In this document: one piece after another, positions 1 to 64,000 of the stretch
Numbering within the stretch: the first letter of the stretch is position 1
Layout: each line of letters begins with the position of its first letter
Assembly (NCBI GenBank): GCA_964386665.1
Contig: CAYLQP010000005.1
Coordinates: 177 to 64,176 of the forward strand
Source of the DNA: an uncultured Candidatus Saccharibacteria bacterium
GTDB taxonomy: Bacteria; Patescibacteriota; Minisyncoccia; Phycocordibacterales; CAIRYW01
DNA length: 64,000 nt
Reading direction: 5' to 3'
The notes under the pieces: generated by a model
The model's input: the letters and a program-made list of their open reading frames with translations, nothing else
Told to the model about the DNA's origin: nothing
Databases searched by the model: none
Program-made: the position numbers and the translations under genes

Positions 1-585
1 AATGCCCGCTCCGACTCCTTGTAAGCATATGGTTTCAGATCTATTTCACTCCCCTCTTGTGGAGTATTTAGCCTTACCAGTTAGTTCTGGCAGATTCCCA
101 CAGGCTATTCGTGTCCTGCGGTACTCAAGAATAGCAATTAAAAAGATATTTTATTTTCGGATACTGGGCTATTACCATCTAGGGCCTTGCTTTCCAGCAA
201 ATTCTCCTAACAAAATATTTTGTAACTTTTTTGATATTAATCATATTGCTACCTTACAACCCCCAACTTGGGAGCGGATAGGACACCGAAGTATCTTATC
301 CGTTCCAAAGTCAGGTTTGGGCTTCTTCGCTTTCGCTCGCCGCTACTTACGAAATACAATTTGTTTCTTTTCCTCCAGGTACTGAAATGTTTTACTTCCC
401 TGGGTATGCACTTTGGCTAAAGTACCAAAGTTTCTGTCAAAGACAGAAGGGTTTCCCCATTCGGAAATCTCCGGGTCAAAGGTTGCTAGGTACCTCACCG
501 AAGCTTATCGCAACTACGCTACGTCCTTCATCGCCTCCTACAAGTCTAGGCATCCACCATATGCTCTTACATTCCTATTAGGAAA
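1..585 (-). rRNA. rrl: 23S rRNA, 5' ~585 nt (the gene continues beyond the window start; its 5' end lies near 575-590)
   Basis: The reverse complement of 300-420 reads ...GTAGCGGCGAGCGAA...GTACCTGGAGGAAAAGAAA. The reverse complement of 540-585 contains GGTGGATGCCTAG, and that of 1-80 contains GGCTAAATACTCC...GGGGAGTGAAATAGA. All are hallmark 23S domain I strings. Positions 130-260 appear to be a lineage-specific insertion or expansion. Confidence 0.85.
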
Positions 586-1038
586 TGTAAAAACCACAAT
601 ATTTATTTGCTTACATCTGTAATTCTTTACAGATTGTTTACCTGCCCATAAAGTTTTCATCTTAAAAAAACTTTATGGATTTGTTTGAAATATATTCGAT
701 ATATTTCAAACTCCATTTCCAACAAAAGACCTCTAGACCTAGATTACTTACGTAACTGGTTTTGAAAGTTGGAATGGAATTCAATTTTCAATGGTCAGGA
801 TTTTCCGTAAAAAAACCGCTTGAAGCGGCATTTGAGATAACAGGCTATTACTAGCTTTTTATCTATGCCGTTTTTTGATGGTCTTTAACATATTTCTGTA
901 ATGTGAGAATTATACTCTTTTGAGTTCCTTTGTCAAATCAAAATAGACCCCAAAGAGAGCTATCTTAAATAAGCCCTAAAATACAACAAAAAACACCCTT
1001 TAGAGGATGTTTTTTGAGATACGTTTTAGTCTAGTTAA

Positions 1039-1728
1039 TTACTCTTTTTCTGATATCTTTGTTCGAACTTTTGCAATCACATCACTTGCCGCTTGCTGTC
1101 CTCCCAATCCAAAAGCGAGTCCAAATGCTAAAGAGAAGGCTACGACAATCCCCGTGAAGAGTGTTTGCAAGATTACCTGACCAATACCAAGTTGATCTAA
1201 TGCAGCCAAAATACCAACAACCCAGATCACTGTTCGAGAAATAGCACCAAGAAGTTTTGCTGGTTTCATACTTGCAGCACGTGCAGAACCAACAACCAAT
1301 TTCTCAACTGCATCTGCCACCATTGCTGCAACCAAAAGAATCAATACAGAAGCGATGACCTGAGGAAGATATCCAATCACCACACCTTTCAAAAATTCAT
1401 TTACCTGTGAAAGATGAAGCACATCAAATGCAACAATAAGAAACACTACAATAACAAACCATTTCACAAGACCTCCAACAAACTTTCCAGAATTAAGTAC
1501 CATACCTGATCTTGAAAGTGTTGTATCTACCCCTGCTCTTTTTAATGTATCATCAACCTTTGCAGCGATAAAAATCCTATCAATTACTCTTCCAACAAGA
1601 GCCGCAACAACGAAGCCAATTACTAATATAACAAACGCAATAATAATATTTGGAATGAAAGAAATAATACCAAACCAAAGACCTGAGAACGCATCTGCTA
1701 TCATCACACTTGTATCTTGTAATACCAT
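1039..1728 (-). CDS. Multi-pass membrane protein, MscS-like / conserved TM-helix-repeat family (tentative)
   Basis: 229-aa ORF with several hydrophobic helices and a Gly/Ala-rich C-terminal TM region. No catalytic motif recognised. Confidence 0.4.
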   Translation of the reverse strand: MVLQDTSVMIADAFSGLWFGIISFIPNIIIAFVILVIGFVVAALVGRVIDRIFIAAKVDDTLKRAGVDTTLSRSGMVLNSGKFVGGLVKWFVIVVFLIVAFDVLHLSQVNEFLKGVVIGYLPQVIASVLILLVAAMVADAVEKLVVGSARAASMKPAKLLGAISRTVIWVVGILAALDQLGIGQVILQTLFTGIVVAFSLAFGLAFGLGGQQAASDVIAKVRTKISEKE

Positions 1729-1753
1729 AAAATAAATTTAATTAATAAACCCG

Positions 1754-2356
1754 CTACTCCACTAACCCAATCTTATTACTAATCACTTCGTGAGGATAAT
1801 CAAAGATGTCTCGGATCAATTTATCTCCTACCCCCAGCCGATATTCAAAATCAGCGCTTTCAAGAAGTGCATACTGAATCTCACGTCCCATTTCAGACTC
1901 TATTTCTTTCATTGTTTTTTCAAAAATATTTTTTTTGATTTTGTCTCCTACTACAAGCAAATCAACCCGTGTTTCAAAATCATTTAAAAATACTCCAGCA
2001 ATCACCACAAGTTTAATTCGTCCTGATTCCCCAAGTTTACGTACCAAAGATTCTGAAGTAAAAGGAGAAACTCTAAGCAAGAAGTCTCGTACGGCATCAA
2101 TATATTTAAAACCTGTATTAATAGTCCAACCATTTACCTTTCTACCAGAAGCATTTCGACACTCTTTTGTTTTAAGAAAATTTATTTTTTGTAATAAAAA
2201 TAATTCTTTTCGCACTTCTTTTTCTCGTGCCTTTATCTTTTGTGCAACTGTCTTTGAATCAAAAACAAGGGTTGGGTTAAAAAGAAAAAGTTTCATCACT
2301 TTTGCCTTATATGCGCTTCCTAAGATTTTTTCTAGAGTATCCATGGGTCTATACAC
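1754..2356 (-). CDS. Hypothetical protein (200 aa)
   Basis: Clean ORF in native AT-rich composition, co-oriented with neighbours. No recognisable motif. Confidence 0.4.
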   Translation of the reverse strand: MYRPMDTLEKILGSAYKAKVMKLFLFNPTLVFDSKTVAQKIKAREKEVRKELFLLQKINFLKTKECRNASGRKVNGWTINTGFKYIDAVRDFLLRVSPFTSESLVRKLGESGRIKLVVIAGVFLNDFETRVDLLVVGDKIKKNIFEKTMKEIESEMGREIQYALLESADFEYRLGVGDKLIRDIFDYPHEVISNKIGLVE

Positions 2357-2423
2357 TTTAACTTAATTCTTATACTTTCTTTAACCTCTTTAGTATACCC
2401 TAACTAAAATGAACTTAAAAGCA

Positions 2424-2458
2424 ACAAAAAAAATCCGCTTAAGCGGATTTTTTTTGAG
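2424..2458. terminator. Bidirectional hairpin terminator (atccgcttaagcggat flanked by A and T runs)
   Basis: Perfect 6-bp stem with a 4-nt loop, A-run upstream and T-run downstream. Sits between convergent transcription units. Confidence 0.6.
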
Positions 2459-2594
2459 ATTGATTTTAGAGTCACTTTGCCTACACGTCCTTTGTTCGCC
2501 GTCGCTCACAAAGTCGCGCAGGCCCCGTCTCGCGTCCAAATTCTGGTGAATTTGGAATTCGCTCCGACTCAAAAGTAACTTGAAATAATATCTA

Positions 2595-2963
2595 TTATTT
2601 CAATGTAACTTTTGCTCCTGCTTCTTCAAGAGTTTTCTTGAGAGCTTCTGCTTCTTCTTTCTTAAGACCTTCTTTGATTACCTTAGGAGCTGCATCAACT
2701 GCACCCTTTGCTTCAGCAAGTCCAAGACCACAAGCTTCTTTTACTACTTTGATAACTGCAATTTTGTTTGCACCCGCGTCAGTAAGCTCAACATTAAATG
2801 ATGATTGTTCTTCTGCTGCCGCTGCACCCGCACCTGCTGCTGGAGCCGCCGCAACCGCTGCTGCTGAAACTCCGAACTTTTCTTCTATAGCTTTTACTAG
2901 ATCATTGAGCTCGAGGACTGATGCTCCTTCAAGTTCAGTGAGGAATGAATCGAATTTTGACAT
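2595..2963 (-). CDS. rplL: 50S ribosomal protein L7/L12
   Basis: N-terminal dimerisation region, Ala/Pro/Gly-rich hinge, and the C-terminal IKVVKE...GLGLAEAKG...[10 protein letters not shown] signature. Confidence 0.95.
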
Positions 2964-2996
2964 AAAATATAACTTAAAACTTTTAATTAATAACTC

Positions 2997-3485
2997 TTAA
3001 TTCTTTTTCTTAGCTACTTCGTTGACCGCAATTGCAAGTCTTTGAAGTGGACTCTTGAGAAGAAATGCGATTTGAGAAAGAAGAACTTCTCGAGAAGGAA
3101 TCATTGCGATCTTCTTCATAGAATCTGCATCTTTATATTCTCCATCAAACACTCCCCCAAGAATTGAAAGCTTCCCTTTGAATTTCTTTTCAAATTCAAA
3201 AATTTCACGTGCTGGAACAAGAAGGTCTTCTCCATACGCAACAGAGAGTTCTCCAGAAAGTTCTGGAAGATCTCCTTTGTATTTTTGATTATCAAGAACT
3301 CGTTTTGTAAGCGTCTTTTTAGCAACTGTATATGACACCGCGTGCTCTCTAAGAGCCTTTCGCAATTCTGTCACATCAGCAACTGTTAATCCCTTGAAAT
3401 TTATAAAAACAATAGACTTAGATTTTGAAAAACCTGCATCCATTTTTTCTGTTATTTCTTCTTTTTTCTTTCGGGTAATTGGCAT
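2997..3485 (-). CDS. rplJ: 50S ribosomal protein L10
   Basis: 162 aa immediately upstream of rplL. Conserved L10 N-terminal region (KKEEITEK...SIVFINFKGLTVADVTELRKALRE). Confidence 0.93.
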   Translation of the reverse strand: MPITRKKKEEITEKMDAGFSKSKSIVFINFKGLTVADVTELRKALREHAVSYTVAKKTLTKRVLDNQKYKGDLPELSGELSVAYGEDLLVPAREIFEFEKKFKGKLSILGGVFDGEYKDADSMKKIAMIPSREVLLSQIAFLLKSPLQRLAIAVNEVAKKKN

Positions 3486-3660
3486 AGTTATATATTAACC
3501 TGTTTATAAACTCGACCCTAAGACCGCTTAAGATACATTATCTTGCAAAAGATTATCTCGGCAGGGTGTCGTTTGACAATTAACGCAAATCGTTTCCTTT
3601 TTGCTCCCTACTATCTTTGATCTTATTGATTGTTATATTAACGTTTTTTACCCAAAAGTC
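3486..3660 (-). promoter_or_regulatory. rplJ upstream leader / promoter region (possible L10 autoregulatory leader)
   Basis: 175-nt untranslated region upstream of rplJ. L10(L12)4 autoregulation of this leader is established in many bacteria, but no structure was verified here. Confidence 0.3.
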
Positions 3661-3666
3661 AAACAA

Positions 3667-4986
3667 TCACCTCGAAAAAAGTGATTTAAAGAAAAGAATT
3701 ATCCCCTTTTGACGGTCTTTTTGCTGTTCTTCAAATACTTCTACAAGTGGACTACGCTCACGAAAAGGACTTGTAGACGTCGTCTTTGGCGCTACATCAC
3801 TTGGTATATCTAATTCTTGCGAAGCAATCTCTGCATGCGTCATAGGAGAAACGAGCGTCTCCTCTGACTGTACCCTATCTGCGATTTGTCGTTTTAGCCT
3901 TACAAGTTCACGTAACATATCAGTTCTTTCTTCTGCAGAACCTTGGCCAAGAAAAACTGGTTTTAATGAAGCATTGCTTTGAGAAACAGCTACGCCAGAT
4001 GGGAAATACAACGAAACATCTTCTTTGTTACTTTCTATATTGAGTGGAATTCGAAGTGTCCTTTGAGGAAGAATAATTGTATCAGGAGCAATAACAAAAT
4101 GTGCATTTCCAAATTTGATAACCCATTTTCCAACATTTACTTCTTCATCCATTGGATTATTGAGTTCCACATATCCACCTATACCAGATACTACTTGAAC
4201 TATCTCAATCTTTGGATCAATCACCCTTACTTCTGTTCGAGCTACTGCGGAAGTACCAGACCGTCGACTATTTAATACGATCACATAATCTCCAGCAAAT
4301 TGATATATATGTTCAATTGTTTTTCCCCGCCCTGAAGTACCATCTCCAAAGGACCACTCAAATCGATTCTTGGTTTTTTTGTCATCAATGCCTGATGATT
4401 CTGCATTAAACTCAATAGGGGTATGAATGGTGGTAATTCGTTTTCGTCCCGCATCCACCTTAAACACCTCTGTTCTTTTAAGCTCTGATGTTTGTTCTTG
4501 GCTTGAGTGAGCGGATACCAATTTACTTCCAGATACACTACTACTTGTTTGACTACTGCCACTTGAAGTCGAAGCACTTGAGGACACCACAATCTCTTGT
4601 GTTGCCCGCAAGGTTTTACCAGTATCTCTTCCAACAAGAGTAACAGTAAGTGTATGTGTTCCAGACGTAGTATCTCGATAATAAAAAGTTCTCGAAGATG
4701 TGTTTTTGCTCATTGTGGTTGTAACCACATTACCAGTTGATCCTAGAAATTCCCCTGTATTCGAGCTTGAGCTAAATTCAACGTCATTTGTTTCAGTTAT
4801 TTTTTCTGCAGTTCCACTACTATTTTGAGTCTGAATTGTCAGTGGTCCAGAAAGCTGGTTTGGTCTCACTGATTGTTCTTCTGTCACAAAAGAAACATTT
4901 GAAATGAGACTTGTTTCCCCAAAAGAAGAAAGAGGCAAACACAAAAGAGAGGATAAGACCAAACAAAATGTTTTATACTTATTCAC
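3667..4986 (-). CDS. Secreted Ser/Thr-rich protein with a PKD-like domain
   Basis: N-terminal signal peptide (MNKYKTFCLVLSSLLCLPLSSFG). PKD-type motif FEWSFGDGTSGRGKTIEHIYQFAGDYVIVLN. Long S/T-rich stretches. Confidence 0.6.
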   Translation of the reverse strand: MNKYKTFCLVLSSLLCLPLSSFGETSLISNVSFVTEEQSVRPNQLSGPLTIQTQNSSGTAEKITETNDVEFSSSSNTGEFLGSTGNVVTTTMSKNTSSRTFYYRDTTSGTHTLTVTLVGRDTGKTLRATQEIVVSSSASTSSGSSQTSSSVSGSKLVSAHSSQEQTSELKRTEVFKVDAGRKRITTIHTPIEFNAESSGIDDKKTKNRFEWSFGDGTSGRGKTIEHIYQFAGDYVIVLNSRRSGTSAVARTEVRVIDPKIEIVQVVSGIGGYVELNNPMDEEVNVGKWVIKFGNAHFVIAPDTIILPQRTLRIPLNIESNKEDVSLYFPSGVAVSQSNASLKPVFLGQGSAEERTDMLRELVRLKRQIADRVQSEETLVSPMTHAEIASQELDIPSDVAPKTTSTSPFRERSPLVEVFEEQQKDRQKGIILFFKSLFSR

Positions 4987-5063
4987 ACTTTATATTTTAA
5001 ATTAAAATATTTTATTTGCAATAAGTCTTACACCTTCCCTCTTCTAAGAAAATAAACCTTGTA

Positions 5064-7058
5064 TTAAATCTGTTTGAAGAAATAAAGATCAATTTCTGGG
5101 AAGGTTCGTATTGAATCTTCAATGTATTTATTTAACTCAATACTTCCAGGAATACCAGGATTCAAATCGAATGCCTTTTTTGCATATTCACGTGCAACAT
5201 CAAACTTACCCATATACAAATACGCAACTGACTTCATCCAAAGTGGTTGTGGAGCGGTCGGTACCAGAATGATTGCCCTGTCTAATATCTCGTGAGCTTC
5301 TTTTAGCTTATCTACTCCAAAAAGCATAAAATATATTTGGGTATCAGCATAGTTTAGAAGCGCTCGAAAATTGTCTGGGTGCTTTGTTGTATAGGATTTA
5401 TATTCTTGTTCAAATCGTTCGAGCTCCTTTATAAGAAAAGAAACTTTTTTAGGATCGCTTAATACTTTTGGATTCTCACCTATTCCTCTTTGAAAATCAG
5501 TGAAAGTTCTCCAAAGGACCGCTTGTTTATCTACTGTTGTTGCAAAAAGTGTATCATAAAGAGGCAAACGTTTTTCTGCTGAACCTACGGTTCGAATTGA
5601 CCCATTAACAATTCCTGAAGTAAGGAATGGAAAAACTCCATACACCAAAGACCACAGACCAAAAAGTACAAAAATACTAGCAATCACCTGAACTCTCCCT
5701 TGTGGCAAATCTTTTTGGTCCGCTACATTTCCTTTATTATTAATTTCTCTAAAAAGAGAAAGTGACAAGGCAATCACCACCGCCAATAATACAAAAGAAA
5801 CTGAGGTATCGAACGAAGTTTGTAATTCAACCAAATGAAGAGTGCTATATATAAGCAGAGTCAATGCAAGTAATTTGTGAGATTTTTCTTTTGATATAAA
5901 TACAACACGCAAAAGCATATACCCAAGCACTATATAGATAGATATATACAACAATAATCCGACGAGTCCATTATCAAATGCTTGATCAATAAATATGTTG
6001 TGAGCTCGGTCAAACCAGGGTTCTCCACCAAACTCTGGAGTAAGAGTACGATTATCATAGTTACGTTCAAAGACCTTTTCGAAGTTTTCTGTCCCCCACC
6101 CTAACAAAGGTCTTTCTTTAATAAGCTCAGACGACATCTCCCAAACCAACGTTCGTCCACTTGTTGCTTGACTCAAATATAGATTTCGAAGAAATCCATT
6201 TTCAGAAAAAAGCGACATCGCACTAACACAAAGCATCACAAAAAATAAGTACAGAGATCCAAATGCAACATACTTCTGGATTTGTTGTTTCTTAATCTTT
6301 GAGATTATCCAAACACCAAACCATACCAACATCGACATAAACAAGACTGTCGCAGATGCTCTTGCTTCTCCAACAAAACGCAGTAACCCAACCCCTTCCG
6401 TACTTTTAATATTCAAAATATATGGATTCACCACAATCAATATTGGCAAAAGAAAGTTCCACCATTTTTTTTGGTCTGCAGAAAGCAAAAGATAGATTGA
6501 AAACAAAAATGTACCAAACAAATACATACCAGCAAATGTTGAGTTACCAAACGTAAATCCATCCCATGGTAACTTTTTAAACAAAAAATTAAATCCCTCT
6601 GGACCGAAAATAGATAACACCGAAAAGAGTGCTCCTGAAAAGACAGTAAGGAAAATAACTTTTCTTCTTTCTTTTGAATCCGCAAAGACATTTACAAGTA
6701 CTTGGGCAAAAAAACCGAGACAAACGATAAACCAAAGTCCCGTCATCCGAGTTATGTTTGAGTAAAACGAAGTAACAAAGTTACCATTTAGAAATGCCGA
6801 CAAAAACATACATGCGACGTATCCACACATACCTACTAAAAGCGGTGACTTAAAGAAAGTCATCTTTTGTTTTTTAAACATCGCAATACCTGTCAGAACC
6901 ATCAAAATAGAACTAATTAAAATCAGGTTGATTGCTCGTGTAGATGAACCGAAGTACAAAAACGACGTATAGTTAATAAATGGAAATGAAACCAAAAAAA
7001 CATACACTATATAACGAAATACATCTGTAACAAAGCTTTCTTTTTTAAATAAAAACAT
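5064..7058 (-). CDS. O-antigen ligase (Wzy_C)-like polytopic membrane protein with C-terminal TPR repeats
   Basis: 664 aa with >10 TM helices. A Wzy_C-like loop (WGTENFEKVFERNYD...FDRAHNIFIDQAFDNGLVGLL). C-terminal TPR-like repeats. Confidence 0.7.
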   Translation of the reverse strand: MFLFKKESFVTDVFRYIVYVFLVSFPFINYTSFLYFGSSTRAINLILISSILMVLTGIAMFKKQKMTFFKSPLLVGMCGYVACMFLSAFLNGNFVTSFYSNITRMTGLWFIVCLGFFAQVLVNVFADSKERRKVIFLTVFSGALFSVLSIFGPEGFNFLFKKLPWDGFTFGNSTFAGMYLFGTFLFSIYLLLSADQKKWWNFLLPILIVVNPYILNIKSTEGVGLLRFVGEARASATVLFMSMLVWFGVWIISKIKKQQIQKYVAFGSLYLFFVMLCVSAMSLFSENGFLRNLYLSQATSGRTLVWEMSSELIKERPLLGWGTENFEKVFERNYDNRTLTPEFGGEPWFDRAHNIFIDQAFDNGLVGLLLYISIYIVLGYMLLRVVFISKEKSHKLLALTLLIYSTLHLVELQTSFDTSVSFVLLAVVIALSLSLFREINNKGNVADQKDLPQGRVQVIASIFVLFGLWSLVYGVFPFLTSGIVNGSIRTVGSAEKRLPLYDTLFATTVDKQAVLWRTFTDFQRGIGENPKVLSDPKKVSFLIKELERFEQEYKSYTTKHPDNFRALLNYADTQIYFMLFGVDKLKEAHEILDRAIILVPTAPQPLWMKSVAYLYMGKFDVAREYAKKAFDLNPGIPGSIELNKYIEDSIRTFPEIDLYFFKQI

Positions 7059-7085
7059 AGTCTTATTATAACCAAAATCAAAAAT

Positions 7086-7118
7086 AAAAAAACCACCCCT
7101 TTCGGGGTGGTTTTTTTG
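7086..7118. terminator. Hairpin terminator (accacccctttcggggtggt + T-run)
   Basis: Perfect GC-rich stem, TTCG loop, flanking A and T runs. Confidence 0.6.
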
Positions 7119-7151
7119 ACTATAGCCTAAACTATATTCTCGAACCTAGAT

Positions 7152-9047
7152 TTAGTTAAGAACTTTGTATGAAGTCTTAAAGTCATCAAGATTTGAAGAG
7201 TAAGTATTAGCCATAGAAGTATCGTCTGAAGTATCCCATAGGATTCCATCGATAGCTGCTCGGTATTGTCCTGAAGTTCCTCCAGCTCCAAGTGGAACTG
7301 AGATAGAAAGTTCAAATGTTTCTTCTTCTCCTTCTTCAATTTGGTAGTTACCTACAGCAGTCTTGTCATCGTCAGTTGAGTTAACAAGAGTTGCAGAGAT
7401 TGTAGAAGCTGAAGTAGCTGTTCCTGCTTTGTCTACAGCCCAGTTTACTGATGTTCCATCAGTTGAGATTGAAGACATATAAACAGTATCTCCGATAGCT
7501 TTAACTTTGAATTTAAGTGTGAAGAGTCCAACATCGTCGTTAGTTGATGTTCCTACAGTTGCGTCTGTTGCAGTTGAAACGAGAGTAACTTGGATTCCTT
7601 CTGATCGGAATTCTTGTGCCTCTCCAATAGCTGTTCCAGATTTTTCTGTAGAGTCAGAGAGTTGATCTCCTTCTTCGTTTTCAACATCGATGTAATCTCG
7701 GTTTGTTGAAGTGATAGAAGCAGTAAGAGTGTCTCCTTCATCAGCTGTTCCATCGATATCTTCGATATTAGCAAGAACTTCGAATTCTACAGTGTCTCCA
7801 GCATCGATTGCGAAATCAAGGTTGTCGAATGTAACTGTAGCTGTTGCAGCTGAAGTAGATACAGTTTCTGTATATTCTTCATCTCCAAGAACAAGAGTAA
7901 CTGAAGTTGTAAGTTGATCTACATCTGTAGCTCCTGTAACTGTGAATGTTACTGGAAGTTCATCAAGAACAACATCTGAGTCTCCTTCGAGTTTCAATTT
8001 TCCTTTAAGAACTGAAACATCGTCAGTTACTTCTGATGCATCTACTACTACTACAGCTTCTTTTGGAGAATCAGTAGCCTTAGAAATTTTAAGTTCTGTG
8101 TCAGCAGCTGTTCCAAATGATACGAAGTCAAGTTCAACTGGAGAGTAAGTTACGTCTTCAGTAGAAACAACTCCTGATCCATCTTCAAATCGAACGTTTA
8201 CAACGTCGATTGTCCAAGCGTCAGTGTCGATATCTCCAGAGTCAAATGAATTTGCTCCGTCAACAGTTACGTAGAATTTCTCTATTTCTTCTGACTTAAC
8301 AACTGTTCCAGCTTTTACTGTTACAGTCTTAACCCATTTGTCGTTTGAATCTTCTGAGAACTCGTCAACATCAACTGATGCAATTTCAGTGTTTCCCATC
8401 CAAACTTTTACACCTGAGATGTAATCATCAAGGTGACTTGAGTCTCCAGATCCGTTTCCAGCTGGGTCAAGTGAAAGTTTGATAGATTTGATAGCGATGT
8501 CTCCATCGTTTGTAGCTTCGATTTCGAATCCAGCAACTTTTACATCTTCTTCACCTTCTCCAACTTCTTCGTCAGAGTATTGTGAAAGAGCTGAAAAATC
8601 TTGGATTGCTCCATCTGTTCCTTCAAGTGATGAAGTAGAACCAGTTGTTCCAGTTGTTCCTGTAGAACCACCAGTTGTTGTACATTTAGCAACAACTTTA
8701 GCTTGTGTAAGTGGTCCGAAGTATCCAGCTACTGGAGTTACTCCGTTCTCTGATTGGAACTTCATAACAGCAGCGTGTGTAAGTGGTCCGAAGTATCCAG
8801 ATGCTGGAGTTACTCCGAGGTATGATTGAAGTGCTGAAACATCAGCTCCACTCATTCCTTGTTTTAGGTCTCTAGTAAATGTAGGGCAAGATGCTGATGA
8901 TCCAGAAACAGCTGAAAGCTGTGCTGTAAGAGCTGCAATTTGCGCTTGTAGTTCAGCTGTAGTCATAGCAGAAGCAGGTGAAACTGCAACTACTGCGAAA
9001 GCAGCAACGGCTACAAAACCAGCAAGTGTTTTTGTGATTTTATTCAT
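7152..9047 (-). CDS. Secreted surface protein: N-terminal peptidoglycan-binding-like repeats, then a long acidic Thr/Asp/Glu/Gly-rich region
   Basis: Signal peptide. Two PG_binding_1-like repeats (GMSGADVSALQSYLGV...GYFGPLTHAAVMKFQ / ...GYFGPLTQAKV). The remainder is highly acidic and low-complexity. Confidence 0.65.
   Translation of the reverse strand: MNKITKTLAGFVAVAAFAVVAVSPASAMTTAELQAQIAALTAQLSAVSGSSASCPTFTRDLKQGMSGADVSALQSYLGVTPASGYFGPLTHAAVMKFQSENGVTPVAGYFGPLTQAKVVAKCTTTGGSTGTTGTTGSTSSLEGTDGAIQDFSALSQYSDEEVGEGEEDVKVAGFEIEATNDGDIAIKSIKLSLDPAGNGSGDSSHLDDYISGVKVWMGNTEIASVDVDEFSEDSNDKWVKTVTVKAGTVVKSEEIEKFYVTVDGANSFDSGDIDTDAWTIDVVNVRFEDGSGVVSTEDVTYSPVELDFVSFGTAADTELKISKATDSPKEAVVVVDASEVTDDVSVLKGKLKLEGDSDVVLDELPVTFTVTGATDVDQLTTSVTLVLGDEEYTETVSTSAATATVTFDNLDFAIDAGDTVEFEVLANIEDIDGTADEGDTLTASITSTNRDYIDVENEEGDQLSDSTEKSGTAIGEAQEFRSEGIQVTLVSTATDATVGTSTNDDVGLFTLKFKVKAIGDTVYMSSISTDGTSVNWAVDKAGTATSASTISATLVNSTDDDKTAVGNYQIEEGEEETFELSISVPLGAGGTSGQYRAAIDGILWDTSDDTSMANTYSSNLDDFKTSYKVLN
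8704..8820. repeat. 72-bp in-frame tandem duplication inside the surface-protein gene (encodes the duplicated GYFGPLT module)
   Basis: tgtgtaagtggtccgaagtatccag(c/a)t(a/g)ctggagttactccg at 8704 and again at 8776. The period is exactly 72 nt. Confidence 0.8.
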
Positions 9048-9604
9048 ATATTAATTAATTGTTTTTTTAATAAATAGTAAGTTGAGATTAAATTAATAAT
9101 TTTAATAATGTTCTCAAAGTTACTACTACTCTTTTTTTAATCAAAGGCTAAAAAAAATTTTCGACTTTTTTTATAGCCCTTGGCGCACATACACTTATAT
9201 AAAAATAAGTGTATGTACTTTACTCTGTATCGTTTAACCGACACAAAGCGAACACTAATTGTTTTCTCTGTTATTTGACGACCGAGAAAACAAATAGTTA
9301 ATAAGGGAAGTTTGGTTTGCGGTATATACAGACAAGAAGGGCAAAGTTTCTGTGTACGGGATTATATAGTTGTCAAAGGGCTTTTTCGTTCTGTCGTTTC
9401 AAAACCGTAAAAGTAATTTACACAAACAAACTTGTGTTCTTACAATTATACAGGTCTTAGGGTTATTTCAGCAAATTTTTTGTATGTGGATAAGTGGTTT
9501 TTACTTCCACATCCCACCTCGCTATATTAACATAATTGAGGGATAAAAGCAAAAAGTTTTTTTAAATTAAATTCAAATCTTGACCTGTGGCAAACACTTA
9601 AAAC

Positions 9605-10393
9605 TTAGAGAAGCGAGTACTTGCTCCACCGTCTTTCACCTGTCTTTTTGAGTAGTCCTTGATTCAACAAATCATTCAACTCTCTTTGGATTGTCTTTTC
9701 ACTACAATCAGTGATCAAAGATGATATGTCCTTGATAGTGACCTCTTCTTTCATTTTTATTATATCGATAATCTTATCTTTTCTATCTGACTTTTGAAAC
9801 GAATTTGTTTGTCCTTGAGAATAAGACCTTTCGTTTTTTAGATCATCAACTACCCCTTTTTGAGATACTGTTCTAAAAGACGATTTAGTGTCTTTTATGT
9901 GTCCTTTAAAGGACACATTCTCATTTTGTTTTTCTGTGTGCATTAATGCCGAAAAAGGTGATGGCGTCTTCTCTACTTCCACCGCAAAAAAATGTTTATC
10001 AAGAGGAACAACATCTCGACTAAAACTATCGGTATATCCATCAAGCAACGTGATAAGTAAGTCACATTCCCTCACAATGATTTCCCCATTCATTTGTGAA
10101 ATATTTCGGGTAAAGATTCCAAGCTCAAGGAGCGATTTAATTGACTCGATCTGTCCTCCAAAGACACGTAAGAACTGCTCAACATTTGAAGTGTCCTTTA
10201 TATTAATAAGGTCTACTCCTGCCTGTCTTATAGATTGTTTCAAAGGTTCTGTGTCCTTTATTATGTCGGTTATGAGATAAAGAGCCTTACTTATCTTGAT
10301 GCTTTTTTTATGCACAAAGAAAAGGTTGTCACTGCCATAAAAGACATTGTTACGAGTTGAAATTTCTATGTTTTTGTCTTTTTTGAGTTCCAT
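9605..10393 (-). CDS. Putative transcriptional regulator with a C-terminal winged-helix / DeoR-like HTH
   Basis: 262 aa. The C-terminal segment EEVTIKDISSLITDCSEKTIQRELNDLLNQGLLKKTGERRWSKYSL is a typical HTH. The N-terminal domain is unrecognised. Confidence 0.45.
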   Translation of the reverse strand: MELKKDKNIEISTRNNVFYGSDNLFFVHKKSIKISKALYLITDIIKDTEPLKQSIRQAGVDLINIKDTSNVEQFLRVFGGQIESIKSLLELGIFTRNISQMNGEIIVRECDLLITLLDGYTDSFSRDVVPLDKHFFAVEVEKTPSPFSALMHTEKQNENVSFKGHIKDTKSSFRTVSQKGVVDDLKNERSYSQGQTNSFQKSDRKDKIIDIIKMKEEVTIKDISSLITDCSEKTIQRELNDLLNQGLLKKTGERRWSKYSLL

Positions 10394-10602
10394 TTGTCTT
10401 TTTTAAGATTTTGTCCCTTTATCATATAAAAGACAGCTTTATTGTCAATAAGACAAGCTTTTCTTTTTATGCTTTGACTCTTGTGTTATCGACACAGACC
10501 GTGAGTTTTCCACAGGGTAAAAGTAATCTTGAAAATCTAAAATTAGATTTCGGGAATGTGCGTTTTTTTGGTAAAATAAAGAGGTATATAACTTACATTT
10601 TA

Positions 10603-12822
10603 ATGAAACAAAAAACAACAAAAAACCTAAAACGTGGAACTGAACGTTCTTATCGAAAAGAGGAAGAAAAAGACAGTGGTCTTAAAAACGAAACACTTCA
10701 AAGTATCGTCGCAATACTCTTTTTTATTGGAGCATTCTTTCTTCTTATCGCATCGTTTGGTAAAGGAGGAACTCTAGGGGAAGTCTTCTTCAATTTCTTC
10801 CACAAACTCTCTGGTGTTGGGTATTATCTTATGCCAGTAAGTCTTGTTATTCTTGGAACCGCTTTCGGTAAAAACATCGCTCATCGTTTTCCTATTCTTA
10901 AGATGCTCAGTGGACTTATCTTTTTTTTGGCAGGGCTTGGTCTTATAGAAATCGCAAGTAGTGGAAACGGAGGGAGTCTTGGAACAATGATCTCAAAACC
11001 ACTCATCTATCTATTTGATGTCTATACATCAATCGCTCTGCTTTCTGCTTTCATTATTATTTCTCTTTTGATTATTTTTGACACCCACCTTAAACGAGAC
11101 TTTTTGTTCTTCTGGAAAAAGAAAGATGACTTATTCGAAGATGATGAGGATGATCTTGAAGACCTAAAAGTAAGCAGTGGTGGTGAACGAGTAAAAAAAG
11201 AATCTCTCATCAATACTGAAAAAGAGAACTTGAAAGAATCTCAGCAGAAGACTCAAAAACTTGATCCTGTTGTTGCAACCAAAAAACCTGAACCTGAAGA
11301 GGAATCATTTATCAAAGGAACCCCTATTCTTCATAACAAGACATATACCCCACCCCCTCTTTCACTTCTTGAAAACGATAAAGGAAAGCCTCAAGTAGGA
11401 GACATCAAAGCTCAAGCGAACATCATTAAACGAACTCTTCAAAACTTCGGGATTAATGTTGAGATGGATGAAGTAACCATTGGACCAACCGTCACACGTT
11501 ACACCCTTAAGCCTGCCGAAGGAGTGAAACTTTCCCGAATCGTTGGTCTTCAGGATAACCTCGCGCTCGCTCTTGCAGCTCAATCTATCCGTATCGAAGC
11601 ACCCGTTCCTGGTAAGTCTCTTGTGGGTATCGAAGTACCAAATACAGCCAAAACAACAGTTGGGCTCGGAACACTTATGGGAAGCAAGGAATTTCAAAAC
11701 TCTGACAAACCACTTCTTATGGGGATTGGAAAAAATGTTTCTGGAGAAGGAGTATTCTATGACCTTGCAAAAATGCCTCACCTTCTTATTGCAGGAACAA
11801 CTGGTTCTGGAAAGTCAGTAACCGTTCACGCTCTTCTTACCTCTCTTTTGTATCGCAACAGTCCAGATATGCTCAAGTTTATTATGGTGGATGCGAAACG
11901 CGTGGAACTTACTCTTTATAACAAGATTCCCCACCTTCTTACTCCTGTTATTACAGACGCAAAGAAAACTATCCTTGCTCTTAAATGGGCAGCAAAAGAA
12001 ATGGATCGAAGATACAACGTACTTGAAACACAGTCAGTTCGAGACATTTCTTCGTACCACAAAAACATCGTAGCACCTGCACTCAAAGCCTATAAAGGCA
12101 AAGAAGGTGAAACCGTTCCTGAAACAATGCCTTATATCGTTGTTGTGATAGATGAACTTGCAGACCTTATGCAAGCATATCCTCGTGAACTTGAAAGCTC
12201 TATCGTTCGCCTCGCCCAAATGTCTCGAGCGGTTGGAATCCACCTTGTGCTCTCAACTCAACGACCATCAGTAAATGTTATTACCGGACTTATCAAAGCA
12301 AATATTCCTACCCGAATAGCCCTTAAGGTAGGAAGTCAGATTGATTCACGAACTATTATCGACAAAGCAGGTGCTGAAAAACTTGTAGGACAAGGAGATA
12401 TGCTCTTCTCTTCTCAGGAACGTCCAGAACCTGTCCGAATCCAGTCACCATATATATCTGAAAATGAACTCAAAGGAGTAGTTAAATATATCGTTGATGC
12501 ATACAAAGACGAGATCCCTGCAACAGGTATTACTCTGGGAGACCAAGGAGGAGAAACCGAGAAGAACGCGCTTTTTGATGGAGATGCAATGCAAGATGAT
12601 GCCGATGACGACGATCTATACGAAGACGCTCGAGAAGTGGTTATTCAAGCTGGTAAAGCTTCTACTTCATACATTCAAAGAAAACTCCGGGTTGGATACT
12701 CTCGCGCAGCTCGACTTATGGATATTCTCGAAGCAAAAGGAGTGATTGGTCCAGCTGACGGATCAAAGCCTCGTGAAGTTCTTGAAGGAAAAGCTTCAGA
12801 TACTTCTGAAGAAACGGTTTAA
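10603..12822 (+). CDS. ftsK: DNA translocase FtsK/SpoIIIE
   Basis: N-terminal TM segments, an acidic linker, then the motor domain with Walker A AGTTGSGKSV and the C-terminal gamma winged helix (YIQRKLRVGYSRAARLMDILEAKGVIG). The start is placed at the in-frame ATG at 10603; the ORF track begins at 10411. Confidence 0.9.
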   Translation: MKQKTTKNLKRGTERSYRKEEEKDSGLKNETLQSIVAILFFIGAFFLLIASFGKGGTLGEVFFNFFHKLSGVGYYLMPVSLVILGTAFGKNIAHRFPILKMLSGLIFFLAGLGLIEIASSGNGGSLGTMISKPLIYLFDVYTSIALLSAFIIISLLIIFDTHLKRDFLFFWKKKDDLFEDDEDDLEDLKVSSGGERVKKESLINTEKENLKESQQKTQKLDPVVATKKPEPEEESFIKGTPILHNKTYTPPPLSLLENDKGKPQVGDIKAQANIIKRTLQNFGINVEMDEVTIGPTVTRYTLKPAEGVKLSRIVGLQDNLALALAAQSIRIEAPVPGKSLVGIEVPNTAKTTVGLGTLMGSKEFQNSDKPLLMGIGKNVSGEGVFYDLAKMPHLLIAGTTGSGKSVTVHALLTSLLYRNSPDMLKFIMVDAKRVELTLYNKIPHLLTPVITDAKKTILALKWAAKEMDRRYNVLETQSVRDISSYHKNIVAPALKAYKGKEGETVPETMPYIVVVIDELADLMQAYPRELESSIVRLAQMSRAVGIHLVLSTQRPSVNVITGLIKANIPTRIALKVGSQIDSRTIIDKAGAEKLVGQGDMLFSSQERPEPVRIQSPYISENELKGVVKYIVDAYKDEIPATGITLGDQGGETEKNALFDGDAMQDDADDDDLYEDAREVVIQAGKASTSYIQRKLRVGYSRAARLMDILEAKGVIGPADGSKPREVLEGKASDTSEETV

Positions 12823-12824
12823 TT

Positions 12825-13253
12825 ATGCAAGGGCAAATCAAGATTGAAAAAATTGCCATAGTTACCCTTCTGTCGATATTTTTGGTATATGCACTCTTTG
12901 AAAGTTACAAGATACTGCGCGGACCAGTTATCAATATTAAAAGCCCAAAACCATATGAAGAAATCAACCTTCCTTTTGTAGCGATTGAGGGTGAAACAAA
13001 GAACATCAGCCTTATCACTCTCAATGACCGGCAGATATTTATTGACGAAGATGGTGTCTTTCGCGAAAAATTGTTGCTTCCTGAAGGTTATACTATAATA
13101 GAGTTAGAAGCTTTTGACCGATTTAAAAAGAAAGTAGTCAAATCTCTATCAATCTATCGTCCATATTCTACCTCAACTCCCCTACTTGAAAAGACTTTGG
13201 ATATGATTCAGGCAACAAGCACAAGCACAAGCACAAAGAAAATTATAAATTAA
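12825..13253 (+). CDS. Hypothetical small membrane-anchored protein (142 aa)
   Basis: One N-terminal TM helix. The C-terminal STSTSTS is encoded by a caagca hexamer repeat at ~13218-13240. Sits between ftsK and recA. Confidence 0.4.
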   Translation: MQGQIKIEKIAIVTLLSIFLVYALFESYKILRGPVINIKSPKPYEEINLPFVAIEGETKNISLITLNDRQIFIDEDGVFREKLLLPEGYTIIELEAFDRFKKKVVKSLSIYRPYSTSTPLLEKTLDMIQATSTSTSTKKIIN

Positions 13254-13264
13254 TCCCAATCAAT

Positions 13265-13537
13265 ATGGTCAAGAAAAAAACAAATGAAACAAGTCTTGAT
13301 ATGATTGCACGCAATCTCGCTGCACTTCATAGTGATGTCACATCATTTCGAAGTGAAGTAACAACATTTCGAAGTGAGGTTAAAGAAGAATTTAAACAAC
13401 TAGACAAAAGAGTAAGTAAAATAGAAACGAAGCTAGATAGTGTTGCATTTAGTCATTCTCGACGACCTGATCTGCTCGAAGACGATATGGTGGTTATTAA
13501 AAACGTCCTTACTAAAAATAATTTATTAAAAAAATAA
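13265..13537 (+). CDS. Hypothetical coiled-coil protein (90 aa)
   Basis: Contains a 21-nt tandem duplication encoding [14 protein letters not shown]. Predicted coiled coil. Confidence 0.35.
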
Positions 13538-13538
13538 T

Positions 13539-14609
13539 ATGGCACAAGCAAAAAAGAAAGAAAAAATTCCAAAGAAAACTGATTCGGGCATTGATGATAC
13601 TCTCCGATCAATCAAAACAAAGTTTGGAGATGATGCGATTATGAAACTAGGAGATGCACCTAAGGTAGATGTGGGTGCAATCTCAACTGGTTCTATTGGA
13701 CTTGATAGTGCTCTTGGGATAGGTGGACTTCCTCGTGGACGAATCATCGAAATCTTTGGCCCAGAATCAAGTGGTAAGACCACCCTTACTCTTCACGTTA
13801 TTGCTGAAGCTCAGAAACTTGGCGGAATATGTGCATTCATTGATGCTGAACACGCACTTGATCCAGAATACGCAAAACGAATCGGAGTAAAAACTTCAGA
13901 ACTACTTGTCTCACAACCTGACACAGGAGAACAGGCGCTTGAAATCGTTGATTCACTTGTGCGAAGCGGAAAGATTGATGTAATTGTTATTGACTCTGTC
14001 GCAGCTCTTACCCCAAAAGATGAAATCGAAGGAGATATGGGAGCACACCACGTTGGTAAACAAGCTCGCCTTATGGCACAGGGACTTCGAAAACTCACTG
14101 CCATTGTCTCAAAATCAAAAACAATGGTGATATTTATCAACCAAATCAGAATGCAGATTGGTGTGATGTTTGGAAACCCAGAAACTACTCCAGGAGGAAA
14201 GGCGCTCAAGTTCTACACATCTGTCAGGCTTGATATCCGACGAATTGCCCAAATCAAAAAAGGTGAAGAAGTGATGGGAGGGCGGGTGCGAGTAAAGGTA
14301 GTAAAAAACAAAGTCGCGGCTCCGTTTAAACAAACTGAGTTTGACTTAATGTATAACGAAGGAATCTCAAAAGAAGGCGAAATTCTTGCTCTTGGAGAAA
14401 AAATGGGGCTTATTCAAAAAAGCGGTGCAACATATAAAATGGGAGAAGAAACACTTGGACGAGGCTATGACGCAACGAGACAAGCGCTTCGAGATAACCA
14501 GAAGCTCTCAAATGATCTGCTTTCAAAGATCCGTAAGTTTATGAAAGAAGAAGGATTCTCTGTTTCCCCTACTAAAGGAGATCTAGAAGAAGAAAAACCG
14601 GAGGAGTAA
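13539..14609 (+). CDS. recA: Recombinase RecA
   Basis: [32 protein letters not shown] (Walker A) and full-length RecA similarity across 356 aa. Confidence 0.95.
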
Positions 14610-14646
14610 AATAAGAGATTAAAATAGTTTTTTAAAAATTAAAAAT

Positions 14647-14931
14647 ATGTTTATTTCATCAATTATTGTCTTACTAATAAATTTTATAGTCTATGGATAC
14701 TCTTCTTTTCTTTGTGCTTGGGAACCTAGTGGATTAGATTGTGTAAGGTTATTTTATTTACTTCACATAGCAATCGGTACTTGTATAAGTATAGTACTAT
14801 TAAATGAATTTAGAATTAAAAAAGATTCGCCAAAATTATTTAACCCTAAAATCAGTAGAGTACTTTACGGAATCGGTATTTTTGTTGGACTATTTCCAAT
14901 ACTATATTTTTTATTTTATTTTAATAGATAG
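14647..14931 (+). CDS. Hypothetical small membrane protein (94 aa)
   Basis: Three hydrophobic segments. Very AT-rich. Weak call. Confidence 0.3.
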   Translation: MFISSIIVLLINFIVYGYSSFLCAWEPSGLDCVRLFYLLHIAIGTCISIVLLNEFRIKKDSPKLFNPKISRVLYGIGIFVGLFPILYFLFYFNR

Positions 14932-15253
14932 AACAACGACCTAACTGTTTTAAAAAAATTTTGCAAAACGTACTTCAGGTTGTAAGACTTTGTCGCGGAA
15001 ATTTTTTATTTCTCTTGTGTGCTCCGCAATCATTTTATTTTCAATAACATCTAATCTTTTATCGACACCATCAGAACATTTATCAACTTCTGAAGGTCCT
15101 GTTTGGACTATTACTGCAAAATCTTCAATTTTCTTGTCAGTACTCTTATTTATTGAATGAATAATGCTTTAAATACCGCAAACAAATGAGACAGAGACAG
15201 CATTAGACGGTAGGACTTCATCAAGAAGCAGACAAAGGAGAAAAATTATTATA

Positions 15254-15284
15254 AAAACCACGCCTTACGGCGCGGTTTTGTTTA
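15254..15284 (-). terminator. Terminator hairpin downstream of efp
   Basis: aaccacgccttacggcgcggtt stem-loop followed by a U-run in the minus sense. Confidence 0.5.
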
Positions 15285-15318
15285 CTAAAGCCTAAAGCCT
15301 AAGCAACAAGCTTATTTC

Positions 15319-15885
15319 TTACACTCTCTCCACGTATTCTCCGGTAGTTGTGTTCACTCTGATTACATCCCCTTCGTTTACAAACATCGGAACATTGAGC
15401 GTTGCTCCAGTTTCCAAAACTACCTGCTTGTTTCCTCCTTTGGCTGTATCACCCTTCACTGCTGGATGGGCTTCGGTAACCTTCAGATCAACTTTGATTG
15501 GAAGTTCTACTCCAATAACCTTTTCGTCAAACAAGAGTGCATCAATTAGTGTATTTGGTTTTAGAAACATTCGGCCATCTCCCAAGATGTGTTCCTCGAG
15601 CTTAAATCGCTTTGAAGGATCATTTTCTTCACAGAACCACCACTCCCCTTTGTTATTATAAAGATACTTAACTGGTTTTTCTTCAATATCCGCTTCATCA
15701 ACTTTTTCTGATTGGTGGAAAGTCATTTCTTTCACACTTCCCGTGATCATATTTCGAAGCTTCGTTTTGTTCTGGGGCTTTCGTTGTTGCATTCGAAAGA
15801 TATGCGCATCAAGCACTTCGTAAGGGTCTCCATCAACAATGATATGTCGACGAACAAGGATTTCATTGTATTCGAGCATTGCCAT
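15319..15885 (-). CDS. efp: Elongation factor P
   Basis: 188 aa. Conserved EF-P N-terminal KOW-like region and the three-domain length. Confidence 0.9.
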   Translation of the reverse strand: MAMLEYNEILVRRHIIVDGDPYEVLDAHIFRMQQRKPQNKTKLRNMITGSVKEMTFHQSEKVDEADIEEKPVKYLYNNKGEWWFCEENDPSKRFKLEEHILGDGRMFLKPNTLIDALLFDEKVIGVELPIKVDLKVTEAHPAVKGDTAKGGNKQVVLETGATLNVPMFVNEGDVIRVNTTTGEYVERV

Positions 15886-15897
15886 AAAATTTAGAAT

Positions 15898-16104
15898 TTA
15901 TCTTGCAACGAAAGGCATAAGCGCCATAAATCGCGCTCGCTTAATTGCAAGTGCAAGTTTTCGTTGATTTTTAGAACATACTCCTGATTTCTTTTTTGAA
16001 AGAATTCGTCCGTGAGGATTGATAAATTTCTTCAAGATTTCTGTGTCTTTGTAATCAATAACGTCTATGTTGTTTTGCTTAAAAAAGCATTGTTTTGAAT
16101 TCAT
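15898..16104 (-). CDS. rpsR: 30S ribosomal protein S18
   Basis: 68 aa. Motifs DYKDTEILKKFI...GRILSKKKSGVCSKNQRKLALAIKRARFMALMP. Confidence 0.9.
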   Translation of the reverse strand: MNSKQCFFKQNNIDVIDYKDTEILKKFINPHGRILSKKKSGVCSKNQRKLALAIKRARFMALMPFVAR

Positions 16105-16136
16105 CTATTTTAATTAACTTTTTAATTTTTACTTGT

Positions 16137-16595
16137 TTAGAAAGGTATATCTTCAACATTGATTTCTTCATCTGGGTATTGGATCTCAGCGAAATCATCT
16201 TGTTTGTCGTTTGTCGCTGGTGATGATTCTTTATTTGCAGGTGCCGTATATCCCCCGGTTGTTCCAGTTGCTTTTGGTCCAAATTGGAAATTCTCAACGA
16301 TAATTTCTGTTCGATATTTCTTTTGACCATCCTGAGCATCCCAACTTCGAGTTTGAAGTCGTCCATCAAGGAAAAGAGGGTTTCCTTTTTTCATATACTG
16401 TCCAATGAGCTCTGCTTGTTTTCCAAATACCACAACATTGTGATATTCAACTGCCTCTTGTTTACGTCCATCTTTGTCTTTCCAAGTACGGTTAGTAGCA
16501 AGAGAAAGATTAACAACTTGAATTCCTGAAGGAAGGGCTTTCATCTCTGGATCTTTTGTAAGGTTACCGTAAAGAAACACTTTGTTCAGATACAT
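16137..16595 (-). CDS. ssb: Single-stranded DNA-binding protein
   Basis: OB-fold N-terminus (LNKVFLYGNLTKDPE...), Gly-rich linker, acidic C-terminal tail ending DIPF. Confidence 0.9.
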   Translation of the reverse strand: MYLNKVFLYGNLTKDPEMKALPSGIQVVNLSLATNRTWKDKDGRKQEAVEYHNVVVFGKQAELIGQYMKKGNPLFLDGRLQTRSWDAQDGQKKYRTEIIVENFQFGPKATGTTGGYTAPANKESSPATNDKQDDFAEIQYPDEEINVEDIPF

Positions 16596-16657
16596 ATATT
16601 TGAGTGATTAGCTATTAGTAAGTTACTCTAGTAAGAAACTAGAACTATGCACACAAA

Positions 16658-17155
16658 TTATACCACCAAATCGTCAATTGTCTTGTCGAGCTCTTCTGGT
16701 GTAAGCTTTTCCTTTTCTTCTTCTTTTACTGCTTCTGGAGCTACTTCATCTTCTTTTTTGAACGCACCTTTCATTTGTTCTTTGGTAGCAAATTTTGCTC
16801 CATGGAGTGTATTCTCACGTACAGTCTTCACTACAATAGAACGAAGCACGTTTTCAAGTTTTTCAACTTCAGCAGCAACAGTTGCAACTTGTTCAGTCAC
16901 TACTTCAAACTTAATCCACCCGAAATACGCTTCTTTAAATACTCTCTTTGTGCCCTTGATCACCTTTGAAAGTGGGTATGCAAGAGACACTAACCTTGGA
17001 AAGTCTTCTGATACCACTTCTGCTTTGGAAGTATCCAAAACATCGCGGATCAAAGAGACCTCGTGAGAAAGATTGTCCTCTCCCACAATCGGAGCGATAT
17101 GAAAGCCTACTTCATAGACCTTTGAATCCTCCTTGGTTTCTTGTGTTTTTGTCAT
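16658..17155 (-). CDS. rpsF: 30S ribosomal protein S6
   Basis: YEVGFHIAPIV... S6 fold with an acidic C-terminal extension. Canonical rpsF-ssb-rpsR order. Confidence 0.88.
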   Translation of the reverse strand: MTKTQETKEDSKVYEVGFHIAPIVGEDNLSHEVSLIRDVLDTSKAEVVSEDFPRLVSLAYPLSKVIKGTKRVFKEAYFGWIKFEVVTEQVATVAAEVEKLENVLRSIVVKTVRENTLHGAKFATKEQMKGAFKKEDEVAPEAVKEEEKEKLTPEELDKTIDDLVV

Positions 17156-17240
17156 TTATATTTGTTTATAATTAATAATGCACCTCTTTTAAGGCGCTTG
17201 GTTACTCTAACATAAAGCCGAGAAAAAGTGAAGAGTGCCT

Positions 17241-18029
17241 TCATTCCCAACTCCAAAGGGACTTTGAATTCTGCAAAAGGACTTTTGACACTTGTTCAAA
17301 AGAGATATTCTTGATTTCTGCCATTTTTTTGATTACCTCCATAACATACACAGGCTCACACCGCTTCCCTCTGTAAGGCACTGGTGCCACATAAGGACTA
17401 TCTGTTTCTGACAAAAGTCTTTCAAGAGGTGTAGCCTCAATAAGTTCTTTGTATTGATCGGCAAAGGTTATTACCCCTGTAAAAGAAATATGAAACCCAA
17501 GATCCAAAAAGTCCTTGAGGTCTTCCAAACTTCCTGCAAAAAAATGTGCCTCGCCTTTGCAAGCACCATACTCTTTTAAGACCTTTAATGATTCTTGGTA
17601 CGCGTTTAGACCATTTCCACTTCGCATATGAAGCATAAGAGGAAGATCAAGTTCAAGCGCAAGTTCGATCTGTGCCCGAAATGCTTTTTCTTGCACTTCT
17701 TTTGTTTCAGGACCTACTCGATAAAAATCGAACCCACACTCACCTATTCCGATACATCGATTGTTTTTTGCAAGCTCTCTATAATAGTCTTTATCGAAAA
17801 CTTCTTCCTCTGTATGCACTGGATGCAATCCAACAATAGACCACAAGTTGTCTTGTGCTTGTCCTAGTTCAACTGCTTTATAAGAATTCTCCTTCTTTGT
17901 TCCTACAACAAGAGCTCCTACATTGTTTTCTTTCATACGAAAGTAGACGTCTTCTCTATCAGAATCGAAGTCGTCAAAATTAAGATGTGCGTGGTTATCG
18001 ATGTATATAATGTTTTCTTCTTTACTCAT
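17241..18029 (-). CDS. tatD: TatD-family metal-dependent hydrolase (DNase)
   Basis: IDNHAHLNFDDF N-terminal metal-binding motif; TIM-barrel TatD similarity throughout. The start is placed at the internal Met (MSKEENIIYID...). Confidence 0.85.
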   Translation of the reverse strand: MSKEENIIYIDNHAHLNFDDFDSDREDVYFRMKENNVGALVVGTKKENSYKAVELGQAQDNLWSIVGLHPVHTEEEVFDKDYYRELAKNNRCIGIGECGFDFYRVGPETKEVQEKAFRAQIELALELDLPLMLHMRSGNGLNAYQESLKVLKEYGACKGEAHFFAGSLEDLKDFLDLGFHISFTGVITFADQYKELIEATPLERLLSETDSPYVAPVPYRGKRCEPVYVMEVIKKMAEIKNISFEQVSKVLLQNSKSLWSWE

Positions 18030-18049
18030 ATTTTGTAATTTTATTATAA

Positions 18050-18093
18050 GCATAGAGCCAGTTTTTTGCTAGCGCAAAAAACTGGCTCTATGC
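18050..18093. terminator. Perfect 44-nt palindromic hairpin
   Basis: gcatagagccagttttttgctagcgcaaaaaactggctctatgc, downstream of tatD. Confidence 0.6.
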
Positions 18094-18104
18094 AACATTG
18101 ACGA

Positions 18105-18120
18105 CTCTCTCTCTCTCTCT
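18105..18120. repeat. (CT)8 dinucleotide microsatellite
   Basis: ctctctctctctctct immediately after the palindromic terminator. Confidence 0.9.
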
Positions 18121-18422
18121 GTTTGATAGTTTAAGAAAGTAGATCAAACAACCAATCTTTATGCGCCGACAATTTCGAGATGTTGAGATAGGAGGAAGGT
18201 TCTGTTTACTTCATTGTTCATTTAACAAATATAGACTTGTTCCATCAGCACACACGTTTGTATTTATACGAACGGAGACAACGCCAGGTAAGACAAATTG
18301 TTTGTCTGTGTTAACAAAGACACCTGGGCCACTTATTGAGCCTACTGAGCCAGTAGCGCTTAAATAAATCCTCTTTACTTCCTTTCTTTTTTGCCACAAC
18401 TTAACCTTGAGTTAGTGGTTTT

Positions 18423-19865
18423 TTATTTCCTCAAAAAAAGTGGAGTTTCAGGCATTTTGTTTGCTTTGATACATTCTTTGATTTTTCTTGAAGTTTCAGG
18501 CAACAGTGGACTAAGCATTCGTCCTATTGTATAAAGCTTTTTGATTAATTCTTCCAAGATTTTGAGTGCCTCATTCTTGTCTGTTTTGATTAGTCTAAAC
18601 GGTTCCTTTGTTTGAATGATGCTATCAAGTTCCCCAATGTGTCGCCAAACAAGATCTGCAAGCGCCTTGAAATCAAAAGTTTCTGCGATTTGCCAGTACT
18701 CATCTGGAATAGTATTTTCTTCAATAGTGACAGGCTTCTCTAGATGAGTCTCTGCCATCTTCATAATACGGCTTGTTAAGTTCCCTATTCCATTCGCAAG
18801 ATTCGCATTATAACTTTCAAGAAGTTTTTCTTTTGACACCGCAGTGTCTTCAAACGGATGAAATTCTCGAAGCACAAAATACCGAAGCGCATCTGTTCCG
18901 TATTCTTCTATAATTTCAAGTGGATCAATTGTATTACCAAGTGTCTTTGACATCTTCACCCCTCCTTCTCCAAGGATAAATCCGTTTACGATGATCTGGC
19001 GTGTAAGTGGTAAATCAGCCGCCATAAGCATCGCCTGCCACATCACCCCTTGAAATCGAGTGTTATCTTTGCCACAGTATTGCGTCGGAGTACCATTTAC
19101 CCAATATGTTTCAAAATCTCCATCTGTTTTAGGCCACCCAAGTGTTGAAATATAATTTGTCAGTGCATCAAACCACACATACATCACGTGCTCATCATCG
19201 TTTGGTACTGGAACACCCCAAGACATTTTGCTCTTGAGGCGAGAAATCGAGAAATCCTCAAGCCCTCGTTTGATAAACTCTCGCATCTCATTCATTCTAA
19301 AAGAAGGAACAATGAAGTTTGGGTTTTCTTCGTAATATTTCAAAAGTTTTTCACCAAAGGCCGAAAATGTAAAAAAGTAATTTTCTTCTTGTATTAATTC
19401 AGGAACCCGATTATGTTCTGGGCATTTCCCATCAACAAGCTCACTTTCTGTTCTTTCTCGTTCACATCCAACACAATATTTGGCCGTGTAATTTTTCTTG
19501 TAAATAAATCCATTCTTTTCACAGCGTCGCCAAAACTCCCCCGCCGCTTTTATATGATGTTCATCGGTCGTTCGAATCAGATGAAGTCCCTCCGCTTCTT
19601 CTAATACTCCAAACTTTTTTAATGTTTCTTTAAAAAGATTGGCATAAAAATCAGTGTATTCTTGTGGCGTTTGACTTACCTTTTGTGCTGATTCAAAAAT
19701 CTTTGCTCCGTGTTCATCTGTCCCTGTATTAAAAAAGACGTCACATCCTTGAAGTTTTTTGATACGCGCGAGAGTATCGGCACGGACAATTTCAGTTGCA
19801 TGTCCCAAATGAAGTGGTGCATTTACATACGGAAGTGTAGTTGTAAGATAGAAAGCTTTTGACAT
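18423..19865 (-). CDS. metG: Methionine--tRNA ligase (short form)
   Basis: HIGH-type motif PYVNAPLHLGHA near the N-terminus; KMSKT (KMSKS) motif; 480 aa. Confidence 0.93.
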   Translation of the reverse strand: MSKAFYLTTTLPYVNAPLHLGHATEIVRADTLARIKKLQGCDVFFNTGTDEHGAKIFESAQKVSQTPQEYTDFYANLFKETLKKFGVLEEAEGLHLIRTTDEHHIKAAGEFWRRCEKNGFIYKKNYTAKYCVGCERERTESELVDGKCPEHNRVPELIQEENYFFTFSAFGEKLLKYYEENPNFIVPSFRMNEMREFIKRGLEDFSISRLKSKMSWGVPVPNDDEHVMYVWFDALTNYISTLGWPKTDGDFETYWVNGTPTQYCGKDNTRFQGVMWQAMLMAADLPLTRQIIVNGFILGEGGVKMSKTLGNTIDPLEIIEEYGTDALRYFVLREFHPFEDTAVSKEKLLESYNANLANGIGNLTSRIMKMAETHLEKPVTIEENTIPDEYWQIAETFDFKALADLVWRHIGELDSIIQTKEPFRLIKTDKNEALKILEELIKKLYTIGRMLSPLLPETSRKIKECIKANKMPETPLFLRK

Positions 19866-19880
19866 AAATGAAACTCAATC

Positions 19881-20957
19881 TTAAGATGTTAAACTTCGTT
19901 CTCCTGCTTTTTTGCGATCCATATCATCAAGAAACTCAACAAGAAGTACTGATGCAGGAACCGAAAGAATAATACCAAGAAGACCTGCGAGCTTACCCCC
20001 AACAACAAGTGCCAAGATTACCAGAAGTGGTGAAATCCCAACAATCTTTTTTACTACGAGTGGATAGAATAAGTGATTTTCAAATTGTTGCACAAGAAGG
20101 TACCAAAGAAACACCCCTCCCGCTCCCATAATCCCTCGATCAAGAAGAGTAAGAATAACAGCTGGAATCGCCGCAAGTACAGGACCGAACACAGGGATAA
20201 GTTCCAAAAATGCTGCCAAAAATCCAAGCAAAAGCGCGTGCTTGACCCCCCCAAGAAGAAGTCCGATGTATACCATCAGTCCTACAAGGACTGCGAGAAG
20301 AAGTTGCCCTTGCATCCATGAGCCAATCTTTTCTTTGGTTCTTTTCCAAAGCCCAAGAACATATTTTTCGTATCGAAGTGGTGTAACGATTTTCAAAAAA
20401 CTCCCCACTCCATCTTCAGTCACCGAAAAATAAAACGACAGTACAACAATCAGGAGAACATTAAACAAGTTGTTTGCAATGAGCCCTACGTTTGAAAGCA
20501 CATTTCCAGAAACATTTGAAATACCTGTATGGACAGTATTTAGAAATGATGGATTACTCACACTCGCTGCTATTTCTGTTACAAGTGGAACATATCCCTG
20601 CAAAATACTTTCATCAAGAAGCGGAACAACTTGGTTTACCTGTGAAAGATAGTTAGGAATATTGGCAATTACCCCTGACATTTCAGAAAGCAAAATTGGT
20701 ATAATCGAAACAAAGACACTAAACAAAAGCATTGCTACGACTGCATAAATAAGCACAACTGCAAACACTCGTGGAATCTTTTTTTCAATAAAAAACCGAA
20801 CTCCTGGTTCAATAGCAGAAGAGATTACAATAGCGGTAAGTACAACAAGAACAATATCCTTCAAGATAAAAAGTAACCAGAACAAAAGTCCAAAGACAAA
20901 CACCCGCAATATGGTTGAAGAAGAAATGTTAATATATGAGTCTTTACTATCTGGCAT
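19881..20957 (-). CDS. AI-2E family transporter (UPF0118 / PerM-like permease)
   Basis: 358 aa, ~8 TM helices, with the characteristic AI-2E topology and length. Confidence 0.75.
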   Translation of the reverse strand: MPDSKDSYINISSSTILRVFVFGLLFWLLFILKDIVLVVLTAIVISSAIEPGVRFFIEKKIPRVFAVVLIYAVVAMLLFSVFVSIIPILLSEMSGVIANIPNYLSQVNQVVPLLDESILQGYVPLVTEIAASVSNPSFLNTVHTGISNVSGNVLSNVGLIANNLFNVLLIVVLSFYFSVTEDGVGSFLKIVTPLRYEKYVLGLWKRTKEKIGSWMQGQLLLAVLVGLMVYIGLLLGGVKHALLLGFLAAFLELIPVFGPVLAAIPAVILTLLDRGIMGAGGVFLWYLLVQQFENHLFYPLVVKKIVGISPLLVILALVVGGKLAGLLGIILSVPASVLLVEFLDDMDRKKAGERSLTS

Positions 20958-21000
20958 ATAGGCTAGTATATCCTAAAAGCCCTTTTCTATCCAATACCCC

Positions 21001-22278
21001 TTAAAAATTAAGTAATTTCAAAAACTGAGCTTCTTTTTCAAATGAACCAACAAGCGCAAGGTTCGCAGTCTCTGAAACAAAAATCTTTTGAGCTATCTTT
21101 TGGATATCTTTTGCTGTAATAGCACGAATGAGTTTTTCTTTTTCTTGTGGTGTCTTGATTTTTTGACCCATCAAATCCTGAAACGCATAAAAATCTGCGT
21201 ATGCATCTGATGTTTCAAGTCCAAGATACATATTTCCCACCAACACCTCCTTAGCTTTTTCGAGCTCTTCTTTAGACACAAGGTGTGTTTTGAGTTTTTT
21301 TACTTCTTCGATAATAGCTTTGAGCCCTTCTTCAACTCGCCCTTTTGATAGGCCACTTGCAATTGCAAAGTATCCCCTATCCAAATACGTTGAATTCGAA
21401 GCACGCACATAGTAACAAATCCCCATTTCATCTCGAAGTTTTTTAAACAACCGCGAACTCATTCCGTGTCCAAGTACCGATTCAAGAACTTTTATTTTCA
21501 TATTGTCTTTGTGACTGATTGGAAACGTTCGAAACCCGAGTACAACGTGAGCTTGGTCAGTTGGTTTTTGAAATATTTTGACTTGTGGTTTTTGTTGAGC
21601 TTCTTTTGTTTTTACCTTTGTATGTTTTTTTTCTTTTGAAATATCTTTGAACTTGTCGGTAATGAGTTTGAGCGTCTTCTTTTCATCAAAGGCACCAGAC
21701 ACAACAACAACAGTTCCCTTTGCAACATAATGCTTCTTTTGATAATCACGAATATCCTTTGCAGTAATAGATCGAACAACTTTTTCGTTCCCGATGATAG
21801 GCCAACCTGCCGGTTGATCTCCGTAGAGAAGCGCTTCAAATACTTCTCCTACTTTTGCTTGTGGCATATCTTCATACATTTTCATTTCTTCAATCACTAC
21901 CCCCTTCTCTCGTTCCATTGCATCAGTATCAAGTGTTGGATGTTGATAAATATCAGAAACGATATCAACAAGTGTATCAATATGTTTTTTGTGAGCCTTG
22001 GCAAAGTACCCTGTGTACTCTTCTCCAGTGAATGCATTTGAAGTTGCACCAATACTATCAAGTTCGCGTGATACATCCCCTGTATGAGGACGACTCGTTG
22101 TTCCCTGAAAACACATATGCTCAAGGAAATGTGATAGACCGTTTATTTCTTTTGTTTCATAATCACTTCCAGCCGATACAAGCACCATCACTGTTACCGC
22201 CTCGCTTGATTTAACTGGTACAGTAATAATTCGAAGTCCGTTTGAAAGAGTGGTTTTTTTGTAATTCATAAATATCAA
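21001..22278 (-). CDS. M16-family zinc metallopeptidase (insulinase-like)
   Basis: Inverted zinc-binding motif HFLEHMCFQGT (HxxEH). Two-domain M16 length, 425 aa. Confidence 0.85.
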   Translation of the reverse strand: MIFMNYKKTTLSNGLRIITVPVKSSEAVTVMVLVSAGSDYETKEINGLSHFLEHMCFQGTTSRPHTGDVSRELDSIGATSNAFTGEEYTGYFAKAHKKHIDTLVDIVSDIYQHPTLDTDAMEREKGVVIEEMKMYEDMPQAKVGEVFEALLYGDQPAGWPIIGNEKVVRSITAKDIRDYQKKHYVAKGTVVVVSGAFDEKKTLKLITDKFKDISKEKKHTKVKTKEAQQKPQVKIFQKPTDQAHVVLGFRTFPISHKDNMKIKVLESVLGHGMSSRLFKKLRDEMGICYYVRASNSTYLDRGYFAIASGLSKGRVEEGLKAIIEEVKKLKTHLVSKEELEKAKEVLVGNMYLGLETSDAYADFYAFQDLMGQKIKTPQEKEKLIRAITAKDIQKIAQKIFVSETANLALVGSFEKEAQFLKLLNF

Positions 22279-22325
22279 AAAAAGAATAAAGAGTAATGAC
22301 GCTGATTATATCAGAAATAAGAGAT

Positions 22326-22358
22326 AAAAAAAGCCGTTTGCGCAAGCGCAAACGGCAG
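22326..22358. terminator. Hairpin terminator (gccgtttgcgcaagcgcaaacggc)
   Basis: 12-bp perfect stem. Confidence 0.55.
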
Positions 22359-22362
22359 ACAG

Positions 22363-22728
22363 TCAACCACGGTTGGCGAGATGAACCGCACCAATAATAC
22401 TCCCTCCCACAACGAATTCAATAATTCTCCAGTGATCCCGACCGTTCACAAACACAGTGAACCCTTGTCGTTTCGACAACCTAGAAATTTTTGGTAAAAG
22501 AGTCTTCCAATCTGTAGTGACTCTCAAAGGAATGTGACAATTAGATCCTGTAGGATTTTTTGCAATTTTCCAAGTACCCACCCTATTAAGGGTCCATAAA
22601 TGAGTTTCAGATCCAGGTTGATTTTTAGTCTTGCCTCCAAATAATGAGCGGAGTATCTTGACAAACGCACCCGGGTTTGTAGATTGTACTATCCCGAGAT
22701 AGATATCCTGAAGTACTGTGATTTTCAT
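22363..22728 (-). CDS. Hypothetical protein, paralogue A (121 aa)
   Basis: Shares FxK(I/V)L...FGG...(H/R)LWT(L/I)...IG(A/T)VHL motifs with the adjacent ORF. Confidence 0.45.
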   Translation of the reverse strand: MKITVLQDIYLGIVQSTNPGAFVKILRSLFGGKTKNQPGSETHLWTLNRVGTWKIAKNPTGSNCHIPLRVTTDWKTLLPKISRLSKRQGFTVFVNGRDHWRIIEFVVGGSIIGAVHLANRG

Positions 22729-22842
22729 GTTGTAAATAGCATTAGTGCCACACCGAAGTCTATCTCAAAATACAAAAAACACAACTCTGACAGCTTAATA
22801 CTTCTTATGTTGCCAATAAAAAAGCCTTGCTAACACGCAAGA

Positions 22843-23232
22843 CTAAGTTTCACAAAAATCTGAGCCGACCAAATGGACAGTGCCAATATGTCGATTAGAC
22901 CCTATCTTAAAAAACTCAACTAGCACCTGCCCTCTTTGTTCCTTCTCCGATGGACCAAAAGGATGAGATTCAAATCTGATCCAAGTACCAATGAGTTTTT
23001 CTTTCAACGAAGCGAGCAACTGCTCCACTGGTTCATCAATCCATCTGGAGATTGCCTCTCCAGTGAAGGCGTCGTATTGAATCAGATAAGTTTCGTTACC
23101 AATGGTCCAGAGACGGTGATCGTGCTCGATTTCAGTCACTTCACCTCCAAACATAATCTGGAGCACCTTTGCAAATTCAGGTGCAGAAAAATGGGAAGAG
23201 ACCATCGCTGTGTGGAAAGGACGTGAGTTCAT
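22843..23232 (-). CDS. Hypothetical protein, paralogue B (129 aa)
   Basis: Tandem paralogue of 22363..22728, with the same conserved motif order. Confidence 0.45.
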   Translation of the reverse strand: MNSRPFHTAMVSSHFSAPEFAKVLQIMFGGEVTEIEHDHRLWTIGNETYLIQYDAFTGEAISRWIDEPVEQLLASLKEKLIGTWIRFESHPFGPSEKEQRGQVLVEFFKIGSNRHIGTVHLVGSDFCET

Positions 23233-23270
23233 TAGCTATTAAATTAACATTACATAATCAAAAACACAAA

Positions 23271-23295
23271 CCCCCGCAAGCTTCGCTTGCGGGGG
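23271..23295. repeat. 25-nt GC-rich hairpin (cccccgcaagc-ttc-gcttgcggggg), copy 1
   Basis: Perfect 11-bp stem. The exact reverse complement recurs at 26321-26345, on the other side of the 1005-aa gene. Confidence 0.8.
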
Positions 23296-23311
23296 GGGGT
23301 TGTAGAAACAA

Positions 23312-26284
23312 CTAATTAAACAATGCCATCACCGCATCCCAAATATTCGCAAAAAATCCTTGTTGTTTTTTGACCATTGGATTTGATGCTGCAATACTTA
23401 ATCCAATTGAATTACTTTGTCCAAGCGGTCCGTTGAGGCTCATACGATAGTCTCCCTCCAACAAACCATAGTCAATTGGCCTGAAACTAAAATAATTACT
23501 ACTATAAGCAAGTTGTGTCACTGGTATAGTTTTTTGTACATTAGTATTAGTTTGTGAAATAGTTACTATATCTGCTCCATTAATTCGCTCTCCATTTACT
23601 ACAACAGTCTCTTCAAATGCAAAAGGCTCTTTACGTGATTCAAAGAGATAAGGAGATTTTTCACCAACAATCACAACCTCATTACTTACTAAAGGATTTT
23701 GCACAGTCTCTCTTATATCCCTCTGTGTTTCATCAAATCCATACAACGCTTGTAAGTACATATTGTAACGACCGCTAAATAACGCTCTTGTTGGTTGACT
23801 TGCTTTCAATTTCAAATGACCAGTTTGCCCATCTTTCAAACGATATGTATTCCCATTCACTTCAAATCCCTCAGAACTCTCAATCGTTGTGGCAACATAT
23901 CTGATGGTTTCTCCGTATTTCTCTCGATTATCTTTTCGTTCATACAGCGCTTGTCCTGCAAACTTATCAAACAAAACATCACCACCAAGTGCTGATACCA
24001 AGACCTCAAACCTTCCATCAAGAGACACTTCTTGCTTTGATTGGTCAAAAAGAACACTAGCAACAGCAGGTGTTTTTTCTTTTATACTGAACGATATCTT
24101 TTTTGAAGATGTAATATAAAACAGTGGACTATCTCCATACACATTTTTGTCACAAACACTTGAGACTCGAACAAAATATTGTCCATCAGATAAGTGACTA
24201 AGAGGAGTCCAATTGAATCCGTTAATTGCTTGCTCTGCACTTACCTCTTCTTCAATAGTAGACACAAAAGTGTTGTTTGCATCAAACAACTGCACATCAA
24301 ACTGTCCAATATTTGCTGACCCCCATTTCAAAGTAAAGCTTTTGTCACTGTTTGGACTTACAAGAATTCTTTTAAGACTTGGATTGGCAACACACTCAAA
24401 TAAAGAGGAATCTACTATCACTTCTTTTGATTTTAGAACTGGTAAATTCAAGAAGTTATATTCTGCACTCGAACGAAACGTACTCAATGACATTGAGTAA
24501 GCTAGATTTCTCAAAGAATCTCGTTGATCATACCCACGAAGAGTAAAAAACACAGAACCTGTTTGACCCTTTTTTATCAAATAAAAGGCACCCTCATCAG
24601 TAACATCACCTTTTATTCGATCAATACTACCTGGAATATCACTTATAAAAGTATTTTCTATATTTGTATCTGTTTTTCGCACAAACACAGAACCTCTAAA
24701 AGCACCTTGTTTAGGAATCTTCAAGTCTTGTTCAGGTGCTTCAAACTGAACTTGCAGTGGAGTTGCAAGTGAAATATCGTACCTTTCTGAACCTTGATTA
24801 TTAGTAACTTGATATCTGGTTTGTTCTGGAATGACTGTGACTTTTACTTTTGGAGCAGGTAATACATCTTGTTTGCAAAGATTTTGATCAAAATCATTTC
24901 TCATATTTTGATATCCAGCTTCAGTAAAAATAGGACTAAACCGAACGGGTACAAATGGTTGACCAAGACTGTCTGCAAATTCTTTGGTGTTGAAGTATTG
25001 ACCATACTCATAAAAAGAAAGTCTCATATACTTCTTGACAATCAATCTACTTCGATCAGAAACAGGGTTTGGGTATTGATCAATTGCAAAAAGTATCTTG
25101 TATAAGTTTTCATTTTTAGTAAACATTTCACGAGCCACTTTATAATACGCTTTTTGAAATTCAGCTTTTTTTGTTGCATCAAGTCTATCGATCGCATTTA
25201 CCAAAGGATAATATGGCAGAGGGGCTCTGCACTCCGTAAAAGAAAAATCAAAACCATACAATATACTCTTCCATTTATCTGATCCGGTAATCTGTCCGTA
25301 GTCTTCATTATGTAGTACCGAGCGATCTGTATCATTCACCAATGCTGTTACAAGAAAGTGTCGTATAGAATCCTCAGGATTAAAAGTAAGTGTTTTTGAT
25401 TCGTTTTTTGTATTAATAATCGCTACATTATCAAGTCTATTTGAACCTTTATTCCAATCTCCTTGCCACCCAGTATTATCACCATCCTGGATTAATCCGT
25501 CTTCAAGACCAAATTGTCGTACAAAAGGTTGCGCATCATCCAGCTCGTTGTCTCGTTGCATAAACATATAAGAATACTCTTTGTTAAGGTAAGCTTGGTC
25601 AGTATTGAGCATTTTGAGTTTAGCGAACGCAACCGGTTCAACAGAAGGTACACCAAGAAGTCTCATTGTTCGGTATACAACATACTCTCGAAACTGTGGT
25701 GTAAGCGCTCCCTTTAGACCAAAGAAAGGAGAATGACTGAGCGCATCATTAAATGCATCACAGTTTTCAACCACTCTTACCTTTTGGTATAAAGAAGACG
25801 TCTGTGAACCAAAGGTTGATATACCTGGGAAAAGTGGTTTTGGATTACCTTTTGAATCAAACTTATCGAACGACATATTAAACATTGGCGGTTTACATCC
25901 ATTTCGGGCGTGTCCCTTCTTTTCTATATCAACTTTCCAATCATCAAGTTTTTGTCCTGCTGGAGTATATTCAGTAAGTTTTGAATCAGTGTCCCCTGTT
26001 GAATTATCAATAGAAAACCCCTTCATATCGAGGGTAAATATTCGCTGTGGTAGTTTAGCGATCGCATAATTATTTACAGAAGCAGATTTGTTAGTAAGTA
26101 TCCAATAGTCATACGCATCAATCACTCCATCTTTATCAACATCATACGGCCTAAATGGCCCCGCTGTTTTTGCAAAGACAGAACTCGTGAGGACAAAAGC
26201 AAAGATAATGATAAGAGAAACAATGATTTTATTTTCAGTTTTGAGCACGTGAATAAAATCTTTATATATTTTTTTGGTATTCAT
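23312..26284 (-). CDS. Large secreted/anchored protein with an N-terminal dockerin-like Ca-binding motif
   Basis: N-terminal TM/signal segment. DVDKDGVIDAYDYWIL (dockerin/EF-hand-like). ~990 aa with no other recognised domain. The start is placed at MNTKKIYKD... Confidence 0.55.
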   Translation of the reverse strand: MNTKKIYKDFIHVLKTENKIIVSLIIIFAFVLTSSVFAKTAGPFRPYDVDKDGVIDAYDYWILTNKSASVNNYAIAKLPQRIFTLDMKGFSIDNSTGDTDSKLTEYTPAGQKLDDWKVDIEKKGHARNGCKPPMFNMSFDKFDSKGNPKPLFPGISTFGSQTSSLYQKVRVVENCDAFNDALSHSPFFGLKGALTPQFREYVVYRTMRLLGVPSVEPVAFAKLKMLNTDQAYLNKEYSYMFMQRDNELDDAQPFVRQFGLEDGLIQDGDNTGWQGDWNKGSNRLDNVAIINTKNESKTLTFNPEDSIRHFLVTALVNDTDRSVLHNEDYGQITGSDKWKSILYGFDFSFTECRAPLPYYPLVNAIDRLDATKKAEFQKAYYKVAREMFTKNENLYKILFAIDQYPNPVSDRSRLIVKKYMRLSFYEYGQYFNTKEFADSLGQPFVPVRFSPIFTEAGYQNMRNDFDQNLCKQDVLPAPKVKVTVIPEQTRYQVTNNQGSERYDISLATPLQVQFEAPEQDLKIPKQGAFRGSVFVRKTDTNIENTFISDIPGSIDRIKGDVTDEGAFYLIKKGQTGSVFFTLRGYDQRDSLRNLAYSMSLSTFRSSAEYNFLNLPVLKSKEVIVDSSLFECVANPSLKRILVSPNSDKSFTLKWGSANIGQFDVQLFDANNTFVSTIEEEVSAEQAINGFNWTPLSHLSDGQYFVRVSSVCDKNVYGDSPLFYITSSKKISFSIKEKTPAVASVLFDQSKQEVSLDGRFEVLVSALGGDVLFDKFAGQALYERKDNREKYGETIRYVATTIESSEGFEVNGNTYRLKDGQTGHLKLKASQPTRALFSGRYNMYLQALYGFDETQRDIRETVQNPLVSNEVVIVGEKSPYLFESRKEPFAFEETVVVNGERINGADIVTISQTNTNVQKTIPVTQLAYSSNYFSFRPIDYGLLEGDYRMSLNGPLGQSNSIGLSIAASNPMVKKQQGFFANIWDAVMALFN

Positions 26285-26320
26285 TAAAATAATTGTATAC
26301 CTAAATATAGAAATACAAAA

Positions 26321-26345
26321 CCCCCGCAAGCGAAGCTTGCGGGGG
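26321..26345. repeat. 25-nt GC-rich hairpin (cccccgcaagc-gaa-gcttgcggggg), copy 2 (inverted)
   Basis: Exact reverse complement of the hairpin at 23271-23295. Confidence 0.8.
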
Positions 26346-26453
26346 TTTGCTTCCTCAAAGAAAACAATTTTAAAATTACGTTCTTAGTTGGAGGGAGCTT
26401 GTGACGCTGCTCCCATTCGCGCCGAAGTGTTGAGTACACTTCGGAGAAACTCG

Positions 26454-26969
26454 TTAGACCTTCTGTTTCGGATCACCATGTATCTGTGGAGTCAGGATGA
26501 TTTTAACCTTATCCTCAAATGGTGGAGGTGGTACATTTGCAGGAGGAAGCGTAAATCTCCCCCGCTTATTAAGTGTCAAACCAACAAGCTCTGGAAAATG
26601 CCTCAGGTATTCCTCCATAGAGATGCTGGCAGTAGGTTTGTACTTCCCCCAAGTGATACAAAGCAGCATAATGTGTGTTGCCACACAAAACAGAGCTAAG
26701 ACCCCTAACGGACCAAGTCTCCAAAGATTCATGAATTCAGTAGCCTCTCGAGAAAATGAGTGGCCCCAAACTTTTGAATCCCCCTCACTGGATACCTCAA
26801 AGAGGATTCCAAATGAGACAGAGAAAATCAGCACGGAGAGTGAGGCGATTATTCCAATCATTGAAACAGTCATCGCACACCGGCGAAGATTGTTTGAAAG
26901 GCAGGCCGAGCCAAACAGAACAGTGAGCACGAGGCTCACCCCGACATAACCAAGCTGAACAGTGTTCAT
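26454..26969 (-). CDS. Hypothetical 4-TM membrane protein in a compositionally atypical (~48% GC) segment
   Basis: 171 aa with hydrophobic helices. The surrounding 26380-27050 is GC-enriched and has overlapping ORFs in other frames. Confidence 0.35.
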   Translation of the reverse strand: MNTVQLGYVGVSLVLTVLFGSACLSNNLRRCAMTVSMIGIIASLSVLIFSVSFGILFEVSSEGDSKVWGHSFSREATEFMNLWRLGPLGVLALFCVATHIMLLCITWGKYKPTASISMEEYLRHFPELVGLTLNKRGRFTLPPANVPPPPFEDKVKIILTPQIHGDPKQKV

Positions 26970-27056
26970 AGATGTTGTAATTTCAGGTTGAAAACACTCC
27001 AGAGAGACCGGCAGGTTTGCCAGCTGTCAAAGAGCATTTGTTCCTATTTTATCACA

Positions 27057-28394
27057 TTAAAGGCTATTTGTCAACTCATCAATTGACACTCTTTTTTGCT
27101 CTCCTGTGTCTCTGTCTCGCACAGTTACTGTATTGTTTTCTAAGGTGTCAAAGTCGATAGTGACACAGTGTGGTGTTCCTACTTCGTCTTGTCTTCGATA
27201 TCGCTTCCCTATGGTTCCTGATTCGTCATAAAGCACATTGCCAAACTGCTTTTTAAGCATACTGAACACTTCTCGAGACTTCTTCACGAGTTCTTCTCGG
27301 TTCTTGAGAAGTGGCAAAACAGCAACACGAATCGGAGCGACGTTTTTGTGGAACTTGAGATATACTCTCTCTTCTCCACCCATCTCGTCTTCGGTATAGG
27401 CATCAGAAAGGATTGCAAGGAGTGTGCGTCCTACTCCAAATGAAGGTTCAATTACGTGTGGAATGAACCTCTCTTTTGCCTCTTCATCAAAGTATGAAAG
27501 ATCTGTTTTTGATGCTTCGCTATGAGCCTTGAGATCAAAATCAGTTCGATATGCAAGTCCGTAAAGCTCTTTTTTACCAAACGGAAAATCAAATTCGAAA
27601 TCAATCGTCCGCTTCGAGTAGTGTGCTCGATCTGCGTCCCCTACTTCAAGCTCGTGGATATGTTCTTCTCTCAGTCCTATGTCTTTTGTAAATTCCCACA
27701 CTTCTTTTCTAAAATTTTCAAACGTCTCTTCCCAGTCTTTTGGATTTATGAAGTATTCTATTTCCATTTGTTCAAGCTCTCTAACTCGGAAGATAAAGTC
27801 TCGTGGAGCGATTTCGTTTCGAAATGCTTTTCCTATTTGTGCCATTCCAAACGGAAGTTTGGGATGGATAGAATCCATTACGTTTTTGAAGTTTACAAAC
27901 ATCCCCCCTGCGGTTTCTGGTCGTAGATACGAAACAGAAGAATCATCAGCGATAGCACCAATATGTGTTTGAAGCATCATATTGAATTGCCGAACATCAC
28001 CAAGAGGATTACCTTCGGGGCTTTTGATACCGTTTTCTTTTATGGCTTGATCCATTGCATCAAGACTCATTCCTTTGGGATCAATGTGTGCTTCTTCAAG
28101 GAGATGATCCGCACGATATCGTTTTTTTGTTTTGAGATCTTCAACTAATGGATCAGAAAATCCTGCAACGTGCCCACTCGCCTTCCATACGTTTTGGTTC
28201 ATAAGGATAGCAGCATCTATTCCATACATATCTTCTCGATCAGTCACAAATCGCTTCCACCACACATTTTCTATATTTTTTTTCAAGGCAACTCCAAGTG
28301 GTCCGTAGTCCCATGTTCCTGCAAGTCCTCCGTAGATTTCTGAACCTTGAAAGATAAACCCTCGTCTTTTGCAAAGGCTTATTATCTTTTCCAT
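27057..28394 (-). CDS. glyQS: Glycine--tRNA ligase (class II, alpha2 GlyQS type)
   Basis: N-terminus RRGFIFQGSEIYGGLAGTWDYGPLG; class II motifs; C-terminal anticodon-binding domain. The start is placed at the internal Met MEKIISLCKRRGF. Confidence 0.9.
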   Translation of the reverse strand: MEKIISLCKRRGFIFQGSEIYGGLAGTWDYGPLGVALKKNIENVWWKRFVTDREDMYGIDAAILMNQNVWKASGHVAGFSDPLVEDLKTKKRYRADHLLEEAHIDPKGMSLDAMDQAIKENGIKSPEGNPLGDVRQFNMMLQTHIGAIADDSSVSYLRPETAGGMFVNFKNVMDSIHPKLPFGMAQIGKAFRNEIAPRDFIFRVRELEQMEIEYFINPKDWEETFENFRKEVWEFTKDIGLREEHIHELEVGDADRAHYSKRTIDFEFDFPFGKKELYGLAYRTDFDLKAHSEASKTDLSYFDEEAKERFIPHVIEPSFGVGRTLLAILSDAYTEDEMGGEERVYLKFHKNVAPIRVAVLPLLKNREELVKKSREVFSMLKKQFGNVLYDESGTIGKRYRRQDEVGTPHCVTIDFDTLENNTVTVRDRDTGEQKRVSIDELTNSL

Positions 28395-28425
28395 TTTGTT
28401 TTCTTTGTTTTCCATAATGTATGTT

Positions 28426-30330
28426 TTATTTTGAGACCTTGTCTTTTCCAAATTCGAAGTTGGCTTCAGTTGGCACAGAAATAGTTGCTGGAATATTGAT
28501 CAATTTCAAGTCTGTCCCTGCAAATGTATCACGAGCTGAAAAAGTTGCAAGGTTGACGATGTCAGGTGCTTGTCCCACTTGTCCGAGACTTGGTGTAACA
28601 CCAAGCTTAAATGTCACCTTACGAAACGACCCTGCGGTTCCTCCCCCTGGGAGCACTTTGCCTATATCCCATATAATCTTTCGGGAATCTGGACTGTAAA
28701 TAATCTTTTCTGATGTCGGAGTTGTTTGCCCAAGCCAGTTCACATACGCAGGAAGTGTTGCTTCAATCTTGCTTTCTTCAAGAATGTTAAGTGAATTAGT
28801 CAACGTCCATGTGACTGCAAACTCAGTTGTGGTTTCAACCTTTGGTGGATAGGGACCGCTGTTTTTAAATGGACCTTCGAAATGGTTCACAATAGTGTTG
28901 AACCGTGCATCGCTTTGGATCTGAACTTTTTTGGTGATGGTTGATTTGATTATTTCTGGAACATTATCTTCTGAAAGTCGCTTCCCCGAAACGGTAATAT
29001 CAACTAACACTTCTTGGTTCTTAAGACCTGTTGCGTTCTTGGAGAAAGCGCTTAAAAGCGAATAGTTGAAGAAGACACTGTTTGATTTGCCTGATGCGAT
29101 AGAAGTAAGTTTTGGTGACTCAACATTTGTCCACACAAGCGTATCTGTACTTGCTCGATAGAATCCGCCGTCCGCGGCAACTGATTCTTTCATTATCATA
29201 TCGCCTTTGAGTTTTGCAACGATTTCAACATCGGTAACAGGGACCGCTAAGTTGTTTTGAAATGTGATTACATTGTCTACTGATTTTCCTGATTTGATTG
29301 ATTGTTCTCCTCTATCGACTGCAAGCCCAATACTGATAAAAGGTTTTTTGAGCATAATTGACTCTGCAAGATTTACAAATGGTTTGTCGATGACTGTTTC
29401 GTTTTTGGTGTCTTTGCCTCCGATTGTAAACCTAAATGTTTTTTCTTCATCTTCTGATCCTGTCAACATCCCTACTATTTTTATTTTTCGCTCCCCTTTG
29501 GGTTCAATATCTCCAAGGTTCCAAACTGACGTGTTAGTAAGTGCAACAGGAGTTGCAGACTTGAGCTCAAATCCAGCTGGGAATTGAGCTTGTAGCAACA
29601 AATCTTTTACTACTTCATTTGAGTTAGATGTGACAGTGACGTTTAAAACCAAGTCTTGATCTGCGTTTATTTCTTTGAGCATATCAACCTTTAAAGCAAC
29701 TGGCGAAGAACCAATGACAACATTATAAAGACCATCGTATGTGAATACCCCTCCTGAATTTTCGAGTCGGTATTCGAGCATATACTTTATTTCTGGACGA
29801 CTTCCCTCCTCATCAAAGACAAGTGCGTTGGTTTCCTTACGTACTGTTTGATGTGGTGCAATCGTACCAACCGGTATTCGTTCTCGTAGCAGATCAGATG
29901 TTTTATCGATTGGGTTTTTGGTACCTTTTGGATATTCAAGAAGCAAATCAGCAAGGATAAGTGGCGTATCGTTGTTGTTAGTGATTGTAATATCAAGTGG
30001 GAGAGGTTCTCCCGCGGCAACTGATACAGGACCAGTAATTGCAACCGCAATATTACTTGAAGAAATTACGTTGTCCCCCTTGAAATAAATAAAAGAAGCA
30101 AACAAGACTGAACCAACAAAGAAAACTGCCGAAACCATTAAAACAATCATAGAAAACCTTTTTGGGTTGGAAGTGTTTTGAGTCACTACCTCTGGTTCTT
30201 CCTCCCACTTTTCTTTCACTCCTGTTGCGTGTTTGTGTAGATCAAGAATCATCGTGTCTGGTAACTTGGCGTTTGGAGAGTAAAGTACTTGTTTCAAATC
30301 TTCTATTTTATTTTCTTCTTCTGTATTCAT
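28426..30330 (-). CDS. Hypothetical membrane-anchored protein with a large extracellular region (634 aa)
   Basis: ~70-aa cytoplasmic N-terminus, one TM helix (FSMIVLMVSAVFFVGSVLFASFIYF), then a long beta-rich extracellular part. Confidence 0.5.
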   Translation of the reverse strand: MNTEEENKIEDLKQVLYSPNAKLPDTMILDLHKHATGVKEKWEEEPEVVTQNTSNPKRFSMIVLMVSAVFFVGSVLFASFIYFKGDNVISSSNIAVAITGPVSVAAGEPLPLDITITNNNDTPLILADLLLEYPKGTKNPIDKTSDLLRERIPVGTIAPHQTVRKETNALVFDEEGSRPEIKYMLEYRLENSGGVFTYDGLYNVVIGSSPVALKVDMLKEINADQDLVLNVTVTSNSNEVVKDLLLQAQFPAGFELKSATPVALTNTSVWNLGDIEPKGERKIKIVGMLTGSEDEEKTFRFTIGGKDTKNETVIDKPFVNLAESIMLKKPFISIGLAVDRGEQSIKSGKSVDNVITFQNNLAVPVTDVEIVAKLKGDMIMKESVAADGGFYRASTDTLVWTNVESPKLTSIASGKSNSVFFNYSLLSAFSKNATGLKNQEVLVDITVSGKRLSEDNVPEIIKSTITKKVQIQSDARFNTIVNHFEGPFKNSGPYPPKVETTTEFAVTWTLTNSLNILEESKIEATLPAYVNWLGQTTPTSEKIIYSPDSRKIIWDIGKVLPGGGTAGSFRKVTFKLGVTPSLGQVGQAPDIVNLATFSARDTFAGTDLKLINIPATISVPTEANFEFGKDKVSK

Positions 30331-30369
30331 ACGATACCTATTATACCAAAAGTTTTAAAAAACAGTGCA

Positions 30370-30942
30370 CTACAACTGACTTTCAGCAAGAGCAAGGTTG
30401 ATGAGTTTTATTAAATGTGGCTTATGTTCAAGCGCTTTGAGTACATCAGCATCAGTGATACTTCCAACAAGCGAGATGTTTTGATCGAACGTCTCCCCAT
30501 ATCCAAGAGCTGCCAAAATCCTCATAGCCCCAATGCATTCGATACATTCGAGAGTTTCTTTGGTGTATATCCGCCGATGTAAAAATACGTGAATTGCCTT
30601 TAGGGTTTCAAAAAGGGTTTCGTTTTTTTCTTCACCTCGGACAAGTTTTTGGATTAACAAAAGTGAGCGCAAGAAACTGGAACGGTTTTCTTTTGTTAGT
30701 TTCATTACTTCACTTGCAACTATATCAGTACCACGATAGATTGATCGTCCTTTTACTACCGTAATAAAACACTTATTTCCTACTTCCAAAAACCCCTTAA
30801 ACTTGGATCCACTATTACGAACCCCAGTAAATAAAACAGAAATAAGTCCGAAATCCTGTGTAAAAAAAGAAACTATCCTGTCGGCCTCTTTTGAATTTCG
30901 AATTGTTACGATAAATGCCTCTGTTGTATATTTTTCGTGCAT
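30370..30942 (-). CDS. recO: RecO-like DNA repair protein (short form, tentative)
   Basis: N-terminal OB-fold-like segment (EAFIVTIRNSKEADRIVSFFTQDFGLISVLFTGVR), 190 aa. Weak. Confidence 0.4.
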   Translation of the reverse strand: MHEKYTTEAFIVTIRNSKEADRIVSFFTQDFGLISVLFTGVRNSGSKFKGFLEVGNKCFITVVKGRSIYRGTDIVASEVMKLTKENRSSFLRSLLLIQKLVRGEEKNETLFETLKAIHVFLHRRIYTKETLECIECIGAMRILAALGYGETFDQNISLVGSITDADVLKALEHKPHLIKLINLALAESQL

Positions 30943-30970
30943 AAATCAAAACCATTAAACAAATGGTGAA

Positions 30971-33900
30971 TTATTTTTGAATTTGAATTGAGACTATTTC
31001 TCCTTCAATTGTTATGGTTTCACTCGATACTTCTCCTACCACAAACATACGGGCGTTCACTGCCTTTGCTACGAGATCCTTGTAACCTTCTTTTTCGAAC
31101 ATTACTCGCAAAGCATCACTTACCCCAAGAGCTACTTCCACCACATCAGTAGGTGAGCATCCTGCTTCTTTTCGTTTGTCTTGGATGGCACGTACAAACT
31201 CTCGCAATAACCCCTCTTCTCGAAGATCTTCAGTAACAACAATATCGAGTTTGATTTCTCCTTCTATGTTTGCATCGACTAATACTTCTTTTACGTTTAC
31301 TTCATCGGCAATAATTTCGAGGTAAGCGTCAGGAATGTGTTTTTTAATCACAAGTGTTCGAAGTGGTTGTCTTACTTTTATGTTTGATTTATTTCGAGCT
31401 TCAAGAGCAAGTGTTACTGTGGTTCGGGCTTCTTTCATTTCTTCTTCGATACTATCACTTACACCAAGCACGGTTGGCCACTCCTCTAAATGCACACTTT
31501 CTTTATCATCCTTGTGTCGAAGCTTGAGAAACACACTTTCGGCAAAAAACGGTGCAAATGGTGCCATTACCTTTGACAGAGTTTTGAGCACAACATAAAG
31601 AGTTTGCTTGGCTTCTTTGTCCCCTTCTCGAATCCGATCTCGAGACCGTCTGAGATACCACGTCGAAAGGTCGTCGATAAAATCTCGCATCGCTCGCACT
31701 GGTTCAAGTAGTTTGTATGAATCCATTTGTGTTTCAACGGTGAGTACTAAAGAAGACAACCGTGAGAGAATCCATTTATCAAGTATTGAATGCGAAGTGA
31801 CTTCGGTTTCTTCTTCAAGAGAAACATCACGATATAATTCATAAAACGAAAGTACGTTAGCAAAAAGATTAAATACTTTTTTGCTTATTTCATCAACGGT
31901 TCGTTCGTCGAAGTTTTTGCTTTCTCCTGGTTGATTGACACTATACATCCACAGACGCAGTGTATCGACTCCATATTTGTTAATCATCTCAAACGGATTG
32001 ATCACGTTTCCAAGACTCTTTGACATTTTTTTGCCATCTTTGTCCAAGAGGTGCCCCAAACAAATAACGTTTTTGTAGGCATGACCCTTACCCATAAGAC
32101 ATCCAACAGCATGAAGTGTGTAGAACCACCCTCGTGTCTGATCGATTGCTTCAGAAATAAAGTCTGCTGGGAATAATTTCGTTTCAAGTCCAAGCCCATC
32201 GGCATTTTGGGCAAATGGCATTGCCCCACTATCAAACCACACGTCCATCACTTCTTTGACTCGAGTAAGCTTTTCTCCTGTGTCATCTATTAGTTCAACT
32301 TGATCAATAAATGGTTTGTGGAAGTCGAGTCTGTATTCTTCATCGTGTGGAAGTGGGATAAATTCAAATGGTGTGTAACTACCTACTTCAAGAAAAACAG
32401 CTCCTGGTTCGTAGATTGATTCAACCTCTTTGTCCTCCGCCCCTTGTGCAACGCACTTAGCAAGTTTCATTGGACCATCATGAGAGATGATAAGAATGTT
32501 TTTGCCAGAAAATGTTTTTTCAATCTCATAGAAGAAATCTCCTACTCGCTTCTTTACATCCATAAGCGTTTCGAGATCTTCGTGTTTGGTAAGTAAACGG
32601 TCCATATAATTTGGATATACTTTCGCAAATTCTTCCCAAGGCTTTCCTGAAAGGATGCCAAAGTACTCTTCTGCAAGTCGAGGATCCTCTATTGCTTTTA
32701 TATCTCCTAACACCTTCTTCACTTCTTCCATTGTTTCTCGAGTTCGAGTAAGTGGAGAATAGAAAATCAAATCAATGTTTTGATCCTTAAGTATCTGCGC
32801 ACTTTTCGTTGCATCTTGTCTTCCCTTTTCGGTAAGGTGATGCACTTCTTCGTTGTCAGAAGAAAGCACTCCTTTGATGTTATGCTCCGCCTCTCCGTGA
32901 CGCATCAAGAAATATTTGTTTCCAGATACCTTGGTATGTTGCTTGAGTGTAGTAAGCGAATCGATCACAACTCGTTTTGTCTTGGATTCGTTTTCCCAGA
33001 TTGGAAGTGGTGTTCCCCAATACCGTTCACGTGAAATTGCCCAGTCTTTGATTTCTCGAAGCCATTCACCAAACCGCCCTTCTTTGATATAGTCTGGCTC
33101 CCAGTTAATCTTTTGGTTTTCGGAAAGCAAGGTTTCTCGAAGACTCAACATTCTGATGTACCAAGAGTCTCGTGCAAAATACAAAAGCGGAGTTTTACAT
33201 CGCCAACAGTGAGGGTATGTATGTTTGATGTTTTCTTGTTTGAAGAAAAGATTTCGATGTTTGAGTTCATTGATGATGTCTACCGCAAGAGTTGGTTTAC
33301 CGTTTTCGTCTTTTTCTTTTGCGAATCTGCCCGCAAGAAAACCGCACCACCCCTTGAAGTTACCATCTTCTCCAACCGTGTGGACTTTTGGGAGGTTTTC
33401 TTTGGTTCCAAGCGCGAAGTCATCTGCTCCATACATTGGTGCAATATGAACAATACCCGTTCCATCGGTTGTGTTTACAAAATCAGCGGCATATACCTTA
33501 AATGCATTAGAGATTTTTTCTTGTTCTCCTTCCGGTGCGTTTTCTTTCAAGAACGGGAAAAGTGGTTCGTATTCAAGACCAACAAAATCAGTTCCTTTTA
33601 GTTCTTCAAGAATTTCAAAACCTTCTTCTAAAATAGAAACTCTTTCTTTTGCCAAAACAAGAGCATCTGAAGAATCTTTATATTTTATCTTTACATATTC
33701 AATATCCTTCCCCACCGCAAGAGCAACGTTCCCAGGAAGTGTCCAAGGAGTTGTCGTCCACGCAAGAATATATGTATTCTCTTGACCTACTACTTTAAAT
33801 TTCACATATACAGACAAATCTTTTACTTCTTCATATCCTTGCGCAAGCTCGTGAGATGAAAGTGCAGTTCCACATCGAGGACACCACGGCAACACCTTGT

Positions 33901-34429
33901 AATCCTTGTAGAGAAGTCCTTTCTTTTCAACTTCACCTACAACACCCCACAGGTTTTCGATATAAGAATTATGAAATGTGTAGTATGCGTTTTCCTGATC
34001 TACCCAGTATCCAATTCGTTTTGTAAATCTTCCCCAATCTTCAAGATACGTAAACACACTTTGTTTACATCTCTTGTTAAACTCTGCTACACCAAATTGT
34101 TCAATTTCTTTTTTGCTTTTAAGTCCGAGCTCCTTTTCTACTTGAAGCTCAACTGGCAGTCCGTGTGTGTCCCACCCGCCCTTTCGTCCAACTCGAAACC
34201 CTTGCATTGTCTTGTAACGAGGTAAACAATCTTTGAAACTTCGAGCCTCAAGATGATGAATCCCAGGACGACCGTTTGCAGTTGGAGGTCCTTCATAAAA
34301 CACAAAATCTCCCTTTGGGGATTCTTTTGTTAAGGTTTTGTGAAAGATATCTTTTTCTTCCCAAAAGGTAAGGATTCGCTCTTCTTCGAGCGCTCGGTCG
34401 CTTTTCTTTTCTACTTCTTCATTACTCAT
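30971..34429 (-). CDS. ileS: Isoleucine--tRNA ligase with an in-frame ~190-aa histidine-phosphatase (PGAM-like) domain insertion
   Basis: HIGH region (PPTANGRPGIHH), CP1 editing domain (WTTTPWTLPGN), KMSKS and a C-terminal Zn/anticodon region. The segment between WGTPLPIW and DVWFDSG is ~250 aa, against ~65 aa in E. coli, and contains FLMRHGEAEHN, an exact PROSITE PG_MUTASE match. Confidence 0.92.
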   Translation of the reverse strand: MSNEEVEKKSDRALEEERILTFWEEKDIFHKTLTKESPKGDFVFYEGPPTANGRPGIHHLEARSFKDCLPRYKTMQGFRVGRKGGWDTHGLPVELQVEKELGLKSKKEIEQFGVAEFNKRCKQSVFTYLEDWGRFTKRIGYWVDQENAYYTFHNSYIENLWGVVGEVEKKGLLYKDYKVLPWCPRCGTALSSHELAQGYEEVKDLSVYVKFKVVGQENTYILAWTTTPWTLPGNVALAVGKDIEYVKIKYKDSSDALVLAKERVSILEEGFEILEELKGTDFVGLEYEPLFPFLKENAPEGEQEKISNAFKVYAADFVNTTDGTGIVHIAPMYGADDFALGTKENLPKVHTVGEDGNFKGWCGFLAGRFAKEKDENGKPTLAVDIINELKHRNLFFKQENIKHTYPHCWRCKTPLLYFARDSWYIRMLSLRETLLSENQKINWEPDYIKEGRFGEWLREIKDWAISRERYWGTPLPIWENESKTKRVVIDSLTTLKQHTKVSGNKYFLMRHGEAEHNIKGVLSSDNEEVHHLTEKGRQDATKSAQILKDQNIDLIFYSPLTRTRETMEEVKKVLGDIKAIEDPRLAEEYFGILSGKPWEEFAKVYPNYMDRLLTKHEDLETLMDVKKRVGDFFYEIEKTFSGKNILIISHDGPMKLAKCVAQGAEDKEVESIYEPGAVFLEVGSYTPFEFIPLPHDEEYRLDFHKPFIDQVELIDDTGEKLTRVKEVMDVWFDSGAMPFAQNADGLGLETKLFPADFISEAIDQTRGWFYTLHAVGCLMGKGHAYKNVICLGHLLDKDGKKMSKSLGNVINPFEMINKYGVDTLRLWMYSVNQPGESKNFDERTVDEISKKVFNLFANVLSFYELYRDVSLEEETEVTSHSILDKWILSRLSSLVLTVETQMDSYKLLEPVRAMRDFIDDLSTWYLRRSRDRIREGDKEAKQTLYVVLKTLSKVMAPFAPFFAESVFLKLRHKDDKESVHLEEWPTVLGVSDSIEEEMKEARTTVTLALEARNKSNIKVRQPLRTLVIKKHIPDAYLEIIADEVNVKEVLVDANIEGEIKLDIVVTEDLREEGLLREFVRAIQDKRKEAGCSPTDVVEVALGVSDALRVMFEKEGYKDLVAKAVNARMFVVGEVSSETITIEGEIVSIQIQK

Positions 34430-34438
34430 ATATATGTA

Positions 34439-35476
34439 TTATCTCGGTAACATTTGATCTTTGTTAAACATAGTTGCAGATCTATCTTCGTATGACAGAC
34501 GGTCTCTAAACAATATCCCCAGAACAATAGAGAGCACTATACCAAGTACCGCCACAAAAGAGAAGACTTGGAGTGTTCGTTTTGTTTTTTGTTTGAAGCG
34601 CTCTGGAGCTTCTGTTGTTACGATGGTTTTGAGGTTTTGAAACACAGAAAAGTTAAAGATAGTAAGCAACGCCCAAAACGGTGCGAGCACAAGTGAAACA
34701 ATCAAAGACCATACGAGCATAAAGAGATAGTACGAAGCAGTGTGTGCTGTTGCCTCAGAAAGAATGATGTTTGTCACAAATGCAATTCCCCGATCCACTC
34801 CCCCATAAAAGAAATGTGTAAGCAAGATTGCAATAGTACCAAGCACAAAAAGAACTACTGCTCCAACACCCAAGAGTACGAGCATGAGTAATACATATCT
34901 TCCAAACACTTGTGCTCGTTTTCCGTTTACAAGCCAAAAGCTTGAAACAAGCGCATCGCCGGCTTTTTTCTTTTCGAGTACTACAAGTGGTGTCGCAAAC
35001 AAAAGACTAAGTGCAACCATCACTCCAGGTACGATAAGCAAGAAGGCTCCCCCGAGAGTTGCAACCATCCCTACTATCCACACAAGAAAAAGTGGAACAG
35101 TGCTTTTTAGTATTTTTTTGCTTGAGATAACGTGTGACTCTTCTATACCGTTGGATACATCTTGAACTTTTTTGATTGCACCAAGTTTGAGAAATTGAAA
35201 CAAAAGACCAATAAAAACTCCAACCAAAGATAGAACAACAGAAAAAAATATAAATAACCCTTTGCTTTCAACAACAGGCAACACTTTAAACCCAAGTAGA
35301 TTTATTAAAACATTGAGAAGTGACGGCACAAAAGCAAGCAAGAAAAAGAAAGAAGAAATAGTTAAGAAATGCTTAACAAAAAAACTCCAAGAGTGTGTAA
35401 ATAGCACCTTAAACGAATCAAGAGAAAGTTCGGTTGATTCAAGGGTGATGTTTGGTTTTGCGTGTGTATGTTCCAT
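34439..35476 (-). CDS. Hypothetical polytopic membrane protein (345 aa)
   Basis: ~8 predicted TM helices. No motif. Confidence 0.45.
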   Translation of the reverse strand: MEHTHAKPNITLESTELSLDSFKVLFTHSWSFFVKHFLTISSFFFLLAFVPSLLNVLINLLGFKVLPVVESKGLFIFFSVVLSLVGVFIGLLFQFLKLGAIKKVQDVSNGIEESHVISSKKILKSTVPLFLVWIVGMVATLGGAFLLIVPGVMVALSLLFATPLVVLEKKKAGDALVSSFWLVNGKRAQVFGRYVLLMLVLLGVGAVVLFVLGTIAILLTHFFYGGVDRGIAFVTNIILSEATAHTASYYLFMLVWSLIVSLVLAPFWALLTIFNFSVFQNLKTIVTTEAPERFKQKTKRTLQVFSFVAVLGIVLSIVLGILFRDRLSYEDRSATMFNKDQMLPR

Positions 35477-35783
35477 AAATTATTTGTTGTTTTTAATCTA
35501 ATCATTATATCCCACTCTCCCCCCTTCACAAAATACAAAATTAGGTGTAGTATATTTATTCAGTAACAGCTCATTTCAAACCCGCTGTTACTTACCGACA
35601 ACCAACACCAATGAAAACACCCGAAAGTACACAAACCCCTCCCGAACAAGAGACTAAATACCCAAGGCGGGAAAAGTTACGTTACCGCAACAACCAAGGA
35701 CGGAACAGAAGAAAACAATAAAGACCAGGCTACACATTCCTGAGCTAATACCAGCACACTGAGAAGTGTGTTTTTTTATTTCA

Positions 35784-35813
35784 GAAGCGGGTGACCCAAG
35801 GGTCACCCGCTTC
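35784..35813. terminator. Hairpin terminator (gaagcgggtgaccc-aagg-gtcacccgcttc)
   Basis: 13-bp perfect stem downstream of trhO. Confidence 0.6.
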
Positions 35814-35838
35814 TTTGTTACAAGTTATCTGTTATTGA

Positions 35839-36762
35839 TTATGAGTTTATTGGCTGCACCTCAATTTTCTGCATACACTCTTCCCCACAAAACATTCCGC
35901 CTTTTTCAATACAGCTTTCACACACAAGCATATGCTTGTGACAAACAGGATTTTGACAGTTGATGTACCTTTCGGTTTGTACTCCACACTTATCACACAT
36001 ACCAACGATTTCTCGGTCACCGCCGAAATCCATTACCACTCTATTATCAAACGTATACAAAGCTCCTTTGAAATCTTCTCCAGGAAACTTCTCCATATAA
36101 CAATGCATTCCTCCATCAAGTTGATATACATCTTTAAATCCTTTTTTTACCAGATATCCACTCATCTTTTCACATCGGACTCCTCCTGTACACACCGTGA
36201 GCACCTTCTTGTCTTTGAGATGTTCTATCTTCTCTACAATCTTTGGTAAGTCTCGTGAGTTTTCGAGTCCAGGGTCAATTGAGTTTTTGAAGTGTCCTAC
36301 CTTGAACTCATAACTGTTTCGCATATCAACCACGACGAAGTCTTCATTCTTCTCATACCATTTTTTGAGTTCATCTGGTGAAAGATGCTTACCTGTGATG
36401 ACATTTGGATTTACATCCTCATCTCCAAGTCGAACTGATACAATTTCGTCGCGTACTTTTATCTTGAGCTTTGGGAACGCTTCTCCGGTACCTGCACTTG
36501 TTTTGAATTTCACATCCTTGAAACATCCCATTCCCCGTGTATCTGGAGAAATATGTAATTTGGTAAGTGTTTCTATATACTGATTCACATCTTCAACTCT
36601 TCCCTCAAGAGTGCAATTGATTCCTTCCTTGGCGATAATAATACGTCCCTTGAAACCCTTCGCAACACAAAATCCCCGATGCCACATCGCGAGGTGTTCT
36701 GGATGTTCAATTGGAGTGTATTTATAAAAAAGTAATACAACGAAATCTTTGTTTGAGTTCAT
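35839..36762 (-). CDS. trhO: Rhodanese-domain protein, UPF0176/YceA family (tRNA uridine(34) hydroxylase TrhO)
   Basis: UPF0176 N-terminal domain, then a rhodanese domain with the active-site Cys (CTGGVRCEK), then a C-terminal Cys-rich tail. Confidence 0.8.
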   Translation of the reverse strand: MNSNKDFVVLLFYKYTPIEHPEHLAMWHRGFCVAKGFKGRIIIAKEGINCTLEGRVEDVNQYIETLTKLHISPDTRGMGCFKDVKFKTSAGTGEAFPKLKIKVRDEIVSVRLGDEDVNPNVITGKHLSPDELKKWYEKNEDFVVVDMRNSYEFKVGHFKNSIDPGLENSRDLPKIVEKIEHLKDKKVLTVCTGGVRCEKMSGYLVKKGFKDVYQLDGGMHCYMEKFPGEDFKGALYTFDNRVVMDFGGDREIVGMCDKCGVQTERYINCQNPVCHKHMLVCESCIEKGGMFCGEECMQKIEVQPINS

Positions 36763-36796
36763 ACCTTATAAATATACGAAAAACCGCAAAAAAGTA

Positions 36797-36840
36797 AAGC
36801 AAAAGCCCGCAGCCGAAGGCTGCGGGCTTTTGCTTTTTTC
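36797..36840. terminator. Hairpin terminator (aagcaaaagcccgcagccgaaggctgcgggcttttgctt)
   Basis: Long perfect stem with T-run. Confidence 0.6.
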
Positions 36841-36850
36841 TATATCCTAA

Positions 36851-37324
36851 CTAAACCGTTGGAGCAACATCTTGTGCTTTTGCAACAACGCAGTTTTCAC
36901 AACTTTTGTGACAATCACCACATCCTTTCCCAAGAGACATTTTTCCTGGACCAACAAGCATAATAGCTACAAGAGACGCAAGAAGTGATAGATCAAGTTC
37001 TGATGCAAGGTATTTACCAAGGAAAGGAACTTGAGGAAGTGTCCATTTCACTTTAAATGCCGCAACCGCCATCACAATTGCAAGAAGAAGTGCACCATAA
37101 AAAGAAAAGAGTCCAAGCATTACCGCGATACCTCCAACAATTTCAACTCCCGTTACAACATATGCCCAGAACGCACTAAATCCAATCTGATTAAAAAAAT
37201 CGATAGTTCCTTGCGGCTCTGTCATATGCATCGCCTTAAGCACTCCGTGAAATACAAAAGTTCCTCCCACAAACACACGAAGAACTAACAAACCAATATC
37301 TTTAGATTTTGAACAACAATTCAT
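36851..37324 (-). CDS. DoxX-family membrane protein
   Basis: LRVFVGGTFVFHGVLK... DoxX signature with 4 TM helices. Cys-rich C-terminal tail. Confidence 0.7.
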   Translation of the reverse strand: MNCCSKSKDIGLLVLRVFVGGTFVFHGVLKAMHMTEPQGTIDFFNQIGFSAFWAYVVTGVEIVGGIAVMLGLFSFYGALLLAIVMAVAAFKVKWTLPQVPFLGKYLASELDLSLLASLVAIMLVGPGKMSLGKGCGDCHKSCENCVVAKAQDVAPTV

Positions 37325-37429
37325 ATAAAAACAAGTTAACTAATAATTAATGAGATAATTATAACATACCGATTTCAAAATTCTATCGTCATTTGATTTT
37401 TATAAAAAAAAGCTTATTATTCGGATTAG

Positions 37430-37696
37430 ATGAAAACAATGCTAATTATAAGATCAAAATCCCTTAAAGGATACTTAGATCATTTCACTTGCGCAGATGC
37501 AGGTGGAAGTAACGTTTCTGAAGAAACGGCAATGAAAGCACTTCGTCGGTTTCATAGACGACTGACAAAAGATGCGCCTACGGATCCAAGCCATCTTCAA
37601 GGCATCACGAACAAGATTGCCCGGCAAACCGGATGTCATATCCGTTTTGTCTTTAACAAAAAAAACAATCGTCCTTTGAGAATATGGAAAGCTTAA
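37430..37696 (+). CDS. Hypothetical small basic protein (88 aa), GC-enriched
   Basis: Single plus-strand ORF in a minus-dominated stretch. Followed by a hairpin terminator. Confidence 0.3.
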   Translation: MKTMLIIRSKSLKGYLDHFTCADAGGSNVSEETAMKALRRFHRRLTKDAPTDPSHLQGITNKIARQTGCHIRFVFNKKNNRPLRIWKA

Positions 37697-37697
37697 T

Positions 37698-37720
37698 ACG
37701 GACCTTCGGGTCCTTTTTTA
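37698..37720 (+). terminator. Hairpin terminator (ggaccttcgggtcc + T-run)
   Basis: Perfect 5-bp stem, TTCG loop, T7 run. Confidence 0.6.
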
Positions 37721-37728
37721 TTTATCAC

Positions 37729-39423
37729 TTACATCTTCTCAACTTCACTCATCCCAAGAAGCCAAAGACCCTTCTGTAGAGTCGTGATAACACAATCAAC
37801 TACTGCAGTTTTGTATGGTGAATACACATCATCAATATCAGCAATTTTTTCTTTTGCATAAAACGAGTTAAATTCGGCAGATAGTCTCGTGAGGTACTCT
37901 ACAACTTTTTGAGGCGCTTTCTCTTCGAAAGCCCTCAAGGCAATATCTTTGAACTTAACAAGCTCTTTTTCAATTCCAAAACATTTTGATATATCGATTT
38001 CTTTTTTAATCTGTAAGTCTTGTGCTTTTTTCTGTACCGCCTTTGCACGCACAAGTGTATAGAGAAGGTACGGACCAGAATCCCCTTCAAATGAAAGAGC
38101 CTTCTCTCGATCAAAGATAATATCTTTACCTGGCGACTGTTTTAGAATCGCGTATTTAATAGCGCTAATTGATACGTTAGTTGCGATTTCTTTCTTCTCA
38201 CCATCTGATATGTCACGTTCAGTCATTTTTGCGAGCACTTCCTTTTCAGTGTCCATAATCAACGATTCACCGGTAACAATATTTCCCTTTCGAGAACTCA
38301 TTTTTCCTTCGGTAAGCCGAAGCATTCCGTGAGAAATAAACTCGAGACTCTCTGCACTTTTTGGATCAATAAGTCCAAGAACACATTTGATCACTTTGAA
38401 ATAATCAGTAATCTCGTTTGCTGAAGTAACCACAGATATATCAGGGGCATATCTTCGAATCTTTTCTAAGGTATTTGCAAGCTCTTTTGCTTCATATGTG
38501 GGAAGTCCTTGCGAATTCAAAAACACTCTTGTATGCAAACCATATTTCTCGCCTTTAAACACAACTGCACCATCACTTTCTTCAAACACATCTTTCATAT
38601 GTGCTCTCACTATCTTTACCGCGTCATCTGATACTTCGCTTTCAAATATATGAGAATCAAACCGTGTACCAAGTTTCTTGTATATCCGATCAAAGTACGT
38701 CAGACTCCACTGTCTCCCTTTGTCATAATACACTTGCAAGTCTGCGTCTGACTTTTCAAATAATTTTTTGTTTATTTCTTTGATTTCTTCTTTTGCCTTT
38801 TCGTCATCTTCAAACGCGTTTACTCCAACAACATATGCGTCTCCCATAAACTTAATCTTGTCATCTTCGGAGTCTTCATCGTGAGGAAAGGAAGCTCTTG
38901 CTTGTTTCATTGCCCAAATTGTTTTTGCAACGTGAAGACCAATATCTCCTTGATAGCACACTCTCTTCACATCCGCTCCTTGAAACTGCGCTAGTCTTGA
39001 AAGAGACTCGCCGACTGCGTTTGCCATCAAGTGACCAATATGAAATGCCTTAAAAGGGTTTGGGTCCGTATATTCAAAAATTGTTTTCTTCCCTTCAAGG
39101 AGATTACCTTTTGAAATTCCTTCTTTTTTGATCTTTAATACTTCGCTTACAAAAAAACTTTCTTTAAAAGAAAAGTTAATAAACCCTGGACCCGCGATTT
39201 CAATCTTAAGTACTTCATCCGGTAGATTTGTCTGTAATTTATCAATAATCTTTTCTGCTAAAGCACGTGGCGAAAGCTTTAGGGCTTTCGCTCCCACAAG
39301 TGCTACATTTGTTGCTATATCTCCATGAGAAGTGTCTTCAGTGTATTCAACCACAAAGGAAGAATTGACAATATTAAACTTTGTAAGTATTTCTTGTATA
39401 TTTTGTTTTAACACATCTTTCAT
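37729..39423 (-). CDS. argS: Arginine--tRNA ligase
   Basis: 564 aa. N-terminal Arg_tRNA_synt_N region, class I core (HIGH-like FHIGHLM), and DALR anticodon-binding C-terminus. Confidence 0.92.
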   Translation of the reverse strand: MKDVLKQNIQEILTKFNIVNSSFVVEYTEDTSHGDIATNVALVGAKALKLSPRALAEKIIDKLQTNLPDEVLKIEIAGPGFINFSFKESFFVSEVLKIKKEGISKGNLLEGKKTIFEYTDPNPFKAFHIGHLMANAVGESLSRLAQFQGADVKRVCYQGDIGLHVAKTIWAMKQARASFPHDEDSEDDKIKFMGDAYVVGVNAFEDDEKAKEEIKEINKKLFEKSDADLQVYYDKGRQWSLTYFDRIYKKLGTRFDSHIFESEVSDDAVKIVRAHMKDVFEESDGAVVFKGEKYGLHTRVFLNSQGLPTYEAKELANTLEKIRRYAPDISVVTSANEITDYFKVIKCVLGLIDPKSAESLEFISHGMLRLTEGKMSSRKGNIVTGESLIMDTEKEVLAKMTERDISDGEKKEIATNVSISAIKYAILKQSPGKDIIFDREKALSFEGDSGPYLLYTLVRAKAVQKKAQDLQIKKEIDISKCFGIEKELVKFKDIALRAFEEKAPQKVVEYLTRLSAEFNSFYAKEKIADIDDVYSPYKTAVVDCVITTLQKGLWLLGMSEVEKM

Positions 39424-39453
39424 ATCTCAATTTAACCACAAAATACCAAAACA

Positions 39454-39490
39454 AAAAAGCCGTTTCGCGAAGCGAAACGGCTTTTTTGTT
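39454..39490. terminator. Hairpin terminator (gccgtttcgcgaagcgaaacggc)
   Basis: Perfect stem flanked by A and T runs. Confidence 0.6.
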
Positions 39491-39748
39491 TTTTTCTCTC
39501 CAATGCGTCGATATATATTTCAATCTCTTTAATAGAGTAAAGATTTTCTATAAAAAATACCCCAGAATTTCCGGGGTTAATCGTCCAAAGGAACATCAGG
39601 GACAACAAGGAAGTATTTGCCCTCTACCTCAATTACATTTTCGCTTTTTTTAGTAAGAGTAAACAAAAGTCCTCCTACTTTATAGCGGTTTTGATCCGGG
39701 GTGTCCTGAACCAAAGATTGCAACTGGGCTATGATTTCTGCTGAAATC

Positions 39749-40624
39749 TCAATCATATTTTCTAGAATATAATAATAATGTCTTCTTGTCAATATTTAAT
39801 GATTCTGCAACATCACCAATTACTATATCGAGCATCCTTTCATCAGGAATCGCTCTAACTTTTTTATCCAATGATTCTTGAAGAACATATTCTTCTCCGT
39901 CCATTTCCCCCATATGCTTAGTCGATAATCCAAAATCAATTATCACTGGTTCACCACACTCATCAATCATTATATTTCCACCATGAAGATCTCTGTGTAC
40001 GTATTTAGCATTACGCATTTTTTGAAGTGCTTTTCGGATTTTTACAAAAAAAGTATATGGATCAAAATTTTCTGGGAAACCTTCCTGATCATCGATATAT
40101 TGATGAATCGATTTTCCTGCTATTTGCTCCATATATATAGCTTCGATATGATCTTTCACTCTTACCCCATCTCTTTCTTCTTCTAGATCCAAACTCATAA
40201 ACGCAGATAAACGAGGTACACGAATTACTCCGTTTAATAAATTTCTAATTTCCTCATGAATTCTTGCCTCTTCTTTCATAGAATTCGCGCCAGGTTGAGT
40301 TATTTTTTGCTCTTTCTGTGCACCAACAAATCTTTGATACATAGGATGAACTCTTTGTACTGAAACTCCTTCATCAAGCTCTATGGAAGGAAATACAGAA
40401 GAGTCCCTTTCTATTTTAAAACAAAAGCCCTCTGATCGATTTCCTGCAGAAACAACTCTTGCTGCCTGACCAACACCAAGAAGCAGCTCTTCTTCTGTTG
40501 ACCAACGACGAAGATTTTTAAGTAACCTTGCTTCAATTTTTCTTTGCTCCTTCTCCTCATGAAGCTCATAATCACTTCCTAATACCTCTTGAGTCGAATC
40601 ACTAAATTCAAATCTAATTACCAT
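39749..40624 (-). CDS. Protein-kinase-like protein (ePK / RIO / Bud32-like fold)
   Basis: Gly-rich loop LLGVGQAARVV, a catalytic loop YVHRDLHGGNIMID and DFG (IIDFGLS). 291 aa. Confidence 0.6.
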   Translation of the reverse strand: MVIRFEFSDSTQEVLGSDYELHEEKEQRKIEARLLKNLRRWSTEEELLLGVGQAARVVSAGNRSEGFCFKIERDSSVFPSIELDEGVSVQRVHPMYQRFVGAQKEQKITQPGANSMKEEARIHEEIRNLLNGVIRVPRLSAFMSLDLEEERDGVRVKDHIEAIYMEQIAGKSIHQYIDDQEGFPENFDPYTFFVKIRKALQKMRNAKYVHRDLHGGNIMIDECGEPVIIDFGLSTKHMGEMDGEEYVLQESLDKKVRAIPDERMLDIVIGDVAESLNIDKKTLLLYSRKYD

Positions 40625-40636
40625 TGTTTTTGTTTA

Positions 40637-41314
40637 TTACAGTTTTAATTCTCCTTTTACTTCCCCCCAAACAATCTCATGAATTTCTTCAATCGAACGA
40701 AGAGTGTCTCCATCCATACAATCAATGCGCTTCCAAAAAGGTTCCCGTTTGAGCATAAAGAGTCCTGCTTCTTTTGAGTTGTGTAAATATTCAAAATCAC
40801 TGTCCGCTACGTCTCTTACTCCCTCTCGAGCCAAGATCAGTTGTTTTGACACATCTTCAGACACATCAAGATACAACACCATATCAGGTTTTAATACGCC
40901 AAGTGTCTGGTATTCCATCACAGAAAGCCAATCAAGAAACTTGTTTCTTTCACTTTCTTCTTTCATCTTCCCTCCTTGATGAATCTGATTACTTGAAACA
41001 TAACGATCGAGTATCACCACCTTTCCTTTATCAAGCCAATGGCGCAACTGCGAAATAGTTTCAAACCGGTCACACGCATAGAGGACCGATGTCACCTTCG
41101 GATCCATCTGCATAAAATTTCCGTGATGGCCATCCAGACATTCTCGAATTAGTTTCCCAAAAAGATTTTTTTCGTATTGAGGAAACCGTAGTGTCTCAAC
41201 AGAAACCCCTTCTTTTTTTAGTCGCAAAAAAAGCGCTTCAGTCTGAGTTGTCTTCCCACTCCCATCGGTCCCTTCAATAACAATAAGTTTTCCTCGTTTT
41301 AATTCGTGATTCAT
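40637..41314 (-). CDS. tmk: Thymidylate kinase
   Basis: P-loop IVIEGTDGSGKTTQ, DRY motif (ILDRYVSS), and a LID region. Confidence 0.88.
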   Translation of the reverse strand: MNHELKRGKLIVIEGTDGSGKTTQTEALFLRLKKEGVSVETLRFPQYEKNLFGKLIRECLDGHHGNFMQMDPKVTSVLYACDRFETISQLRHWLDKGKVVILDRYVSSNQIHQGGKMKEESERNKFLDWLSVMEYQTLGVLKPDMVLYLDVSEDVSKQLILAREGVRDVADSDFEYLHNSKEAGLFMLKREPFWKRIDCMDGDTLRSIEEIHEIVWGEVKGELKL

Positions 41315-41383
41315 TATGTGTATTAGTATAATATAGGAAGCACATACAAACTACTCCTCCACCACCTCTACCATATTCACCCA

Positions 41384-41896
41384 ATGAAAACACTCATTTT
41401 CTTTGTTCTTTTCATTTTAATTTCAAATGTTTCCGCCGCGTTATTTTCACTTCGATACGAAAGCACAACACCAAACCACCTCACCCTTCAGACAAATGAA
41501 GGAGTGACACAGCTTCCGACAGGAAGGATGTCTTCGATCGTCATCTCACTTCTTCAATATGAAGGTGCAATCCTCGTATCAATAAAACACGAGTCACTCG
41601 CAACCAGTTTTGATCTGAAGTATTCTCCAGAGACACTTCGCTTACGTGCAGATATTCTCGGAACACACGAAACTCACCTTTCATTTCAAGACACCGACAC
41701 TGCTTCTCTTTCTCTCTTTGACGGTTTTCAAATGGAACTTGATATAACACACACCCGAGAGTTACATTTTGATTTTGTAGGAGACGTAAGCGGATCATTT
41801 GAAGTGTATTTTGAAGAAGCGGTTCCCGAACCATTTCCCTTCTTCTTTCTTCTTTGTGCAGGGGTGATGCTCTCACAAAGAAATCGCCTCTCCTAA
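41384..41896 (+). CDS. Secreted protein with a PEP-CTERM-like C-terminal sorting signal
   Basis: Signal peptide MKTLIFFVLFILISNVSAA. C-terminus ...AVPEPFPFFFLLCAGVMLSQRNRLS (VPEP + TM helix + basic tail). Confidence 0.5.
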   Translation: MKTLIFFVLFILISNVSAALFSLRYESTTPNHLTLQTNEGVTQLPTGRMSSIVISLLQYEGAILVSIKHESLATSFDLKYSPETLRLRADILGTHETHLSFQDTDTASLSLFDGFQMELDITHTRELHFDFVGDVSGSFEVYFEEAVPEPFPFFFLLCAGVMLSQRNRLS

Positions 41897-41930
41897 AGAA
41901 GAGAGGTTTTTTTAAATCAATTAGAAAGCA

Positions 41931-41960
41931 AAAAACGGCCACCCTAAGGTGGCCGTTTTT
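41931..41960. terminator. Hairpin terminator (aaaaacggccaccctaaggtggccgttttt). A second hairpin lies upstream at 41887-41913.
   Basis: Two consecutive stem-loops downstream of 41384..41896. Confidence 0.6.
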
Positions 41961-42088
41961 TTGTCCTCACTTTCGGAAGAATCTTTCTCGAGGAGAGAGA
42001 TTTGCACAAAAAATATAGATATTTTTCATATAAAAAAGATTCTCCCAAAAGTAAGCTGGATCTGCTCCAGTTGCATATACAATACACT

Positions 42089-42133
42089 GCGCCGAAATTT
42101 TGAACAACTTCGTTGTACTCAAAATTTCGGCGC
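42089..42133. repeat. 45-nt palindrome (gcgccgaaattttga ... tcaaaatttcggcgc) with a 15-bp stem
   Basis: Read directly. It shares the CGCCGAAATT core with the hairpin at 46462-46482 and is followed by the ccctatca motif that starts the r1 repeats. Confidence 0.7.
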
Positions 42134-42360
42134 CCTATCACCCCACCACACTCGTGATGAAGTGAACAAGTTGGAGAAAGATCTTACACTTTCTCCAGAA
42201 ATCAAAGAACTTCTATCTCGTTACACCAAGCCCTTCTTGATGTATATTTTCTACGTGCGAGCACACGATCATTTTTCGGTATGATTACCTTCTATGTGAA
42301 AGGAGTTAGTTTCTTCCTGCTCTCACTTCTGTTCACACGGCAAGAGAGTGCCGCGGTTCC

Positions 42361-42714
42361 TTACTCGGGATTGCCAGTAACAACAACGAGTCCATTGTGG
42401 TCATCGGACATAACTTTGACATCATATCCACTTCCCATAATTGCATCTTCAAACGCTTGCAACTCCTCCATGGTGGTGTATTCCACCCCGAGGAAAACTG
42501 CAGGTCGTCCGTTTTGCACGGCTCGTACTGCTCTCGCTATCAAATCCGCTCCACCCCAAGCAATCGTTTCGTCACGACCGGCTTCGGAGAAATCAATCTC
42601 CCAAGACCAACCCTTCCGAACAAACTCTCCCAGGAGAGCTATTGGATTTTGACCACTTGGAACTTCACGAGTTTGACCTTCGTATGGTCCAGTCAAAGCA
42701 GTTACTTTGATCAT
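42361..42714 (-). CDS. Hypothetical protein (117 aa), mid-GC
   Basis: Clean ORF whose start codon lies 2 nt from repeat r1a. No motif. Confidence 0.4.
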   Translation of the reverse strand: MIKVTALTGPYEGQTREVPSGQNPIALLGEFVRKGWSWEIDFSEAGRDETIAWGGADLIARAVRAVQNGRPAVFLGVEYTTMEELQAFEDAIMGSGYDVKVMSDDHNGLVVVTGNPE

Positions 42715-42715
42715 A

Positions 42716-42880
42716 CCCTATCAGTCCACAAGGCTTTGCAGACTGAATTGGGAGGAGCTTCGATGTTACCAACACCGAAGCTCCTTGTAACCATTTTGCT
42801 TCCTCACGGAAGCAAAAATTTTTTCTCATTTTCAAAGGCAGAGAAATTCTCCTTCCTATTATTCATCCCGCATAGGTGCG
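42716..42880. repeat. Composite repeat module, copy 1: r1a (ccctatcagtccacaaggctttgcagactgaattgggaggag) + hairpin 1 + the ~93-bp r2a
   Basis: r1 recurs at 43732 and 46429. r2 (aaccattttgcttcctcacggaagcaaaa...cgcataggtgcg) recurs at 44094-44185 with one mismatch. Confidence 0.85.
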
Positions 42881-42888
42881 TTTGTTAC

Positions 42889-43590
42889 TTAATTATCAAC
42901 GATCTCCGTGCATTGTGACCAACACGGATGAGCTTTCTTACTCACCGGAAGGTTGTGTGCTTCATCAAGAGTCTTTTGCAGAACCTTAAGCAGGCTCTGC
43001 AAGACTTCTGCCGACATAAACATAGGCTCTGCCCATAGGTGAATTTCTGCCACCTGTTTACTGACCAACCCATTATGATCAGCCACCTCTTCGGCGATCA
43101 CAGCCCAAGGCCCAGAGGTCTCGAGGGTCCACGCCTGCCCCCACCAATAAGTGGTAGGGCGGCCATTGCCACCTTCTTCCAGTATGACTGGGAAATTTTG
43201 GTACGTGGCTGGCACGGTACTCCGTGCCGTTGGATAGTAACAATGAAGATTTTGCTGATAACCCTTCAGCAGAACCTTTTCATCCGCCTGGTGATGGCGG
43301 ATGATTTTATACGACACGCCCTTGTCGTATAAAAACTTCATGACAGGACATCCCGGGGGAGTCCGAAGAAAACAGTACGCAGACCGCGTACTGTTGTGAA
43401 AAGTTATGTACCCGTCGCTGGGTACATTAAATTTCCACAAATCTTTCTGCGCTGCACCCGAGGTGCTGCGCAGACAAAATTTTCCCTCCTCCATCCACCC
43501 CCACCAGGAGTGGTAAAAATTTTTCTGTTCCGTGGCGGAGGTGCCACGGAGTTCTTGTTTGATCTGGGCGATTATGAATGACCGTTCCAT
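42889..43590 (-). CDS. Hypothetical protein (233 aa), Trp/His-rich, mid-GC
   Basis: Sits between repeat module copies. No recognised motif. Confidence 0.4.
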   Translation of the reverse strand: MERSFIIAQIKQELRGTSATEQKNFYHSWWGWMEEGKFCLRSTSGAAQKDLWKFNVPSDGYITFHNSTRSAYCFLRTPPGCPVMKFLYDKGVSYKIIRHHQADEKVLLKGYQQNLHCYYPTARSTVPATYQNFPVILEEGGNGRPTTYWWGQAWTLETSGPWAVIAEEVADHNGLVSKQVAEIHLWAEPMFMSAEVLQSLLKVLQKTLDEAHNLPVSKKAHPCWSQCTEIVDN

Positions 43591-43731
43591 TTTTATTTTT
43601 CTTCCTTTAAATTCTCAGCGCGAAAGAAAACGCTATATCTGATTTTGTGCAGAGTTCTATTTATATTAACCTGCGTATTTTTATATCAAATCAGAAAGAT
43701 ATGTTTTGTTGGTTCAAAACCTAGGTTCACT

Positions 43732-43797
43732 CCTATCAATCCACAAGGCTTTGCAGACTGAATTGGGAGGAGCACAAGTAACCAAACTCGTGCTCCT
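43732..43797. repeat. Repeat r1b + hairpin 2 (aggagcacaag-taaccaaa-ctcgtgctcct)
   Basis: Same 5' flank gaattgggagga and the same loop taaccaaac as hairpins 1 and 3, but with a different, compensated stem sequence. Confidence 0.8.
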
Positions 43798-43825
43798 AAA
43801 TAAATGTTTCTCCTAATAAAAGGAG

Positions 43826-43852
43826 ATAAGGGAGACGGGACTCGAACCCGCA
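43826..43852 (-). tRNA. tRNA-like 3' fragment (T-arm GCGGGTTCGAGTCCCGT + acceptor 3' strand CTCCCTT); no 5' half found
   Basis: The reverse complement reads gcgggttcgagtcccgtctccctta, a canonical T-stem/T-loop. No D-arm or anticodon arm could be fitted upstream, so it looks like a remnant or attachment-site duplicate. Confidence 0.45.
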
Positions 43853-44049
43853 TAAGATTGTTACCACACCACGTTTTCCATTAAATCAAGCCATATGCAT
43901 CGAAAATCGATGCTTTTTGTACTTTTTTTAAAACGCGTAGCAGCTCCAATCCTCGATTGCTCGTACAGCCTTCGCAGGCTTGCGCTTTGTCCGATTTAAG
44001 CTACTCCCCCCTAAAGAACCCTATGAACCAACGACGCTTGTCGCGGGTT

Positions 44050-44185
44050 CAATTGGGAGGAAGTGCGACGTAACCAAACATCGCACTTCCTTTAACCATT
44101 TTGCTTCCTCACGGAAGCAAAAACTTTTTCTCATTTTCAAAGGCAGAGAAATTCTCCTTCCTATTATTCATCCCGCATAGGTGCG
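44050..44185. repeat. Hairpin 3 (ggaagtgcgacg-taaccaaaca-tcgcacttcc) + r2b (93-bp near-identical copy of r2a)
   Basis: 44094-44185 matches 42789-42880 with a single t/c difference. Confidence 0.85.
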
Positions 44186-44193
44186 GTGTTTTT

Positions 44194-45732
44194 TTAATTT
44201 GCAGACGACCGGGAGTTCCAGAATCTGCCAAGGGCGACGCGCGCAGTAGACTGCGCGCGCGACTCCTTATTGAGGAGCCACTGCACCGGGACAAAGCGCC
44301 GGTGTGCCCAGCCGTTCGCCGCCATAAAGGCGGCGGTGCCACGCTCGCAGTTGCCTGCAGCGTAGCTATCCGCGAGACAAGCGAGGACGGTAACGTTCGC
44401 CGGCAACTCCAGACCATTGGCTTTCGCCTCACGGTCTTGTGTTGCCCAGGCCTCGGCCGCAAGTCGGATGGCATACCTCTGCCAATACTTGGCAGATCCG
44501 CCGACTTTTTTTCCAGCATCCTCCTTAGGTCGGATTATTTCTAATCCGTTGCCCCAGGCACGGCTGACCTGGGACCATTCCGAGGTCTGGAGGATAGCCT
44601 CAGTTGGTTGCTCTGAAGGCAACCAACTGAGGTGATACGTCCGCCCTGTGGCAATATTCTTCACCACAGTCTGCCTGCGCAGACCAGTGCACCGCCGACG
44701 GTAAAAGTCGGCAACCAACCCCTCCACCACCTCGTGGCCGCGAAGTGTAGCTGAAGCCACAACAAACATTTTGACTCCGTCATCCTGCCGCATGGGCGGC
44801 AGAATGATTTGATCATAATGTTGCCCTTCCGCCATTCTCTGGCGGAAGAATTCCCGAGCCTCGGGCACCATCGCCCGCCACTGATCGTGGTGGAATCCGC
44901 GGAACCGAACGAATTCGGTGACGCGGAATTTTTCGATATGCACTCCAGTGAAGTGTGCGAGGGTCCGTAGGGCCAACCGCTGACCCAGCTTATTCCCGCG
45001 TTTTGGCCCGCGGGGAGCCGCAAGTTCACCCATCACAACCGTCCAAGGGACGGACTCAATCCCGAAGGGACCGAGAATTTCTTTCGCCCGGCAGAGGCCG
45101 GACGAAATCGCCCGGTATGCCCTGCCAGGTGTTTCCCACCTCTCCATCGAGGAGCCGGTGAGAAATGCGGTCATGTGACCGCAGTGATGATTGCGGGGCG
45201 AGTTCATTCCTCGCAACGGCGCTTTTGCGAGCGCCGTTGCGGCGCGGCGAAACCATGCGGGATGTTCCCCCACCAGTTCCCCCATGGCTTTCATCCAGCC
45301 TGCGGTGCGAGCGCACCGCTCCATGTCAGCGGCTGGCACTCTGTGCCAACCATGCCAGCACATGGAGCCTACAAACTGGCTGGGGCAGGTGCCCCAGTTC
45401 GATGGTAGGATAGGGGTTTCATTACCCCCCTCATATGTTGGTGGCCCTGATAGGGCTGCCAGTGCATCCTTGAGTGGCTTTTCGCCACTCGTGAGAATCC
45501 GCGCAATTACTGCACGGGTTGATGTGTCCCCCCAGCGGTTTGCACCACCGGGGAATTTATTTTTTTTACCAAACGCTCCTCTCGGGCGCACGAGGCGCCG
45601 ACAATCGGCCTCACGGCCGAGGAAGAAACGCAGGTCACGGATTGAAAACAATGAAAACTTCATTGTTTGATGACAGGTAACGTTACTGCAGACGGAAACT
45701 GTTTTTCGCAATATGCGAGTCGGATGTTTCAA
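44194..45732 (-). CDS. Hypothetical 512-aa protein in a ~60% GC insert (possible replication or transposition function; unassigned)
   Basis: An uninterrupted 1.5-kb ORF in GC-rich DNA, which is unlikely by chance. Rich in R, W, H and C. Contains AHFTGVHI and KYWQRY (YxxxY) about 160 aa apart, which weakly resembles HUH-nuclease motif order. No firm family assignment. Confidence 0.45.
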   Translation of the reverse strand: MKHPTRILRKTVSVCSNVTCHQTMKFSLFSIRDLRFFLGREADCRRLVRPRGAFGKKNKFPGGANRWGDTSTRAVIARILTSGEKPLKDALAALSGPPTYEGGNETPILPSNWGTCPSQFVGSMCWHGWHRVPAADMERCARTAGWMKAMGELVGEHPAWFRRAATALAKAPLRGMNSPRNHHCGHMTAFLTGSSMERWETPGRAYRAISSGLCRAKEILGPFGIESVPWTVVMGELAAPRGPKRGNKLGQRLALRTLAHFTGVHIEKFRVTEFVRFRGFHHDQWRAMVPEAREFFRQRMAEGQHYDQIILPPMRQDDGVKMFVVASATLRGHEVVEGLVADFYRRRCTGLRRQTVVKNIATGRTYHLSWLPSEQPTEAILQTSEWSQVSRAWGNGLEIIRPKEDAGKKVGGSAKYWQRYAIRLAAEAWATQDREAKANGLELPANVTVLACLADSYAAGNCERGTAAFMAANGWAHRRFVPVQWLLNKESRAQSTARVALGRFWNSRSSAN

Positions 45733-45966
45733 CGACTACTTTCTAGTTTTACCCTCCCTCATACGAGTTTAGGTTCCAGAAAAGCATTTTGACCGCAAAA
45801 TAAATTGTAGGCACAAAATGCTTTTCTGGAAAATCCTATCGCAAACAAAAACTTTGACACTTTTGTTTGCGAACAAGATGCAGAAAATTAACCAAAATTT
45901 TCTGCAAAAACCTTTCCAACACTTCACCCCACCACGGAGTATGGTAGTTGGCCTACCATCGTTTCT

Positions 45967-46395
45967 TCAGAGGTCGAATTGCTCAACCTCTTCGACACTG
46001 GCCGGGATGGCCAGCACGTTGGTCTCCCCGCGGGAGACCCTGTTGATCTCCCGCATCACTGCGGGAGACCCGAGTGACCGAAGCGCGAAGCGCGCTCCGG
46101 TCTTCCGCATCGGGATCATCCCAATGCGACCGAGTAGTTCGGCGCGACTCAGGTCGCGCCGAATGATTTCGAGAGGGAGAGCGATCTCGGTACCCTCCCC
46201 CTCAATGCGCAGTACAATCTTGACCAACTCCTGCGCGAGCTGGCGGGTGCGCCTTGCGGCAACCCAGAGAGCCACGGCGGCAATACCGCCGATGGCCCCG
46301 CAAATGTCGGCCACGCCACTGACGAAATCCATGAAACTCATGGCAGCCCCGGATCTACCCCGGTAACTCCGCAATTTTGAGCGCGTGATCCTCAA
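45967..46395 (-). CDS. Hypothetical 142-aa protein in the high-GC insert (one TM helix)
   Basis: Co-oriented with the 512-aa ORF. Hydrophobic segment FVSGVADICGAIGGIAAVALWVAA. Competing ORFs exist in other frames because of GC richness. Confidence 0.3.
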   Translation of the reverse strand: MRITRSKLRSYRGRSGAAMSFMDFVSGVADICGAIGGIAAVALWVAARRTRQLAQELVKIVLRIEGEGTEIALPLEIIRRDLSRAELLGRIGMIPMRKTGARFALRSLGSPAVMREINRVSRGETNVLAIPASVEEVEQFDL

Positions 46396-46428
46396 TTTTG
46401 AGCTGAAGTGAAATGCTCTAGGTTTTTT

Positions 46429-46482
46429 CCTATCAACTTACAAGCTTTGCAAGCTGAATAAGACGCCGAAATTGCTTTCGGC
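46429..46482. repeat. Repeat r1c (cctatcaacttacaagctttgcaagctgaat) + hairpin 4 (gccgaaattgctttcggc)
   Basis: Third r1 copy, located exactly at the distal edge of the high-GC insert. Confidence 0.75.
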
Positions 46483-47239
46483 TACTTATAACCACAAGCA
46501 AGTAAAAAGCGAAAGTATTCTTTCTTTTTTTACGAGTCGCCGTGGTTGTATACCAAAAATTTAAATAGAATTTTTGGTATATAAAGAAAAACGTTTAGCA
46601 TCTCTTTGGTGCATCACCTTTTTCTTCATCTGTCCTCATCTTACGATATTTCACAAGCTCATAACCCGTGTCGTAAAACTCAAACTATTTAGTTTTCAAA
46701 ATCCATAGTACGACCCGATGGTTATACTATCCCTCTTGATTTTGGTTACTCTCTCCTCAGAGAATTTCCCTCTATCTGGGATATTCCTCAAGACAAAGTT
46801 GGTTAGACTTTCTCTCGAGACGATATCCCCTCGAACTATGTTCGAGATGTTCTCGTGTCACGAAGTGTTTGGGTTGCCCGAAACGTCTTCTTGTATATAT
46901 AGACTGGTTTCTAAGCACTCTATATTCATCGAAGCTTCGCCTTTAGAAACAAGGTGTACAAAAGGGTGCTATTCACGCCGGCTTACTTAGGCCTTTGTAG
47001 ATCTTCACTCTCTCCTCAGAGGTGTGAAGAACACTCTTTTATCTACCTTCTCAATGTTCTTTACTGTGAATAGTATAGCATCTTCTTTACATATTGTCAA
47101 TAATGTGTGGCAATTTATTATTTAATCATCGAATATATTGTGACAAAAGGCTAAAAACTCTTATTTTTAGTTATCCACTTGTCATAAACTTGTGACAGTA
47201 TTATACTATAAGTACATTATGAAATAACCCATATAACGT

Positions 47240-47995
47240 ATGTACCAAGAATATCTTGCAAAATCAGGGCTTTCGAAAGATCAGGCAACTATATATGACC
47301 TTCTTCTTCAATATGGAAATATTGGGGCTAGTAAGCTATCTAAACTCTCTGGGCTTAAACGAGGGCTCACCTACAAAGTGATTGATCAACTTATTGAACT
47401 TGGGCTTTGTGAGAAAAACGACAAACTATCGAAGATAACTCTTTTCTTCCCTGCCCATCCTTCAAAAATCAAAGAGTTATTTGAAAAGAAAAAAGAAGAA
47501 GCCAAACTTGCTGAAGAAGCACTTACGGGAATGATGGGACAAATGATCTCAACCTTTAACCTCGCTTCTGGTAAACCTAATGTGCAGTTTTTTGAGGGGC
47601 TGGAGGGGGTATGGAAAGTACTGGAAGATTCTTTGACTGCAACCACAACCATTGATGCGTACAGTGATATTGAATCAATCGAAAAATATATTCCTGAAGT
47701 AAATAAAAAATATGTAGAGAAGCGTGAAAAATTTAAAATCAAAAAACGAGGACTTATCCTCGATACTCCAAAAGCTCGCGCACTTCTTGAGGGATACCAT
47801 ACAGATGTAACAGAAAATAAATTTATAAAATGCTCACTTACTCCAAACCAAACACAGACAATCATTCAAATTTATGAAAACAAAGTTTCATTTATTACTC
47901 TTGGCGAAAACACAATGTTTGGAACAATTATTGAAGATATTCATATTTATGAATTACATAAATATCTCTACCAATCTTTGTGGGAGAAGTTTTAA
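47240..47995 (+). CDS. TrmB-like transcriptional regulator (N-terminal winged HTH)
   Basis: LSKDQATIYDLLLQYGNIGASKLSKLSGLKRGLTYKVIDQLIELGL matches a TrmB-type HTH. 251 aa. Confidence 0.55.
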   Translation: MYQEYLAKSGLSKDQATIYDLLLQYGNIGASKLSKLSGLKRGLTYKVIDQLIELGLCEKNDKLSKITLFFPAHPSKIKELFEKKKEEAKLAEEALTGMMGQMISTFNLASGKPNVQFFEGLEGVWKVLEDSLTATTTIDAYSDIESIEKYIPEVNKKYVEKREKFKIKKRGLILDTPKARALLEGYHTDVTENKFIKCSLTPNQTQTIIQIYENKVSFITLGENTMFGTIIEDIHIYELHKYLYQSLWEKF

Positions 47996-48003
47996 AAGAC
48001 CCA

Positions 48004-50766
48004 TTAACTTCTGCTGCTCAATGTAGGACCTCTATCAATCTTAGTTTTGTATTCCTCAAAAAGTTTTTTAGGCACTTTTTCTATAACAATAATTGCAAAA
48101 TTCTCTTCTTCGGTCAACTTTCTTTTAAAGAAACGTGTAACAACCCATTTTTCGTCCCCTTCTTCAAGTATTGAAAAATCCGTCTCGGCCACATTTTCCA
48201 AACGAGTCATCATTACCCTACACCTACCGTCTTCAAATTCATTCCACTGGAAAGGTATTACATTATCCATAACCATTTCTTCTGTATATTGTTTTGAAAT
48301 GAAAATACTGTTCATTGATTTATTTGAAACAATGTTCAAAGAAGAATCCTCTTCAAACTGGAACTGTCCTTCAGCTACAAATCCGCGTTCAATATACTTC
48401 GGAGTAACTGGTGCCCCTTTAGAACAGGTGGCAGTTACAATGTGTTTGTTCATTACTTCGTCTAGAGTCTCTTCCATCATCTTTTCACCGATTCTTCCCC
48501 CTTGAAAATCAGGATCGATATTGAATTTACCAAAATATACTTGATCTCCATTATATTCAAATACAACCACTCCAACTAATTCTCCTTTAAAGAAAAGAGT
48601 TTGAAATTCTGCATTTGGTTTTTTTAAACTTTCATCAAAACCTTCAAGTAACTGCGCCAACATTTTTGGTCTATCTTTATAGTTTTTTCTGTAAATTTCT
48701 TTAATAGCTCGTATTTGATCTGGGGTAATTGTATAATTCTCACCTGTAAAAAGATCGGTGTCTGGTAAATCATTAAAATCAATTCTTTCGCGTTCTGTTG
48801 ATTGCACTATCGATTGCATTAAGATAGCCTCAGCTGATACAGCTTCTATTTTTTTACAAATCGTTTCTGGGTTACCACCTTTTATTAAATCAACAACTCT
48901 ATTTAATATTTTAGTTCGGACTCTTTGCGGAATCTTTCCAGATGCAACATTTTTTACCCTTCTTCTTCTTTCAATTTGTGCAAAGGGATCATTTTTAAGG
49001 TCATCACTTAGTTCGTCTTCACCTACCTCCCCGATGACTTCATCAAAGTGATTTAACTCTGCCAAGATTTTAGCAACACTAATGCAAATCTTTTCAGCAT
49101 CCTCATCATTAAAGCGCTCAAATAAATCTAAAACATACCCTTTGAACTCTTCACCCTCTAAGTTTAAGAGGATAAAAAATTTGAGTCCATTCTCACCAAG
49201 ACGTTTAGTCATTTGAACTATTCGATTTTTTTCAACATGATCAGCTTTTTGCCAAACCACAAACAAGGCACCTTGTTCTTTGAATGTAAGATTATTTAAG
49301 TCTGCTTCTGTATTATGAAAAAGCTCCCCATCCGCAAAACCAAAATAGCCTTTTTGAAACTCTGCAACATATTCCTCTCGCTCTTTTTTTTGCTCTTCAG
49401 TTTCATCAGGTTTTGGAATAAAAAGAGTTTCATACACAAATTCCATAACTCGGGCTTTTACAACATCATCTAAAGAATCCACTTCAGCTAATTTAAAATA
49501 TCCAGTCAATTGGTCATTTCCATCAAATACTCCAACCTCGCCATTAGGCGTAAGTCTTCTTACAAAATAGTTTGGATCATTTTGCTCAGCTAGATCATAC
49601 ATTTTCTCTAGATACCTCACTCCACTTTCTGAGACACCGATACGCCCAAACTCAAGTCTATATAACACAGCTGTCAAAGCATTCTTGTTTTTAGCCTCGC
49701 CTTTTATTTTTTCTAATAAACCTTTTGCCGCCCTATGAGGATCTTGTGCAACCAGAGCTTCAGTTGTTGCATTGGCAAAGATAGGGTTACGGTTTTTATC
49801 CCAAAATTCAACAAGTAAATCCGTTGTTTCTCCTGTATCATCCTTTACTTTTTTGATCTCATCTAACACAGCAAGTAGCATTCGGTGGTGTGGGTATTCC
49901 TCTACGGCACCTCCATGAGCAGCGGTATTATCCATTTGATATTGAAACCATTCTTGAGCTTGGTTATAGGCATTGCTTGGCTGAAATGTTCCGTACAACA
50001 TTGAATGTGCAACATTGTGTCGGGAAGTTTGATTAAATCTTTTCACACTAGCAGCTGAGAATACACTATTGTTTGTTTCTTCAAATACAAGTGAGTACTG
50101 AAGAATAGAGAGAGCTGTCTGAAGAAATCTTATTTTATCTGCTGTTGGTAATTTATCATATGCTTCTCCTTGAAACATGTTGCCTGTCTCTAATCTTTCA
50201 TCTAAGCCCAAAGATTGAGAGTTTGCATTATCAAAGGTTTCCAGAAATTCTTTGGAAGCTTCTCCAAAATCACTTATTCTTCTAAAAATATCAAAACTAT
50301 AATTTGATAGTAAGTGCGCCGGCGCGAGTTTACGACGGTCATGTACTGCGGCCCATTTATCTGATTGAACAAATCCCACACCTTCTGAAGAAGGTTCTTT
50401 AATATCTTCACCTAACCCAGCACAGATAGCCCACAAATTATATTCTCGACTACTTCTAGGTAATCTTTGAGATTCAATATATGACTTAAAAGCATCTAAT
50501 TCATTTGGAAAAACTTCAAAATACCTATTTGCAATATCGGGAGTAACCCTGAGATCTACCAAGGACATGGACAACCAAAACATCCGCGTGCCAACATCTA
50601 CTTCTTTGAGTGTGTTTAAATTTGATTCTTCAAAAAAATCAACCGGACTTCTAGAAAATTTTTCGACCCACAACTCAATTTCTTTATCAGAACCAACAGA
50701 AAGCTCGTATGCTTCCAAATACGCATCACTATTTTCTAATCCTTCTGGTGGAAATTCTTTTGGCAT
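48004..50766 (-). CDS. Large (920-aa) protein with an internal GNAT acetyltransferase domain
   Basis: Residues ~690-800 are GNAT-like (LVGVVVFEYNGDQVYFGKFNIDPDFQGGRIGEKMMEETL; the Q/RxxGxG/A acetyl-CoA motif is QGGRIG). The N-terminal ~680 aa are unrecognised. Its start abuts the glyA stop. Confidence 0.6.
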   Translation of the reverse strand: MPKEFPPEGLENSDAYLEAYELSVGSDKEIELWVEKFSRSPVDFFEESNLNTLKEVDVGTRMFWLSMSLVDLRVTPDIANRYFEVFPNELDAFKSYIESQRLPRSSREYNLWAICAGLGEDIKEPSSEGVGFVQSDKWAAVHDRRKLAPAHLLSNYSFDIFRRISDFGEASKEFLETFDNANSQSLGLDERLETGNMFQGEAYDKLPTADKIRFLQTALSILQYSLVFEETNNSVFSAASVKRFNQTSRHNVAHSMLYGTFQPSNAYNQAQEWFQYQMDNTAAHGGAVEEYPHHRMLLAVLDEIKKVKDDTGETTDLLVEFWDKNRNPIFANATTEALVAQDPHRAAKGLLEKIKGEAKNKNALTAVLYRLEFGRIGVSESGVRYLEKMYDLAEQNDPNYFVRRLTPNGEVGVFDGNDQLTGYFKLAEVDSLDDVVKARVMEFVYETLFIPKPDETEEQKKEREEYVAEFQKGYFGFADGELFHNTEADLNNLTFKEQGALFVVWQKADHVEKNRIVQMTKRLGENGLKFFILLNLEGEEFKGYVLDLFERFNDEDAEKICISVAKILAELNHFDEVIGEVGEDELSDDLKNDPFAQIERRRRVKNVASGKIPQRVRTKILNRVVDLIKGGNPETICKKIEAVSAEAILMQSIVQSTERERIDFNDLPDTDLFTGENYTITPDQIRAIKEIYRKNYKDRPKMLAQLLEGFDESLKKPNAEFQTLFFKGELVGVVVFEYNGDQVYFGKFNIDPDFQGGRIGEKMMEETLDEVMNKHIVTATCSKGAPVTPKYIERGFVAEGQFQFEEDSSLNIVSNKSMNSIFISKQYTEEMVMDNVIPFQWNEFEDGRCRVMMTRLENVAETDFSILEEGDEKWVVTRFFKRKLTEEENFAIIVIEKVPKKLFEEYKTKIDRGPTLSSRS

Positions 50767-50768
50767 AT

Positions 50769-51947
50769 TTATTTCTTCCCTCGCAAGACTTTATCGATCT
50801 TTTGGGCGATTTTGACGAAGTCCACCTCCTTCTTTCCTCGTGTGGTTTCTGCTGGACTTCCAAGTCGGATTCCAGATGGGTCAAATGGACTTCGTGTTTC
50901 TCCCGGAATTGTGTTTTTGTTACAAATCATCCCTGCTTTCTCGAGAAGTGCTTCGGCGTCTTTTCCAGGAAGACCCTTCCCACCCATCCATGTATCAACA
51001 AGTACAATGTGTGAATCAGTCCCTTTTGAAACAATTCTCCATCCAAGTCTCGATAGTTCTTTGGCGAGTGCACGAGCATTTTTGATGACTTGTTTTGCAT
51101 ATGTCTTAAATTTTGGATCCATAGCTTCTTTGAGTGCAACCGCAACCGCAGCAATTTGACTCATATGTGGACCTCCTTGAATAGATGGAAACACAGCTTT
51201 GTCTATTTTTTTGTTTAGTTCTCTTTCATCTTTTTTTGCAAAGATAAGCGCTGAACGAGGACCTCGAAGTGTCTTATGAGTGGTGGTTGTAACGATATCA
51301 GCGTAAGGAAAAGGGCTCGGGTAAGCCTTCCCTGCTATAAGTCCTGCGATATGAGACATATCAACCATAAGGAGTGCTCCGCAGGCATCTGCAATTTCTC
51401 TAAATTTTTTCCAATCAACCACTCGTGGATATGCAGTGAATCCTGCTACTATGAGAGCTGGTTTTTCTTCTAGTGCGATTTTTTTTACTGCATCATAATC
51501 AATGAGCTCGGTGTTTGGATCAACAAAAAATGGTACTCGTTGCCACACTTTTCCTGTGATTGATACTTTCTGAGCATGCGAGAGATGTCCTCCAGATGAA
51601 AGCTCCATTCCCATAATTTTTGCACCTAAAGGTACTGCCCCGAGATATGCAGCAAGATTTGCATTTGCACCACTTAACGCCTGAACATTAACATGCCAAT
51701 TATCTTTCTTGAGTCCAAAGAGTTTAAGTGTTCGCTCCTGACAAAGAAGCTCTAATTTATCTGTGTTATCTTGCCCTCCATAATATCTTGCGTGAGGATA
51801 CCCTTCAGCATACTTATTATCAAAGATAGACCCAAGAGCTTCGAGTACATCTTTAGAACAATAATTTTCTGATGGAATAATGTTGAGAACTCTTTTTTGT
51901 CTTTTTGTTTCGTCTTGTATAAGCTTTTTGATTTGTATGTCTTTCAT
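50769..51947 (-). CDS. glyA: Serine hydroxymethyltransferase
   Basis: PLP-lysine region (TTTTHKTLRGPRSALI) and full-length SHMT similarity, 392 aa. Confidence 0.93.
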   Translation of the reverse strand: MKDIQIKKLIQDETKRQKRVLNIIPSENYCSKDVLEALGSIFDNKYAEGYPHARYYGGQDNTDKLELLCQERTLKLFGLKKDNWHVNVQALSGANANLAAYLGAVPLGAKIMGMELSSGGHLSHAQKVSITGKVWQRVPFFVDPNTELIDYDAVKKIALEEKPALIVAGFTAYPRVVDWKKFREIADACGALLMVDMSHIAGLIAGKAYPSPFPYADIVTTTTHKTLRGPRSALIFAKKDERELNKKIDKAVFPSIQGGPHMSQIAAVAVALKEAMDPKFKTYAKQVIKNARALAKELSRLGWRIVSKGTDSHIVLVDTWMGGKGLPGKDAEALLEKAGMICNKNTIPGETRSPFDPSGIRLGSPAETTRGKKEVDFVKIAQKIDKVLRGKK

Positions 51948-52038
51948 ATTATTGAAGTTTAAAAAATAATCTACAAATAAAGAGAGTAAGGTTTATTCAG
52001 TTGTAATAATCTTAAATCATAATTAGTAGTGCTACATT

Positions 52039-52533
52039 TTATTTAAATACCTTTTCGCTTCCTTTCATAAGGTATACATTTATTATACCAGCTGAAATTA
52101 TAGAGTCGAAACAGGGCTTACAACACCACCAATGACCCCATAAGTAAAGGTCTGCCCCTTTTACTTTTTGAGTACCATATTTGTTGGTTGCATCTCGAAC
52201 AGCCGAAGCTTCTGCGTGGTTTTTGTTGGTAACACATCCTGGACAAACCCAGTATTTTGTACCACTTTTAACCTTGAGCCACTTTCGAAGACAAGCGCCC
52301 TTACCATGAAGACGGGTAAACCATTTTTGTTTGAATGTGGCACAATTTGCCCCATATCCAATAATTTCATTACCTTTAACTATTACGGCACCTGTTGGGT
52401 GATGAAGATCTGTGCTGTGCTGAAGAGAAAACCTCTTTGCTTCTTGTAAAAAAGAATTATCCTCGTCCACATAGAGAATAGTCCAGCCTTCTGGCATATA
52501 CGGATAATTTATATGTTTTGATTCATTACTCAT
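52039..52533 (-). CDS. dCMP deaminase-like cytidine/deoxycytidylate deaminase
   Basis: Zinc motifs HAEASA (H-A-E) and PCxxC (CKPCFDSI). 164 aa. Divergent from the thyA-like gene with an 18-bp gap. Confidence 0.75.
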   Translation of the reverse strand: MSNESKHINYPYMPEGWTILYVDEDNSFLQEAKRFSLQHSTDLHHPTGAVIVKGNEIIGYGANCATFKQKWFTRLHGKGACLRKWLKVKSGTKYWVCPGCVTNKNHAEASAVRDATNKYGTQKVKGADLYLWGHWWCCKPCFDSIISAGIINVYLMKGSEKVFK

Positions 52534-52551
52534 TAGGATTATAATACCAGT

Positions 52552-53421
52552 ATGACAAAATTTGACCAGATATATACAAACATATTAAAAAATATTCTAA
52601 AGAACGGGATTGAGGAAACTTCGACTCTTCAGAAGGTCAAGACAAAGGCACTTCCTGGGGTTCATTTTCAGATAGATATTGAAAAGGATGGTTTCCCTCT
52701 TCTGACTCTTCGTAAGATCCCAGTAAAACTTTTTGTAGCTGAACAAATCTGGTTTATTTCAGGAGCCCGAAAACCAGAAGACTTCTTGCGAGATTACACA
52801 AAAATCTGGGACGCATTCACAAATCCAAACGATGTTGTTACTGTTGCGTACGGATACAGATGGCGCAAACATTTTGGGAGAGACCAGATTGGTGCGCTTG
52901 TAAAACTTCTTCAAAAAGAACCCTTAAGTCGCCACGGTGTTGTTATCGCTTGGGACCCAGGAGCTGATGGACTTTCTCTTATCAAAAAAGCAAATGTTCC
53001 CTGTCCCTATTCATTTACAGTAAATATTATTGGTGGCAGACTCCATCTCCACAACATTGTTCGATCAAATGATATGTATCTTGGGTTTCCCGCGGACGTG
53101 GCAGGGTTTGCATTGCTTCAATGCATCCTCGCCCAAAAACTTGGCGTACGACCTGGTATATACAGTCACTCCATTTCAAATTCGCATATTTATGAAAACC
53201 AATTTGATGCAACTAATGAGTTAATAAAAAGAAAAAACAATCACAAAAATATCTCTGTAAAACTCCCACACAACACCTTTGACCGTGCAGAAAAAAAGGA
53301 CAAAAAACTTGCCGAAGAAATTATCCAAATGTTTGAAAAACAATACTCCCCTCTCGAGAATATAAAAGGGGTCAAAATCACTACTTGGAATGACCAAGTA
53401 AAAAAACAAAAAAGGAAGTAG
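52552..53421 (+). CDS. thyA: ThyA-family pyrimidine C5 methyltransferase/hydroxymethylase homologue; Asp at the uracil-selecting Asn position, so substrate specificity is uncertain (dUMP vs dCMP)
   Basis: DGFPLLTLRK, EQIWFISG, YGYRWRKH and the catalytic Cys151 in NVPCPYSF align to E. coli ThyA. RSNDMYLGFPADVAGFALL aligns to RSCDVFLGLPFNIASYALL, so Asn177 corresponds to Asp182 (gac at 53095-53097). Confidence 0.85.
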   Translation: MTKFDQIYTNILKNILKNGIEETSTLQKVKTKALPGVHFQIDIEKDGFPLLTLRKIPVKLFVAEQIWFISGARKPEDFLRDYTKIWDAFTNPNDVVTVAYGYRWRKHFGRDQIGALVKLLQKEPLSRHGVVIAWDPGADGLSLIKKANVPCPYSFTVNIIGGRLHLHNIVRSNDMYLGFPADVAGFALLQCILAQKLGVRPGIYSHSISNSHIYENQFDATNELIKRKNNHKNISVKLPHNTFDRAEKKDKKLAEEIIQMFEKQYSPLENIKGVKITTWNDQVKKQKRK

Positions 53422-53509
53422 GACCTACGCTTTTTTAACCTTAACAACAACATTTAAATAAAAAAATGTAAGGATTGTGCTCTTTTGGCTATTTTGTATA
53501 CTTATCTAT

Positions 53510-54163
53510 ATGGCAATACTTACCCAAAAGCAGATTTTAGAAAGGGTCCAATCAGGCAATATTGGATTTAAACCTGGTCTTGATGAATTTCAAGTTCAAG
53601 CCCATGCAATCGATATGCGACTTGGTTATACGTTTTTACTTCCTAAGAGCTGGCATCTTACAGACAAGGGTCGTGAAGCGCTCTATATAGACCACTATGA
53701 CAAGAACCGGCAAGACTATTTCGATGTGATTGAGCTTGAAAAAGGACAGATATTTGAACTGCTTCCTGGTGAATACGTCCTTGCCTCAACTCTTGAAAGT
53801 GTAAAGATTCCAGACGACCTTATGGCAGTCCTTTATCCTCGAAGTTCAACGAACCGAAAAGGACTTTCAGTTGACCTTACTGGAATCATCGACTCAGGAT
53901 ATGAAGGTCAACTTGTTATCCCTATTCGAAACAACACAGGTTCTCAAGTAGTGAAACTATATCCCGGAGAACGGTTTTGCCAGATTGTCTTTGAACGTCT
54001 TGAAGAGTCAGTCACTGCAGAAAAAAGTCGATATCATATGAAAGATATTGTCGATGGATTTATCCAAACAAAAGATGGTAAGAAAAAAAGAGATCTCGAC
54101 GAACTTCAATATGTATCAAATGGCAAGATTACAGAATTAAAAGCTGAAAGAAAAATACAATGA
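53510..54163 (+). CDS. dcd: dCTP deaminase (dUTPase-fold)
   Basis: Dcd-family similarity throughout (LPGEYVLASTLESVKIPDDLMAVLYPRSSTNRKGLSV...IDSGYEGQLVIP). The start is set at MAILTQKQIL. Confidence 0.8.
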   Translation: MAILTQKQILERVQSGNIGFKPGLDEFQVQAHAIDMRLGYTFLLPKSWHLTDKGREALYIDHYDKNRQDYFDVIELEKGQIFELLPGEYVLASTLESVKIPDDLMAVLYPRSSTNRKGLSVDLTGIIDSGYEGQLVIPIRNNTGSQVVKLYPGERFCQIVFERLEESVTAEKSRYHMKDIVDGFIQTKDGKKKRDLDELQYVSNGKITELKAERKIQ

Positions 54164-54498
54164 CATTTGATGATTATGAAAAAATAGCAAGGACCACAGA
54201 CTCAACTCAAGGACATCCTTTTATTTCTGCCAAGTTTATGTCAATTGTTTTGGGACTCGCTGGAGAAACAGGAGAAATAATGGAAAAATTTAAAAAAATC
54301 TGTTGGCACAAAGAAGGTGTCTGGACCGAAGAAGACAAAAAAGAACTAGCAAAAGAACTTGGTGATGTGCTCTGGTATACATCTTCTCTTGCAGGACACG
54401 TTGGTTTGTCTCTTGAAGAGATTGCAAAACAAAATCTAGAAAAAATAAAAAGCAGAGTTGACCGAGGAGTACACCAGGGATTTGGTGATAACCGGTAG
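54160..54498 (+). CDS. MazG-like nucleoside-triphosphate pyrophosphohydrolase (small all-alpha NTP-PPase)
   Basis: 112 aa. EExxE-type motif region (LAGETGEIMEKFKK...ELGDVLWY). Overlaps the dcd stop (ATGA). Confidence 0.7.
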   Translation: MTFDDYEKIARTTDSTQGHPFISAKFMSIVLGLAGETGEIMEKFKKICWHKEGVWTEEDKKELAKELGDVLWYTSSLAGHVGLSLEEIAKQNLEKIKSRVDRGVHQGFGDNR

Positions 54499-54839
54499 AG
54501 CTGAAATAGAGTGAAGAGCGTAGTATGTGGAACGTAGATAAACAAAAACTACATACCATAAGCGAAGCGGACTACATATAACATACAAATCAACGGATCC
54601 CGTTAGAAAACAAATATAACCATTTACAACCTCAAACTTATGAAAAAACAAAACCCATCCATCAATTACCTTTATAAGCAATTATCTAACGTTTTCTAAA
54701 CGGGATGAATGGGGTAGTAGAAAATGACATTGTATAAATACCTAAAAAAATAAATCAACATATGCAAGTCATACACTTAACAAAATTATTTAAACAAAAT
54801 GAAGTTGCTCAATAGAGCTATGTCATTTTTCACTACCCC

Positions 54840-55550
54840 ATGAAAATATCAGTTATTATCCCAGCTCTCAATGAAGAAACGCGTATTGTATCTACCCTTG
54901 AACAGGTGGGAGGTTTTTTGGAGCAACATGATATTAACGCAGAAATTATCACTGTGGATGATGGGTCCACTGATGCAACAGAATTTGTTAGTCATGAGAC
55001 ACTGCGACGCAGACACACTCCTTATAAAGTTATTCGTCACAAAACCAATGCAGGAAAAGGAGCTGCCATTGCAACAGGTATCAAGCATTCGACCGGAGAT
55101 TATATTCTTTTTCTTGATGCTGACGGATCTACCAACATCAAGGAATTAAAAAGATTTTTTACTTATATTAATCCTGCCACACTTCTTATTGGCTCTCGTC
55201 AAAAAAATAAAAACCTTATTCTTATCGACCAAGGATACGGAAGAAAAATACTTGGTTTTTTTACTCAACTCTTTCATAAAATATTTTTTAGACTTCCTGT
55301 ACTTGATAGTCAGTGTGGCTTCAAATTACTTCCAAAAAGTCTCGCAATCTCCTTTATTCGCAAACCATATCCAAAACGCTTCGGATTTGATATCGCACTC
55401 ATCGACTATGCACTTAAGTGTGGATTTGAAGTTGAAGAGATTGGTGTAGAATGGAAAGATATTTCAGGAAGTAATGTACGACCGTTTGTTGATATATTTA
55501 AAACTGCCTTTGAACTTTTGATTTACAAAATTAATAGCCTAAAACAATAA
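54840..55550 (+). CDS. GT2-family glycosyltransferase (DPM1-like / dolichyl-phosphate sugar transferase-like)
   Basis: VIIPALNEE...ITVDDGSTD...FLDADGS (DxD). 236 aa. Confidence 0.75.
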   Translation: MKISVIIPALNEETRIVSTLEQVGGFLEQHDINAEIITVDDGSTDATEFVSHETLRRRHTPYKVIRHKTNAGKGAAIATGIKHSTGDYILFLDADGSTNIKELKRFFTYINPATLLIGSRQKNKNLILIDQGYGRKILGFFTQLFHKIFFRLPVLDSQCGFKLLPKSLAISFIRKPYPKRFGFDIALIDYALKCGFEVEEIGVEWKDISGSNVRPFVDIFKTAFELLIYKINSLKQ

Positions 55551-55552
55551 CC

Positions 55553-56062
55553 ATGATTCATACATTTATTATTGCAGCGCAAACACTTGATGGATTTATC
55601 GCAAAAGATAGCAATCATCCTGCCTTCTGGACAAGCAAGGAGGACAAAAAACGATTTGTTGAACTCACTCAAAGAGCCGGAGTATGTGTGATGGGTTCTC
55701 AAACATTTAAAACCCTCCCTCGTCCACTCAAAGAACGACATAACGTAGTTTACTCAAGAAAAGAACAGTTCGAAGGTGAAAACGTAGAAACCACTTCTCT
55801 TCCCCCTATTGAACTGATCACTAATCTTGAAGCAAAAGGTTACAAAGAAGTTGCGATCTGTGGTGGCTCAAGTATTTATACAATGTTTCTAAAAGCGGGT
55901 GTTGTAGACACGATTTATCTCACTATTGAACCAAAACTATTTGGAAAAGGTATGACGCTTTTTTCTGATGATATGAATATCGAAGTTGAACTTGTCTCTC
56001 ACGAAAAAACAGAAGGAGGAACTTTACTTCTTGAATACAAAGTAAAAGGAAAGATGATATGA
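55553..56062 (+). CDS. folA: Dihydrofolate reductase
   Basis: FIIAAQTLDGFIAKD...VMGSQTFKTLPRPLKERHNVVYSRK...ICGGSSIYTMFL parallels the E. coli DHFR motifs [24 protein letters not shown] and VIGGGRVYEQFL. Confidence 0.7.
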   Translation: MIHTFIIAAQTLDGFIAKDSNHPAFWTSKEDKKRFVELTQRAGVCVMGSQTFKTLPRPLKERHNVVYSRKEQFEGENVETTSLPPIELITNLEAKGYKEVAICGGSSIYTMFLKAGVVDTIYLTIEPKLFGKGMTLFSDDMNIEVELVSHEKTEGGTLLLEYKVKGKMI

Positions 56063-56175
56063 GAGGGTTAGCTTCTAGACTCTAGACTCTAGGCTTTAGG
56101 GAGAAGCCAAAAAAACTTGAAAGAAAGTTTCCCATTTCACTCTGTATATTAAAAAAAAGCGGACATTTAAGCCGC

Positions 56176-56829
56176 TTATTCAAGAACAAGGAAAGATGGG
56201 ACCCCGGACTCCCCTTGCACAATATCTAACAATGAACGACCTAGTGCTTGGGCTACTCCAAAGACTTTTGCCAGAAGATCAGCAATTTCACCCTCTTGTT
56301 CCTGAGGAGCTGTATGTACTGCTTCTGCCACTTCCCACGCCTCTTCCAAGCAATGGGTACAGATTTCCCAAAGCGGTGTCTCTGGATAAATCGAATCAAT
56401 CATTTGTTGTAGCAGGTCCAAAGTATCATACTGCAAAGGAAGAACAGGTTGGAGATTAGCTTTTTCTTCGCTTGGTCCAGAATGATGTACTCCTCTTTTC
56501 CTTCCTTTTGAACATTGACAGGGGACATTGCCACACCAGGGACAGACACCTGGATATTTTGTGACAAGAACTTCCGTCGCATCAATCGCCAATGAGTTAC
56601 AAAGCGCGAGAGTAGCAAACAAAAGTTTTGTCAAAAACTTTGGGATATCTTCTGGGCAACCCCTTCGGTTACTCTTACTTACTTTCTTGCCCAGTGACCA
56701 ATTACCCAAGTGATGTCCTTGGGTGTTTTGTCTCCAGGAAAAGCCAGATCTTGTAGATCTTTTAGTGAATCGAGAGTTTTCATATTTTCTACCTCTAAAC
56801 TTACTTTCTTTTGAGAAAAAGTCAAACAC
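56176..56829 (-). CDS. Hypothetical protein with a Cys-cluster and a C-terminal MazG/HisE-like NTP-pyrophosphohydrolase-like segment; GC-enriched
   Basis: CPWCGNVPCQC; the C-terminus LWEICTHCLEEAWEVAEAV...EIADLLAKVFGVAQALG resembles MazG-type helices. Start uncertain; possibly two fused reading frames. Confidence 0.3.
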   Translation of the reverse strand: MFDFFSKESKFRGRKYENSRFTKRSTRSGFSWRQNTQGHHLGNWSLGKKVSKSNRRGCPEDIPKFLTKLLFATLALCNSLAIDATEVLVTKYPGVCPWCGNVPCQCSKGRKRGVHHSGPSEEKANLQPVLPLQYDTLDLLQQMIDSIYPETPLWEICTHCLEEAWEVAEAVHTAPQEQEGEIADLLAKVFGVAQALGRSLLDIVQGESGVPSFLVLE

Positions 56830-56830
56830 A

Positions 56831-56860
56831 AAAGCGGCAGCCTTCGGCTGCCGCTTTTTG
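56831..56860. terminator. Hairpin terminator (gcggcagccttcggctgccgc + T-run)
   Basis: Perfect GC stem with TTCG loop. Confidence 0.6.
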
Positions 56861-57067
56861 TGTTTTTTTGTGTTTTAGAGATTATGCTACTACCTCCACC
56901 CACACATATTTTTCTGATGAAAAATTACGCGGGCCCGTCTCGCGCCGTCGCGCTCCGACCGGTTGAAGTGATCTATATCACTTCAAATCCTTACAGGATC
57001 AGTACACCTTTTGGATATATTTCTTCGCAAAGCTTGAAATCTATCTCAAAAGATCCGCGAAGGTTTC

Positions 57068-57490
57068 CTATATCACCTCCACGCCCATACTCCGACAAGT
57101 TCCTTCGATGATTCTCATTGCTCCCTCAATGTCTTTTGCATTTAAGTCTACCATTTTCTTTTCTGCAATTTCTTTGATTTGAGCCTTTGTAATCTTCCCT
57201 GCTTTTTTCTTAAGGTTTGTTCCTGATCCTTTTTCAATTTTCATTGATTTAAGAATAAGTCTACTTGCAGGTGGAGTCTTGAGAACAAAATCATAACTTC
57301 GGTCTTCGTAGACAGAAATGACAACTGGAATAATATCCCCTGCCATTGCTGCTGTCGCCGCGTTAAACTTTGTAACGAAGTCTCCAATTGCGATTCCAGC
57401 TTGTCCAAGAGCAGGTCCTACTGGTGGTGCCGGCGTTGCTTTCCCTGCTGGGATCACAAGCTTTAGTTTTTTTGTTATTTTTTTTGCCAT
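57068..57490 (-). CDS. rplK: 50S ribosomal protein L11
   Basis: [20 protein letters not shown]... L11 signature. 140 aa. Confidence 0.93.
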
Positions 57491-57629
57491 ATTATTTTAG
57501 AATATTGAATGATGAATCTATAATACTTTGTAATGAATCAAGAATCATATCAAGAGTTAATATTTTGAGAAGCGCTTTTTAAAGCCAAAACTTAATTCCT
57601 GAATCTCGACTCTCGATTCTATTTTACTA

Positions 57630-58172
57630 TCAAATCCGTCTTACTTGCAAAAAGTCTAGCTCAACTGGAGTTTCTCGTCCAAACATTGAAACAAGAACTT
57701 TAATCTTTCCTTTTTCTCGATCAACTTCTGCAACCTTCCCTTCAAGTTCTTTGAATGGACCGTCCACTATTGTTACCGCATCATCTATTTCAAGGTCAAT
57801 ATTATGCTTTGGAGTACTGTTATCCATCCGTCGGAAAAGTTCATCAACTTCTTTCTTTTCAAGAGGTACTGGATATACTCCACTACCAACGAACCCTGTA
57901 ACTCGAGGTGTGTTTCGAACTACGTACCAAGAATCGTCAGTTACAATCATATCTACAAGAACGTACCCTGGGTAGATTTTTTCTTCTTCTTCAGTTCGTT
58001 TGTTTCCTTTGATTTTGATTTTCTTTTCTGTTGGAACAATCACGTTGAAAATCCGATCCTCCATTCCAAGAGATTCAATTCGTTGTTTAAGGTTTTTTGC
58101 CACTGCATTTTCATACCCAGCGTATGTATGAATTGCAAACCAGTTTCGTTCTCCTTCAGCTTGTTTTGACAT
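57630..58172 (-). CDS. nusG: Transcription termination/antitermination factor NusG
   Basis: NGN domain (WFAIHTYAGYENAV) and a C-terminal KOW domain. Confidence 0.9.
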   Translation of the reverse strand: MSKQAEGERNWFAIHTYAGYENAVAKNLKQRIESLGMEDRIFNVIVPTEKKIKIKGNKRTEEEEKIYPGYVLVDMIVTDDSWYVVRNTPRVTGFVGSGVYPVPLEKKEVDELFRRMDNSTPKHNIDLEIDDAVTIVDGPFKELEGKVAEVDREKGKIKVLVSMFGRETPVELDFLQVRRI

Positions 58173-58184
58173 AGTACTGTTTAA

Positions 58185-58367
58185 TTAAAAGTTAAGTAAT
58201 TTTGAAAGACCTTCTTTAAATAAAAAATCAAAAAGTCCAAGCGCGACTGCAACTCCAATCGAAAACAAAATAACAAGCACGGTAAAAAAAGCAGTTTTCT
58301 TTTTGTCTGGGAAGATAACGTGTGTCATCTCATTTTTTACTTCTTTGATATACTCTCCTGGTTTCAT
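58185..58367 (-). CDS. secE: Preprotein translocase subunit SecE
   Basis: 60 aa with a single TM helix, immediately upstream of nusG (canonical secE-nusG-rplK order). Confidence 0.8.
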   Translation of the reverse strand: MKPGEYIKEVKNEMTHVIFPDKKKTAFFTVLVILFSIGVAVALGLFDFLFKEGLSKLLNF

Positions 58368-58470
58368 ATGGTTGTGAGTTAACTACTAAAGTCTTGTTCG
58401 TGTATTAAAAAACCCCTTCTTTGGGGTGTTTGTATCATACCTCTTTTATACCCCCTTTGTCAACAAACAA

Positions 58471-58495
58471 AAACACCCCTCAGTGAGGGGTGTTT
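58471..58495. terminator. Hairpin terminator (cacccctcagtgaggggtg + T-run). A second hairpin lies at 58412-58428.
   Basis: Two stem-loops between SIMPL and secE. Confidence 0.55.
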
Positions 58496-58505
58496 TTGTT
58501 GTCAC

Positions 58506-59297
58506 TTACTTGATTCTAAACTGAACCGAGACGCTTGAAACAATCTTGTTTTCTCCCATTGGTAGATCTGGAGTTGGAAGTGCTGCTCCTACTGCCATAG
58601 TATCCATAGACCGTTCTGCCTTCATAAACATTGGGCTATATCCCCCGTTGTTTTCAGAGAATGACACAATCTCGTCGAGATTAACTCCCAAGTCTTTGGC
58701 AAGTCTTTTGGCTTTTTTCTTGGCATCAGCAATTGCTTTTGTTCGAGCTTCAAGCTTTAACTCTTCATCATTATCGATTGTATATGTTACTTGGCTAAGG
58801 TTTTGAACCCCGAGTTCTGCAATCTTGGCAGTGACAACTGCTGTGTCTTCTGCTTTTCGAACCTTTACCGTAACAGAGTACGACGCGTCATAACCAACAA
58901 GTGTTGAGCCTGATGGTGGACAAGCAAACTGTGTACATGGTCGAGCAGTATAGTCATACTTCGGGTTAATACTTGGGGTTGAAACAATATCCTTGTCGGC
59001 AATTCCTTGATCTCGAAGCATCTTGATGACTGCGTTGTTTTTCTCAGTTGCTTTCTTTTGAGCTTCTGGAACTGTTTTTCCTTCTTCTGTAATAGTAAAG
59101 TTAAATGTCGCAATATCAGGAACCGCGAGCACTTCTCCTTCACCTGTCACGGTGATAGTGTCCATACTTTCTGGATTACCAGAGTAGTCTTTAAATTCAT
59201 TAAGTGATTTACCTAACAAAAATACTGCGAGAAGTACGAGAACAAGTTTTCCCAAACCTCGAACGCTCTTTGAGCTAAAAAATGTATTATATTCCAT
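58506..59297 (-). CDS. SIMPL-domain (DUF541) secreted/periplasmic protein
   Basis: Signal/anchor, then ITVTGEGEVLAVPDIATFNFTI... typical of the SIMPL family. 263 aa. Confidence 0.65.
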   Translation of the reverse strand: MEYNTFFSSKSVRGLGKLVLVLLAVFLLGKSLNEFKDYSGNPESMDTITVTGEGEVLAVPDIATFNFTITEEGKTVPEAQKKATEKNNAVIKMLRDQGIADKDIVSTPSINPKYDYTARPCTQFACPPSGSTLVGYDASYSVTVKVRKAEDTAVVTAKIAELGVQNLSQVTYTIDNDEELKLEARTKAIADAKKKAKRLAKDLGVNLDEIVSFSENNGGYSPMFMKAERSMDTMAVGAALPTPDLPMGENKIVSSVSVQFRIK

Positions 59298-59368
59298 ATG
59301 TGTAATTAAGCTTATAAACAGACATGTTTAGTTTAGCACAAACTCGTCTCAAGAAAAAACACCTTGTC

Positions 59369-60271
59369 TTAAAGATGGTTTTGATTCAAAAGTACACTTA
59401 ATACCACGTTTTCAAAAAGAGATGCAACCGTCATAGGACCAACTCCACCTGGCACCGGTGAAATTGCCGAGACAATCTTTGATACCTTTTCGAAATCAAC
59501 ATCACCAACAAGAGTTCGTTTCACCCCTTCTTCAAGGACCTTGCTTCCCGTGACCGAATTGGTCCCCACATCTACTACCACCTGCCCTGCACGGAAACAT
59601 TCTTTTCCAAAGTACTTTGGTTTTCCAACCGCAATAATAACAATATCGTGTTCTTTGATTACTTTTGGGAGATGCTCAGTTTTGCTATGAGCAATAGTAA
59701 CTGTTGCGTTTTCTTTCAGGAGAAGAAGGGCCACTGGCTTCCCCACAAGAAGAGATCGTCCCACAACAATCGCTCGTTTACCTTTAAGTTCGATTTTGTT
59801 TTTTTTGAGAAGTGACATTACCCCTCGTGCTGTTGCTGGAATAAACGAAGGAACAATGTTCTTAGGATCATTACCTCCACTTGCGCTTTCGTAAAGGAGT
59901 CCAGCGTTTTTTGAATGAAGACCATCTACGTCTTTTGAAGGGTCGATTGTTTCAAGAAGTTTAAATTTGTCGAGATGTTTCGGGATAGGAAGTTGCAAGA
60001 TAATACCCGAAATCCCCCGATCATCATTCAGGCTTCGAATCTCTTCAATCACATCTCTTTCTTTCACCGTCTCATCAAGTGGTATGTGTTGAACCTTCAC
60101 ACCAATTTCATTTGCAAAACGCTTTTTGTGTTCGATGTACGCGCAGGATTCTTTGTTGTCACCTATCTGAATGATTGCAAGACATGGGGAAACACCGAGT
60201 TTTTGTATCTCTTTTTTTAGCTTTTTTTGAATTTCAAGCGACAGCGCTTTGCCGTCTAGAATAGTTGCCAT
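59369..60271 (-). CDS. folD: Bifunctional methylenetetrahydrofolate dehydrogenase/cyclohydrolase
   Basis: ATILDGKALS... N-terminus, the Rossmann motif GRSLLVGKP and full-length FolD similarity. The start is placed at the internal Met (ATG at 60269-60271). Confidence 0.9.
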   Translation of the reverse strand: MATILDGKALSLEIQKKLKKEIQKLGVSPCLAIIQIGDNKESCAYIEHKKRFANEIGVKVQHIPLDETVKERDVIEEIRSLNDDRGISGIILQLPIPKHLDKFKLLETIDPSKDVDGLHSKNAGLLYESASGGNDPKNIVPSFIPATARGVMSLLKKNKIELKGKRAIVVGRSLLVGKPVALLLLKENATVTIAHSKTEHLPKVIKEHDIVIIAVGKPKYFGKECFRAGQVVVDVGTNSVTGSKVLEEGVKRTLVGDVDFEKVSKIVSAISPVPGGVGPMTVASLFENVVLSVLLNQNHL

Positions 60272-60410
60272 AGAAAATACTTTACCATATATTCTATGTT
60301 TTGGGTATAATTCAAAACCTTCATTTCTGAAGAAAATCCGATATCTCGGGTTCTCTTTAAAAATGATCGCGCGAACCATCCGAAAACGGATGCGCGATCA
60401 AACATGTCTA

Positions 60411-60812
60411 TCACTTCAACTCTCCAAAATAATGTCCAGGAGCAAGAAACTCTGGTAAGGGAGGAACTTGCGCCCCTACACTTTCCACCCGAGGTTGAGC
60501 GGGGACTTGTGGCTCAGGTTCAAACTCCTGTTTCAAAACAGGTTTAGCTTTTGAAGCTGAAGCATCAGAGATACCCCGAATCAAACCAAAAGCATCAGAA
60601 ATGGGCCCGTTATACTCATAGACCAGTTTATCACCTTCGGTTAGACCAATAAGTGTGAGAGTACAACCTATTGGAAGAATTCTTGGTAAAGCACCTTTGT
60701 TTCTTTCAAGGATAATGATATAGCTTTTCATTTGATCATGATATTGAATGTACATCCTACTTCTTGAAAAACCACTGGGTTTCCCTTTCGGATTGATGGG
60801 CTCTGCTGTCAA
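60411..60812 (-). CDS. Hypothetical protein (133 aa)
   Basis: ORF with a Pro-rich C-terminus. No motif. Confidence 0.3.
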   Translation of the reverse strand: MTAEPINPKGKPSGFSRSRMYIQYHDQMKSYIIILERNKGALPRILPIGCTLTLIGLTEGDKLVYEYNGPISDAFGLIRGISDASASKAKPVLKQEFEPEPQVPAQPRVESVGAQVPPLPEFLAPGHYFGELK

Positions 60813-60837
60813 AGCTCATCATCCCAAAAGTGAATAC

Positions 60838-60871
60838 TAAAAAACCGGCTCGCCTGAGGGCGAGCCGGTTT
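60838..60871. terminator. Hairpin terminator (ccggctcgcctgagggcgagccgg)
   Basis: Perfect 10-bp stem flanked by A and T runs. Confidence 0.6.
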
Positions 60872-61003
60872 TGTGTTAATTTGATTTGAATCTATTTACA
60901 CAAAAAGCTCCCCTCTGGCATAGCCCAGAAGTAAAATCCAAAAAAGTATGTATTTGTGTTTCCTATTTTCATAGTAGTATTATACTAACAAAACAAAAAA
61001 TAA

Positions 61004-62404
61004 ATGCAAATGAAACATCCACAACCAAAAAGACATATCGATCTAAATCAAGAAGTGTACAAAAACGGACCTGTTCTCTATTGGATGAACCGTGATTGTC
61101 GTGTAGATGATAATTTCGCACTTCTCTTTGCACAGGAAAAAGCCCTTGAGCTTGATACCCCTCTTATCGTTCTCTATAACCTAGTACCTGGTTTTCTTGG
61201 GGGCACATTACGCAGTCATCACTTCAAAATCGAAGGCTTAAAAGAAGTTGAAGAAAACCTCAAGAAAAAAAATATCCCTTTCTTTTTAATCGAGGGAGAT
61301 GATACAGAAAAAGAGATTGTGAAGTTTATCGAACAAAAAAACATTGGATATCTTGTAACAGACTTTTCTCCCCTTAAGACTTCTATCAAGTGGGAAAGAT
61401 ACATCAAATCTCACATTTCTATCCCCTTTGTCGTCCTCGATACACACAACATCGTACCGTGTTTTTTTGCTTCTCAAAAACTGGAATACGGTGCATACAC
61501 ACTACGACCAAAGTTACACAAACTTCTCCCTCTCTTCTTGCAAGAAATCCCAAAACTTAAAACACAAACAAAAAAGGTGTCTCATCAAAAACCAATTGAC
61601 TGGCAAAAAGTTTTACATAACAAGAAACTCAAACTCGTTCCTCCTGCCAAGTGGATTACTGGTGGAGAAAAAGCCGGATTAAAAATGCTTCGTTCTTTTT
61701 TGAAAGAAAAACTAGATACGTATGGAACCGATCGAAATGATCCAACAAAAGATGGGCAATCGAATCTTTCGCCTTATTTACACTTCGGACATATATCTCC
61801 CCAGAGAGTGGTGCTCGAAGCGTTGAAGTATACACAAAGAACAATTGAAACTGTTTTGAACATCCAAAAGAATGGAGCAAAAGAAGAGGCTGGCTCTCTT
61901 GAAGCGTTTATAGAGGAACTTGTGGTACGGCGAGAACTTGCAGACAACTTCTGTTTTTATAATCCACATTACGATACATTTGAAGGGTTCCCCGCTTGGG
62001 CCCAAAAAACACTCAATGAAGCCCGTGAAGACAAACGTGATTATGTATATAGCAAAAAACAATTTGAAGAAGCCCTTACTCACGACGAGCTTTGGAATGC
62101 GGCCCAAAACCAAATGGTTACCACAGGCAAGATGCACGGATATATGCGAATGTATTGGGCCAAAAAAATTCTCGAGTGGAGTAAGTCTCCCGAAGATGCA
62201 CTTGAAATAGCAATCTACCTAAATGATACATACGAACTCGATGGCCGTGATCCAAATGGCTATGCAGGTATTGCGTGGAGTATTGGTGGAGTCCACGATA
62301 GGGCTTGGTTTCCTCGAAAAGTGTTTGGTCTTGTACGCTTTATGGCACGAAGTGGTGTGGAAAAAAAGTGTGATGTAAAAAAGTATATCGAAATGTATAG
62401 CTAA
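61004..62404 (+). CDS. Deoxyribodipyrimidine photolyase (class II CPD-photolyase-like)
   Basis: N-terminal photolyase alpha/beta domain (LYWMNRDCRVDDNFAL) and a C-terminal FAD-binding helical domain. 466 aa. Confidence 0.8.
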   Translation: MQMKHPQPKRHIDLNQEVYKNGPVLYWMNRDCRVDDNFALLFAQEKALELDTPLIVLYNLVPGFLGGTLRSHHFKIEGLKEVEENLKKKNIPFFLIEGDDTEKEIVKFIEQKNIGYLVTDFSPLKTSIKWERYIKSHISIPFVVLDTHNIVPCFFASQKLEYGAYTLRPKLHKLLPLFLQEIPKLKTQTKKVSHQKPIDWQKVLHNKKLKLVPPAKWITGGEKAGLKMLRSFLKEKLDTYGTDRNDPTKDGQSNLSPYLHFGHISPQRVVLEALKYTQRTIETVLNIQKNGAKEEAGSLEAFIEELVVRRELADNFCFYNPHYDTFEGFPAWAQKTLNEAREDKRDYVYSKKQFEEALTHDELWNAAQNQMVTTGKMHGYMRMYWAKKILEWSKSPEDALEIAIYLNDTYELDGRDPNGYAGIAWSIGGVHDRAWFPRKVFGLVRFMARSGVEKKCDVKKYIEMYS

Positions 62405-62431
62405 CAAAAAATCCCCTTTCGGGGATTTTTT
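62405..62431 (+). terminator. Hairpin terminator (atcccctttcggggat + T-run)
   Basis: Stem-loop with TTCG loop directly after the photolyase stop. Confidence 0.6.
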
Positions 62432-62433
62432 GT

Positions 62434-62847
62434 TTATTCTTTTGTTTCTGTCTTTGTTTCTACTTCTGGGGTTTCAGCTGTATCAGTTCTCATCATTTCC
62501 ATTTTCATTCGTTTACTGATTTCTTTTGCAGCTTTTCGACGAACGTAATAGAGTTTTGCTCGTCTTACTTTCGCTCGTTTTGTTACTTCGATTTTGTCGA
62601 TAAGAGGAGAATAAAGCGGAAATACTTTTTCTACTCCATATCCTCCAGAAACTCGTCGTACAGTAAATGTCGCACCAGCTTCTGCTCCGTGTTTTCGCGC
62701 TAACACCATTCCTTCAAACATTTGAAGTCGTGTTTTACCTTTTTCTTGAATTTTTTGATATACCTTGACTGTATCTCCAGATTTCATATCAAGCGCTTTT
62801 CGCTCTTCAATATTTACTGTTGATGTGTGGGCAGTTACTTTTGTCAT
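62434..62847 (-). CDS. rplS: 50S ribosomal protein L19
   Basis: FxxGDTVKVxxKIxEGxKxRxQxFEGxVLARK... L19 signature with a charged C-terminal extension. Confidence 0.9.
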
Positions 62848-62874
62848 AATGTCGATTACTCTATCATATAGGCG

Positions 62875-63618
62875 TTATTTTGGCAAATCGATTGAAAGCA
62901 ATTTAAACGCCTGGTTAAAATCCTCTGGAAATGGCGCCTCAAGAACGACTTCTTTGCCACTTAAATGTTTAAATATAAGCCTACTTGCATGAAGGGCGAG
63001 ACGCTTGAAAGAAAGAGGATTTCTTCGGTTTTTGGCATATAATCCATCGGCTAGGATGGGGTGACCTATAGCACTTAGATGAACTCGAATCTGATGTGTC
63101 CGACCTGTTTGTGGCCACACCTCCAAAAGAGATACCCCACTCGCACTTTTTTGAACTTTGTATTTTGTAAATGCTTCTCGCATTTCTCCCCGAGCATTGT
63201 TACCCACCGCCCACTTACGAACATCGGTTGTACTTCGTCCAATCGGAAAACTGATAAGTCCTCGAGAATCTCGTGGAGTGCCTGCAACAAAAGCAAAATA
63301 AGTTTTTTTGATTTCTCGGTCTTTGAACGCTTGTTTGAAGTATTCAAAACTTTCTTGGTTCTTGGTAATTATAAGAATCCCTGACGTCTCCTTGTCTATC
63401 CGATGAACAATTCCTGGGCGAGGCACTATTATTCCTTCATCAGTTTGCGTATCTTCTCCTACCCCTTCGATATCTGGATACTGCTTTAAAATCCAATCAA
63501 CAAGAGTAAGCTCATCTGTCTTCCCATCTCCATGAACAGCAATTCCAGCTGGCTTGTTGATAACAAGCAAGTCTTCGTCTTCAAAGATAATAGAAATCAG
63601 TTTAAACAATGTTTCCAT
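62875..63618 (-). CDS. RluA-family 23S rRNA/tRNA pseudouridine synthase
   Basis: Catalytic motif HRIDKETSG; S4-less RluA architecture. 247 aa. Confidence 0.88.
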   Translation of the reverse strand: METLFKLISIIFEDEDLLVINKPAGIAVHGDGKTDELTLVDWILKQYPDIEGVGEDTQTDEGIIVPRPGIVHRIDKETSGILIITKNQESFEYFKQAFKDREIKKTYFAFVAGTPRDSRGLISFPIGRSTTDVRKWAVGNNARGEMREAFTKYKVQKSASGVSLLEVWPQTGRTHQIRVHLSAIGHPILADGLYAKNRRNPLSFKRLALHASRLIFKHLSGKEVVLEAPFPEDFNQAFKLLSIDLPK

Positions 63619-63934
63619 TTTTTAATGCTTTATGAGATTTTAAGAAAAAGTAACCGACAATACTAAATGTAATGATTGGAGATACAAAATGTGGGACATG
63701 GTAACCAAAAGCATCTGCAAGCATAATGACACCAAGTGCAAAAATAGAATACATTGCACCGTTTTTTATAAACATATACTTTCTAATGCGGTCAATGTTC
63801 CCCACTGTAAGTTGTCGAAGTACAAGTGCTCCGATTCCATTTCCTAAAATAATAAGCGGAACTGAAAGCGTAAATGCAAATGCCCCAAGTACCCCATCGA
63901 TTGAAAACGTTGTATCGATCACTTCAAGATACAT
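63602..63934 (-). CDS. Hypothetical small membrane protein (3 TM)
   Basis: 110-aa ORF whose stop overlaps the RluA-family gene start. Hydrophobic. Confidence 0.35.
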   Translation of the reverse strand: MYLEVIDTTFSIDGVLGAFAFTLSVPLIILGNGIGALVLRQLTVGNIDRIRKYMFIKNGAMYSIFALGVIMLADAFGYHVPHFVSPIITFSIVGYFFLKSHKALKNGNIV

Positions 63935-64000
63935 TATCTTTGCAATATCAGATTTGTTTGAATGACCAGAGACCAGTTCTTTTTCGGTTTCCTCGGCAGT

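Follow-up and report, generated by a model that had tools for sequence, protein, structure and literature searches.

An isoleucyl-tRNA synthetase with an embedded histidine phosphatase domain in CPR bacteria

The DNA analyzed here, a stretch of 64,000 nucleotides (hereafter, the window), contains a single ileS gene, on the minus strand, whose product combines a type 2 isoleucyl-tRNA synthetase (IleRS) with a domain of the histidine phosphatase family that interrupts the synthetase sequence. The gene, the segments and key residues of its product, and the two genes that delimit a cluster conserved in related genomes are as follows.

30370..30942, minus strand: recO-like gene, downstream anchor of the conserved cluster (Pfam RecO_N)
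30971..34429, minus strand: ileS, type 2 IleRS with embedded histidine phosphatase (ORF of 1152 aa; TIGR00392; Foldseek)
32933..34429, minus strand: N-terminal IleRS part, residues 1-499 (aligns to P. megaterium IleRS2 residues 7-478)
34253..34264, minus strand: G-I-H-H, residues 56-59, non-canonical GxHH form of the class I HIGH signature (from sequence)
32339..32932, minus strand: inserted segment, residues 500-697, a complete branch-1 histidine phosphatase and two linkers (absent from unfused IleRS)
32420..32911, minus strand: Pfam His_Phos_1 domain, residues 507-670 (E=4.8e-32; AF2; Foldseek; dN/dS 0.12)
32894..32902, minus strand: R510-H511-G512, catalytic RHG, with H511 as predicted phospho-acceptor (R and H invariant in 120/120 relatives)
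32744..32746, minus strand: R562, second phosphate-binding arginine, SPLTR motif (invariant in 120/120 relatives)
32669..32671, minus strand: E587, predicted proton donor, RLxE motif (E in 118 and D in 2 of 120 relatives)
32480..32482, minus strand: H650, second catalytic histidine, IISHDG (invariant in 120/120 relatives)
30974..32338, minus strand: C-terminal IleRS part, residues 698-1152 (Pfam Anticodon_1, DUF5915; aligns to IleRS2 residues 483-852)
32015..32029, minus strand: KMSKS loop, residues 801-805 (invariant in 120/120 relatives)
37729..39423, minus strand: argS, encoding ArgRS, upstream anchor of the conserved cluster (Pfam; synteny)

The synthetase portion of the protein is readily recognized. 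The NCBIfam model TIGR00392 for ileS gives a score of 894.1 bits against a cut-off of 621.4, with the match broken in two stretches by the insert, and Foldseek confirms the IleRS fold, the best matches being the IleRS2 structures 8c8v/8c9d and 1ile with target-normalised TM scores of 0.81-0.91. The core, the CP1 domain, KMSKS, the anticodon-binding domain and the C-terminal domain are all alike in the window protein and the IleRS2 of P. megaterium (8c8v) and Thermus thermophilus (1ile), at E=1e-223. Residues 1-499 comprise the first Rossmann half, the CP1 editing domain, the WGTPLPIW strand and the first half of a zinc-knuckle element, and residues 698-1152 hold HKPFID with the second knuckle half, DVWFDSG, KMSKS, the anticodon-binding domain and the type 2 C-terminal domain (DUF5915).

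Both class I signatures, KMSKS and the HIGH-type motif in its GIHH variant, are kept in the 120 relatives, with position 56 being G in 107 of these and A in 12. The CP1 editing motif WTTTPWT (residues 224-230) is invariant among relatives, as are G323, G325, V327, H328, D336 and D337 of the GTGxVH…DD region in their alignment. As judged from its sequence, the sole ileS of the window is a housekeeping type 2 IleRS for which isoleucylation is predicted. The G/AxHH motif of IleRS2 has been tied to mupirocin hyper-resistance (PMC10485003), and the window protein also bears this variant known from hyper-resistant IleRS2.

The main difference from IleRS2 is the presence of about 198 extra residues in the window protein at a point where IleRS2 has 4. 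P. megaterium IleRS2 aligns to residues 9-499 and 698-1054 of the window protein, with just those 4 residues in between, and the unfused CPR orthologues have 6-12 residues at this position; because the borders of the alignment with insert-less IleRS are sharp, the insert can be assigned to residues ~500-697. In the type 2 enzyme used for comparison, the segment equivalent to that between WGTPLPIW (471-478 in the window protein) and DVWFDSG (729-735) is ~56 aa. The insert occupies the tip (distal loop) of the small zinc-knuckle loop between these two motifs, in an element that, from the order along the sequence, is probably CP3. Its junctions read …KQHTKVSGNKYF… and …PLPHDEEYRLDFHKP…, and it aligns end to end with free-standing His_Phos proteins of ~190 aa. 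The four cysteines of the insert-hosting zinc knuckle are missing from the window protein and are gone in 84 of the 120 relatives, the window protein included.

An earlier, sequence-only reading of this locus had already proposed an IleRS with an embedded histidine phosphatase and placed the insert at 32330..32920, in agreement with the alignment-derived span of 32339..32932. The motifs that it listed all lie close to the residues it gave (FLMRHGEAEHN at 507-517, YSPLTRTRET at 557-566 and IISHDGPMK at 647-655, besides the two synthetase motifs), and the open reading frame and motif positions bear out its description of a continuous frame with intact flanking IleRS motifs. LMRHGEAEHN (508-517) does match the PROSITE pattern [LIVM]-x-R-H-G-[EQ]-x-{Y}-x-N, as that reading had claimed; the pattern occurs once in the six-frame translation of the window vs 0.005 times per shuffled window, and a chance match is excluded because the score of the Pfam His_Phos_1 profile is independently strong.

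This profile (PF00300) yields 111.6 bits against a gathering cut-off of 21.7 (E=4.8e-32), and the match spans positions 2-167 of its 194. In the full-length AF2 model, the insert has a pLDDT of ~90-96 and forms an independent alpha/beta domain. The isolated domain is modeled with a pTM of 0.86 and matches 4ij6 and 1h2e in Foldseek with E=3e-15, TM of 0.77-0.78 and rmsd of 2.2-2.4 Å. These are structures of Hydrogenobacter thermophilus PspA (4ij5/4ij6) and Geobacillus PhoE (1h2e/1ebb), with which the window domain shares the fold, the size and the R-H…R…E…H set; the identity is ~26%, and PspA and PhoE are free-standing, whereas the window domain is embedded inside another enzyme. Profile, fold and the survey of relatives described below support the original reading of the gene, and we estimate at about 97% the probability that the ~185-aa branch-1 histidine phosphatase is an independently folded inserted domain.

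The full catalytic set, R510, H511, R562, E587 and H650, is present in the window protein and is invariant or nearly so in the 120 relatives and in the 26 domain copies compared, which cover all insertion sites; the R and H of RHG are invariant in all 26. Measured against the closest relative, the insert has a dN/dS of 0.12-0.15 and the N-terminal core one of 0.14 (dS ~0.6-0.7), that is, the insert is under purifying selection matching in strength that on the synthetase core. Among relatives, the mean pairwise identity is 40% for the insert vs 70-75% for the catalytic core. The inserted domain is very probably a catalytically competent phosphatase, a predicted phosphomonoesterase that would act via a phospho-His511 intermediate.

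Assignment of the domain to any specific enzyme was rejected because all NCBIfam scores are far below the respective cut-offs: dPGM (NF038349, 78.5-79.3 bits vs 225; TIGR01258, 36.9 vs 81.7), PspA (65-69 bits vs an equivalog cut-off of 350), CobC, the alpha-ribazole phosphatase (73-77 vs 162.9), the phosphohistidine phosphatase SixA (42-46 vs 74.5) and GpmB. Foldseek places the fold of the insert nearer to short phosphatases than to mutases. Small molecules are the substrates of the closest characterised relatives: phosphoserine for PspA and a broad range for PhoE, with CobC and the riboflavin-pathway HFP also in this group.

Covalent pairing of His_Phos_1 with a partner enzyme is shared with 6-phosphofructo-2-kinase/fructose-2,6-bisphosphatase, to which the match is sub-threshold, and with the mycobacterial bifunctional RNase H/acid phosphatase (NF005567; 70 bits vs a cut-off of 326). 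Both of these are end-to-end fusions, whereas in the window protein the phosphatase interrupts a class I synthetase internally, at a surface loop. Among curated models, NF040702 (ileS_w_GNAT) offers a precedent for an accessory enzyme embedded in IleRS; the window protein has no GNAT domain and no acetyltransferase Pfam match, and scores just 313 bits on this model vs a cut-off of 1999. We found no curated model for the His_Phos-IleRS architecture.

The survey of related CPR genomes revealed the insert on a large scale: among Paceibacteria-type CPR bacteria, at least 473 genomes at species level encode an IleRS with a His_Phos insert, and contigs with this architecture reach 1.6 Mb in length. 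The chance that the architecture is an artefact, whether of chimeric assembly, an overlooked frameshift or an intein, is negligible; this reading is already refuted by the survey, and the open reading frame is continuous, with even GC content across the insert. The absence of an intein, asserted in the sequence-only reading, was borne out by the lack of any Hint/intein Pfam match at E<=0.01 and of Cys/Ser…His-Asn splice junctions. In one distant relative (L083), the gene is split into three ORFs, which looks like the result of indel errors, the contig being a long-read one.

Sister lineages whose IleRS has no insert encode the same phosphatase in a separate gene within the cluster argS–phosphatase–ileS–recO. 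Eight such free-standing relatives are 37-45% identical to the insert, and in 7 of the 8 the gene directly follows argS and lies 0-3 genes before the insert-less ileS; in locus L084, the intergenic gaps are 2 nt. Synteny with argS was observed in L081, L084, L086, L088, L089, L090, L094 and L096, with the free-standing phosphatase gene immediately downstream of argS in unfused lineages. In unfused loci, recO follows ileS downstream, usually with one small ORF in between, and in the fused locus L096 it comes immediately after ileS. The argS/phosphatase/ileS operon is compact and has been retained with two divergent types of IleRS. The window also has a kinase-like gene upstream of argS; it was discarded as a candidate partner because related loci lack this synteny.

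The fused and free-standing forms are mutually exclusive in 89 of 89 examined loci, and in the window as well; no second His_Phos gene was detected in the window or within 6 kb on either side of 80 fused loci. The best 150 cluster representatives include 92 IleRS-embedded domains, 53 free-standing proteins and 5 short fragments of unclear context, with no link to any other synthetase, and the other synthetases in the window (MetRS, ArgRS and one class II enzyme) have no insert. In a neighbor-joining (NJ) tree of the IleRS core, the unfused L086 and L089 fall inside the fused group (bootstrap of just 68%); in the His_Phos tree, all site A inserts group together (42% support). The inserts share the linker motifs SGNKYF… and …PxPHxxxxxxD-H[KR]P, which favors a single insertion event at site A.

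A second CPR lineage, of the Gracilibacteria type, has IleRS with His_Phos at three different sites and in up to four copies, all of them catalytically intact. Copies from equivalent sites cluster across proteins, indicating that the multiple copies are old and maintained. One IleRS of this type (P0353) contains, at site B, a non-homologous HAD phosphatase and no His_Phos; the HAD domain has sub-threshold matches to the PpaX pyrophosphatase and to nucleotidases. In some Gracilibacteria-type relatives, a P-loop kinase-like domain accompanies the phosphatase; its best solved-structure match is the kinase domain of Pnkp1, an enzyme of RNA repair (E=1e-5 with a single sequence, E=1e-6 with a profile), marginally above generic P-loop kinases (32 vs 30 vs 26 bits), so that the resemblance to Pnkp1 may be taken as a weak lead. 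The same loops also host GNAT, Ser-hydrolase, DUF559 and IS200-like (Y1_Tnp) domains, and GNAT and His_Phos occur combined in IleRS of these relatives. Because these loops hold such unrelated domains, IleRS may simply be a permissive host for insertions.

Several of these observations bear on the question of whether the phosphatase works together with the synthetase, and on balance we lean, with the odds slightly better than even, towards functional coupling of the domain to IleRS. Coupling is supported by the argS–phosphatase–ileS adjacency in the free-standing relatives, by the mutual exclusion of the fused and free-standing forms, by the lack of a link to any other synthetase among the best 150 representatives, by the retention of intact His_Phos at three IleRS sites in the second lineage, and by the non-homologous HAD phosphatase at site B of P0353. 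The repeated capture, the HAD counterpart and the ancestral operon partnership argue for a dephosphorylation step tied to isoleucyl-tRNA formation or to IleRS itself.

As for the specific role, the candidate that we rank first, though it is itself doubtful, is end-healing of tRNA or nucleotides. Under this scenario, the phosphatase would act on the acceptor end of tRNA(Ile), or on a closely similar nucleotide, and strip off a phosphate that blocks charging. Ribotoxin cleavage could have left this group as a 2'/3'-phosphate, or it could be what remains of a pyrophosphate added by a toxin; the tethered synthetase could then charge the unblocked tRNA, making end-healing a built-in capacity of the enzyme. 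The nucleotide or tRNA-end substrate suggested in the sequence-only reading has circumstantial support as a conjecture. Weaker support than for coupling comes from the relatives that have a Pnkp1-like kinase domain besides the phosphatase; kinase plus phosphatase is the composition of polynucleotide kinase-phosphatases. The phosphatase moiety of Pnkp has a HAD or metallophosphoesterase fold, unlike His_Phos, and the window protein, which contains no P-loop 5'-kinase domain, does not have the kinase-phosphatase composition. The analogy to Pnkp of T4 and to bacterial Pnkp1 of the Pnkp1-Rnl-Hen1 system (4xrp; PMC4411300), in which phosphatase and kinase act on RNA ends, is thus possible at the functional level only. 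Phosphate groups on the CCA end block aminoacylation, a documented toxin mechanism (PMC11559606).

Counting against end-healing are the small-molecule substrates that analogy to the closest characterised relatives would suggest, the marginal Pnkp1 score together with the absence of the kinase domain from the window protein, the lack of an obvious reason for IleRS alone to need this activity, and the possibility that IleRS may be a permissive host. We also know of no histidine phosphatase of branch 1 that is an RNA 3'-phosphatase. A broader version, which we consider unlikely, is that CPR bacteria have built RNA end-healing or de-blocking into IleRS, with a Pnkp-like kinase supplementing the phosphatase, or a HAD domain replacing it, in some lineages. 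Phosphates left by ribotoxins or added by toxSAS-type toxins would then be removed from the tRNA(Ile) acceptor end, and one polypeptide would repair and then recharge the tRNA.

Several rival explanations have to be weighed against these proposals. The phosphatase might be an ordinary small-molecule housekeeping enzyme, PhoE/PspA-like or even the phosphoglycerate mutase of the cell, that hitch-hikes in a permissive ileS loop: in a streamlined genome, a neighboring gene would have moved into ileS and come to share its expression, with no mechanistic link to aminoacylation. The substrates of the closest characterised relatives fit this account, and because the ancestral gene adjoined ileS, local rearrangement is a plausible source of the insert; the tolerance of IleRS loops in another CPR lineage to GNAT, Ser-hydrolase, DUF559 and Y1_Tnp domains and the faster evolution of the insert compared to the core point the same way. 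However, the capture recurs at three sites and, among the best 150 representatives, in IleRS only; the tandem copies are old and all catalytically intact, a non-homologous HAD phosphatase sits at the same kind of site, the tight argS/ileS operon persists across two divergent IleRS types, and the domain falls far short of the cut-offs for dPGM, PspA, CobC and SixA, so that we regard the hitch-hiking account as fairly unlikely. A further rival is a pseudo-enzyme, kept as a non-catalytic spacer or as a tRNA- or protein-binding surface taking the place of the zinc knuckle. The loss of the four cysteines in most of the relatives and in the window protein suggests that the inserted domain might now stabilise the knuckle element, but pseudo-enzymes normally lose their catalytic residues, and here all five are conserved across the 120 relatives and throughout the copies at every site, against an identity of just ~40% elsewhere in the domain, leaving this explanation a very slight chance.

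Another decidedly unlikely role is protection, with the phosphatase, like the GNAT, esterase and kinase-like domains of relatives, shielding IleRS from antagonism: it might undo inhibitory phosphorylation of IleRS by kinase toxins or inactivate phosphorylated or aminoacyl-adenylate-like IleRS inhibitors. The host enzyme bears the GxHH signature linked to mupirocin hyper-resistance, suggesting strong antibiotic selection on this IleRS lineage, and the accessory classes of the relatives (acetyltransferase, serine hydrolase, kinase, phosphatase) are typical of resistance enzymes. Some branch-1 histidine phosphatases, such as SixA, Sts and PGAM5, are protein phosphatases, and there is a weak match to SixA, but its score is sub-threshold, the kinase-like gene of the window is missing from related loci, and to our knowledge there is neither a phosphorylated IleRS inhibitor nor a kinase toxin targeting IleRS. 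Highly unlikely, finally, is product removal, in which the tethered phosphatase would hydrolyse the AMP or PPi released by IleRS (PPi being atypical for this fold) and so drive amino-acid activation onwards or tune the nucleotide pool locally. AMP is a phosphomonoester made at the active site, PhoE-type enzymes are broad-specificity phosphatases, and the HAD domain of P0353 has its sub-threshold matches to PpaX and nucleotidases; yet every synthetase yields AMP and PPi, and among the best 150 representatives IleRS is the one synthetase that carries the domain. Furthermore, destruction of AMP would be costly because CPR bacteria rely on nucleotide salvage, and we are aware of no branch-1 histidine phosphatase that is a pyrophosphatase.

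Few enzymes are as well conserved and as thoroughly studied as the aminoacyl-tRNA synthetases, and catalytic domains added to them, such as editing domains, have always been biologically informative. Here, a second enzyme, apparently active as far as its residues tell, has been kept inside IleRS across hundreds of CPR species, in a major, poorly understood part of the bacterial tree. Depending on its role, it could point to a step of tRNA quality control or repair not known before, to a mechanism of resistance, or to a general rule of how genes fuse in minimal genomes; end-healing, if true, would amount to tRNA repair or counter-defence coupled to a synthetase, a class not known so far. The architecture appears to be undescribed: we found no description of an IleRS-phosphatase in the searchable literature, including a 2023 paper on IleRS2 and a 2026 preprint on IleRS domain evolution. 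The impression of novelty given by the sequence-only reading holds for that literature, although the proteins are abundant in public databases and some are already labelled by annotation pipelines. For annotation practice, it is worth noting that pipelines now list many of these proteins as 'class I tRNA ligase family protein', 'hypothetical protein' or 'GNAT family N-acetyltransferase'.

The 1152-aa product of ileS was identified as isoleucyl-tRNA synthetase (IleRS) by the NCBIfam model TIGR00392, whose match scores 894 bits (cut-off 621) and is broken into two stretches by an embedded histidine phosphatase segment, and outside this insert the protein matches Pfam tRNA-synt_1, Anticodon_1, and DUF5915. 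The features of the gene and its product are as follows.

30971..34429, minus strand, ileS, open reading frame of 1152 aa
34253..34264, minus strand, HIGH signature (residues 56-59), G-I-H-H, the non-canonical G/AxHH form
residues 471-478, WGTPLPIW
about 32979..32990, minus strand, replaced zinc-knuckle positions N480/K483 (ENESK…)
32339..32932, minus strand, insert (residues ~500-697)
residues 507-517, FLMRHGEAEHN
residues 557-566, YSPLTRTRET
residues 647-655, IISHDGPMK
about 32277..32285, minus strand, replaced zinc-knuckle positions D715/T717 (…IDDTG…)
residues 729-735, DVWFDSG
residues 801-805, KMSKS

The insert was assigned to residues ~500-697 because other IleRS have only 4-12 residues in its place: IleRS2 of P. 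megaterium aligns to residues 9-499 and 698-1054 with four residues between, and insert-less orthologues from CPR, the group of tiny-genome bacteria that includes the source organism, have 6-12. The sequence-only reading had proposed a histidine phosphatase here from a set of motifs, all of which were located in the translation, and from the PROSITE phosphoglycerate-mutase pattern, which indeed has a single match when the window is translated in all six frames, versus 0.005 per shuffled window. The profile search it suggested yielded His_Phos_1 (PF00300) at residues 507-670 (E=4.8e-32, 111.6 bits), a score that, at the level of sequence, settles the question of a chance motif. Alignment with free-standing histidine phosphatases of ~190 aa runs end to end, so that a whole enzyme, and not a mere fragment, is embedded. 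All testable membership features of branch 1 of the histidine phosphatase superfamily were found in the insert, and all those of type 2 IleRS in the window protein. By Pfam and NCBIfam membership criteria, dPGM, PspA, CobC, and SixA were rejected as identities of the insert, as was the curated ileS_w_GNAT family for the whole protein.

Junction alignment places a small zinc-knuckle element (CxxC…CxC) between the WGTPLPIW strand and HRPYID/DVWFDSG, with the insert in its distal loop; going by the element order described for yeast IleRS, this element is probably CP3. All four cysteines of the knuckle are lost in the window protein and in 84 of the 120 relatives listed (kept in 36), and zinc binding may have become dispensable through the inserted domain. 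In sequence alignments, relatives show no variation in the KMSKS loop or the CP1 editing motifs, position 56 is G in 107/120 and A in 12/120 of the fused relatives listed, and the host enzyme thus looks functional. In type 2 IleRS, the G/AxHH variant has been tied to hyper-resistance against mupirocin (PMC10485003). The 64-kb window contains no second ileS.

AlphaFold2, run with a 60-sequence alignment, modeled the full protein at a mean pLDDT of 86 and a pTM of 0.75, with a core that matches the type 2 IleRS structures 8c8v and 1ile. The insert, which the sequence-only reading suggested examining by structure prediction, is modeled with a histidine phosphatase fold at pLDDT ~90-96. Modeled in isolation (pTM 0.86), it resembles the compact phosphatases PspA (4ij6), PhoE (1h2e), the riboflavin-pathway HFP, and GpgP (TM ~0.78, rmsd 2.2-2.4 Å) more than the longer mutases, which gave poorer matches. 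What is shown is a complete histidine phosphatase fold, its catalytic set intact, attached to the catalytic body of a type 2 IleRS that looks functional.

Among free-standing proteins, those most similar to the insert (37-45% identity) were located on their contigs. For 7 of 8, the phosphatase gene lies directly 3' of argS and 0-3 genes 5' of an ileS that lacks the insert (927-997 aa); after this ileS come a small ORF of ~100 aa, recO, and a DUF11/CLIPPER protein (loci L081, L084, L086, L088, L089, L090, and L094). In L084, argS, the phosphatase gene, and ileS are 2 nt apart. Upstream of this cluster in the unfused lineages are SmpB, IF3, L35, L20, and NUDIX genes, and the unfused IleRS fall into two divergent groups, with ~53% and ~38% identity to the window enzyme. 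The order argS, DoxX, a TrhO-like gene, a membrane protein, ileS with the insert, recO, a DUF11 protein, class II synthetase is common to the window and its closest relative, with no separate phosphatase gene at the argS-ileS-recO backbone of either and no second His_Phos gene in the 64-kb window. In none of 80 fused and 9 unfused loci do an embedded and a free-standing phosphatase occur together within about 6 kb. The best 150 cluster representatives (50% identity) matching the insert comprise 92 IleRS-embedded domains, 53 free-standing proteins, and 5 short fragments, and none is carried by another synthetase.

A second CPR lineage (depositor labels Gracilibacteria, Peregrinibacteria, and Peribacteria), in which IleRS has the motif DCWFES instead of DVWFDSG, carries 2-4 His_Phos domains per enzyme (P0161, P0154, P0246, P0178, P0202, P0140) at three sites: site A, the same loop as in the window IleRS; site B, just after DxWFxSG…A; and site C, after the helices following KMSKS and just before the anticodon-binding domain. 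Sites B and C are occupied in P0161 (1419 aa; a cluster of six members on contigs of up to 1.06 Mb), sites A and B in P0154, and site A by tandem pairs in P0178 and P0202, while P0140 has four copies. The residues R, H, R, E, and H are kept in 26/26 copies compared, and copies from corresponding positions in different proteins group together; the duplications are therefore old and maintained. The trees bearing on insertion at site A are neighbor-joining trees of modest support. In P0353, a HAD-family phosphatase occupies site B without any His_Phos, and GNAT, serine hydrolase, DUF559, IS200-like Y1 transposase, and AAA_18/AAA_33 P-loop kinase-like domains also occur in these IleRS (embedded domains in P0353, P0354, P0378, P0343, P0293, P0305, and P0179). 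Among solved structures, the P-loop domain is best matched by the Pnkp1 kinase domain (E 1e-5 with a single sequence, 1e-6 with a five-sequence profile), but this match scores only marginally above those to generic kinases; Pnkp1 belongs to a bacterial complex for RNA repair. IleRS in CPR bacteria looks like a hot spot at which domains are inserted in frame, and the phosphatase is linked to ileS by operon, fusion, and repeated capture.

That the architecture is an artefact is next to impossible: a 65-kb contig on record encodes an identical protein, the insert shows no shift in GC content, and, as the sequence-only reading had held, there is neither a frameshift in the single 1152-aa ORF nor an intein (no Hint match or splice-junction residues). 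Its proposed survey of related CPR genomes found full-length matches to junction and insert in at least 473 genomes, scanned at one per GTDB species and labeled by their depositors as Nomurabacteria, Taylorbacteria, Zambryskibacteria, Paceibacterota, Minisyncoccia, Parcubacteria, or 'uncultured Saccharibacteria'. PF00133 and PF00300 co-occur in all 120 relatives listed (54-85% identity, 1104-1229 aa). Among these, R510, H511, R562, and H650 never vary, residue 587 is E in 118 and D in 2, and 115 keep N517, with the phosphatase domain as a whole only ~40% identical between relatives versus 70-75% for the catalytic core of IleRS. Compared with the closest relative, L096 (85% amino acid identity, dS 0.6-0.7), the insert has a dN/dS of 0.12-0.15 and the N-terminal core one of 0.14, indicative of purifying selection on the insert. 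Such a pattern is that expected of an active enzyme and unlike that of a decaying passenger or a pseudo-enzyme, which makes the latter very improbable.

By analogy with the superfamily, catalysis would proceed via a phospho-His511 intermediate. The substrate that we tentatively favor, at a probability of about 0.3, is a phosphate carried by the acceptor end of tRNA or by a related nucleotide. The reasons are that the phosphatase is associated specifically with an enzyme that charges tRNA, that its place can be taken by a phosphatase of unrelated fold, that a Pnkp-like kinase accompanies it in some relatives, and that phosphate groups at the CCA end are a documented block to aminoacylation. Only slightly less probable is a small-molecule housekeeping phosphatase that moved from the neighboring gene into a permissive IleRS loop, given that these loops tolerate other domains too and that the closest characterized relatives act on small molecules. 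A protective or resistance role for the phosphatase is unlikely, and product removal still more so.

The full-text literature searched, including a 2026 preprint on IleRS domain evolution, does not describe any IleRS that carries a histidine phosphatase, in keeping with the initial impression of an undescribed architecture. It is visible in public databases, where the JGI pipeline auto-named one relative 'isoleucyl-tRNA synthetase/phosphohistidine phosphatase SixA/…GNAT'. The window IleRS is a synthetase to which a catalytic module has been added, an architecture that the literature searched does not describe and that is not categorically new.

Several additional observations pertain to these loci. 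In L083, which belongs to a distant lineage with the zinc cysteines retained, ileS with the insert is divided among ORFs of 517, 344, and 333 aa (3448..7074), most likely through indel errors of long-read assembly and not as a real split gene. L086 contains, between the free-standing phosphatase gene and ileS (8618..10055), bAvd and reverse-transcriptase (RVT_1) genes, hallmarks of a diversity-generating retroelement, and HicA and HigB/ParE-type toxin genes adjoin argS in L086 and L088. No tRNA genes were found in the 64 kb by ARAGORN. Of the three large ORFs listed below, those of 1005 and 512 aa match nothing in Pfam at E<=1e-5. The window also holds four synthetase genes: ileS, argS, and the two included here.

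18423..19865, metG-like synthetase gene
23312..26329, minus strand, ORF of 1005 aa
27057..28451, class II synthetase gene
35839..36762, minus strand, UPF0176/rhodanese protein (TrhO-like tRNA U34 hydroxylase family) between argS and ileS, kept in the same place in L096
39749..40624, minus strand, ORF of 291 aa directly upstream of argS, with weak protein-kinase, RIO, and ABC1-like matches, absent from the related loci examined
44194..45732, minus strand, ORF of 512 aa
48004..50766, minus strand, ORF of 920 aa, whose only match is a weak one to GNAT (residues 708-803)

What the first reader, a model, noticed from the sequence alone, without database searches (positions are those of the whole stretch)
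42716..44185. Repeat family with a conserved loop and compensatory stem changes in three hairpin copies
Seen in sequence: a ~35-bp direct repeat r1 (c)cctatca-N4-acaag(g)ctttgca-RR-ctgaat occurs at 42716, 43732 and 46429. Copies 1 and 2, and a third site at 44050, continue as gaattgggagga + hairpin. The hairpin stems differ (ggagcttcg/cgaagctcc; aggagcac/gtgctcct; ggaagtgcga/tcgcacttcc) but remain complementary, and the loop is conserved (gttaccaaca / taaccaaa / taaccaaaca). That pattern of covariation argues for selection on structure rather than recent copying. r1a itself contains a 6-bp inverted repeat (tcagtc...gactga). A 93-bp segment r2 (aaccattttgcttcctcacggaagcaaaa...cgcataggtgcg) follows hairpins 1 and 3 in near-identical copies (1 mismatch). 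In the minus (coding) sense each r1 sits just upstream of a hypothetical gene (2 nt, 143 nt and 36 nt from the start codons). Inference: candidates are attC/att-like recombination sites, operator/promoter modules of a cassette system, a MITE-like element, or a small structured RNA.
Basis: seen in the sequence. Interest (0 to 1): 0.7.

Follow-up and report, generated by a model that had tools for sequence, protein, structure and literature searches.

The report
Two-hairpin spacers punctuating a gene array
The repeats are copies of a conserved two-hairpin module that separates the genes of a regulator-headed array of swappable accessory genes in ultra-small (CPR/Patescibacteria) bacteria; sister arrays carry hammerhead ribozymes at the same position, and the module matches no described RNA family.

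Summary
The repeats r1, the hairpins and r2 are parts of one module read on the minus (gene) strand. H has a short basal helix, a bulged U and a long helix with a variable tip.

The window holds six T+H units, all inside a GC-rich four-gene island at 42.1-46.5 kb. The island sits downstream of a strong promoter and a divergent TrmBL2-like regulator gene. A covariance model finds at least 45 H copies in ten loci from different CPR genomes. All are intergenic and all lie on the gene strand. Covariation is strong and G·U pairs occur only in that strand.

In two of those genomes, type III hammerhead ribozymes occupy H's position. Rfam has no match and the window has no recombinase.

Best reading (about 0.5): an RNA-level intercistronic processing and stability signal. 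Its conserved sequence also serves as homology for shuffling genes between arrays. Rivals are an attC-like recombination site, a new self-cleaving ribozyme, terminator/operator modules, and a selfish repeat.

The parts
47240..47995 (+). TrmB/TrmBL2-like winged-helix regulator gene, divergent from the array
   Evidence: Pfam TrmB E 8e-8. 222 CPR homologues. AlphaFold model pLDDT 91; best PDB match is TrmBL2 5box, E 1e-13. The same gene heads arrays in L008, L009, L010, L023, L026 and L032.
47072..47100 (-). Head promoter of the array (TTGACA-17-TATACT with TG); the palindrome TGTCACA-N4-TATGACA at about 47178-47196 is the likely TrmB operator
   Evidence: Promoter scan, 11/12 match. Sequence. 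The palindrome is conserved in L007 and L032. Its operator role is inferred.
46429..46482 (-). T+H unit 1 (before g4): T 46482-46465 (GNRA loop GCAA), linker GTCTTAT, H 46457-46433, TAGG.
   Evidence: CM hit 46426-46465, E 1e-8.
45967..46341 (-). g4, 124 aa, Csx23-like membrane protein
   Evidence: PADLOC PDLC01550 Csx23, E 9e-19. No Pfam hit.
45835..45906 (-). T+H unit 2 (g4 to g3): T 45906-45879 with UUGGUU apex, linker TCTTGT, H 45872-45839 (UCG...CGA base variant), TAGG
   Evidence: Not recovered by the CM at E<=1, so this unit is hand-curated.
44194..45663 (-). g3, 489 aa, no known domain, >60% GC, with a conserved 5' leader at 45664-45792
   Evidence: Leader is 91% identical to L007 over 129 nt, versus 73% for the whole block.
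44093..44185 (-). r2 copy C: 3'-UTR module of g3 with three small hairpins (CGCA..UGCG, UUUCUC..GAGAAA, GCUUCC-GUGA-GGAAGC) and AAAAUGGUUA
   Evidence: The third hairpin keeps its GUGA loop with 4 double compensatory changes in L007.
44019..44091 (-).
   Evidence: CM hit 44017-44059, E 1.8e-9.
43798..44018 (-). X: about 220-nt gene-less spacer with a tRNA T-arm-like fragment (about 43822-43860)
   Evidence: No tRNA by ARAGORN or Rfam. No homologue in the other loci.
43732..43797 (-).
   Evidence: CM hit 43729-43769, E 4e-8.
42889..43590 (-). g2, 233 aa, no known domain
   Evidence: Homologous region in L007 at 3708-4194.
42793..42885 (-). r2 copy A, near-identical duplicate of copy C
42716..42785 (-).
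   Evidence: CM hit 42714-42754, E 1e-8. The whole 179-nt spacer folds at -69.5 kcal/mol, z -7.7.
42361..42714 (-). g1, 117 aa, a recurrent array gene
   Evidence: 12 homologues in arrays with different neighbours.
42198..42360 (-). U3: conserved non-coding module following g1
   Evidence: 74-80% identical to L007 and L032. In L032 it follows an unrelated 81-aa gene.
42133..42197 (-). T+H unit 6 (after the last gene): T 42197-42172, linker ACTTGT, H 42165-42138 (UCACUUCAUCAC..GUGGUGGGGUGA), TAGGG
   Evidence: CM hit 42131-42173, E 4.5e-9.
42089..42132 (.). Long perfect hairpin (GCGCCGAAATTTTGA...TCAAAATTTCGGCGC) closing the island
   Evidence: Sequence. Synteny with L007 ends here.

Best explanation
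What it is. The repeats are six copies of a bipartite structured module that punctuates a polycistronic, TrmBL2-type-regulated array of horizontally shuffled accessory genes in a CPR/Patescibacteria genome. It reads on the gene strand as follows:
- A stable hairpin T, often starting GGAG.. and ending ..CUCC, and often with a UUGGUU apex.
- Directly abutting it, hairpin H: a basal helix P1 (4-6 bp, for example CUUA/UAGG or CUUUA/UAGAG), a bulged U or small internal loop, and a helix P2 (at least 11 bp, U-S-A...U-S-A at its base, variable tip).

Proposed mechanism (inferred, not shown). The array is transcribed from the head promoter as one RNA. An endonuclease cuts at or near the conserved internal loop between T and P2; RNase III-like or RNase Y-like enzymes are the obvious candidates. 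The upstream cistron then ends in the protective hairpin T, and the downstream cistron begins with hairpin H. In sister arrays a type III hammerhead placed right after the upstream hairpin performs the same cut autonomously.

Secondary role. Because the modules are conserved between arrays and genomes, they also act as portable homology. This lets ORFs and non-coding modules be exchanged, which explains the mosaic pattern: same r2 with different T, same H with different T.

Shown: structure, strand specificity, distribution, position, interchange with hammerheads, absence of a recombinase. Inferred: cleavage, the enzyme, the stabilising roles.
For: Family membership. 36 curated copies plus CM hits give at least 45 H elements in 10 loci. 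Every one is on the gene strand and intergenic. In the 64-kb window the only hits are the island copies, at E 2e-9 to 4e-8.

Covariation.
- 90.1% of cells are paired versus 78% in shuffles (0/500 shuffles as high) and about 40% when partners are slid.
- P2 pair 10-25 is CG 18 / GC 15 / AU 2, never unpaired.
- P1 pair 4-30 is CG 21 / UA 14, never unpaired. P1 played no part in selecting the copies.

Strand specificity. The sense strand folds better than the antisense strand in 36/36 copies, and 80 of 486 pairs are G·U.

The T hairpin.
- It ends 5-7 nt before P2 in 32/36 units. Mean folding z of the upstream 46 nt is -3.56.
- There is therefore no room for a promoter between T and H.
- Eleven T hairpins from six genomes share a (U)UGGU(U) apex on entirely different stems.

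Hammerhead interchange. Hammerhead III cores sit in the same slot in L026 (three copies, each directly after a hairpin, one with the UUGGUU apex) and in TrmB-headed arrays of L032 (three copies).

Transcription context. The head promoter is an 11/12 match and points into the array, next to the divergent regulator.

Overall fold. The whole g2-g1 spacer folds with z -7.7.

No recombinase. The window has no integrase, transposase or reverse transcriptase. The head protein models as TrmBL2, a DNA-binding regulator.

Modular mosaicism beyond the T|H junction. U3 follows g1 here but a different gene in L032. The g2 ribosome-binding module recurs before another gene in L007.
Against: - There are no transcript data, so cleavage is not shown.
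- RNase III sites are not usually sequence-conserved across such divergent lineages. The invariant U/U-A/A-U/G positions suggest a more specific partner.
- Several T hairpins are followed by U-rich tracts (CUUAUU, ACUUUAUU) and could simply terminate transcription. Two of the six in the window pass a terminator scan.
- In the window a unit also precedes the first gene and follows the last. A pure 'between cistrons' role does not require this.
- The sharp homology breaks exactly at the T|H junction also fit site-specific recombination. Examples are window 44051 / L007 2806, and the L026 mosaics.
- The conserved UUGGUUA apex, and the A(A/U)GGUUA just 5' of many T stems, remain unexplained.
- The hammerhead matches are below Rfam's gathering score (31.9-42.3 versus 48.5 bits for four of the six copies, 21.4 bits for one and regex-only for one), although their catalytic cores are intact.
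- Loci were gathered through homology to the island, so the frequency across CPR is unknown.
Confidence: 0.5

Rival explanations
1. DNA-level recombination site. H, folded as single-stranded DNA or as a cruciform, is an attC-like site. A recombinase encoded elsewhere (for example host Xer) inserts and excises cassettes of the form [H...gene...T], with crossover at the bulged U between the linker and P2. The arrays would then be an integrase-less, integron-like platform.
For: - The arrays contain co-oriented, mostly orphan small genes whose order and content differ between relatives. g1 occurs in at least 7 arrays with different neighbours.
- Relative to L007, the window carries an extra [H3-X-T2-H-g2-r2-T1] segment whose ends fall exactly at T|H junctions.
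- L026 and the window show 'same T, different H' and 'same H, different T' mosaics.
- H is an imperfect hairpin with a conserved base, an extrahelical base and a variable tip, like attC.
- GC content differs sharply between units and the host.
- The cassettes include defence-type genes: Csx23-like, Csx3, HicA, GNAT.
Against: - No tyrosine or serine recombinase, transposase or HUH gene is present in the 64-kb window or next to most arrays.
- The head gene is a TrmBL2-type regulator.
- There are no RYYYAAC/GTTRRRY cores.
- The better-folding strand is the gene (top) strand, not the bottom strand as in attC.
- Exchange boundaries also occur at ORF|U3 and UTR|ORF borders, as expected from homologous recombination at any conserved module.
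- Hammerhead ribozymes, which act only as RNA, replace H in sister arrays.
Confidence: 0.2
2. T+H is a new class of small self-cleaving ribozyme, or a ribozyme-like element needing only Mg2+. It is functionally interchangeable with the type III hammerhead, with P1 equivalent to stem III, the bulged U to the cleavage nucleotide, and P2 to stem I. T would dock on, or stack against, the conserved internal loop.
For: - H occupies exactly the slot taken by hammerheads, right after an upstream hairpin.
- About nine near-invariant nucleotides cluster around the internal loop.
- The T apex is conserved across genomes.
- No Rfam family matches, even at E<=5.
- From my own knowledge: new ribozyme classes (twister-sister, pistol, hatchet) were historically found by their proximity to hammerhead and twister loci.
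Against: - Most conserved positions are ordinary Watson-Crick pairs at the base of P2.
- No pseudoknot or multi-helix junction is evident.
- No covarying partner for the T apex was found. The downstream AACC is present only in some family-A copies.
- The architecture, two stacked hairpins, is simpler than that of any known self-cleaving class.
Confidence: 0.12
3. Transcriptional punctuation. T is an intrinsic terminator for each gene. H together with its conserved flanks is a promoter or operator module, for example for the TrmB-like regulator or an alternative sigma factor. Each cassette would then be an independent, co-regulated transcription unit.
For: - T hairpins are GC-rich and many are followed by U-rich tracts. 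Two in the window pass a terminator scan.
- The flanks weakly resemble -35/-10 hexamers: TTGAGT ... TAGAGT, TGATAGGGT.
- A TrmB-type regulator is always nearby.
Against: - The distance between the two conserved flanks varies from 25 to 56 nt. That is incompatible with a sigma-70 promoter or a fixed-spacing operator.
- Covariation and G·U pairs show selection on single-strand folding, not on a duplex sequence.
- The three T hairpins in the finding are followed by CCCAAUU rather than a U tract.
- The conserved palindrome that looks like the regulator's operator lies in the head region, not in H.
Confidence: 0.08
4. A selfish or neutral repeat: a MITE/REP-like element, or simply a local segmental duplication that has drifted.
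For: r1a/r1b (98%) and the two r2 copies (99% over 93 nt) are clearly recent intra-island duplications or conversions.
Against: - The element recurs in at least 8 other genomes with different sequence but the same structure.
- It is always in one orientation and only between array genes.
- There are no terminal inverted repeats or target-site duplications.
- There are no other copies in the remaining 60 kb of the window.
- Compensatory changes far exceed the shuffled and slid controls.
Confidence: 0.05

Closest known systems
Intercistronic RNase III processing signals of phage T7 early mRNA (R0.3-R1.3), and 5'/3' stabiliser hairpins of processed Gram-positive operons
   Same: They are repeated irregular hairpins between the cistrons of one long transcript. 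Each has a lower stem, an asymmetric internal loop and an upper stem. Cleavage leaves a protective hairpin on the upstream message. (Comparison from my own knowledge.)
   Different: The module here is bipartite (T plus H). Its sequence is conserved across distant CPR lineages. It sits in chromosomal accessory-gene arrays rather than a phage early region. No cleavage has been shown.
Type III hammerhead ribozymes placed between bacterial or phage genes (Rfam RF00008)
   Same: Same slot, same strand and same upstream hairpin in sister arrays (L026, L032). P1, bulged U and P2 are topologically like stem III, the cleavage nucleotide and stem I.
   Different: H has no stem II and no CUGANGA/GAAA core. 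In half the copies the G that would be the essential G5 is a C, and it pairs with its partner. Rfam hammerhead models do not match H.
Integron attC sites and CALIN cassette arrays
   Same: Arrays of co-oriented small orphan or defence-type genes separated by imperfect hairpins. Those hairpins have conserved bases, an extrahelical base and variable tips. Gene order is shuffled between relatives and composition is heterogeneous.
   Different: There is no IntI and no R''/R' core sequences. The gene-sense strand is the folding strand. An additional hairpin T is always present. The apparent junction lies at the 5' base of the hairpin, not at its 3' end.
REP/BIME extragenic palindromes
   Same: Short imperfect palindromes in intergenic regions of operons that can stabilise upstream mRNA.
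   Different: REPs are dispersed genome-wide in both orientations and are associated with RAYT transposases. These units are confined to arrays and occur in one orientation, with a fixed two-hairpin architecture.

Membership tests
Integron / attC | Adjacent integron integrase (IntI tyrosine recombinase) with attI and Pc | tested here: not met
   No recombinase among all ORFs of at least 150 aa in the window. The head gene is a TrmBL2-like regulator. CALIN-type arrays also lack IntI, so this alone is not decisive.
Integron / attC | R'' (RYYYAAC) and R' (GTTRRRY) core sites at the ends of the palindrome | tested here: not met
   The conserved ends are CUUAU/CUUUAU-U-U(S)A ... U(S)A-UAGG/UAGAG. 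No AAC...GTT cores are present.
Integron / attC | Imperfect hairpin with extrahelical base(s) and a variable terminal structure | tested here: met
   P1, bulged U, then P2 with a tip of 25-56 nt total length.
Integron / attC | The bottom strand is the folded, recombined strand | tested here: not met
   The gene-sense (top) strand folds better in 36/36 copies. G·U pairs become A·C mismatches on the other strand.
Hammerhead ribozyme (RF00008 and clan CL00010) | Three stems around the CUGANGA and GAAA core | tested here: not met
   No hammerhead hit in window 41900-46800 even at E<=5. H has two helices and no core. True hammerheads are found in L026 and L032.
Any Rfam 15 family | Covariance-model match | tested here: not met
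   The whole window at gathering threshold gives only LSU rRNA. The island and arrays L024, L026, L028 and L032 at E-value thresholds give only hammerheads, tRNAs and chance miRNA hits.
Intrinsic (Rho-independent) terminator | GC-rich stem immediately followed by a U tract | tested here: inconclusive
   Two of the six T hairpins in the window (46482, 45906) pass the scan. The three hairpins of the finding are followed by CCCAAUU and do not pass. Many T hairpins in other loci are followed by (A)CUUUAUU.
MITE / REP element | Dispersed copies in both orientations, terminal inverted repeats or target-site duplications, presence/absence polymorphism of the element itself | tested here: not met
   All of the at least 45 copies are on the gene strand within arrays. 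None lies elsewhere in the window. No TIR or TSD was seen.
RNase III-type intercistronic processing signal | Site-specific endonucleolytic cleavage of the hairpin in the transcript | not testable with these tools
   Structure and position are compatible. Testing needs end-mapping or an in-vitro assay.
Sigma-70 promoter / fixed-spacing operator | Two conserved boxes at constant spacing | tested here: not met
   The conserved flanks are separated by 25-56 nt, depending on hairpin length.

The most novel reading that the evidence does not exclude
The T+H unit is a previously undescribed self-cleaving ribozyme class, or an obligate substrate of a dedicated CPR nuclease. It is interchangeable with hammerheads and punctuates an integrase-less, integron-like platform of swappable defence and accessory cassettes that is controlled by a TrmBL2-type regulator in Patescibacteria.
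Probability: 0.12. Interest if true: 0.9.

Novelty: new variant of a known kind. Interest (0 to 1): 0.64.

Why it matters
CPR/Patescibacteria genomes are tiny and poorly understood, and little is known about how they organise, express and exchange accessory genes. This finding shows three things:
- A recurrent locus type: a TrmBL2-like regulator, then a strong promoter, then an array of orphan or defence-type genes.
- A conserved, strand-specific two-hairpin RNA-like module that separates the genes.
- Its interchangeability with hammerhead ribozymes.

It gives a concrete 45-90 nt candidate to test for RNA processing or self-cleavage. It also offers a handle, the covariance model, for finding such arrays across metagenomes. 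And it provides a system in which to ask how cassette-like gene shuffling can occur without an integron integrase.

Tried and rejected
Searches that found nothing useful:
- The core-plus-loop pattern in IMG/VR gave 3 hits, all chance matches inside genes with no hairpin.
- A family-B pattern in IMG/VR gave 0 hits.
- The subfamily pattern CTTATTCACTT..GGGTGATWGG in JGI metagenomes gave 11 hits, almost all without a convincing hairpin.
- A stricter pattern in GTDB species representatives found only one Saccharibacteria MAG. Exact-pattern scans are too narrow for this variable family.
- Exact-protein look-ups for g1, g2 and the regulator returned only the same strain, with contigs broken at the repeats. 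No strain-level insertion polymorphism could be examined.
- Phage and plasmid collections gave no match for g3 or the spacer DNA.
- Literature searches for integrons, attC, ribozymes or hammerheads in Saccharibacteria/Patescibacteria/CPR found nothing relevant.

Ideas considered and rejected:
- A small ORF through r2 and the hairpin. The reading frame is not conserved between copies (reading).
- A tRNA-gene att remnant in segment X. No tRNA is detected by ARAGORN or Rfam.
- A sigma-70 promoter formed by the flanks of H. The spacing is variable.
- Similarity of CUGAUAGG to the hammerhead CUGAUGA core. The G covaries as a base pair.
- Resemblance of TTCTTAT..TGATA to the pC194 nick site. It is present in only one subfamily.
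- A pseudoknot between the T apex and a downstream AACC. It is not general.
- The first MAFFT alignment (A1) mis-placed the 45872 variant, so it was redone without that copy (A2).
Full report
**Checking the observation**

The region was read on both strands.
They are 98% identical over 42 nt.
- r1c at 46429 is a diverged copy with an indel.
- AATTGGGAGGA occurs exactly three times.
- r2 is duplicated, 114 nt at 92% identity, and its inner 93 nt differ at one base.
- The three hairpins are present, with different but complementary stems and a similar apex.

**Context**

- The window is about 37% GC and carries housekeeping genes. These include the 5' end of LSU rRNA, RecA, FtsK, several aminoacyl-tRNA synthetases, ThyA and NusG.
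- Its relatives are Patescibacteria/CPR.
- The finding lies in a 4.3-kb island of 48-62% GC.
- The island has four minus-strand genes without Pfam or PHROG hits: g4, g3, g2 and g1.
- Upstream there is a strong minus-strand promoter, TTGACA-17-TATACT at 47100-47072.
- There is also a divergent gene for a TrmB-family protein. Its AlphaFold model (pLDDT 91) matches the archaeal regulator and chromatin protein TrmBL2 over its full length.
- No integrase, transposase, reverse transcriptase or HUH protein is encoded anywhere in the window.

**What the repeats are**

Read in gene sense, r1 is not just a repeat. It is an 11-bp hairpin, UCAGUCUGCAA-agcc-UUGUGGACUGA, with two G·U pairs, followed by UAGG.

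I call the first hairpin T and the second H.

The third hairpin (44050) is also followed by its own H, of different sequence: UGAACCCGCGAC-aagc-GUCGUUGGUUCA-UAGGG at 44051-44019.

Two more T+H units lie between g4 and g3 (45906-45835) and after g1 (42197-42133). This makes six units. The order is:

unit - g4 - unit - g3 - r2 - unit - X (gene-less, 220 nt) - unit - g2 - r2 - unit - g1 - U3 - unit - terminal hairpin

**Relatives**

- g3 has four homologues and g1 has eleven.
- Their contigs show the same kind of locus: arrays of co-oriented small, mostly orphan genes, usually headed by a divergent TrmB-like gene.
- A motif scan of species representatives added a Saccharibacteria MAG with the same layout.
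- In all these arrays the intergenic regions contain T+H units.
- Two sequence families exist. One is CUUAU-UCA...UGA-UAGG, as in the window. The other is ACUUUAU-UGAGUC...GGAUUCA-UAGAG.
- The second family differs by compensatory flips at the base of the helix.

**Statistics**

An ungapped alignment of the basal parts of 35 copies gave these results:
- 90.1% of cells are paired, versus 78% after shuffling (0/500 shuffles as high) and about 40% when partners are slid.
- P2 pair 10-25 is CG 18 / GC 15 / AU 2.
- The basal helix P1 played no part in selecting copies. Its pairs 4-30 (CG 21 / UA 14) and 3-31 (CG 16 / UA 8 / AU 3) covary, with none and 7 unpaired cells respectively.

P2 pairing was part of my selection rule, so its pairing percentage is biased. 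The variety of pair types is not.

Further measures:
- The sense strand folds better than the antisense strand in 36/36 copies, and 80 of 486 pairs are G·U.
- A covariance model built from 27 short copies found 38 hits with E<=4e-4 in nine loci, plus five more in L032.
- All of these hits are on the gene strand. They include at least 16 copies not in the seed.
- In the 64-kb window the model found only the five island copies.
- T ends 5-7 nt before P2 in 32/36 units, and the upstream 46 nt fold with mean z -3.56.
- Eleven T hairpins from six genomes share a (U)UGGU(U) apex on unrelated stems.
- Nine of those eleven also have A(A/U)GGUUA just 5' of the stem.

The whole g2-g1 spacer folds at -69.5 kcal/mol, z -7.7. 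One r2 hairpin keeps its GUGA loop through four double substitutions in L007.

**Hammerheads in the same slot**

- In L026, three intergenic spacers carry type III hammerhead cores instead of H. Each sits directly after a hairpin, and one of those hairpins has the UUGGUU apex.
- In L032, the syntenic array uses T+H units, while two other TrmB-headed arrays on the same contig carry three hammerheads.
- The Rfam scores are 31.9-42.3 bits for four of them. One further copy scores 21.4 bits and one was found by regex only. All are below the gathering score of 48.5, but stems I-III and the CUGANGA/GAAA core are intact.
- No Rfam family matches T or H in any locus.

**Mosaicism**

- Against L007, the g3 block (leader, gene, r2, T, linker) ends exactly at the first base of H (window 44051 / L007 2806).
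- The block r2-T-H-g1-U3-T-H (42880-42133) is collinear with L007 2669-3500.
- The window therefore carries an extra [H3-X-T2-H-g2-r2-T1] segment bounded by T|H junctions.
- L026 shows the same kind of T/H recombinants.
- Other borders are also exchange points. The 160-240-nt non-coding module U3 follows g1 here and in L007, but follows an unrelated 81-aa gene in L032.
- A ribosome-binding module is also shared between different genes.

This is what homologous exchange at any conserved non-coding module would give. A dedicated crossover site is not required.

**Interpretation**

The most economical reading is an RNA-level function. It is supported by:
- strict co-orientation with genes;
- folding of the gene strand only;
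- no space for a promoter between T and H;
- a single strong promoter at the head of the array;
- positional equivalence with a self-cleaving ribozyme.

I propose that the array is transcribed as one RNA and cut at or near the conserved internal loop. T would then become a 3' protective hairpin and H a 5' hairpin for the next message, analogous to the RNase III signals of T7 early mRNA. This comparison comes from my own knowledge and was not tested here.

Cleavage itself, the enzyme and the stabilising roles are inferences. I give this 0.5.

An attC-like DNA site (0.2) remains possible because of the junction-exact mosaics and the cassette-like biology. However, it fails the defining attC features: integrase, core sites and folded strand. 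A new self-cleaving ribozyme (0.12) is the most exciting reading that is not excluded. Terminator plus promoter/operator (0.08) and selfish repeat or local duplication (0.05) are unlikely, for the reasons given under the rivals.

**Limits**

- There are no expression data.
- The loci were collected through homology to the island, so prevalence across CPR is unknown.
- Exact-pattern scans of public collections recover only narrow subfamilies.
- The function of the UUGGUUA apex, of r2, of U3 and of the array genes is unknown. The exception is g4, which matches Csx23.

Noticed in passing
window 45967-46341 (-): g4 (124 aa, N-terminal transmembrane helix) matches the PADLOC model for Csx23, E 9e-19. 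Csx23 is a type III CRISPR-associated cyclic-oligoadenylate-binding membrane effector. No CRISPR or cas genes are in the window. A Csx3-domain gene sits in the related array L024 (3495-3842).
   Followed up: partly
window 42200-46400: The island is 48-62% GC in a roughly 37% GC genome. g3 homologues in L007 and L032 look similarly GC-rich in AT-rich surroundings, so the composition seems to travel with the gene.
   Followed up: partly
window 42198-42360 (-); L007 3250-3393; L032 6663-6779: A conserved non-coding module (U3, 74-80% identity) follows g1 here and in L007, but follows an unrelated 81-aa gene in L032. It may be a small RNA or a structured 3' UTR.
   Followed up: partly
window 45664-45792 (-); L007 1049-1177; also L008, L009, L032: The 5' leader of g3 is 91% identical to L007 over 129 nt, far above the 73% for the whole g3 block. 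Its core ...CGCAUAUUGCGAAAAACAGUUUCCGUCUGCAGUAACGUUACCUG is also kept in L008, L009 and L032. It is preceded by a long hairpin at 45770-45835. This suggests a cis-regulatory RNA.
   Followed up: no
window about 47000-47020 and about 46745-46765 (-); L007 about 380 and about 735; L008 about 7590; L023 about 4740; L032 about 9790: The motif (GGUAA)GAGGAGAGAGUG recurs in the long leaders at the heads of the arrays. In several loci it is preceded by GCCGGUAAGCGCGG. No Rfam match.
   Followed up: no
window about 47178-47196; L007 about 100-120; L032 about 9960-9990: The palindrome TGTCACA-N3-4-T(R)TGACA overlaps the divergent promoters between the TrmB-like gene and the array. It is the probable operator of the regulator.
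   Followed up: partly
L026 8535-8585, 10439-10490, 12515-12566; L032 3856-3910, 18628-18682, about 19701-19760: There are six type III hammerhead ribozyme candidates with intact cores between array genes of two CPR genomes. They are sub-threshold in Rfam. My searches found no literature on hammerheads in CPR.
   Followed up: yes
L023 about 5020-5130; L026 about 10560-10680; L028 about 5850-5950: Another conserved structured motif, AAUGUUAUUCCUCUU-(hairpin)-AAGAGGGGUUGCAU, occurs in long spacers of three arrays. No Rfam match.
   Followed up: no
window 44012-44020 (-); L010, L024, L026, L028 just 3' of H: A further short motif, (A)GUUCUUUAAAA, often follows H within 0-12 nt. Its role is unknown.
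   Followed up: no
window 43822-43860 (-): A tRNA T-arm/acceptor-like fragment (GCGGGUUCGAGUCCCGUCUCCC) lies inside the gene-less segment X. No full tRNA is detected. It may be a relic of an integration site or of a decayed cassette.
   Followed up: partly
L028 4850-5100: Three tandem promoter-like repeats (TTGACAAAT...TATGCTATGATG) sit in the 1.6-kb non-coding head of an array that lacks a TrmB gene.
   Followed up: no
window 960-1029 and 2400-2469; 8700-8756 and 8772-8828: Two other local repeats. One is a 70-nt pair with terminator-like hairpins near the rRNA end of the window. The other is a 57-nt tandem-like repeat at 88% identity inside the 631-aa peptidoglycan-binding protein gene.
   Followed up: no

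Follow-up and report, generated by a model that had tools for sequence, protein, structure and literature searches.

A Csx23-family gene and an uncharacterised 489-aa gene in a variable, probably defence-type island of a Paceibacteria genome

The GC-rich interval that an earlier sequence-only reading had flagged in the window (the whole 64-kb stretch of DNA analysed here) probably consists of two adjacent, separable cassette genes in a 9.45-kb variable, defence-type island of a Paceibacteria (CPR) genome, located between the SHMT and tmk genes, with a large GNAT-like protein and a divergent TrmB-family regulator as its anchors (Table 1). Both open reading frames are real, conserved and protein-coding. 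Judged by its sequence, the small gene encodes a Csx23-family protein with a predicted N-terminal membrane helix and the full set of cA4-contacting residues, and the 489-aa protein is either an independent cassette or the partner of this Csx23-like protein.

Table 1. Features of the variable island and its cassette array (positions in the window)
Feature	Position	Strand	Remarks
Lineage-specific variable island	41315..50768	.	Between tmk (40637-41314) and SHMT (50769-51947)
Terminal GTGGGGTGATAGG motif and hairpin	42090..42146	-	Lower end of the array; no cassette gene beyond
Cassette gene o117	42361..42714	-	117 aa
Intact ~180-nt intergenic module (r2a - hairpins - r1a)	42712..42892	-	From o233 stop codon to o117 start codon
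Cassette gene o233	42889..43590	-	233 aa; GC3 0.55
Hairpin C and r1b	43727..43805	-	Core TCCTCCCAATTCAGTCTGCAA, then TTGATAGG; repeat D6, 98%
Gene-less 234-nt insert splitting a module	43806..44039	-	Hairpin and TCCTCCCAATT at both ends
r2b, hairpin B and TCCTCCCAATT	44040..44199	-	First part of an intergenic module, starting from the 489-aa stop codon
489-aa gene	44194..45663	-	Helical N-part, beta-rich middle, C-terminal ~85-aa domain
Invariant 24-nt palindromic element CGTCTGCAGTAACG(T)TACCTG(C/T)CA	45671..45697	-	Ends 7 nt upstream of the start codon (ATG) of the 489-aa gene
Structured leader of the 489-aa gene	45698..45831	-	18-bp perfect hairpin, then two short hairpins, P1 and P2
Inter-cassette motif GTGG(G/A)GTGATAGG, degenerate copy GTGGTGGGGTGAAG	45920..45937	-	Between the two genes; read from sequence
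Csx23-family gene	45967..46341	-	124 aa; predicted N-terminal hydrophobic helix and C-terminal cyclic-tetra-adenylate-binding-type domain
r1c, diverged r1 copy ending in TTGATAGG	46427..46473	-	Upper edge of the array
Palindromes TTGTCA(C/T)A-N4-5-TGTGACA and upstream TGTGACA	47139..47197	.	In front of the TrmB gene
TrmB-family wHTH regulator	47240..47995	+	Pfam TrmB 7.9e-8; divergent from the array
920-aa GNAT-domain protein	48004..50766	-	Pfam Acetyltransf_10/1

Composition and coding character of the GC-rich interval

The jump in GC content described by the sequence-only reading is real. Against a background of 0.36-0.42 in 2-kb windows, GC reaches 0.57-0.63 at 44200-45550 and 0.54-0.66 at 45850-46450, and it is 0.567 over the whole flagged interval compared with 0.383 in the remaining window. 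The rise does not form one continuous 2.2-kb block, however, as had been proposed: the GC-rich parts fall on the two coding sequences (GC 0.590 in the 489-aa gene and 0.624 in the 124-aa gene), which are divided by a 303-nt spacer (45664-45966) with a host-like GC of 0.396. A moderate elevation reaches down to about 42250, taking in two further cassette genes. The suggested check of codon usage and composition found both genes to be strong outliers, with GC3 values of 0.627 (489-aa gene) and 0.744 (124-aa gene), 6.1 and 8.2 SD over 50 background genes, and a GARP content of 0.36-0.37 versus 0.21+-0.04 in host proteins. Across 7 genomes the GC3 of the 489-aa gene is 0.52-0.74 while that of the host genes is 0.2-0.35, and the Csx23-like genes have values of 0.62-0.84; in all hosts examined, high GC and a GC-type amino-acid composition go with both gene families. 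The locus is a clean example of GC-rich genes persisting through long divergence in AT-rich genomes, and such genes bear on amelioration, gene conversion and mobile gene pools in CPR genomes.

The two long co-oriented minus-strand ORFs are both present, and both are genuine genes with homologues, but their lengths had been over-extended at the 5′ end, from 489 to 512 aa and from 124 to 142 aa. The larger gene starts at ATG 45663, and 7/7 family members begin with M/V-K, 7-9 nt past the invariant element; the smaller starts at ATG 46341, the Met from which its homologues (124-146 aa) align, the earlier 142-aa version having begun at an upstream TTG. Third-position differences exceeded those at the first and second codon positions in 21/21 pairs of the 489-aa family. 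Between the window and the related locus L007, this gene differs by 0.20/0.18/0.48 at the three codon positions, with 168 synonymous versus 129 non-synonymous codon changes. The 489-aa ORF evolves as a protein-coding gene. An rRNA or structured RNA as the cause of the high GC was rejected, as the codon-position test shows coding; Rfam gave no match in the GC-rich region at the gathering threshold, and at E<=10 only chance hairpin matches.

The Csx23-family protein and its 489-aa neighbour

The 124-aa protein was matched by the PADLOC Csx23 profile PDLC01550 (E 9.1e-19, profile positions 6-101 of 102), and its family profile matched PDB 8qjk_A 'csx23' (E 1.6e-13, residues 37-123 against 5-87). 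Residues R66/E68 and R84/F85 correspond to R95/E97 and R110/F111 of Vibrio cholerae Csx23 (VcCsx23), and all are invariant in a 17-sequence alignment. In VcCsx23, R95 and R110 are experimentally essential, F111 contacts cA4, and R95-E97 is an inter-subunit pair (PMC11014256). The AF2 model (pLDDT 88) has a helix at residues 3-36 followed by b-b-a-a-b-a, a predicted topology that resembles the published description of Csx23; the Kyte-Doolittle maximum (19-residue), 1.86, falls on residues 9-27, which precede RRTR. Foldseek with this model did not retrieve 8QJK and returned just weak PB1-domain matches. By analogy with the Vibrio protein, the Csx23-like protein would sit in the membrane as a tetramer, its cytoplasmic domain would bind a cyclic oligoadenylate (cOA), which the conserved residues suggest is most likely cA4, and the bound protein may perturb the membrane so that a phage is stopped or dormancy induced.

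The Csx23-like family comprises 16 cluster representatives, found in CPR-type low-GC contigs. We found no match to Cas10 or another cas gene among the 54 window ORFs and no CRISPR-like repeats or array in the 64-kb window, and the 6-kb flanks in L091, L092 and L094 carry no annotated cas genes. Nor was a cyclic-oligoadenylate synthase (Cas10, CD-NTase, mCpol) found within the 64-kb window, which, together with the missing CRISPR array, counts against the proposed signalling input; the cyclic oligoadenylate would have to come from a synthase encoded outside it. Side by side with its Csx23 homologue, the L092 array encodes a protein with a Csx3 domain (2e-13) and a radical-SAM protein resembling pVip (2e-11). 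In L091, a Csx23-like gene with 65% identity is followed by a very distant member of the 489-aa superfamily, at the equivalent place ahead of tmk. The small gene is missing from 6/8 distinct contexts of the large gene, and the large gene from 2/4 contexts of the small one. Csx23 is a recently characterised cyclic-nucleotide-gated membrane effector, and a Csx23-like family is now found in CPR-type contigs with no Cas10 in view, suggesting cOA signalling, or eavesdropping on it, in ultrasmall symbionts.

The 489-aa protein has seven clear homologues (38-74% identity) and belongs to a superfamily of 171 cluster representatives at E<=1e-3, which were matched mostly via the C-terminal domain (DSYxAGNCxxGT...GW..R.FVP..WLL), with motif conservation along the full length. 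No match was obtained in Pfam, PHROGs, NCBIfam or PADLOC, nor for its distant relatives in Pfam or NCBIfam, and no housekeeping family was found for it, a possibility that the sequence-only reading had raised. PDB sequence-profile searches with profiles A1 and A3 gave nothing, and a fold search with the AF2 model (pLDDT 73) found no match in PDB or BFVD. The family had no match in cultured phage and plasmid collections, the close-family alignment revealed no new loci in GTDB representative genomes, IMG/VR or JGI metagenomes, and a 39-sequence superfamily alignment against a 5.8-billion database returned only known members among the matches listed. In this 39-sequence alignment P, N, R, G, S, H and C make up the (near-)invariant positions, and conserved acidic residues of the nucleotidyltransferase kind are lacking. 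A distant superfamily member lies on the phage-like IMG/VR contig L096 (GC 0.57), among PHROG-family genes.

The 24-nt element in front of the 489-aa gene occupies the usual Shine-Dalgarno position. One copy is present in each of 7 close family loci, 7-9 nt upstream of the ATG/GTG, and it is absent elsewhere in 1.5 Mb of sequence from the studied loci. Its reading as a TrmB operator is weakened, because the TrmB gene carries its own, different, conserved palindromes. The arrangement of the latter is shared by the window, L001, L007 and L013, in a region 74-76% identical to L001 and L007, and they are probably an autoregulatory operator distinct from the 24-nt element. Further upstream of the 489-aa gene, the 18-bp perfect hairpin of the leader (inverted repeat I8, 45774-45831) has equivalents in L007 (I1) and L001, the leader is alignable to L007 within a 73%-identity stretch, and in two sequences G-C pairs of hairpin P1 are replaced by A-U. 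A riboswitch is not claimed, since the covariation is just modest. The 489-aa gene opens an uncharacterised superfamily with an unusually conserved translation-start element.

The variable island, its repeat modules and rival explanations

The tmk-SHMT distance in the window is 9454 nt, while in L011, L017, L070 and L072 tmk begins 3-336 nt after SHMT and the island is absent. TrmB homologues flank the family or the array in L001, L006, L008, L009, L013 and L092. Homologues of the 920-aa GNAT protein were found in L001 (54%) and L092 (34%), in both of which GNAT and TrmB form a homologous left flank while the downstream content differs. PADLOC returned nothing for the 489-aa protein, o233, o117, o170 or the GNAT protein, and weak HTH-only matches for TrmB. 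The large gene keeps its synteny with TrmB from genome to genome, which also fits vertical inheritance; in that case the persistent high GC would have to be explained differently, for instance by biased gene conversion or by selection.

Structured repeat modules of ~180 nt lie between the cassettes, whose content and order differ between relatives. The intact module forms four consecutive hairpins (-71.2 kcal/mol, z = -6.1 versus shuffles; z = -8.4 for its L007 counterpart). The r1 31-mer occurs twice in the window versus 0 expected, and the 21-nt module core is identical in L007. Repeat r2b (44086-44199) is 92% identical to 42781-42894 (repeat D1), and the r2b module is orthologously conserved after the L007 homologue (aligned to L007 2657-2870), with near-identical unpaired stretches and compensated stems. 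The modules show G-U wobbles on the gene-sense strand, conserved unpaired sequence and a GNRA loop. Canonical GTGG(G/A)GTGATAGG copies separate cassette genes in the window, in L006, in L091 and in L007, where there are three. Only the window and L007 yielded the full module, and its core had 0 matches in viral contigs. Exact bounding of the GC-rich interval by repeats had been claimed, and this holds at the lower side, where r2b starts precisely at the large gene's stop codon, but the upper r1c is only a diverged copy, 86-120 nt upstream of the Csx23-like start, with TTGATAGGAA at 46436-46427 within it and 78-82% identity to r1a and r1b over 32-33 nt (~46427-46460).

Among the smaller cassettes, o233 has no match in Pfam, PHROG or PADLOC and has a 45% identical homologue at another array position in L007, and the homologue of o117 (60% identical) is the gene immediately following the large gene in L007; the order of the cassettes is swapped between the window and L007, and the latter has no Csx23-like gene. 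The gene-less insert holds a 22-nt tRNA T-arm/acceptor-like fragment (GCGGGTTCGAGTCCCGTCTCCC) and has no match in related loci; a tRNA or tmRNA at 43800-44030 was rejected, ARAGORN giving nothing convincing at default or relaxed thresholds and Rfam no such match at E<=10. Below the terminal motif lies a bidirectional terminator-like hairpin (41929-41962). The island may be a recombination hot spot that trades cassettes with a GC-rich mobile gene pool, the repeated modules offering homology for shuffling and probably also acting as 3′/5′ UTR structures at the RNA level. The phage link of this pool is the one distant superfamily match on L096. No recombinase was found in the window to account for cassette turnover, which counts against the favoured reading of the island.

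Several other explanations were weighed against two separable cassettes. It is rather unlikely that the two genes form one system, in which the 489-aa protein would be the infection sensor and/or a new generator of a nucleotide signal for the Csx23-like membrane effector in Cas10-independent cOA signalling. The genes are co-oriented and adjacent and share the GC anomaly, their pairing recurs in L091, and there is no other signal source within the window; against this stand their frequent separate occurrence (6/8 and 2/4 contexts), the 303-nt spacer with its 18-bp hairpin and separate conserved leader, the superfamily's want of conserved acidic residues of the nucleotidyltransferase type, and the failure of Pfam, PADLOC and PDB searches to link the 489-aa protein with a cyclase. 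A still broader proposal, that Paceibacteria run a Cas10-independent cyclic-oligoadenylate alarm pathway from the TrmB-anchored island, with the DSYxAGNC superfamily as a new class of infection sensor, signal generator or signal-modifying enzyme for the Csx23-like effector and with the modules as cassette exchange sites, is doubtful. We also regard as unlikely an integron-like cassette array (CALIN), whose r1/r2 hairpin modules would be attC-like sites for a recombinase encoded elsewhere. Co-oriented cassettes of differing GC with similar structured repeats between them, a gene-less unit with the same core (hairpin and TCCTCCCAATT) on either side, an order and content unlike those of L007, and stems that vary between copies yet stay paired, like the variable parts of attC, all speak for it, but the window has no integron integrase or tyrosine recombinase, and inspection showed no RYYYAAC/GTTRRRY core sites beside the hairpins, whose flanks read TGGTTA(C/A)A and TCCCAATT in the folded and aligned modules. 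Moreover, the gene-sense G-U wobbles and conserved unpaired sequence suit an RNA element better, and the restriction of the full module to the window and L007, with none in viral contigs, also argues against such an array.

The general inference of compositionally foreign DNA between repeat modules holds up, while the specific elements put forward for it (HUH, IS66, chimera) do not. A single recent, un-ameliorated horizontal transfer from a GC-rich donor, such as the episymbiont's host or a plasmid or phage fragment, would fit the outlying GC3 and amino-acid composition of both genes, the GC-type composition of the wider superfamily and its member on a GC-rich phage-like contig. Such an insertion is quite unlikely, because high GC belongs to both families in every host examined: the nearest relatives of both genes lie in other low-GC Paceibacteria-type contigs at a syntenic TrmB-adjacent position and retain this GC excess although synonymous divergence is near saturation, host-like GC and conservation with L007 are found in the spacer, the leader and the flanking modules, and the two genes differ in distribution. 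A transposable element or a rolling-circle element of IS91/HUH Rep or IS66 type is highly improbable, as is an assembly chimera, despite the abrupt GC change beside repeats and the two co-oriented ORFs (then 142 and 512 aa). The residues of the supposed HUH-like AHFTGVHI and YxxxY-type KYWQRY motifs vary among homologues, with AHFTGVH aligned to SQLTGVQ, SQITGVP, EYFTGVK and LTITGVY (His to Q, L, Y or I) and KYWQRY to KFWQRF, RFWQRF and VFWRRY (Tyr to F). No transposase or Rep match was found in Pfam, PHROG or NCBIfam, no terminal inverted repeats surround the unit, and the small ORF is a Csx23 homologue; the suggested likeness to IS66-type tnpA/B/C likewise found no Pfam match, and the two genes are separable. 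A chimera is strongly argued against: over window positions 53663-44156 an independent Logan assembly aligns without gaps at 99.99% identity, spanning the upper junction and reaching 38 nt beyond the lower GC boundary, and other genomes show the arrangement in synteny. Even if the defence reading of the two cassette genes should fail, the analysis is a useful correction, as the region is neither a transposon, a Rep element nor a chimera.

Comparison with known systems

A tRNA- or tmRNA-targeted integrative element finds little counterpart here, as the window has no intact tRNA/tmRNA and no integrase, just the 22-nt T-arm-like fragment. The window also contains no transposase or Rep gene, and no tyrosine recombinase/integrase, including that of the L006 type. 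Like sedentary chromosomal integrons and CALINs, the array has small co-oriented cassettes, structured repeats, variable order and content, and heterogeneous GC. An integron integrase nearby is not required for a CALIN. Unlike integrons, the array has no IntI and, by inspection, no canonical attC core sites, and its repeats fill the whole interval from 3′UTR to start codon and are RNA-like (G-U pairs, GNRA loop).

Paceibacteria are a lineage generally poor in CRISPR-Cas. As in defence islands or accessory-immunity hot spots (Makarova et al. 2011, cited in PMC12259885), variable content lies between conserved core genes, and defence parts (Csx23 here; Csx3-domain, pVip-like and Csx23 in L092) occur among genes of atypical composition. 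The formal definition asks for five or more defence genes, drawn from three or more families and lying within 10 genes of each other (PMC12259885); Csx23 alone is recognised in the window, which falls short of this count, and L092 has three recognisable genes. The locus differs from defence islands in having no flanking integrase or MGE hallmark, in the structured repeats between its cassettes and in its TrmB-family anchor.

The closest known protein is VcCsx23, a type III-B CRISPR ancillary effector (PDB 8QJK; Gruschow et al. 2024, PMC11014256). Csx23 is rare, being present in 4/1113 type III CRISPR loci (PMC11229360). VcCsx23 sits with type III CRISPR-Cas in a Vibrio prophage, whereas the window gene has no Cas10 or CRISPR array nearby and lies in a Patescibacteria genome, strongly GC-rich relative to its host. 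Two helices per protomer are implied by the 8-helix tetramer model of VcCsx23 (PMC11014256), while one is predicted here, with a shorter hydrophobic N-terminus. Both proteins share an N-terminal transmembrane helical part (predicted here) and a C-terminal soluble domain of ~90 aa, with profile-level homology over the whole soluble domain, in which the R95/E97/R110/F111 equivalents are kept, and the order of secondary structure predicted here appears to be that of the Vibrio protein, whose PB1-like fold is described as a mixed sheet b-b-a-a-b with a short C-terminal helix.

Stand-alone parts of the cOA pathway exist outside CRISPR loci, for example Csx3/Crn3 ring nucleases and Panoptes-type mCpol systems. 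Panoptes-type systems encode mCpol, whereas no mCpol or other minimal cyclase was detected in the window. As in these stand-alone parts, the window has a putative cOA-binding module without an adjacent Cas10, and L092 pairs a Csx23 homologue with a protein carrying the Csx3 domain, which is a ring-nuclease domain.

Two GC-rich coding sequences in a host-like setting

Over a background GC content of 0.36-0.42 (2-kb windows, whole window), the profile rose to 0.57-0.63 at 44200-45550, dipped to 0.40 at 45700-45999, rose a second time to 0.54-0.66 at 45850-46450 and had fallen to 0.35 by 46450. At a finer scale, the two GC-rich parts were two coding sequences, a large gene encoding a 489-aa protein (GC 0.590, GC3 0.627) and a small Csx23-like gene (GC 0.624, GC3 0.744), whose GC3 values lie 6.1 and 8.2 SD, respectively, above the mean of the 50 other window genes (0.303 ± 0.054). 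The sequence-only reading had described a single 2.2-kb GC-rich insert; the jump in GC is real, but it belongs to two genes that are split by a 303-nt spacer of host-like GC (0.396). Rfam gave no match at the gathering threshold (only chance hairpin matches at E ≤ 10) and ARAGORN found no tRNA gene in the entire 64 kb (1-64000), indicating that an RNA gene is not the cause of the high GC. Across its loci, the large gene has a GC of 0.52-0.62 versus 0.37-0.48 in the remainder of each locus, with a GC3 of 0.52-0.74 across the family, and Csx23-like genes have a GC3 of 0.62-0.84 versus 0.2-0.35 in host neighbours. Both proteins are also rich in GARP residues (0.36-0.37 versus 0.21 ± 0.04 in host proteins), which holds for both families as a whole. 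High GC accompanies both families wherever they are found.

An assembly chimera, which had been proposed for this region, is contradicted by a contig of the independent Logan assembly SRR12762291: over window 53663-44156 the two agree at 99.989% identity, with a single mismatch and no gap. The contig runs through the upper GC boundary and 38 nt beyond the lower one before it stops within the r2 repeat. Since this contig may come from the same sample, it confirms the assembly path and not independent biology, which is confirmed by synteny in other genomes. The proposal of a transposon or rolling-circle element found no support either, as no transposase, Rep or integrase gene was found in the window, and the HUH-like and YxxxY motifs that had pointed to a rolling-circle initiator are not conserved in the 489-aa family. 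A single recent transfer is insufficient to explain the composition, because the closest relatives are found in synteny and have nearly saturated synonymous sites. A GC-rich mobile pool may repeatedly supply cassettes (co-oriented genes split by the repeat modules r1 and r2); alternatively, GC may be maintained by a process at the hot spot, either biased gene conversion or selection.

Coordinates of the features in the window and in related loci (L handles)
Feature	Locus	Coordinates	Strand	Remark
Lineage-specific island	window	41315-50768		920-aa GNAT-domain protein, TrmB-family regulator, Csx23-like gene, 489-aa gene, gene-less insert, o233, o117, o170
Large gene	window	44194-45663	-	489 aa
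Csx23-like gene	window	45967-46341	-	124 aa
Four-hairpin modules	window	42712-42892 and 43727-44199	-
Four-hairpin module	L007	2657-2870
Gene-less 234-nt insert	window	43806-44039	-	splits one module; hairpin and TCCTCCCAATT at both ends
Diverged third r1 copy	window	46427-46460
24-nt element	window	45671-45697	-
24-nt element	L001	7967-7992
24-nt element	L002	7966-7992
24-nt element	L006	8021-8046
24-nt element	L007	1144-1170
24-nt element	L008	7830-7854
24-nt element	L009	2785-2810
TrmB-gene palindromes	window	47139-47197
o117 and o233	window	42361-43590
o117 and o233 homologues	L007	2885-4274		order reversed
SHMT-tmk junction	L011	11200-11536
SHMT-tmk junction	L017	11188-11191
Csx23-like gene, then 501-aa protein	L091	67-2213
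Csx3-domain protein, pVip, Csx23 homologue	L092	4212-6420
Tyrosine recombinase (Phage_integrase)	L006	13589-14545
Ser/Thr-kinase-domain protein, 291 aa	window	39749-40624	-	between tmk and ArgRS
Distant superfamily member	L096	7272-8399

A Csx23 homologue and an uncharacterised superfamily

Sixteen homologues of the small protein were identified (37-91% identity, mostly 124 aa, one of them annotated to a Candidatus Paceibacterota MAG), and they place the gene start at M19 of the ORF first read. The PADLOC Csx23 model matched the protein at E 9.1e-19 over nearly the full model length, and the family profile matched 8QJK, the crystal structure of the Vibrio cholerae Csx23 soluble domain, at E 1.6e-13. 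Csx23 is a type III CRISPR ancillary effector that forms a tetramer anchored by an N-terminal transmembrane domain; its cytoplasmic domain binds cyclic tetra-adenylate, R95 and R110 being essential for binding, while F111 stacks on adenine and R95 pairs with E97 of the adjacent subunit (Gruschow et al. 2024, PMC11014256). In the HMMER alignment, R95, R110, F111 and E97 correspond to R66, R84, F85 and E68 of the small protein, and all four are invariant across the 17-sequence family. The AF2 model (pLDDT 88) carries an N-terminal helix at residues 3-36, a hydrophobic stretch (Kyte-Doolittle maximum 1.86) with RRTR after it, and the predicted elements that come next, β-β-α-α-β-short α, run in the order described for Csx23 (PMC11014256). 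Judged by sequence and by binding residues, the small ORF encodes a homologue of Csx23.

The large protein has seven clear homologues of 438-532 aa at 38-74% identity. In codon-aware alignments, third-position differences exceeded those at first and second positions in 21 of 21 pairs; between the window and L007, the locus of the closest relative, differences were 0.20/0.18/0.48 per codon position, with 168 synonymous versus 129 non-synonymous codon changes. This third-position excess and synonymous majority indicate that the large gene evolves under purifying selection as a protein, and it is a real gene of an uncharacterised family. The 512-aa ORF originally read was genuine by the codon test, but its TTG extension is upstream read-through and the true start is the ATG at 45663. 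All family members start with M/V-K, 7-9 nt past an invariant element, and the long annotated N-terminus of the homologous protein P0004 is likewise upstream read-through.

No Pfam domain was found in the large protein or its seven clear homologues, and searches of NCBIfam, PHROGs, PADLOC and PDB sequence profiles, as of Pfam, gave no match for the family. Against PDB and BFVD, Foldseek gave nothing significant for the AF2 model of the 489-aa protein (pLDDT 73). When 1.84 billion cluster representatives were searched with a profile, 171 proteins came up at E ≤ 1e-3, including the seven close ones; most of the others are 370-600 aa long and align best in the C-terminal ~85 residues, with the pattern LV..DSYxAGNCxxGT..F....GW..R.FVPA.WLL, and the remoter members also carry the N-terminal motifs of the 489-aa protein. 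One distant member lies on a GC-rich (0.57), viral-annotated contig (L096, IMG/VR UViG_3300010293_000059), flanked by matches to phrog_1221, phrog_7247 and phrog_1273 and by a phage sigma factor.

Conserved non-coding elements of the cassettes

The repeats that had been taken as boundaries proved real. One copy of r2 (114 nt, copies 92% identical) begins at the large-gene stop codon and the other where a gene 1.3 kb away has its stop codon, while r1 has two copies of 98% identity and a diverged third (78-82% over 32-33 nt). A module of ~180 nt with four hairpins starts at the stop codon of each cassette gene, and its folding scored z = -6.1 against shuffles in the window and -8.4 in the L007 counterpart. 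The unpaired stretches barely differ, if at all, between these two, and a 21-nt core (TCCTCCCAATTCAGTCTGCAA) is the same in both, in genomes with ~48% third-position differences between the neighbouring genes. The stems change yet remain paired, as in TTTTGCTTCC-GTGA-GGAAGCAAAA versus CTTTGTCGCG-GTGA-CGCGACGAAA, and the third hairpin occurs with four different stems, all perfectly paired. The gene-sense strand forms G-U pairs and one loop is of the GNRA type, both of which suggest a role at the RNA level. The module ends in (T/G)TGATAGG near the next gene; GTGG(G/A)GTGATAGG, a related motif, is found again between cassettes of the window, L007, L006 and L091. Candidate roles are a UTR structure, a processing site or a recombination site.

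The gene-less insert holds a 22-nt fragment (GCGGGTTCGAGTCCCGTCTCCC) resembling a tRNA T-arm plus acceptor 3′ strand, and a 5′ GGGGGGAGTAGC; ARAGORN and Rfam found no tRNA or tmRNA in it, and no counterpart was found in related loci. Having the same boundary on both sides, it is the best hint that the core serves as a recombination joint; inspection of the modules showed no canonical attC features, and no integrase was found in the window.

The leader of the large gene consists of an 18-bp hairpin, a pair of short hairpins in which covariation is modest and then an invariant 24-nt near-palindrome, CGTCTGCAGTAACG(T)TACCTGCCA, which ends 7-9 nt before the start codon in 7 of 7 family loci. It is kept although the family proteins drop to 38% identity, and it was found nowhere else in 1.5 Mb of compared sequence. 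The TrmB-family gene is preceded by different conserved palindromes, TTGTCACA-N4-5-TGTGACA (that is, TTGTCA(C/T)A-N4-5-TGTGACA), with a third TGTGACA 40 nt upstream, and the equivalents in L001, L007 and L013 have the same arrangement. These palindromes, which resemble the TATCAC-N5-GTGATA type of TrmB-family site, are likely an autoregulatory operator. The 24-nt element is therefore probably not simply a TrmB operator and may control the start of translation, either as an RNA hairpin or as a binding site for a protein.

A lineage-specific island with a putative cyclic oligoadenylate sensor

With RecA, FtsK, ribosomal proteins, aminoacyl-tRNA synthetases and NusG encoded on it, the window is an ordinary piece of chromosome, and its source organism belongs to the Parcubacteria/Paceibacteria group of Patescibacteria; its SHMT is at most 77% identical to those of Taylorbacteria- and Zambryskibacteria-type MAGs. 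In the relatives L011, L017, L070 and L072, tmk follows SHMT by 3-336 nt, while the two are 9454 nt apart in the window, indicating that the entire interval is a lineage-specific island. It is about four times the size of the flagged region and includes genes of host-like GC (those for the 920-aa GNAT protein and TrmB, and o170). Among 54 window ORFs, PADLOC matches outside the island were mad8 (two, best 4.9e-39), SspH (9.4e-56), QatD (4.2e-23, probably TatD DNase) and HerA (probably FtsK), several of them likely housekeeping cross-hits; the 291-aa kinase-domain protein is probably the ORF matching many PADLOC PD-T4-6 kinase models (best E 1.4e-11).

The GNAT and TrmB flank has homologues in L001 (54% and 69% identity) and L092 (34% and 36%). 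Upstream of the large gene, a divergent gene of the TrmB family is found in L001, L006 and L009 and, with two genes intervening, in L008. The host taxonomy of L001, L002, GCA_013565595.1 and the like is inferred only from neighbouring genes, as these are very large metagenome-type assemblies with contig numbers from hundreds of thousands to more than 1 million (e.g. JACCDK010906293). In L007, the large gene is followed by homologues of o117 and o233, without a Csx23-like gene, and the reversed o117/o233 order shows directly that cassettes have been shuffled within the array. L091, from the same MAG as L013, has a Csx23-like gene 65% identical to that of the window, then a very distant superfamily member, at the same position ahead of tmk and ArgRS. 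This 501-aa member (C-terminal FDSYRAGNCAAGT; close-family profile E 6.5e-7) has only the C-terminal DSYRAGNCAAGT domain in common with the 489-aa protein; the large partner was either replaced or is very fast-evolving. L092, a Paceibacteria-type contig with a TrmB-anchored array, encodes in a row a 202-aa Csx3-domain protein (residues 117-201, E 2e-13), a viperin-like radical-SAM protein (pVip, E 2e-11) and a Csx23 homologue, with sharply alternating GC3 (0.66, 0.34 and 0.84), beside more uncharacterised genes. In L094, a Csx23-like gene precedes uncharacterised genes and a MoxR/VWA pair. In all, the flagged genes adjoin each other in two of four Csx23-like contexts and two of eight superfamily contexts. 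In L006, a tyrosine recombinase gene follows the family member at a distance of ~4 kb; no counterpart was found in the window or the other compared loci.

Gene identities, conservation, island structure and composition are shown by the analysis, and homology to Csx23 suggests a possible mechanism. The Csx23-like protein would be anchored in the membrane, probably as a tetramer, would sense cA4 or another cyclic oligoadenylate (cOA) related to it, and would perturb the membrane when the signal appears. Searches of the 64-kb window for Cas10, CD-NTase and mCpol genes and for CRISPR arrays found none. The signal synthase is most likely encoded elsewhere in the genome; the adjacent 489-aa protein might conceivably supply or relay the signal, and an origin outside the cell, e.g. 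in the host of a presumed episymbiont, is speculative. Csx3/Crn3 is a cA4 ring nuclease, and the presence of a Csx3-domain neighbour in L092 adds weight to a role of cOA metabolism in such islands.

In the searched literature, Csx23 has been reported only in type III loci, 4 of 1113 (PMC11229360), and CPR bacteria have few, dense defence systems with very few recognised islands (PMC12259885). Our literature search found no paper tying Patescibacteria to cOA signalling. The locus combines a Csx23-like gene, for which no type III system was found in the window, with an uncharacterised superfamily and two unexplained conserved non-coding elements. The small gene belongs to the Csx23 family by sequence and residues, but no association with type III CRISPR was seen in the window. 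Like a defence hot spot in its behaviour and, on the surface, like an integron array, the island falls outside the formal definition of either.
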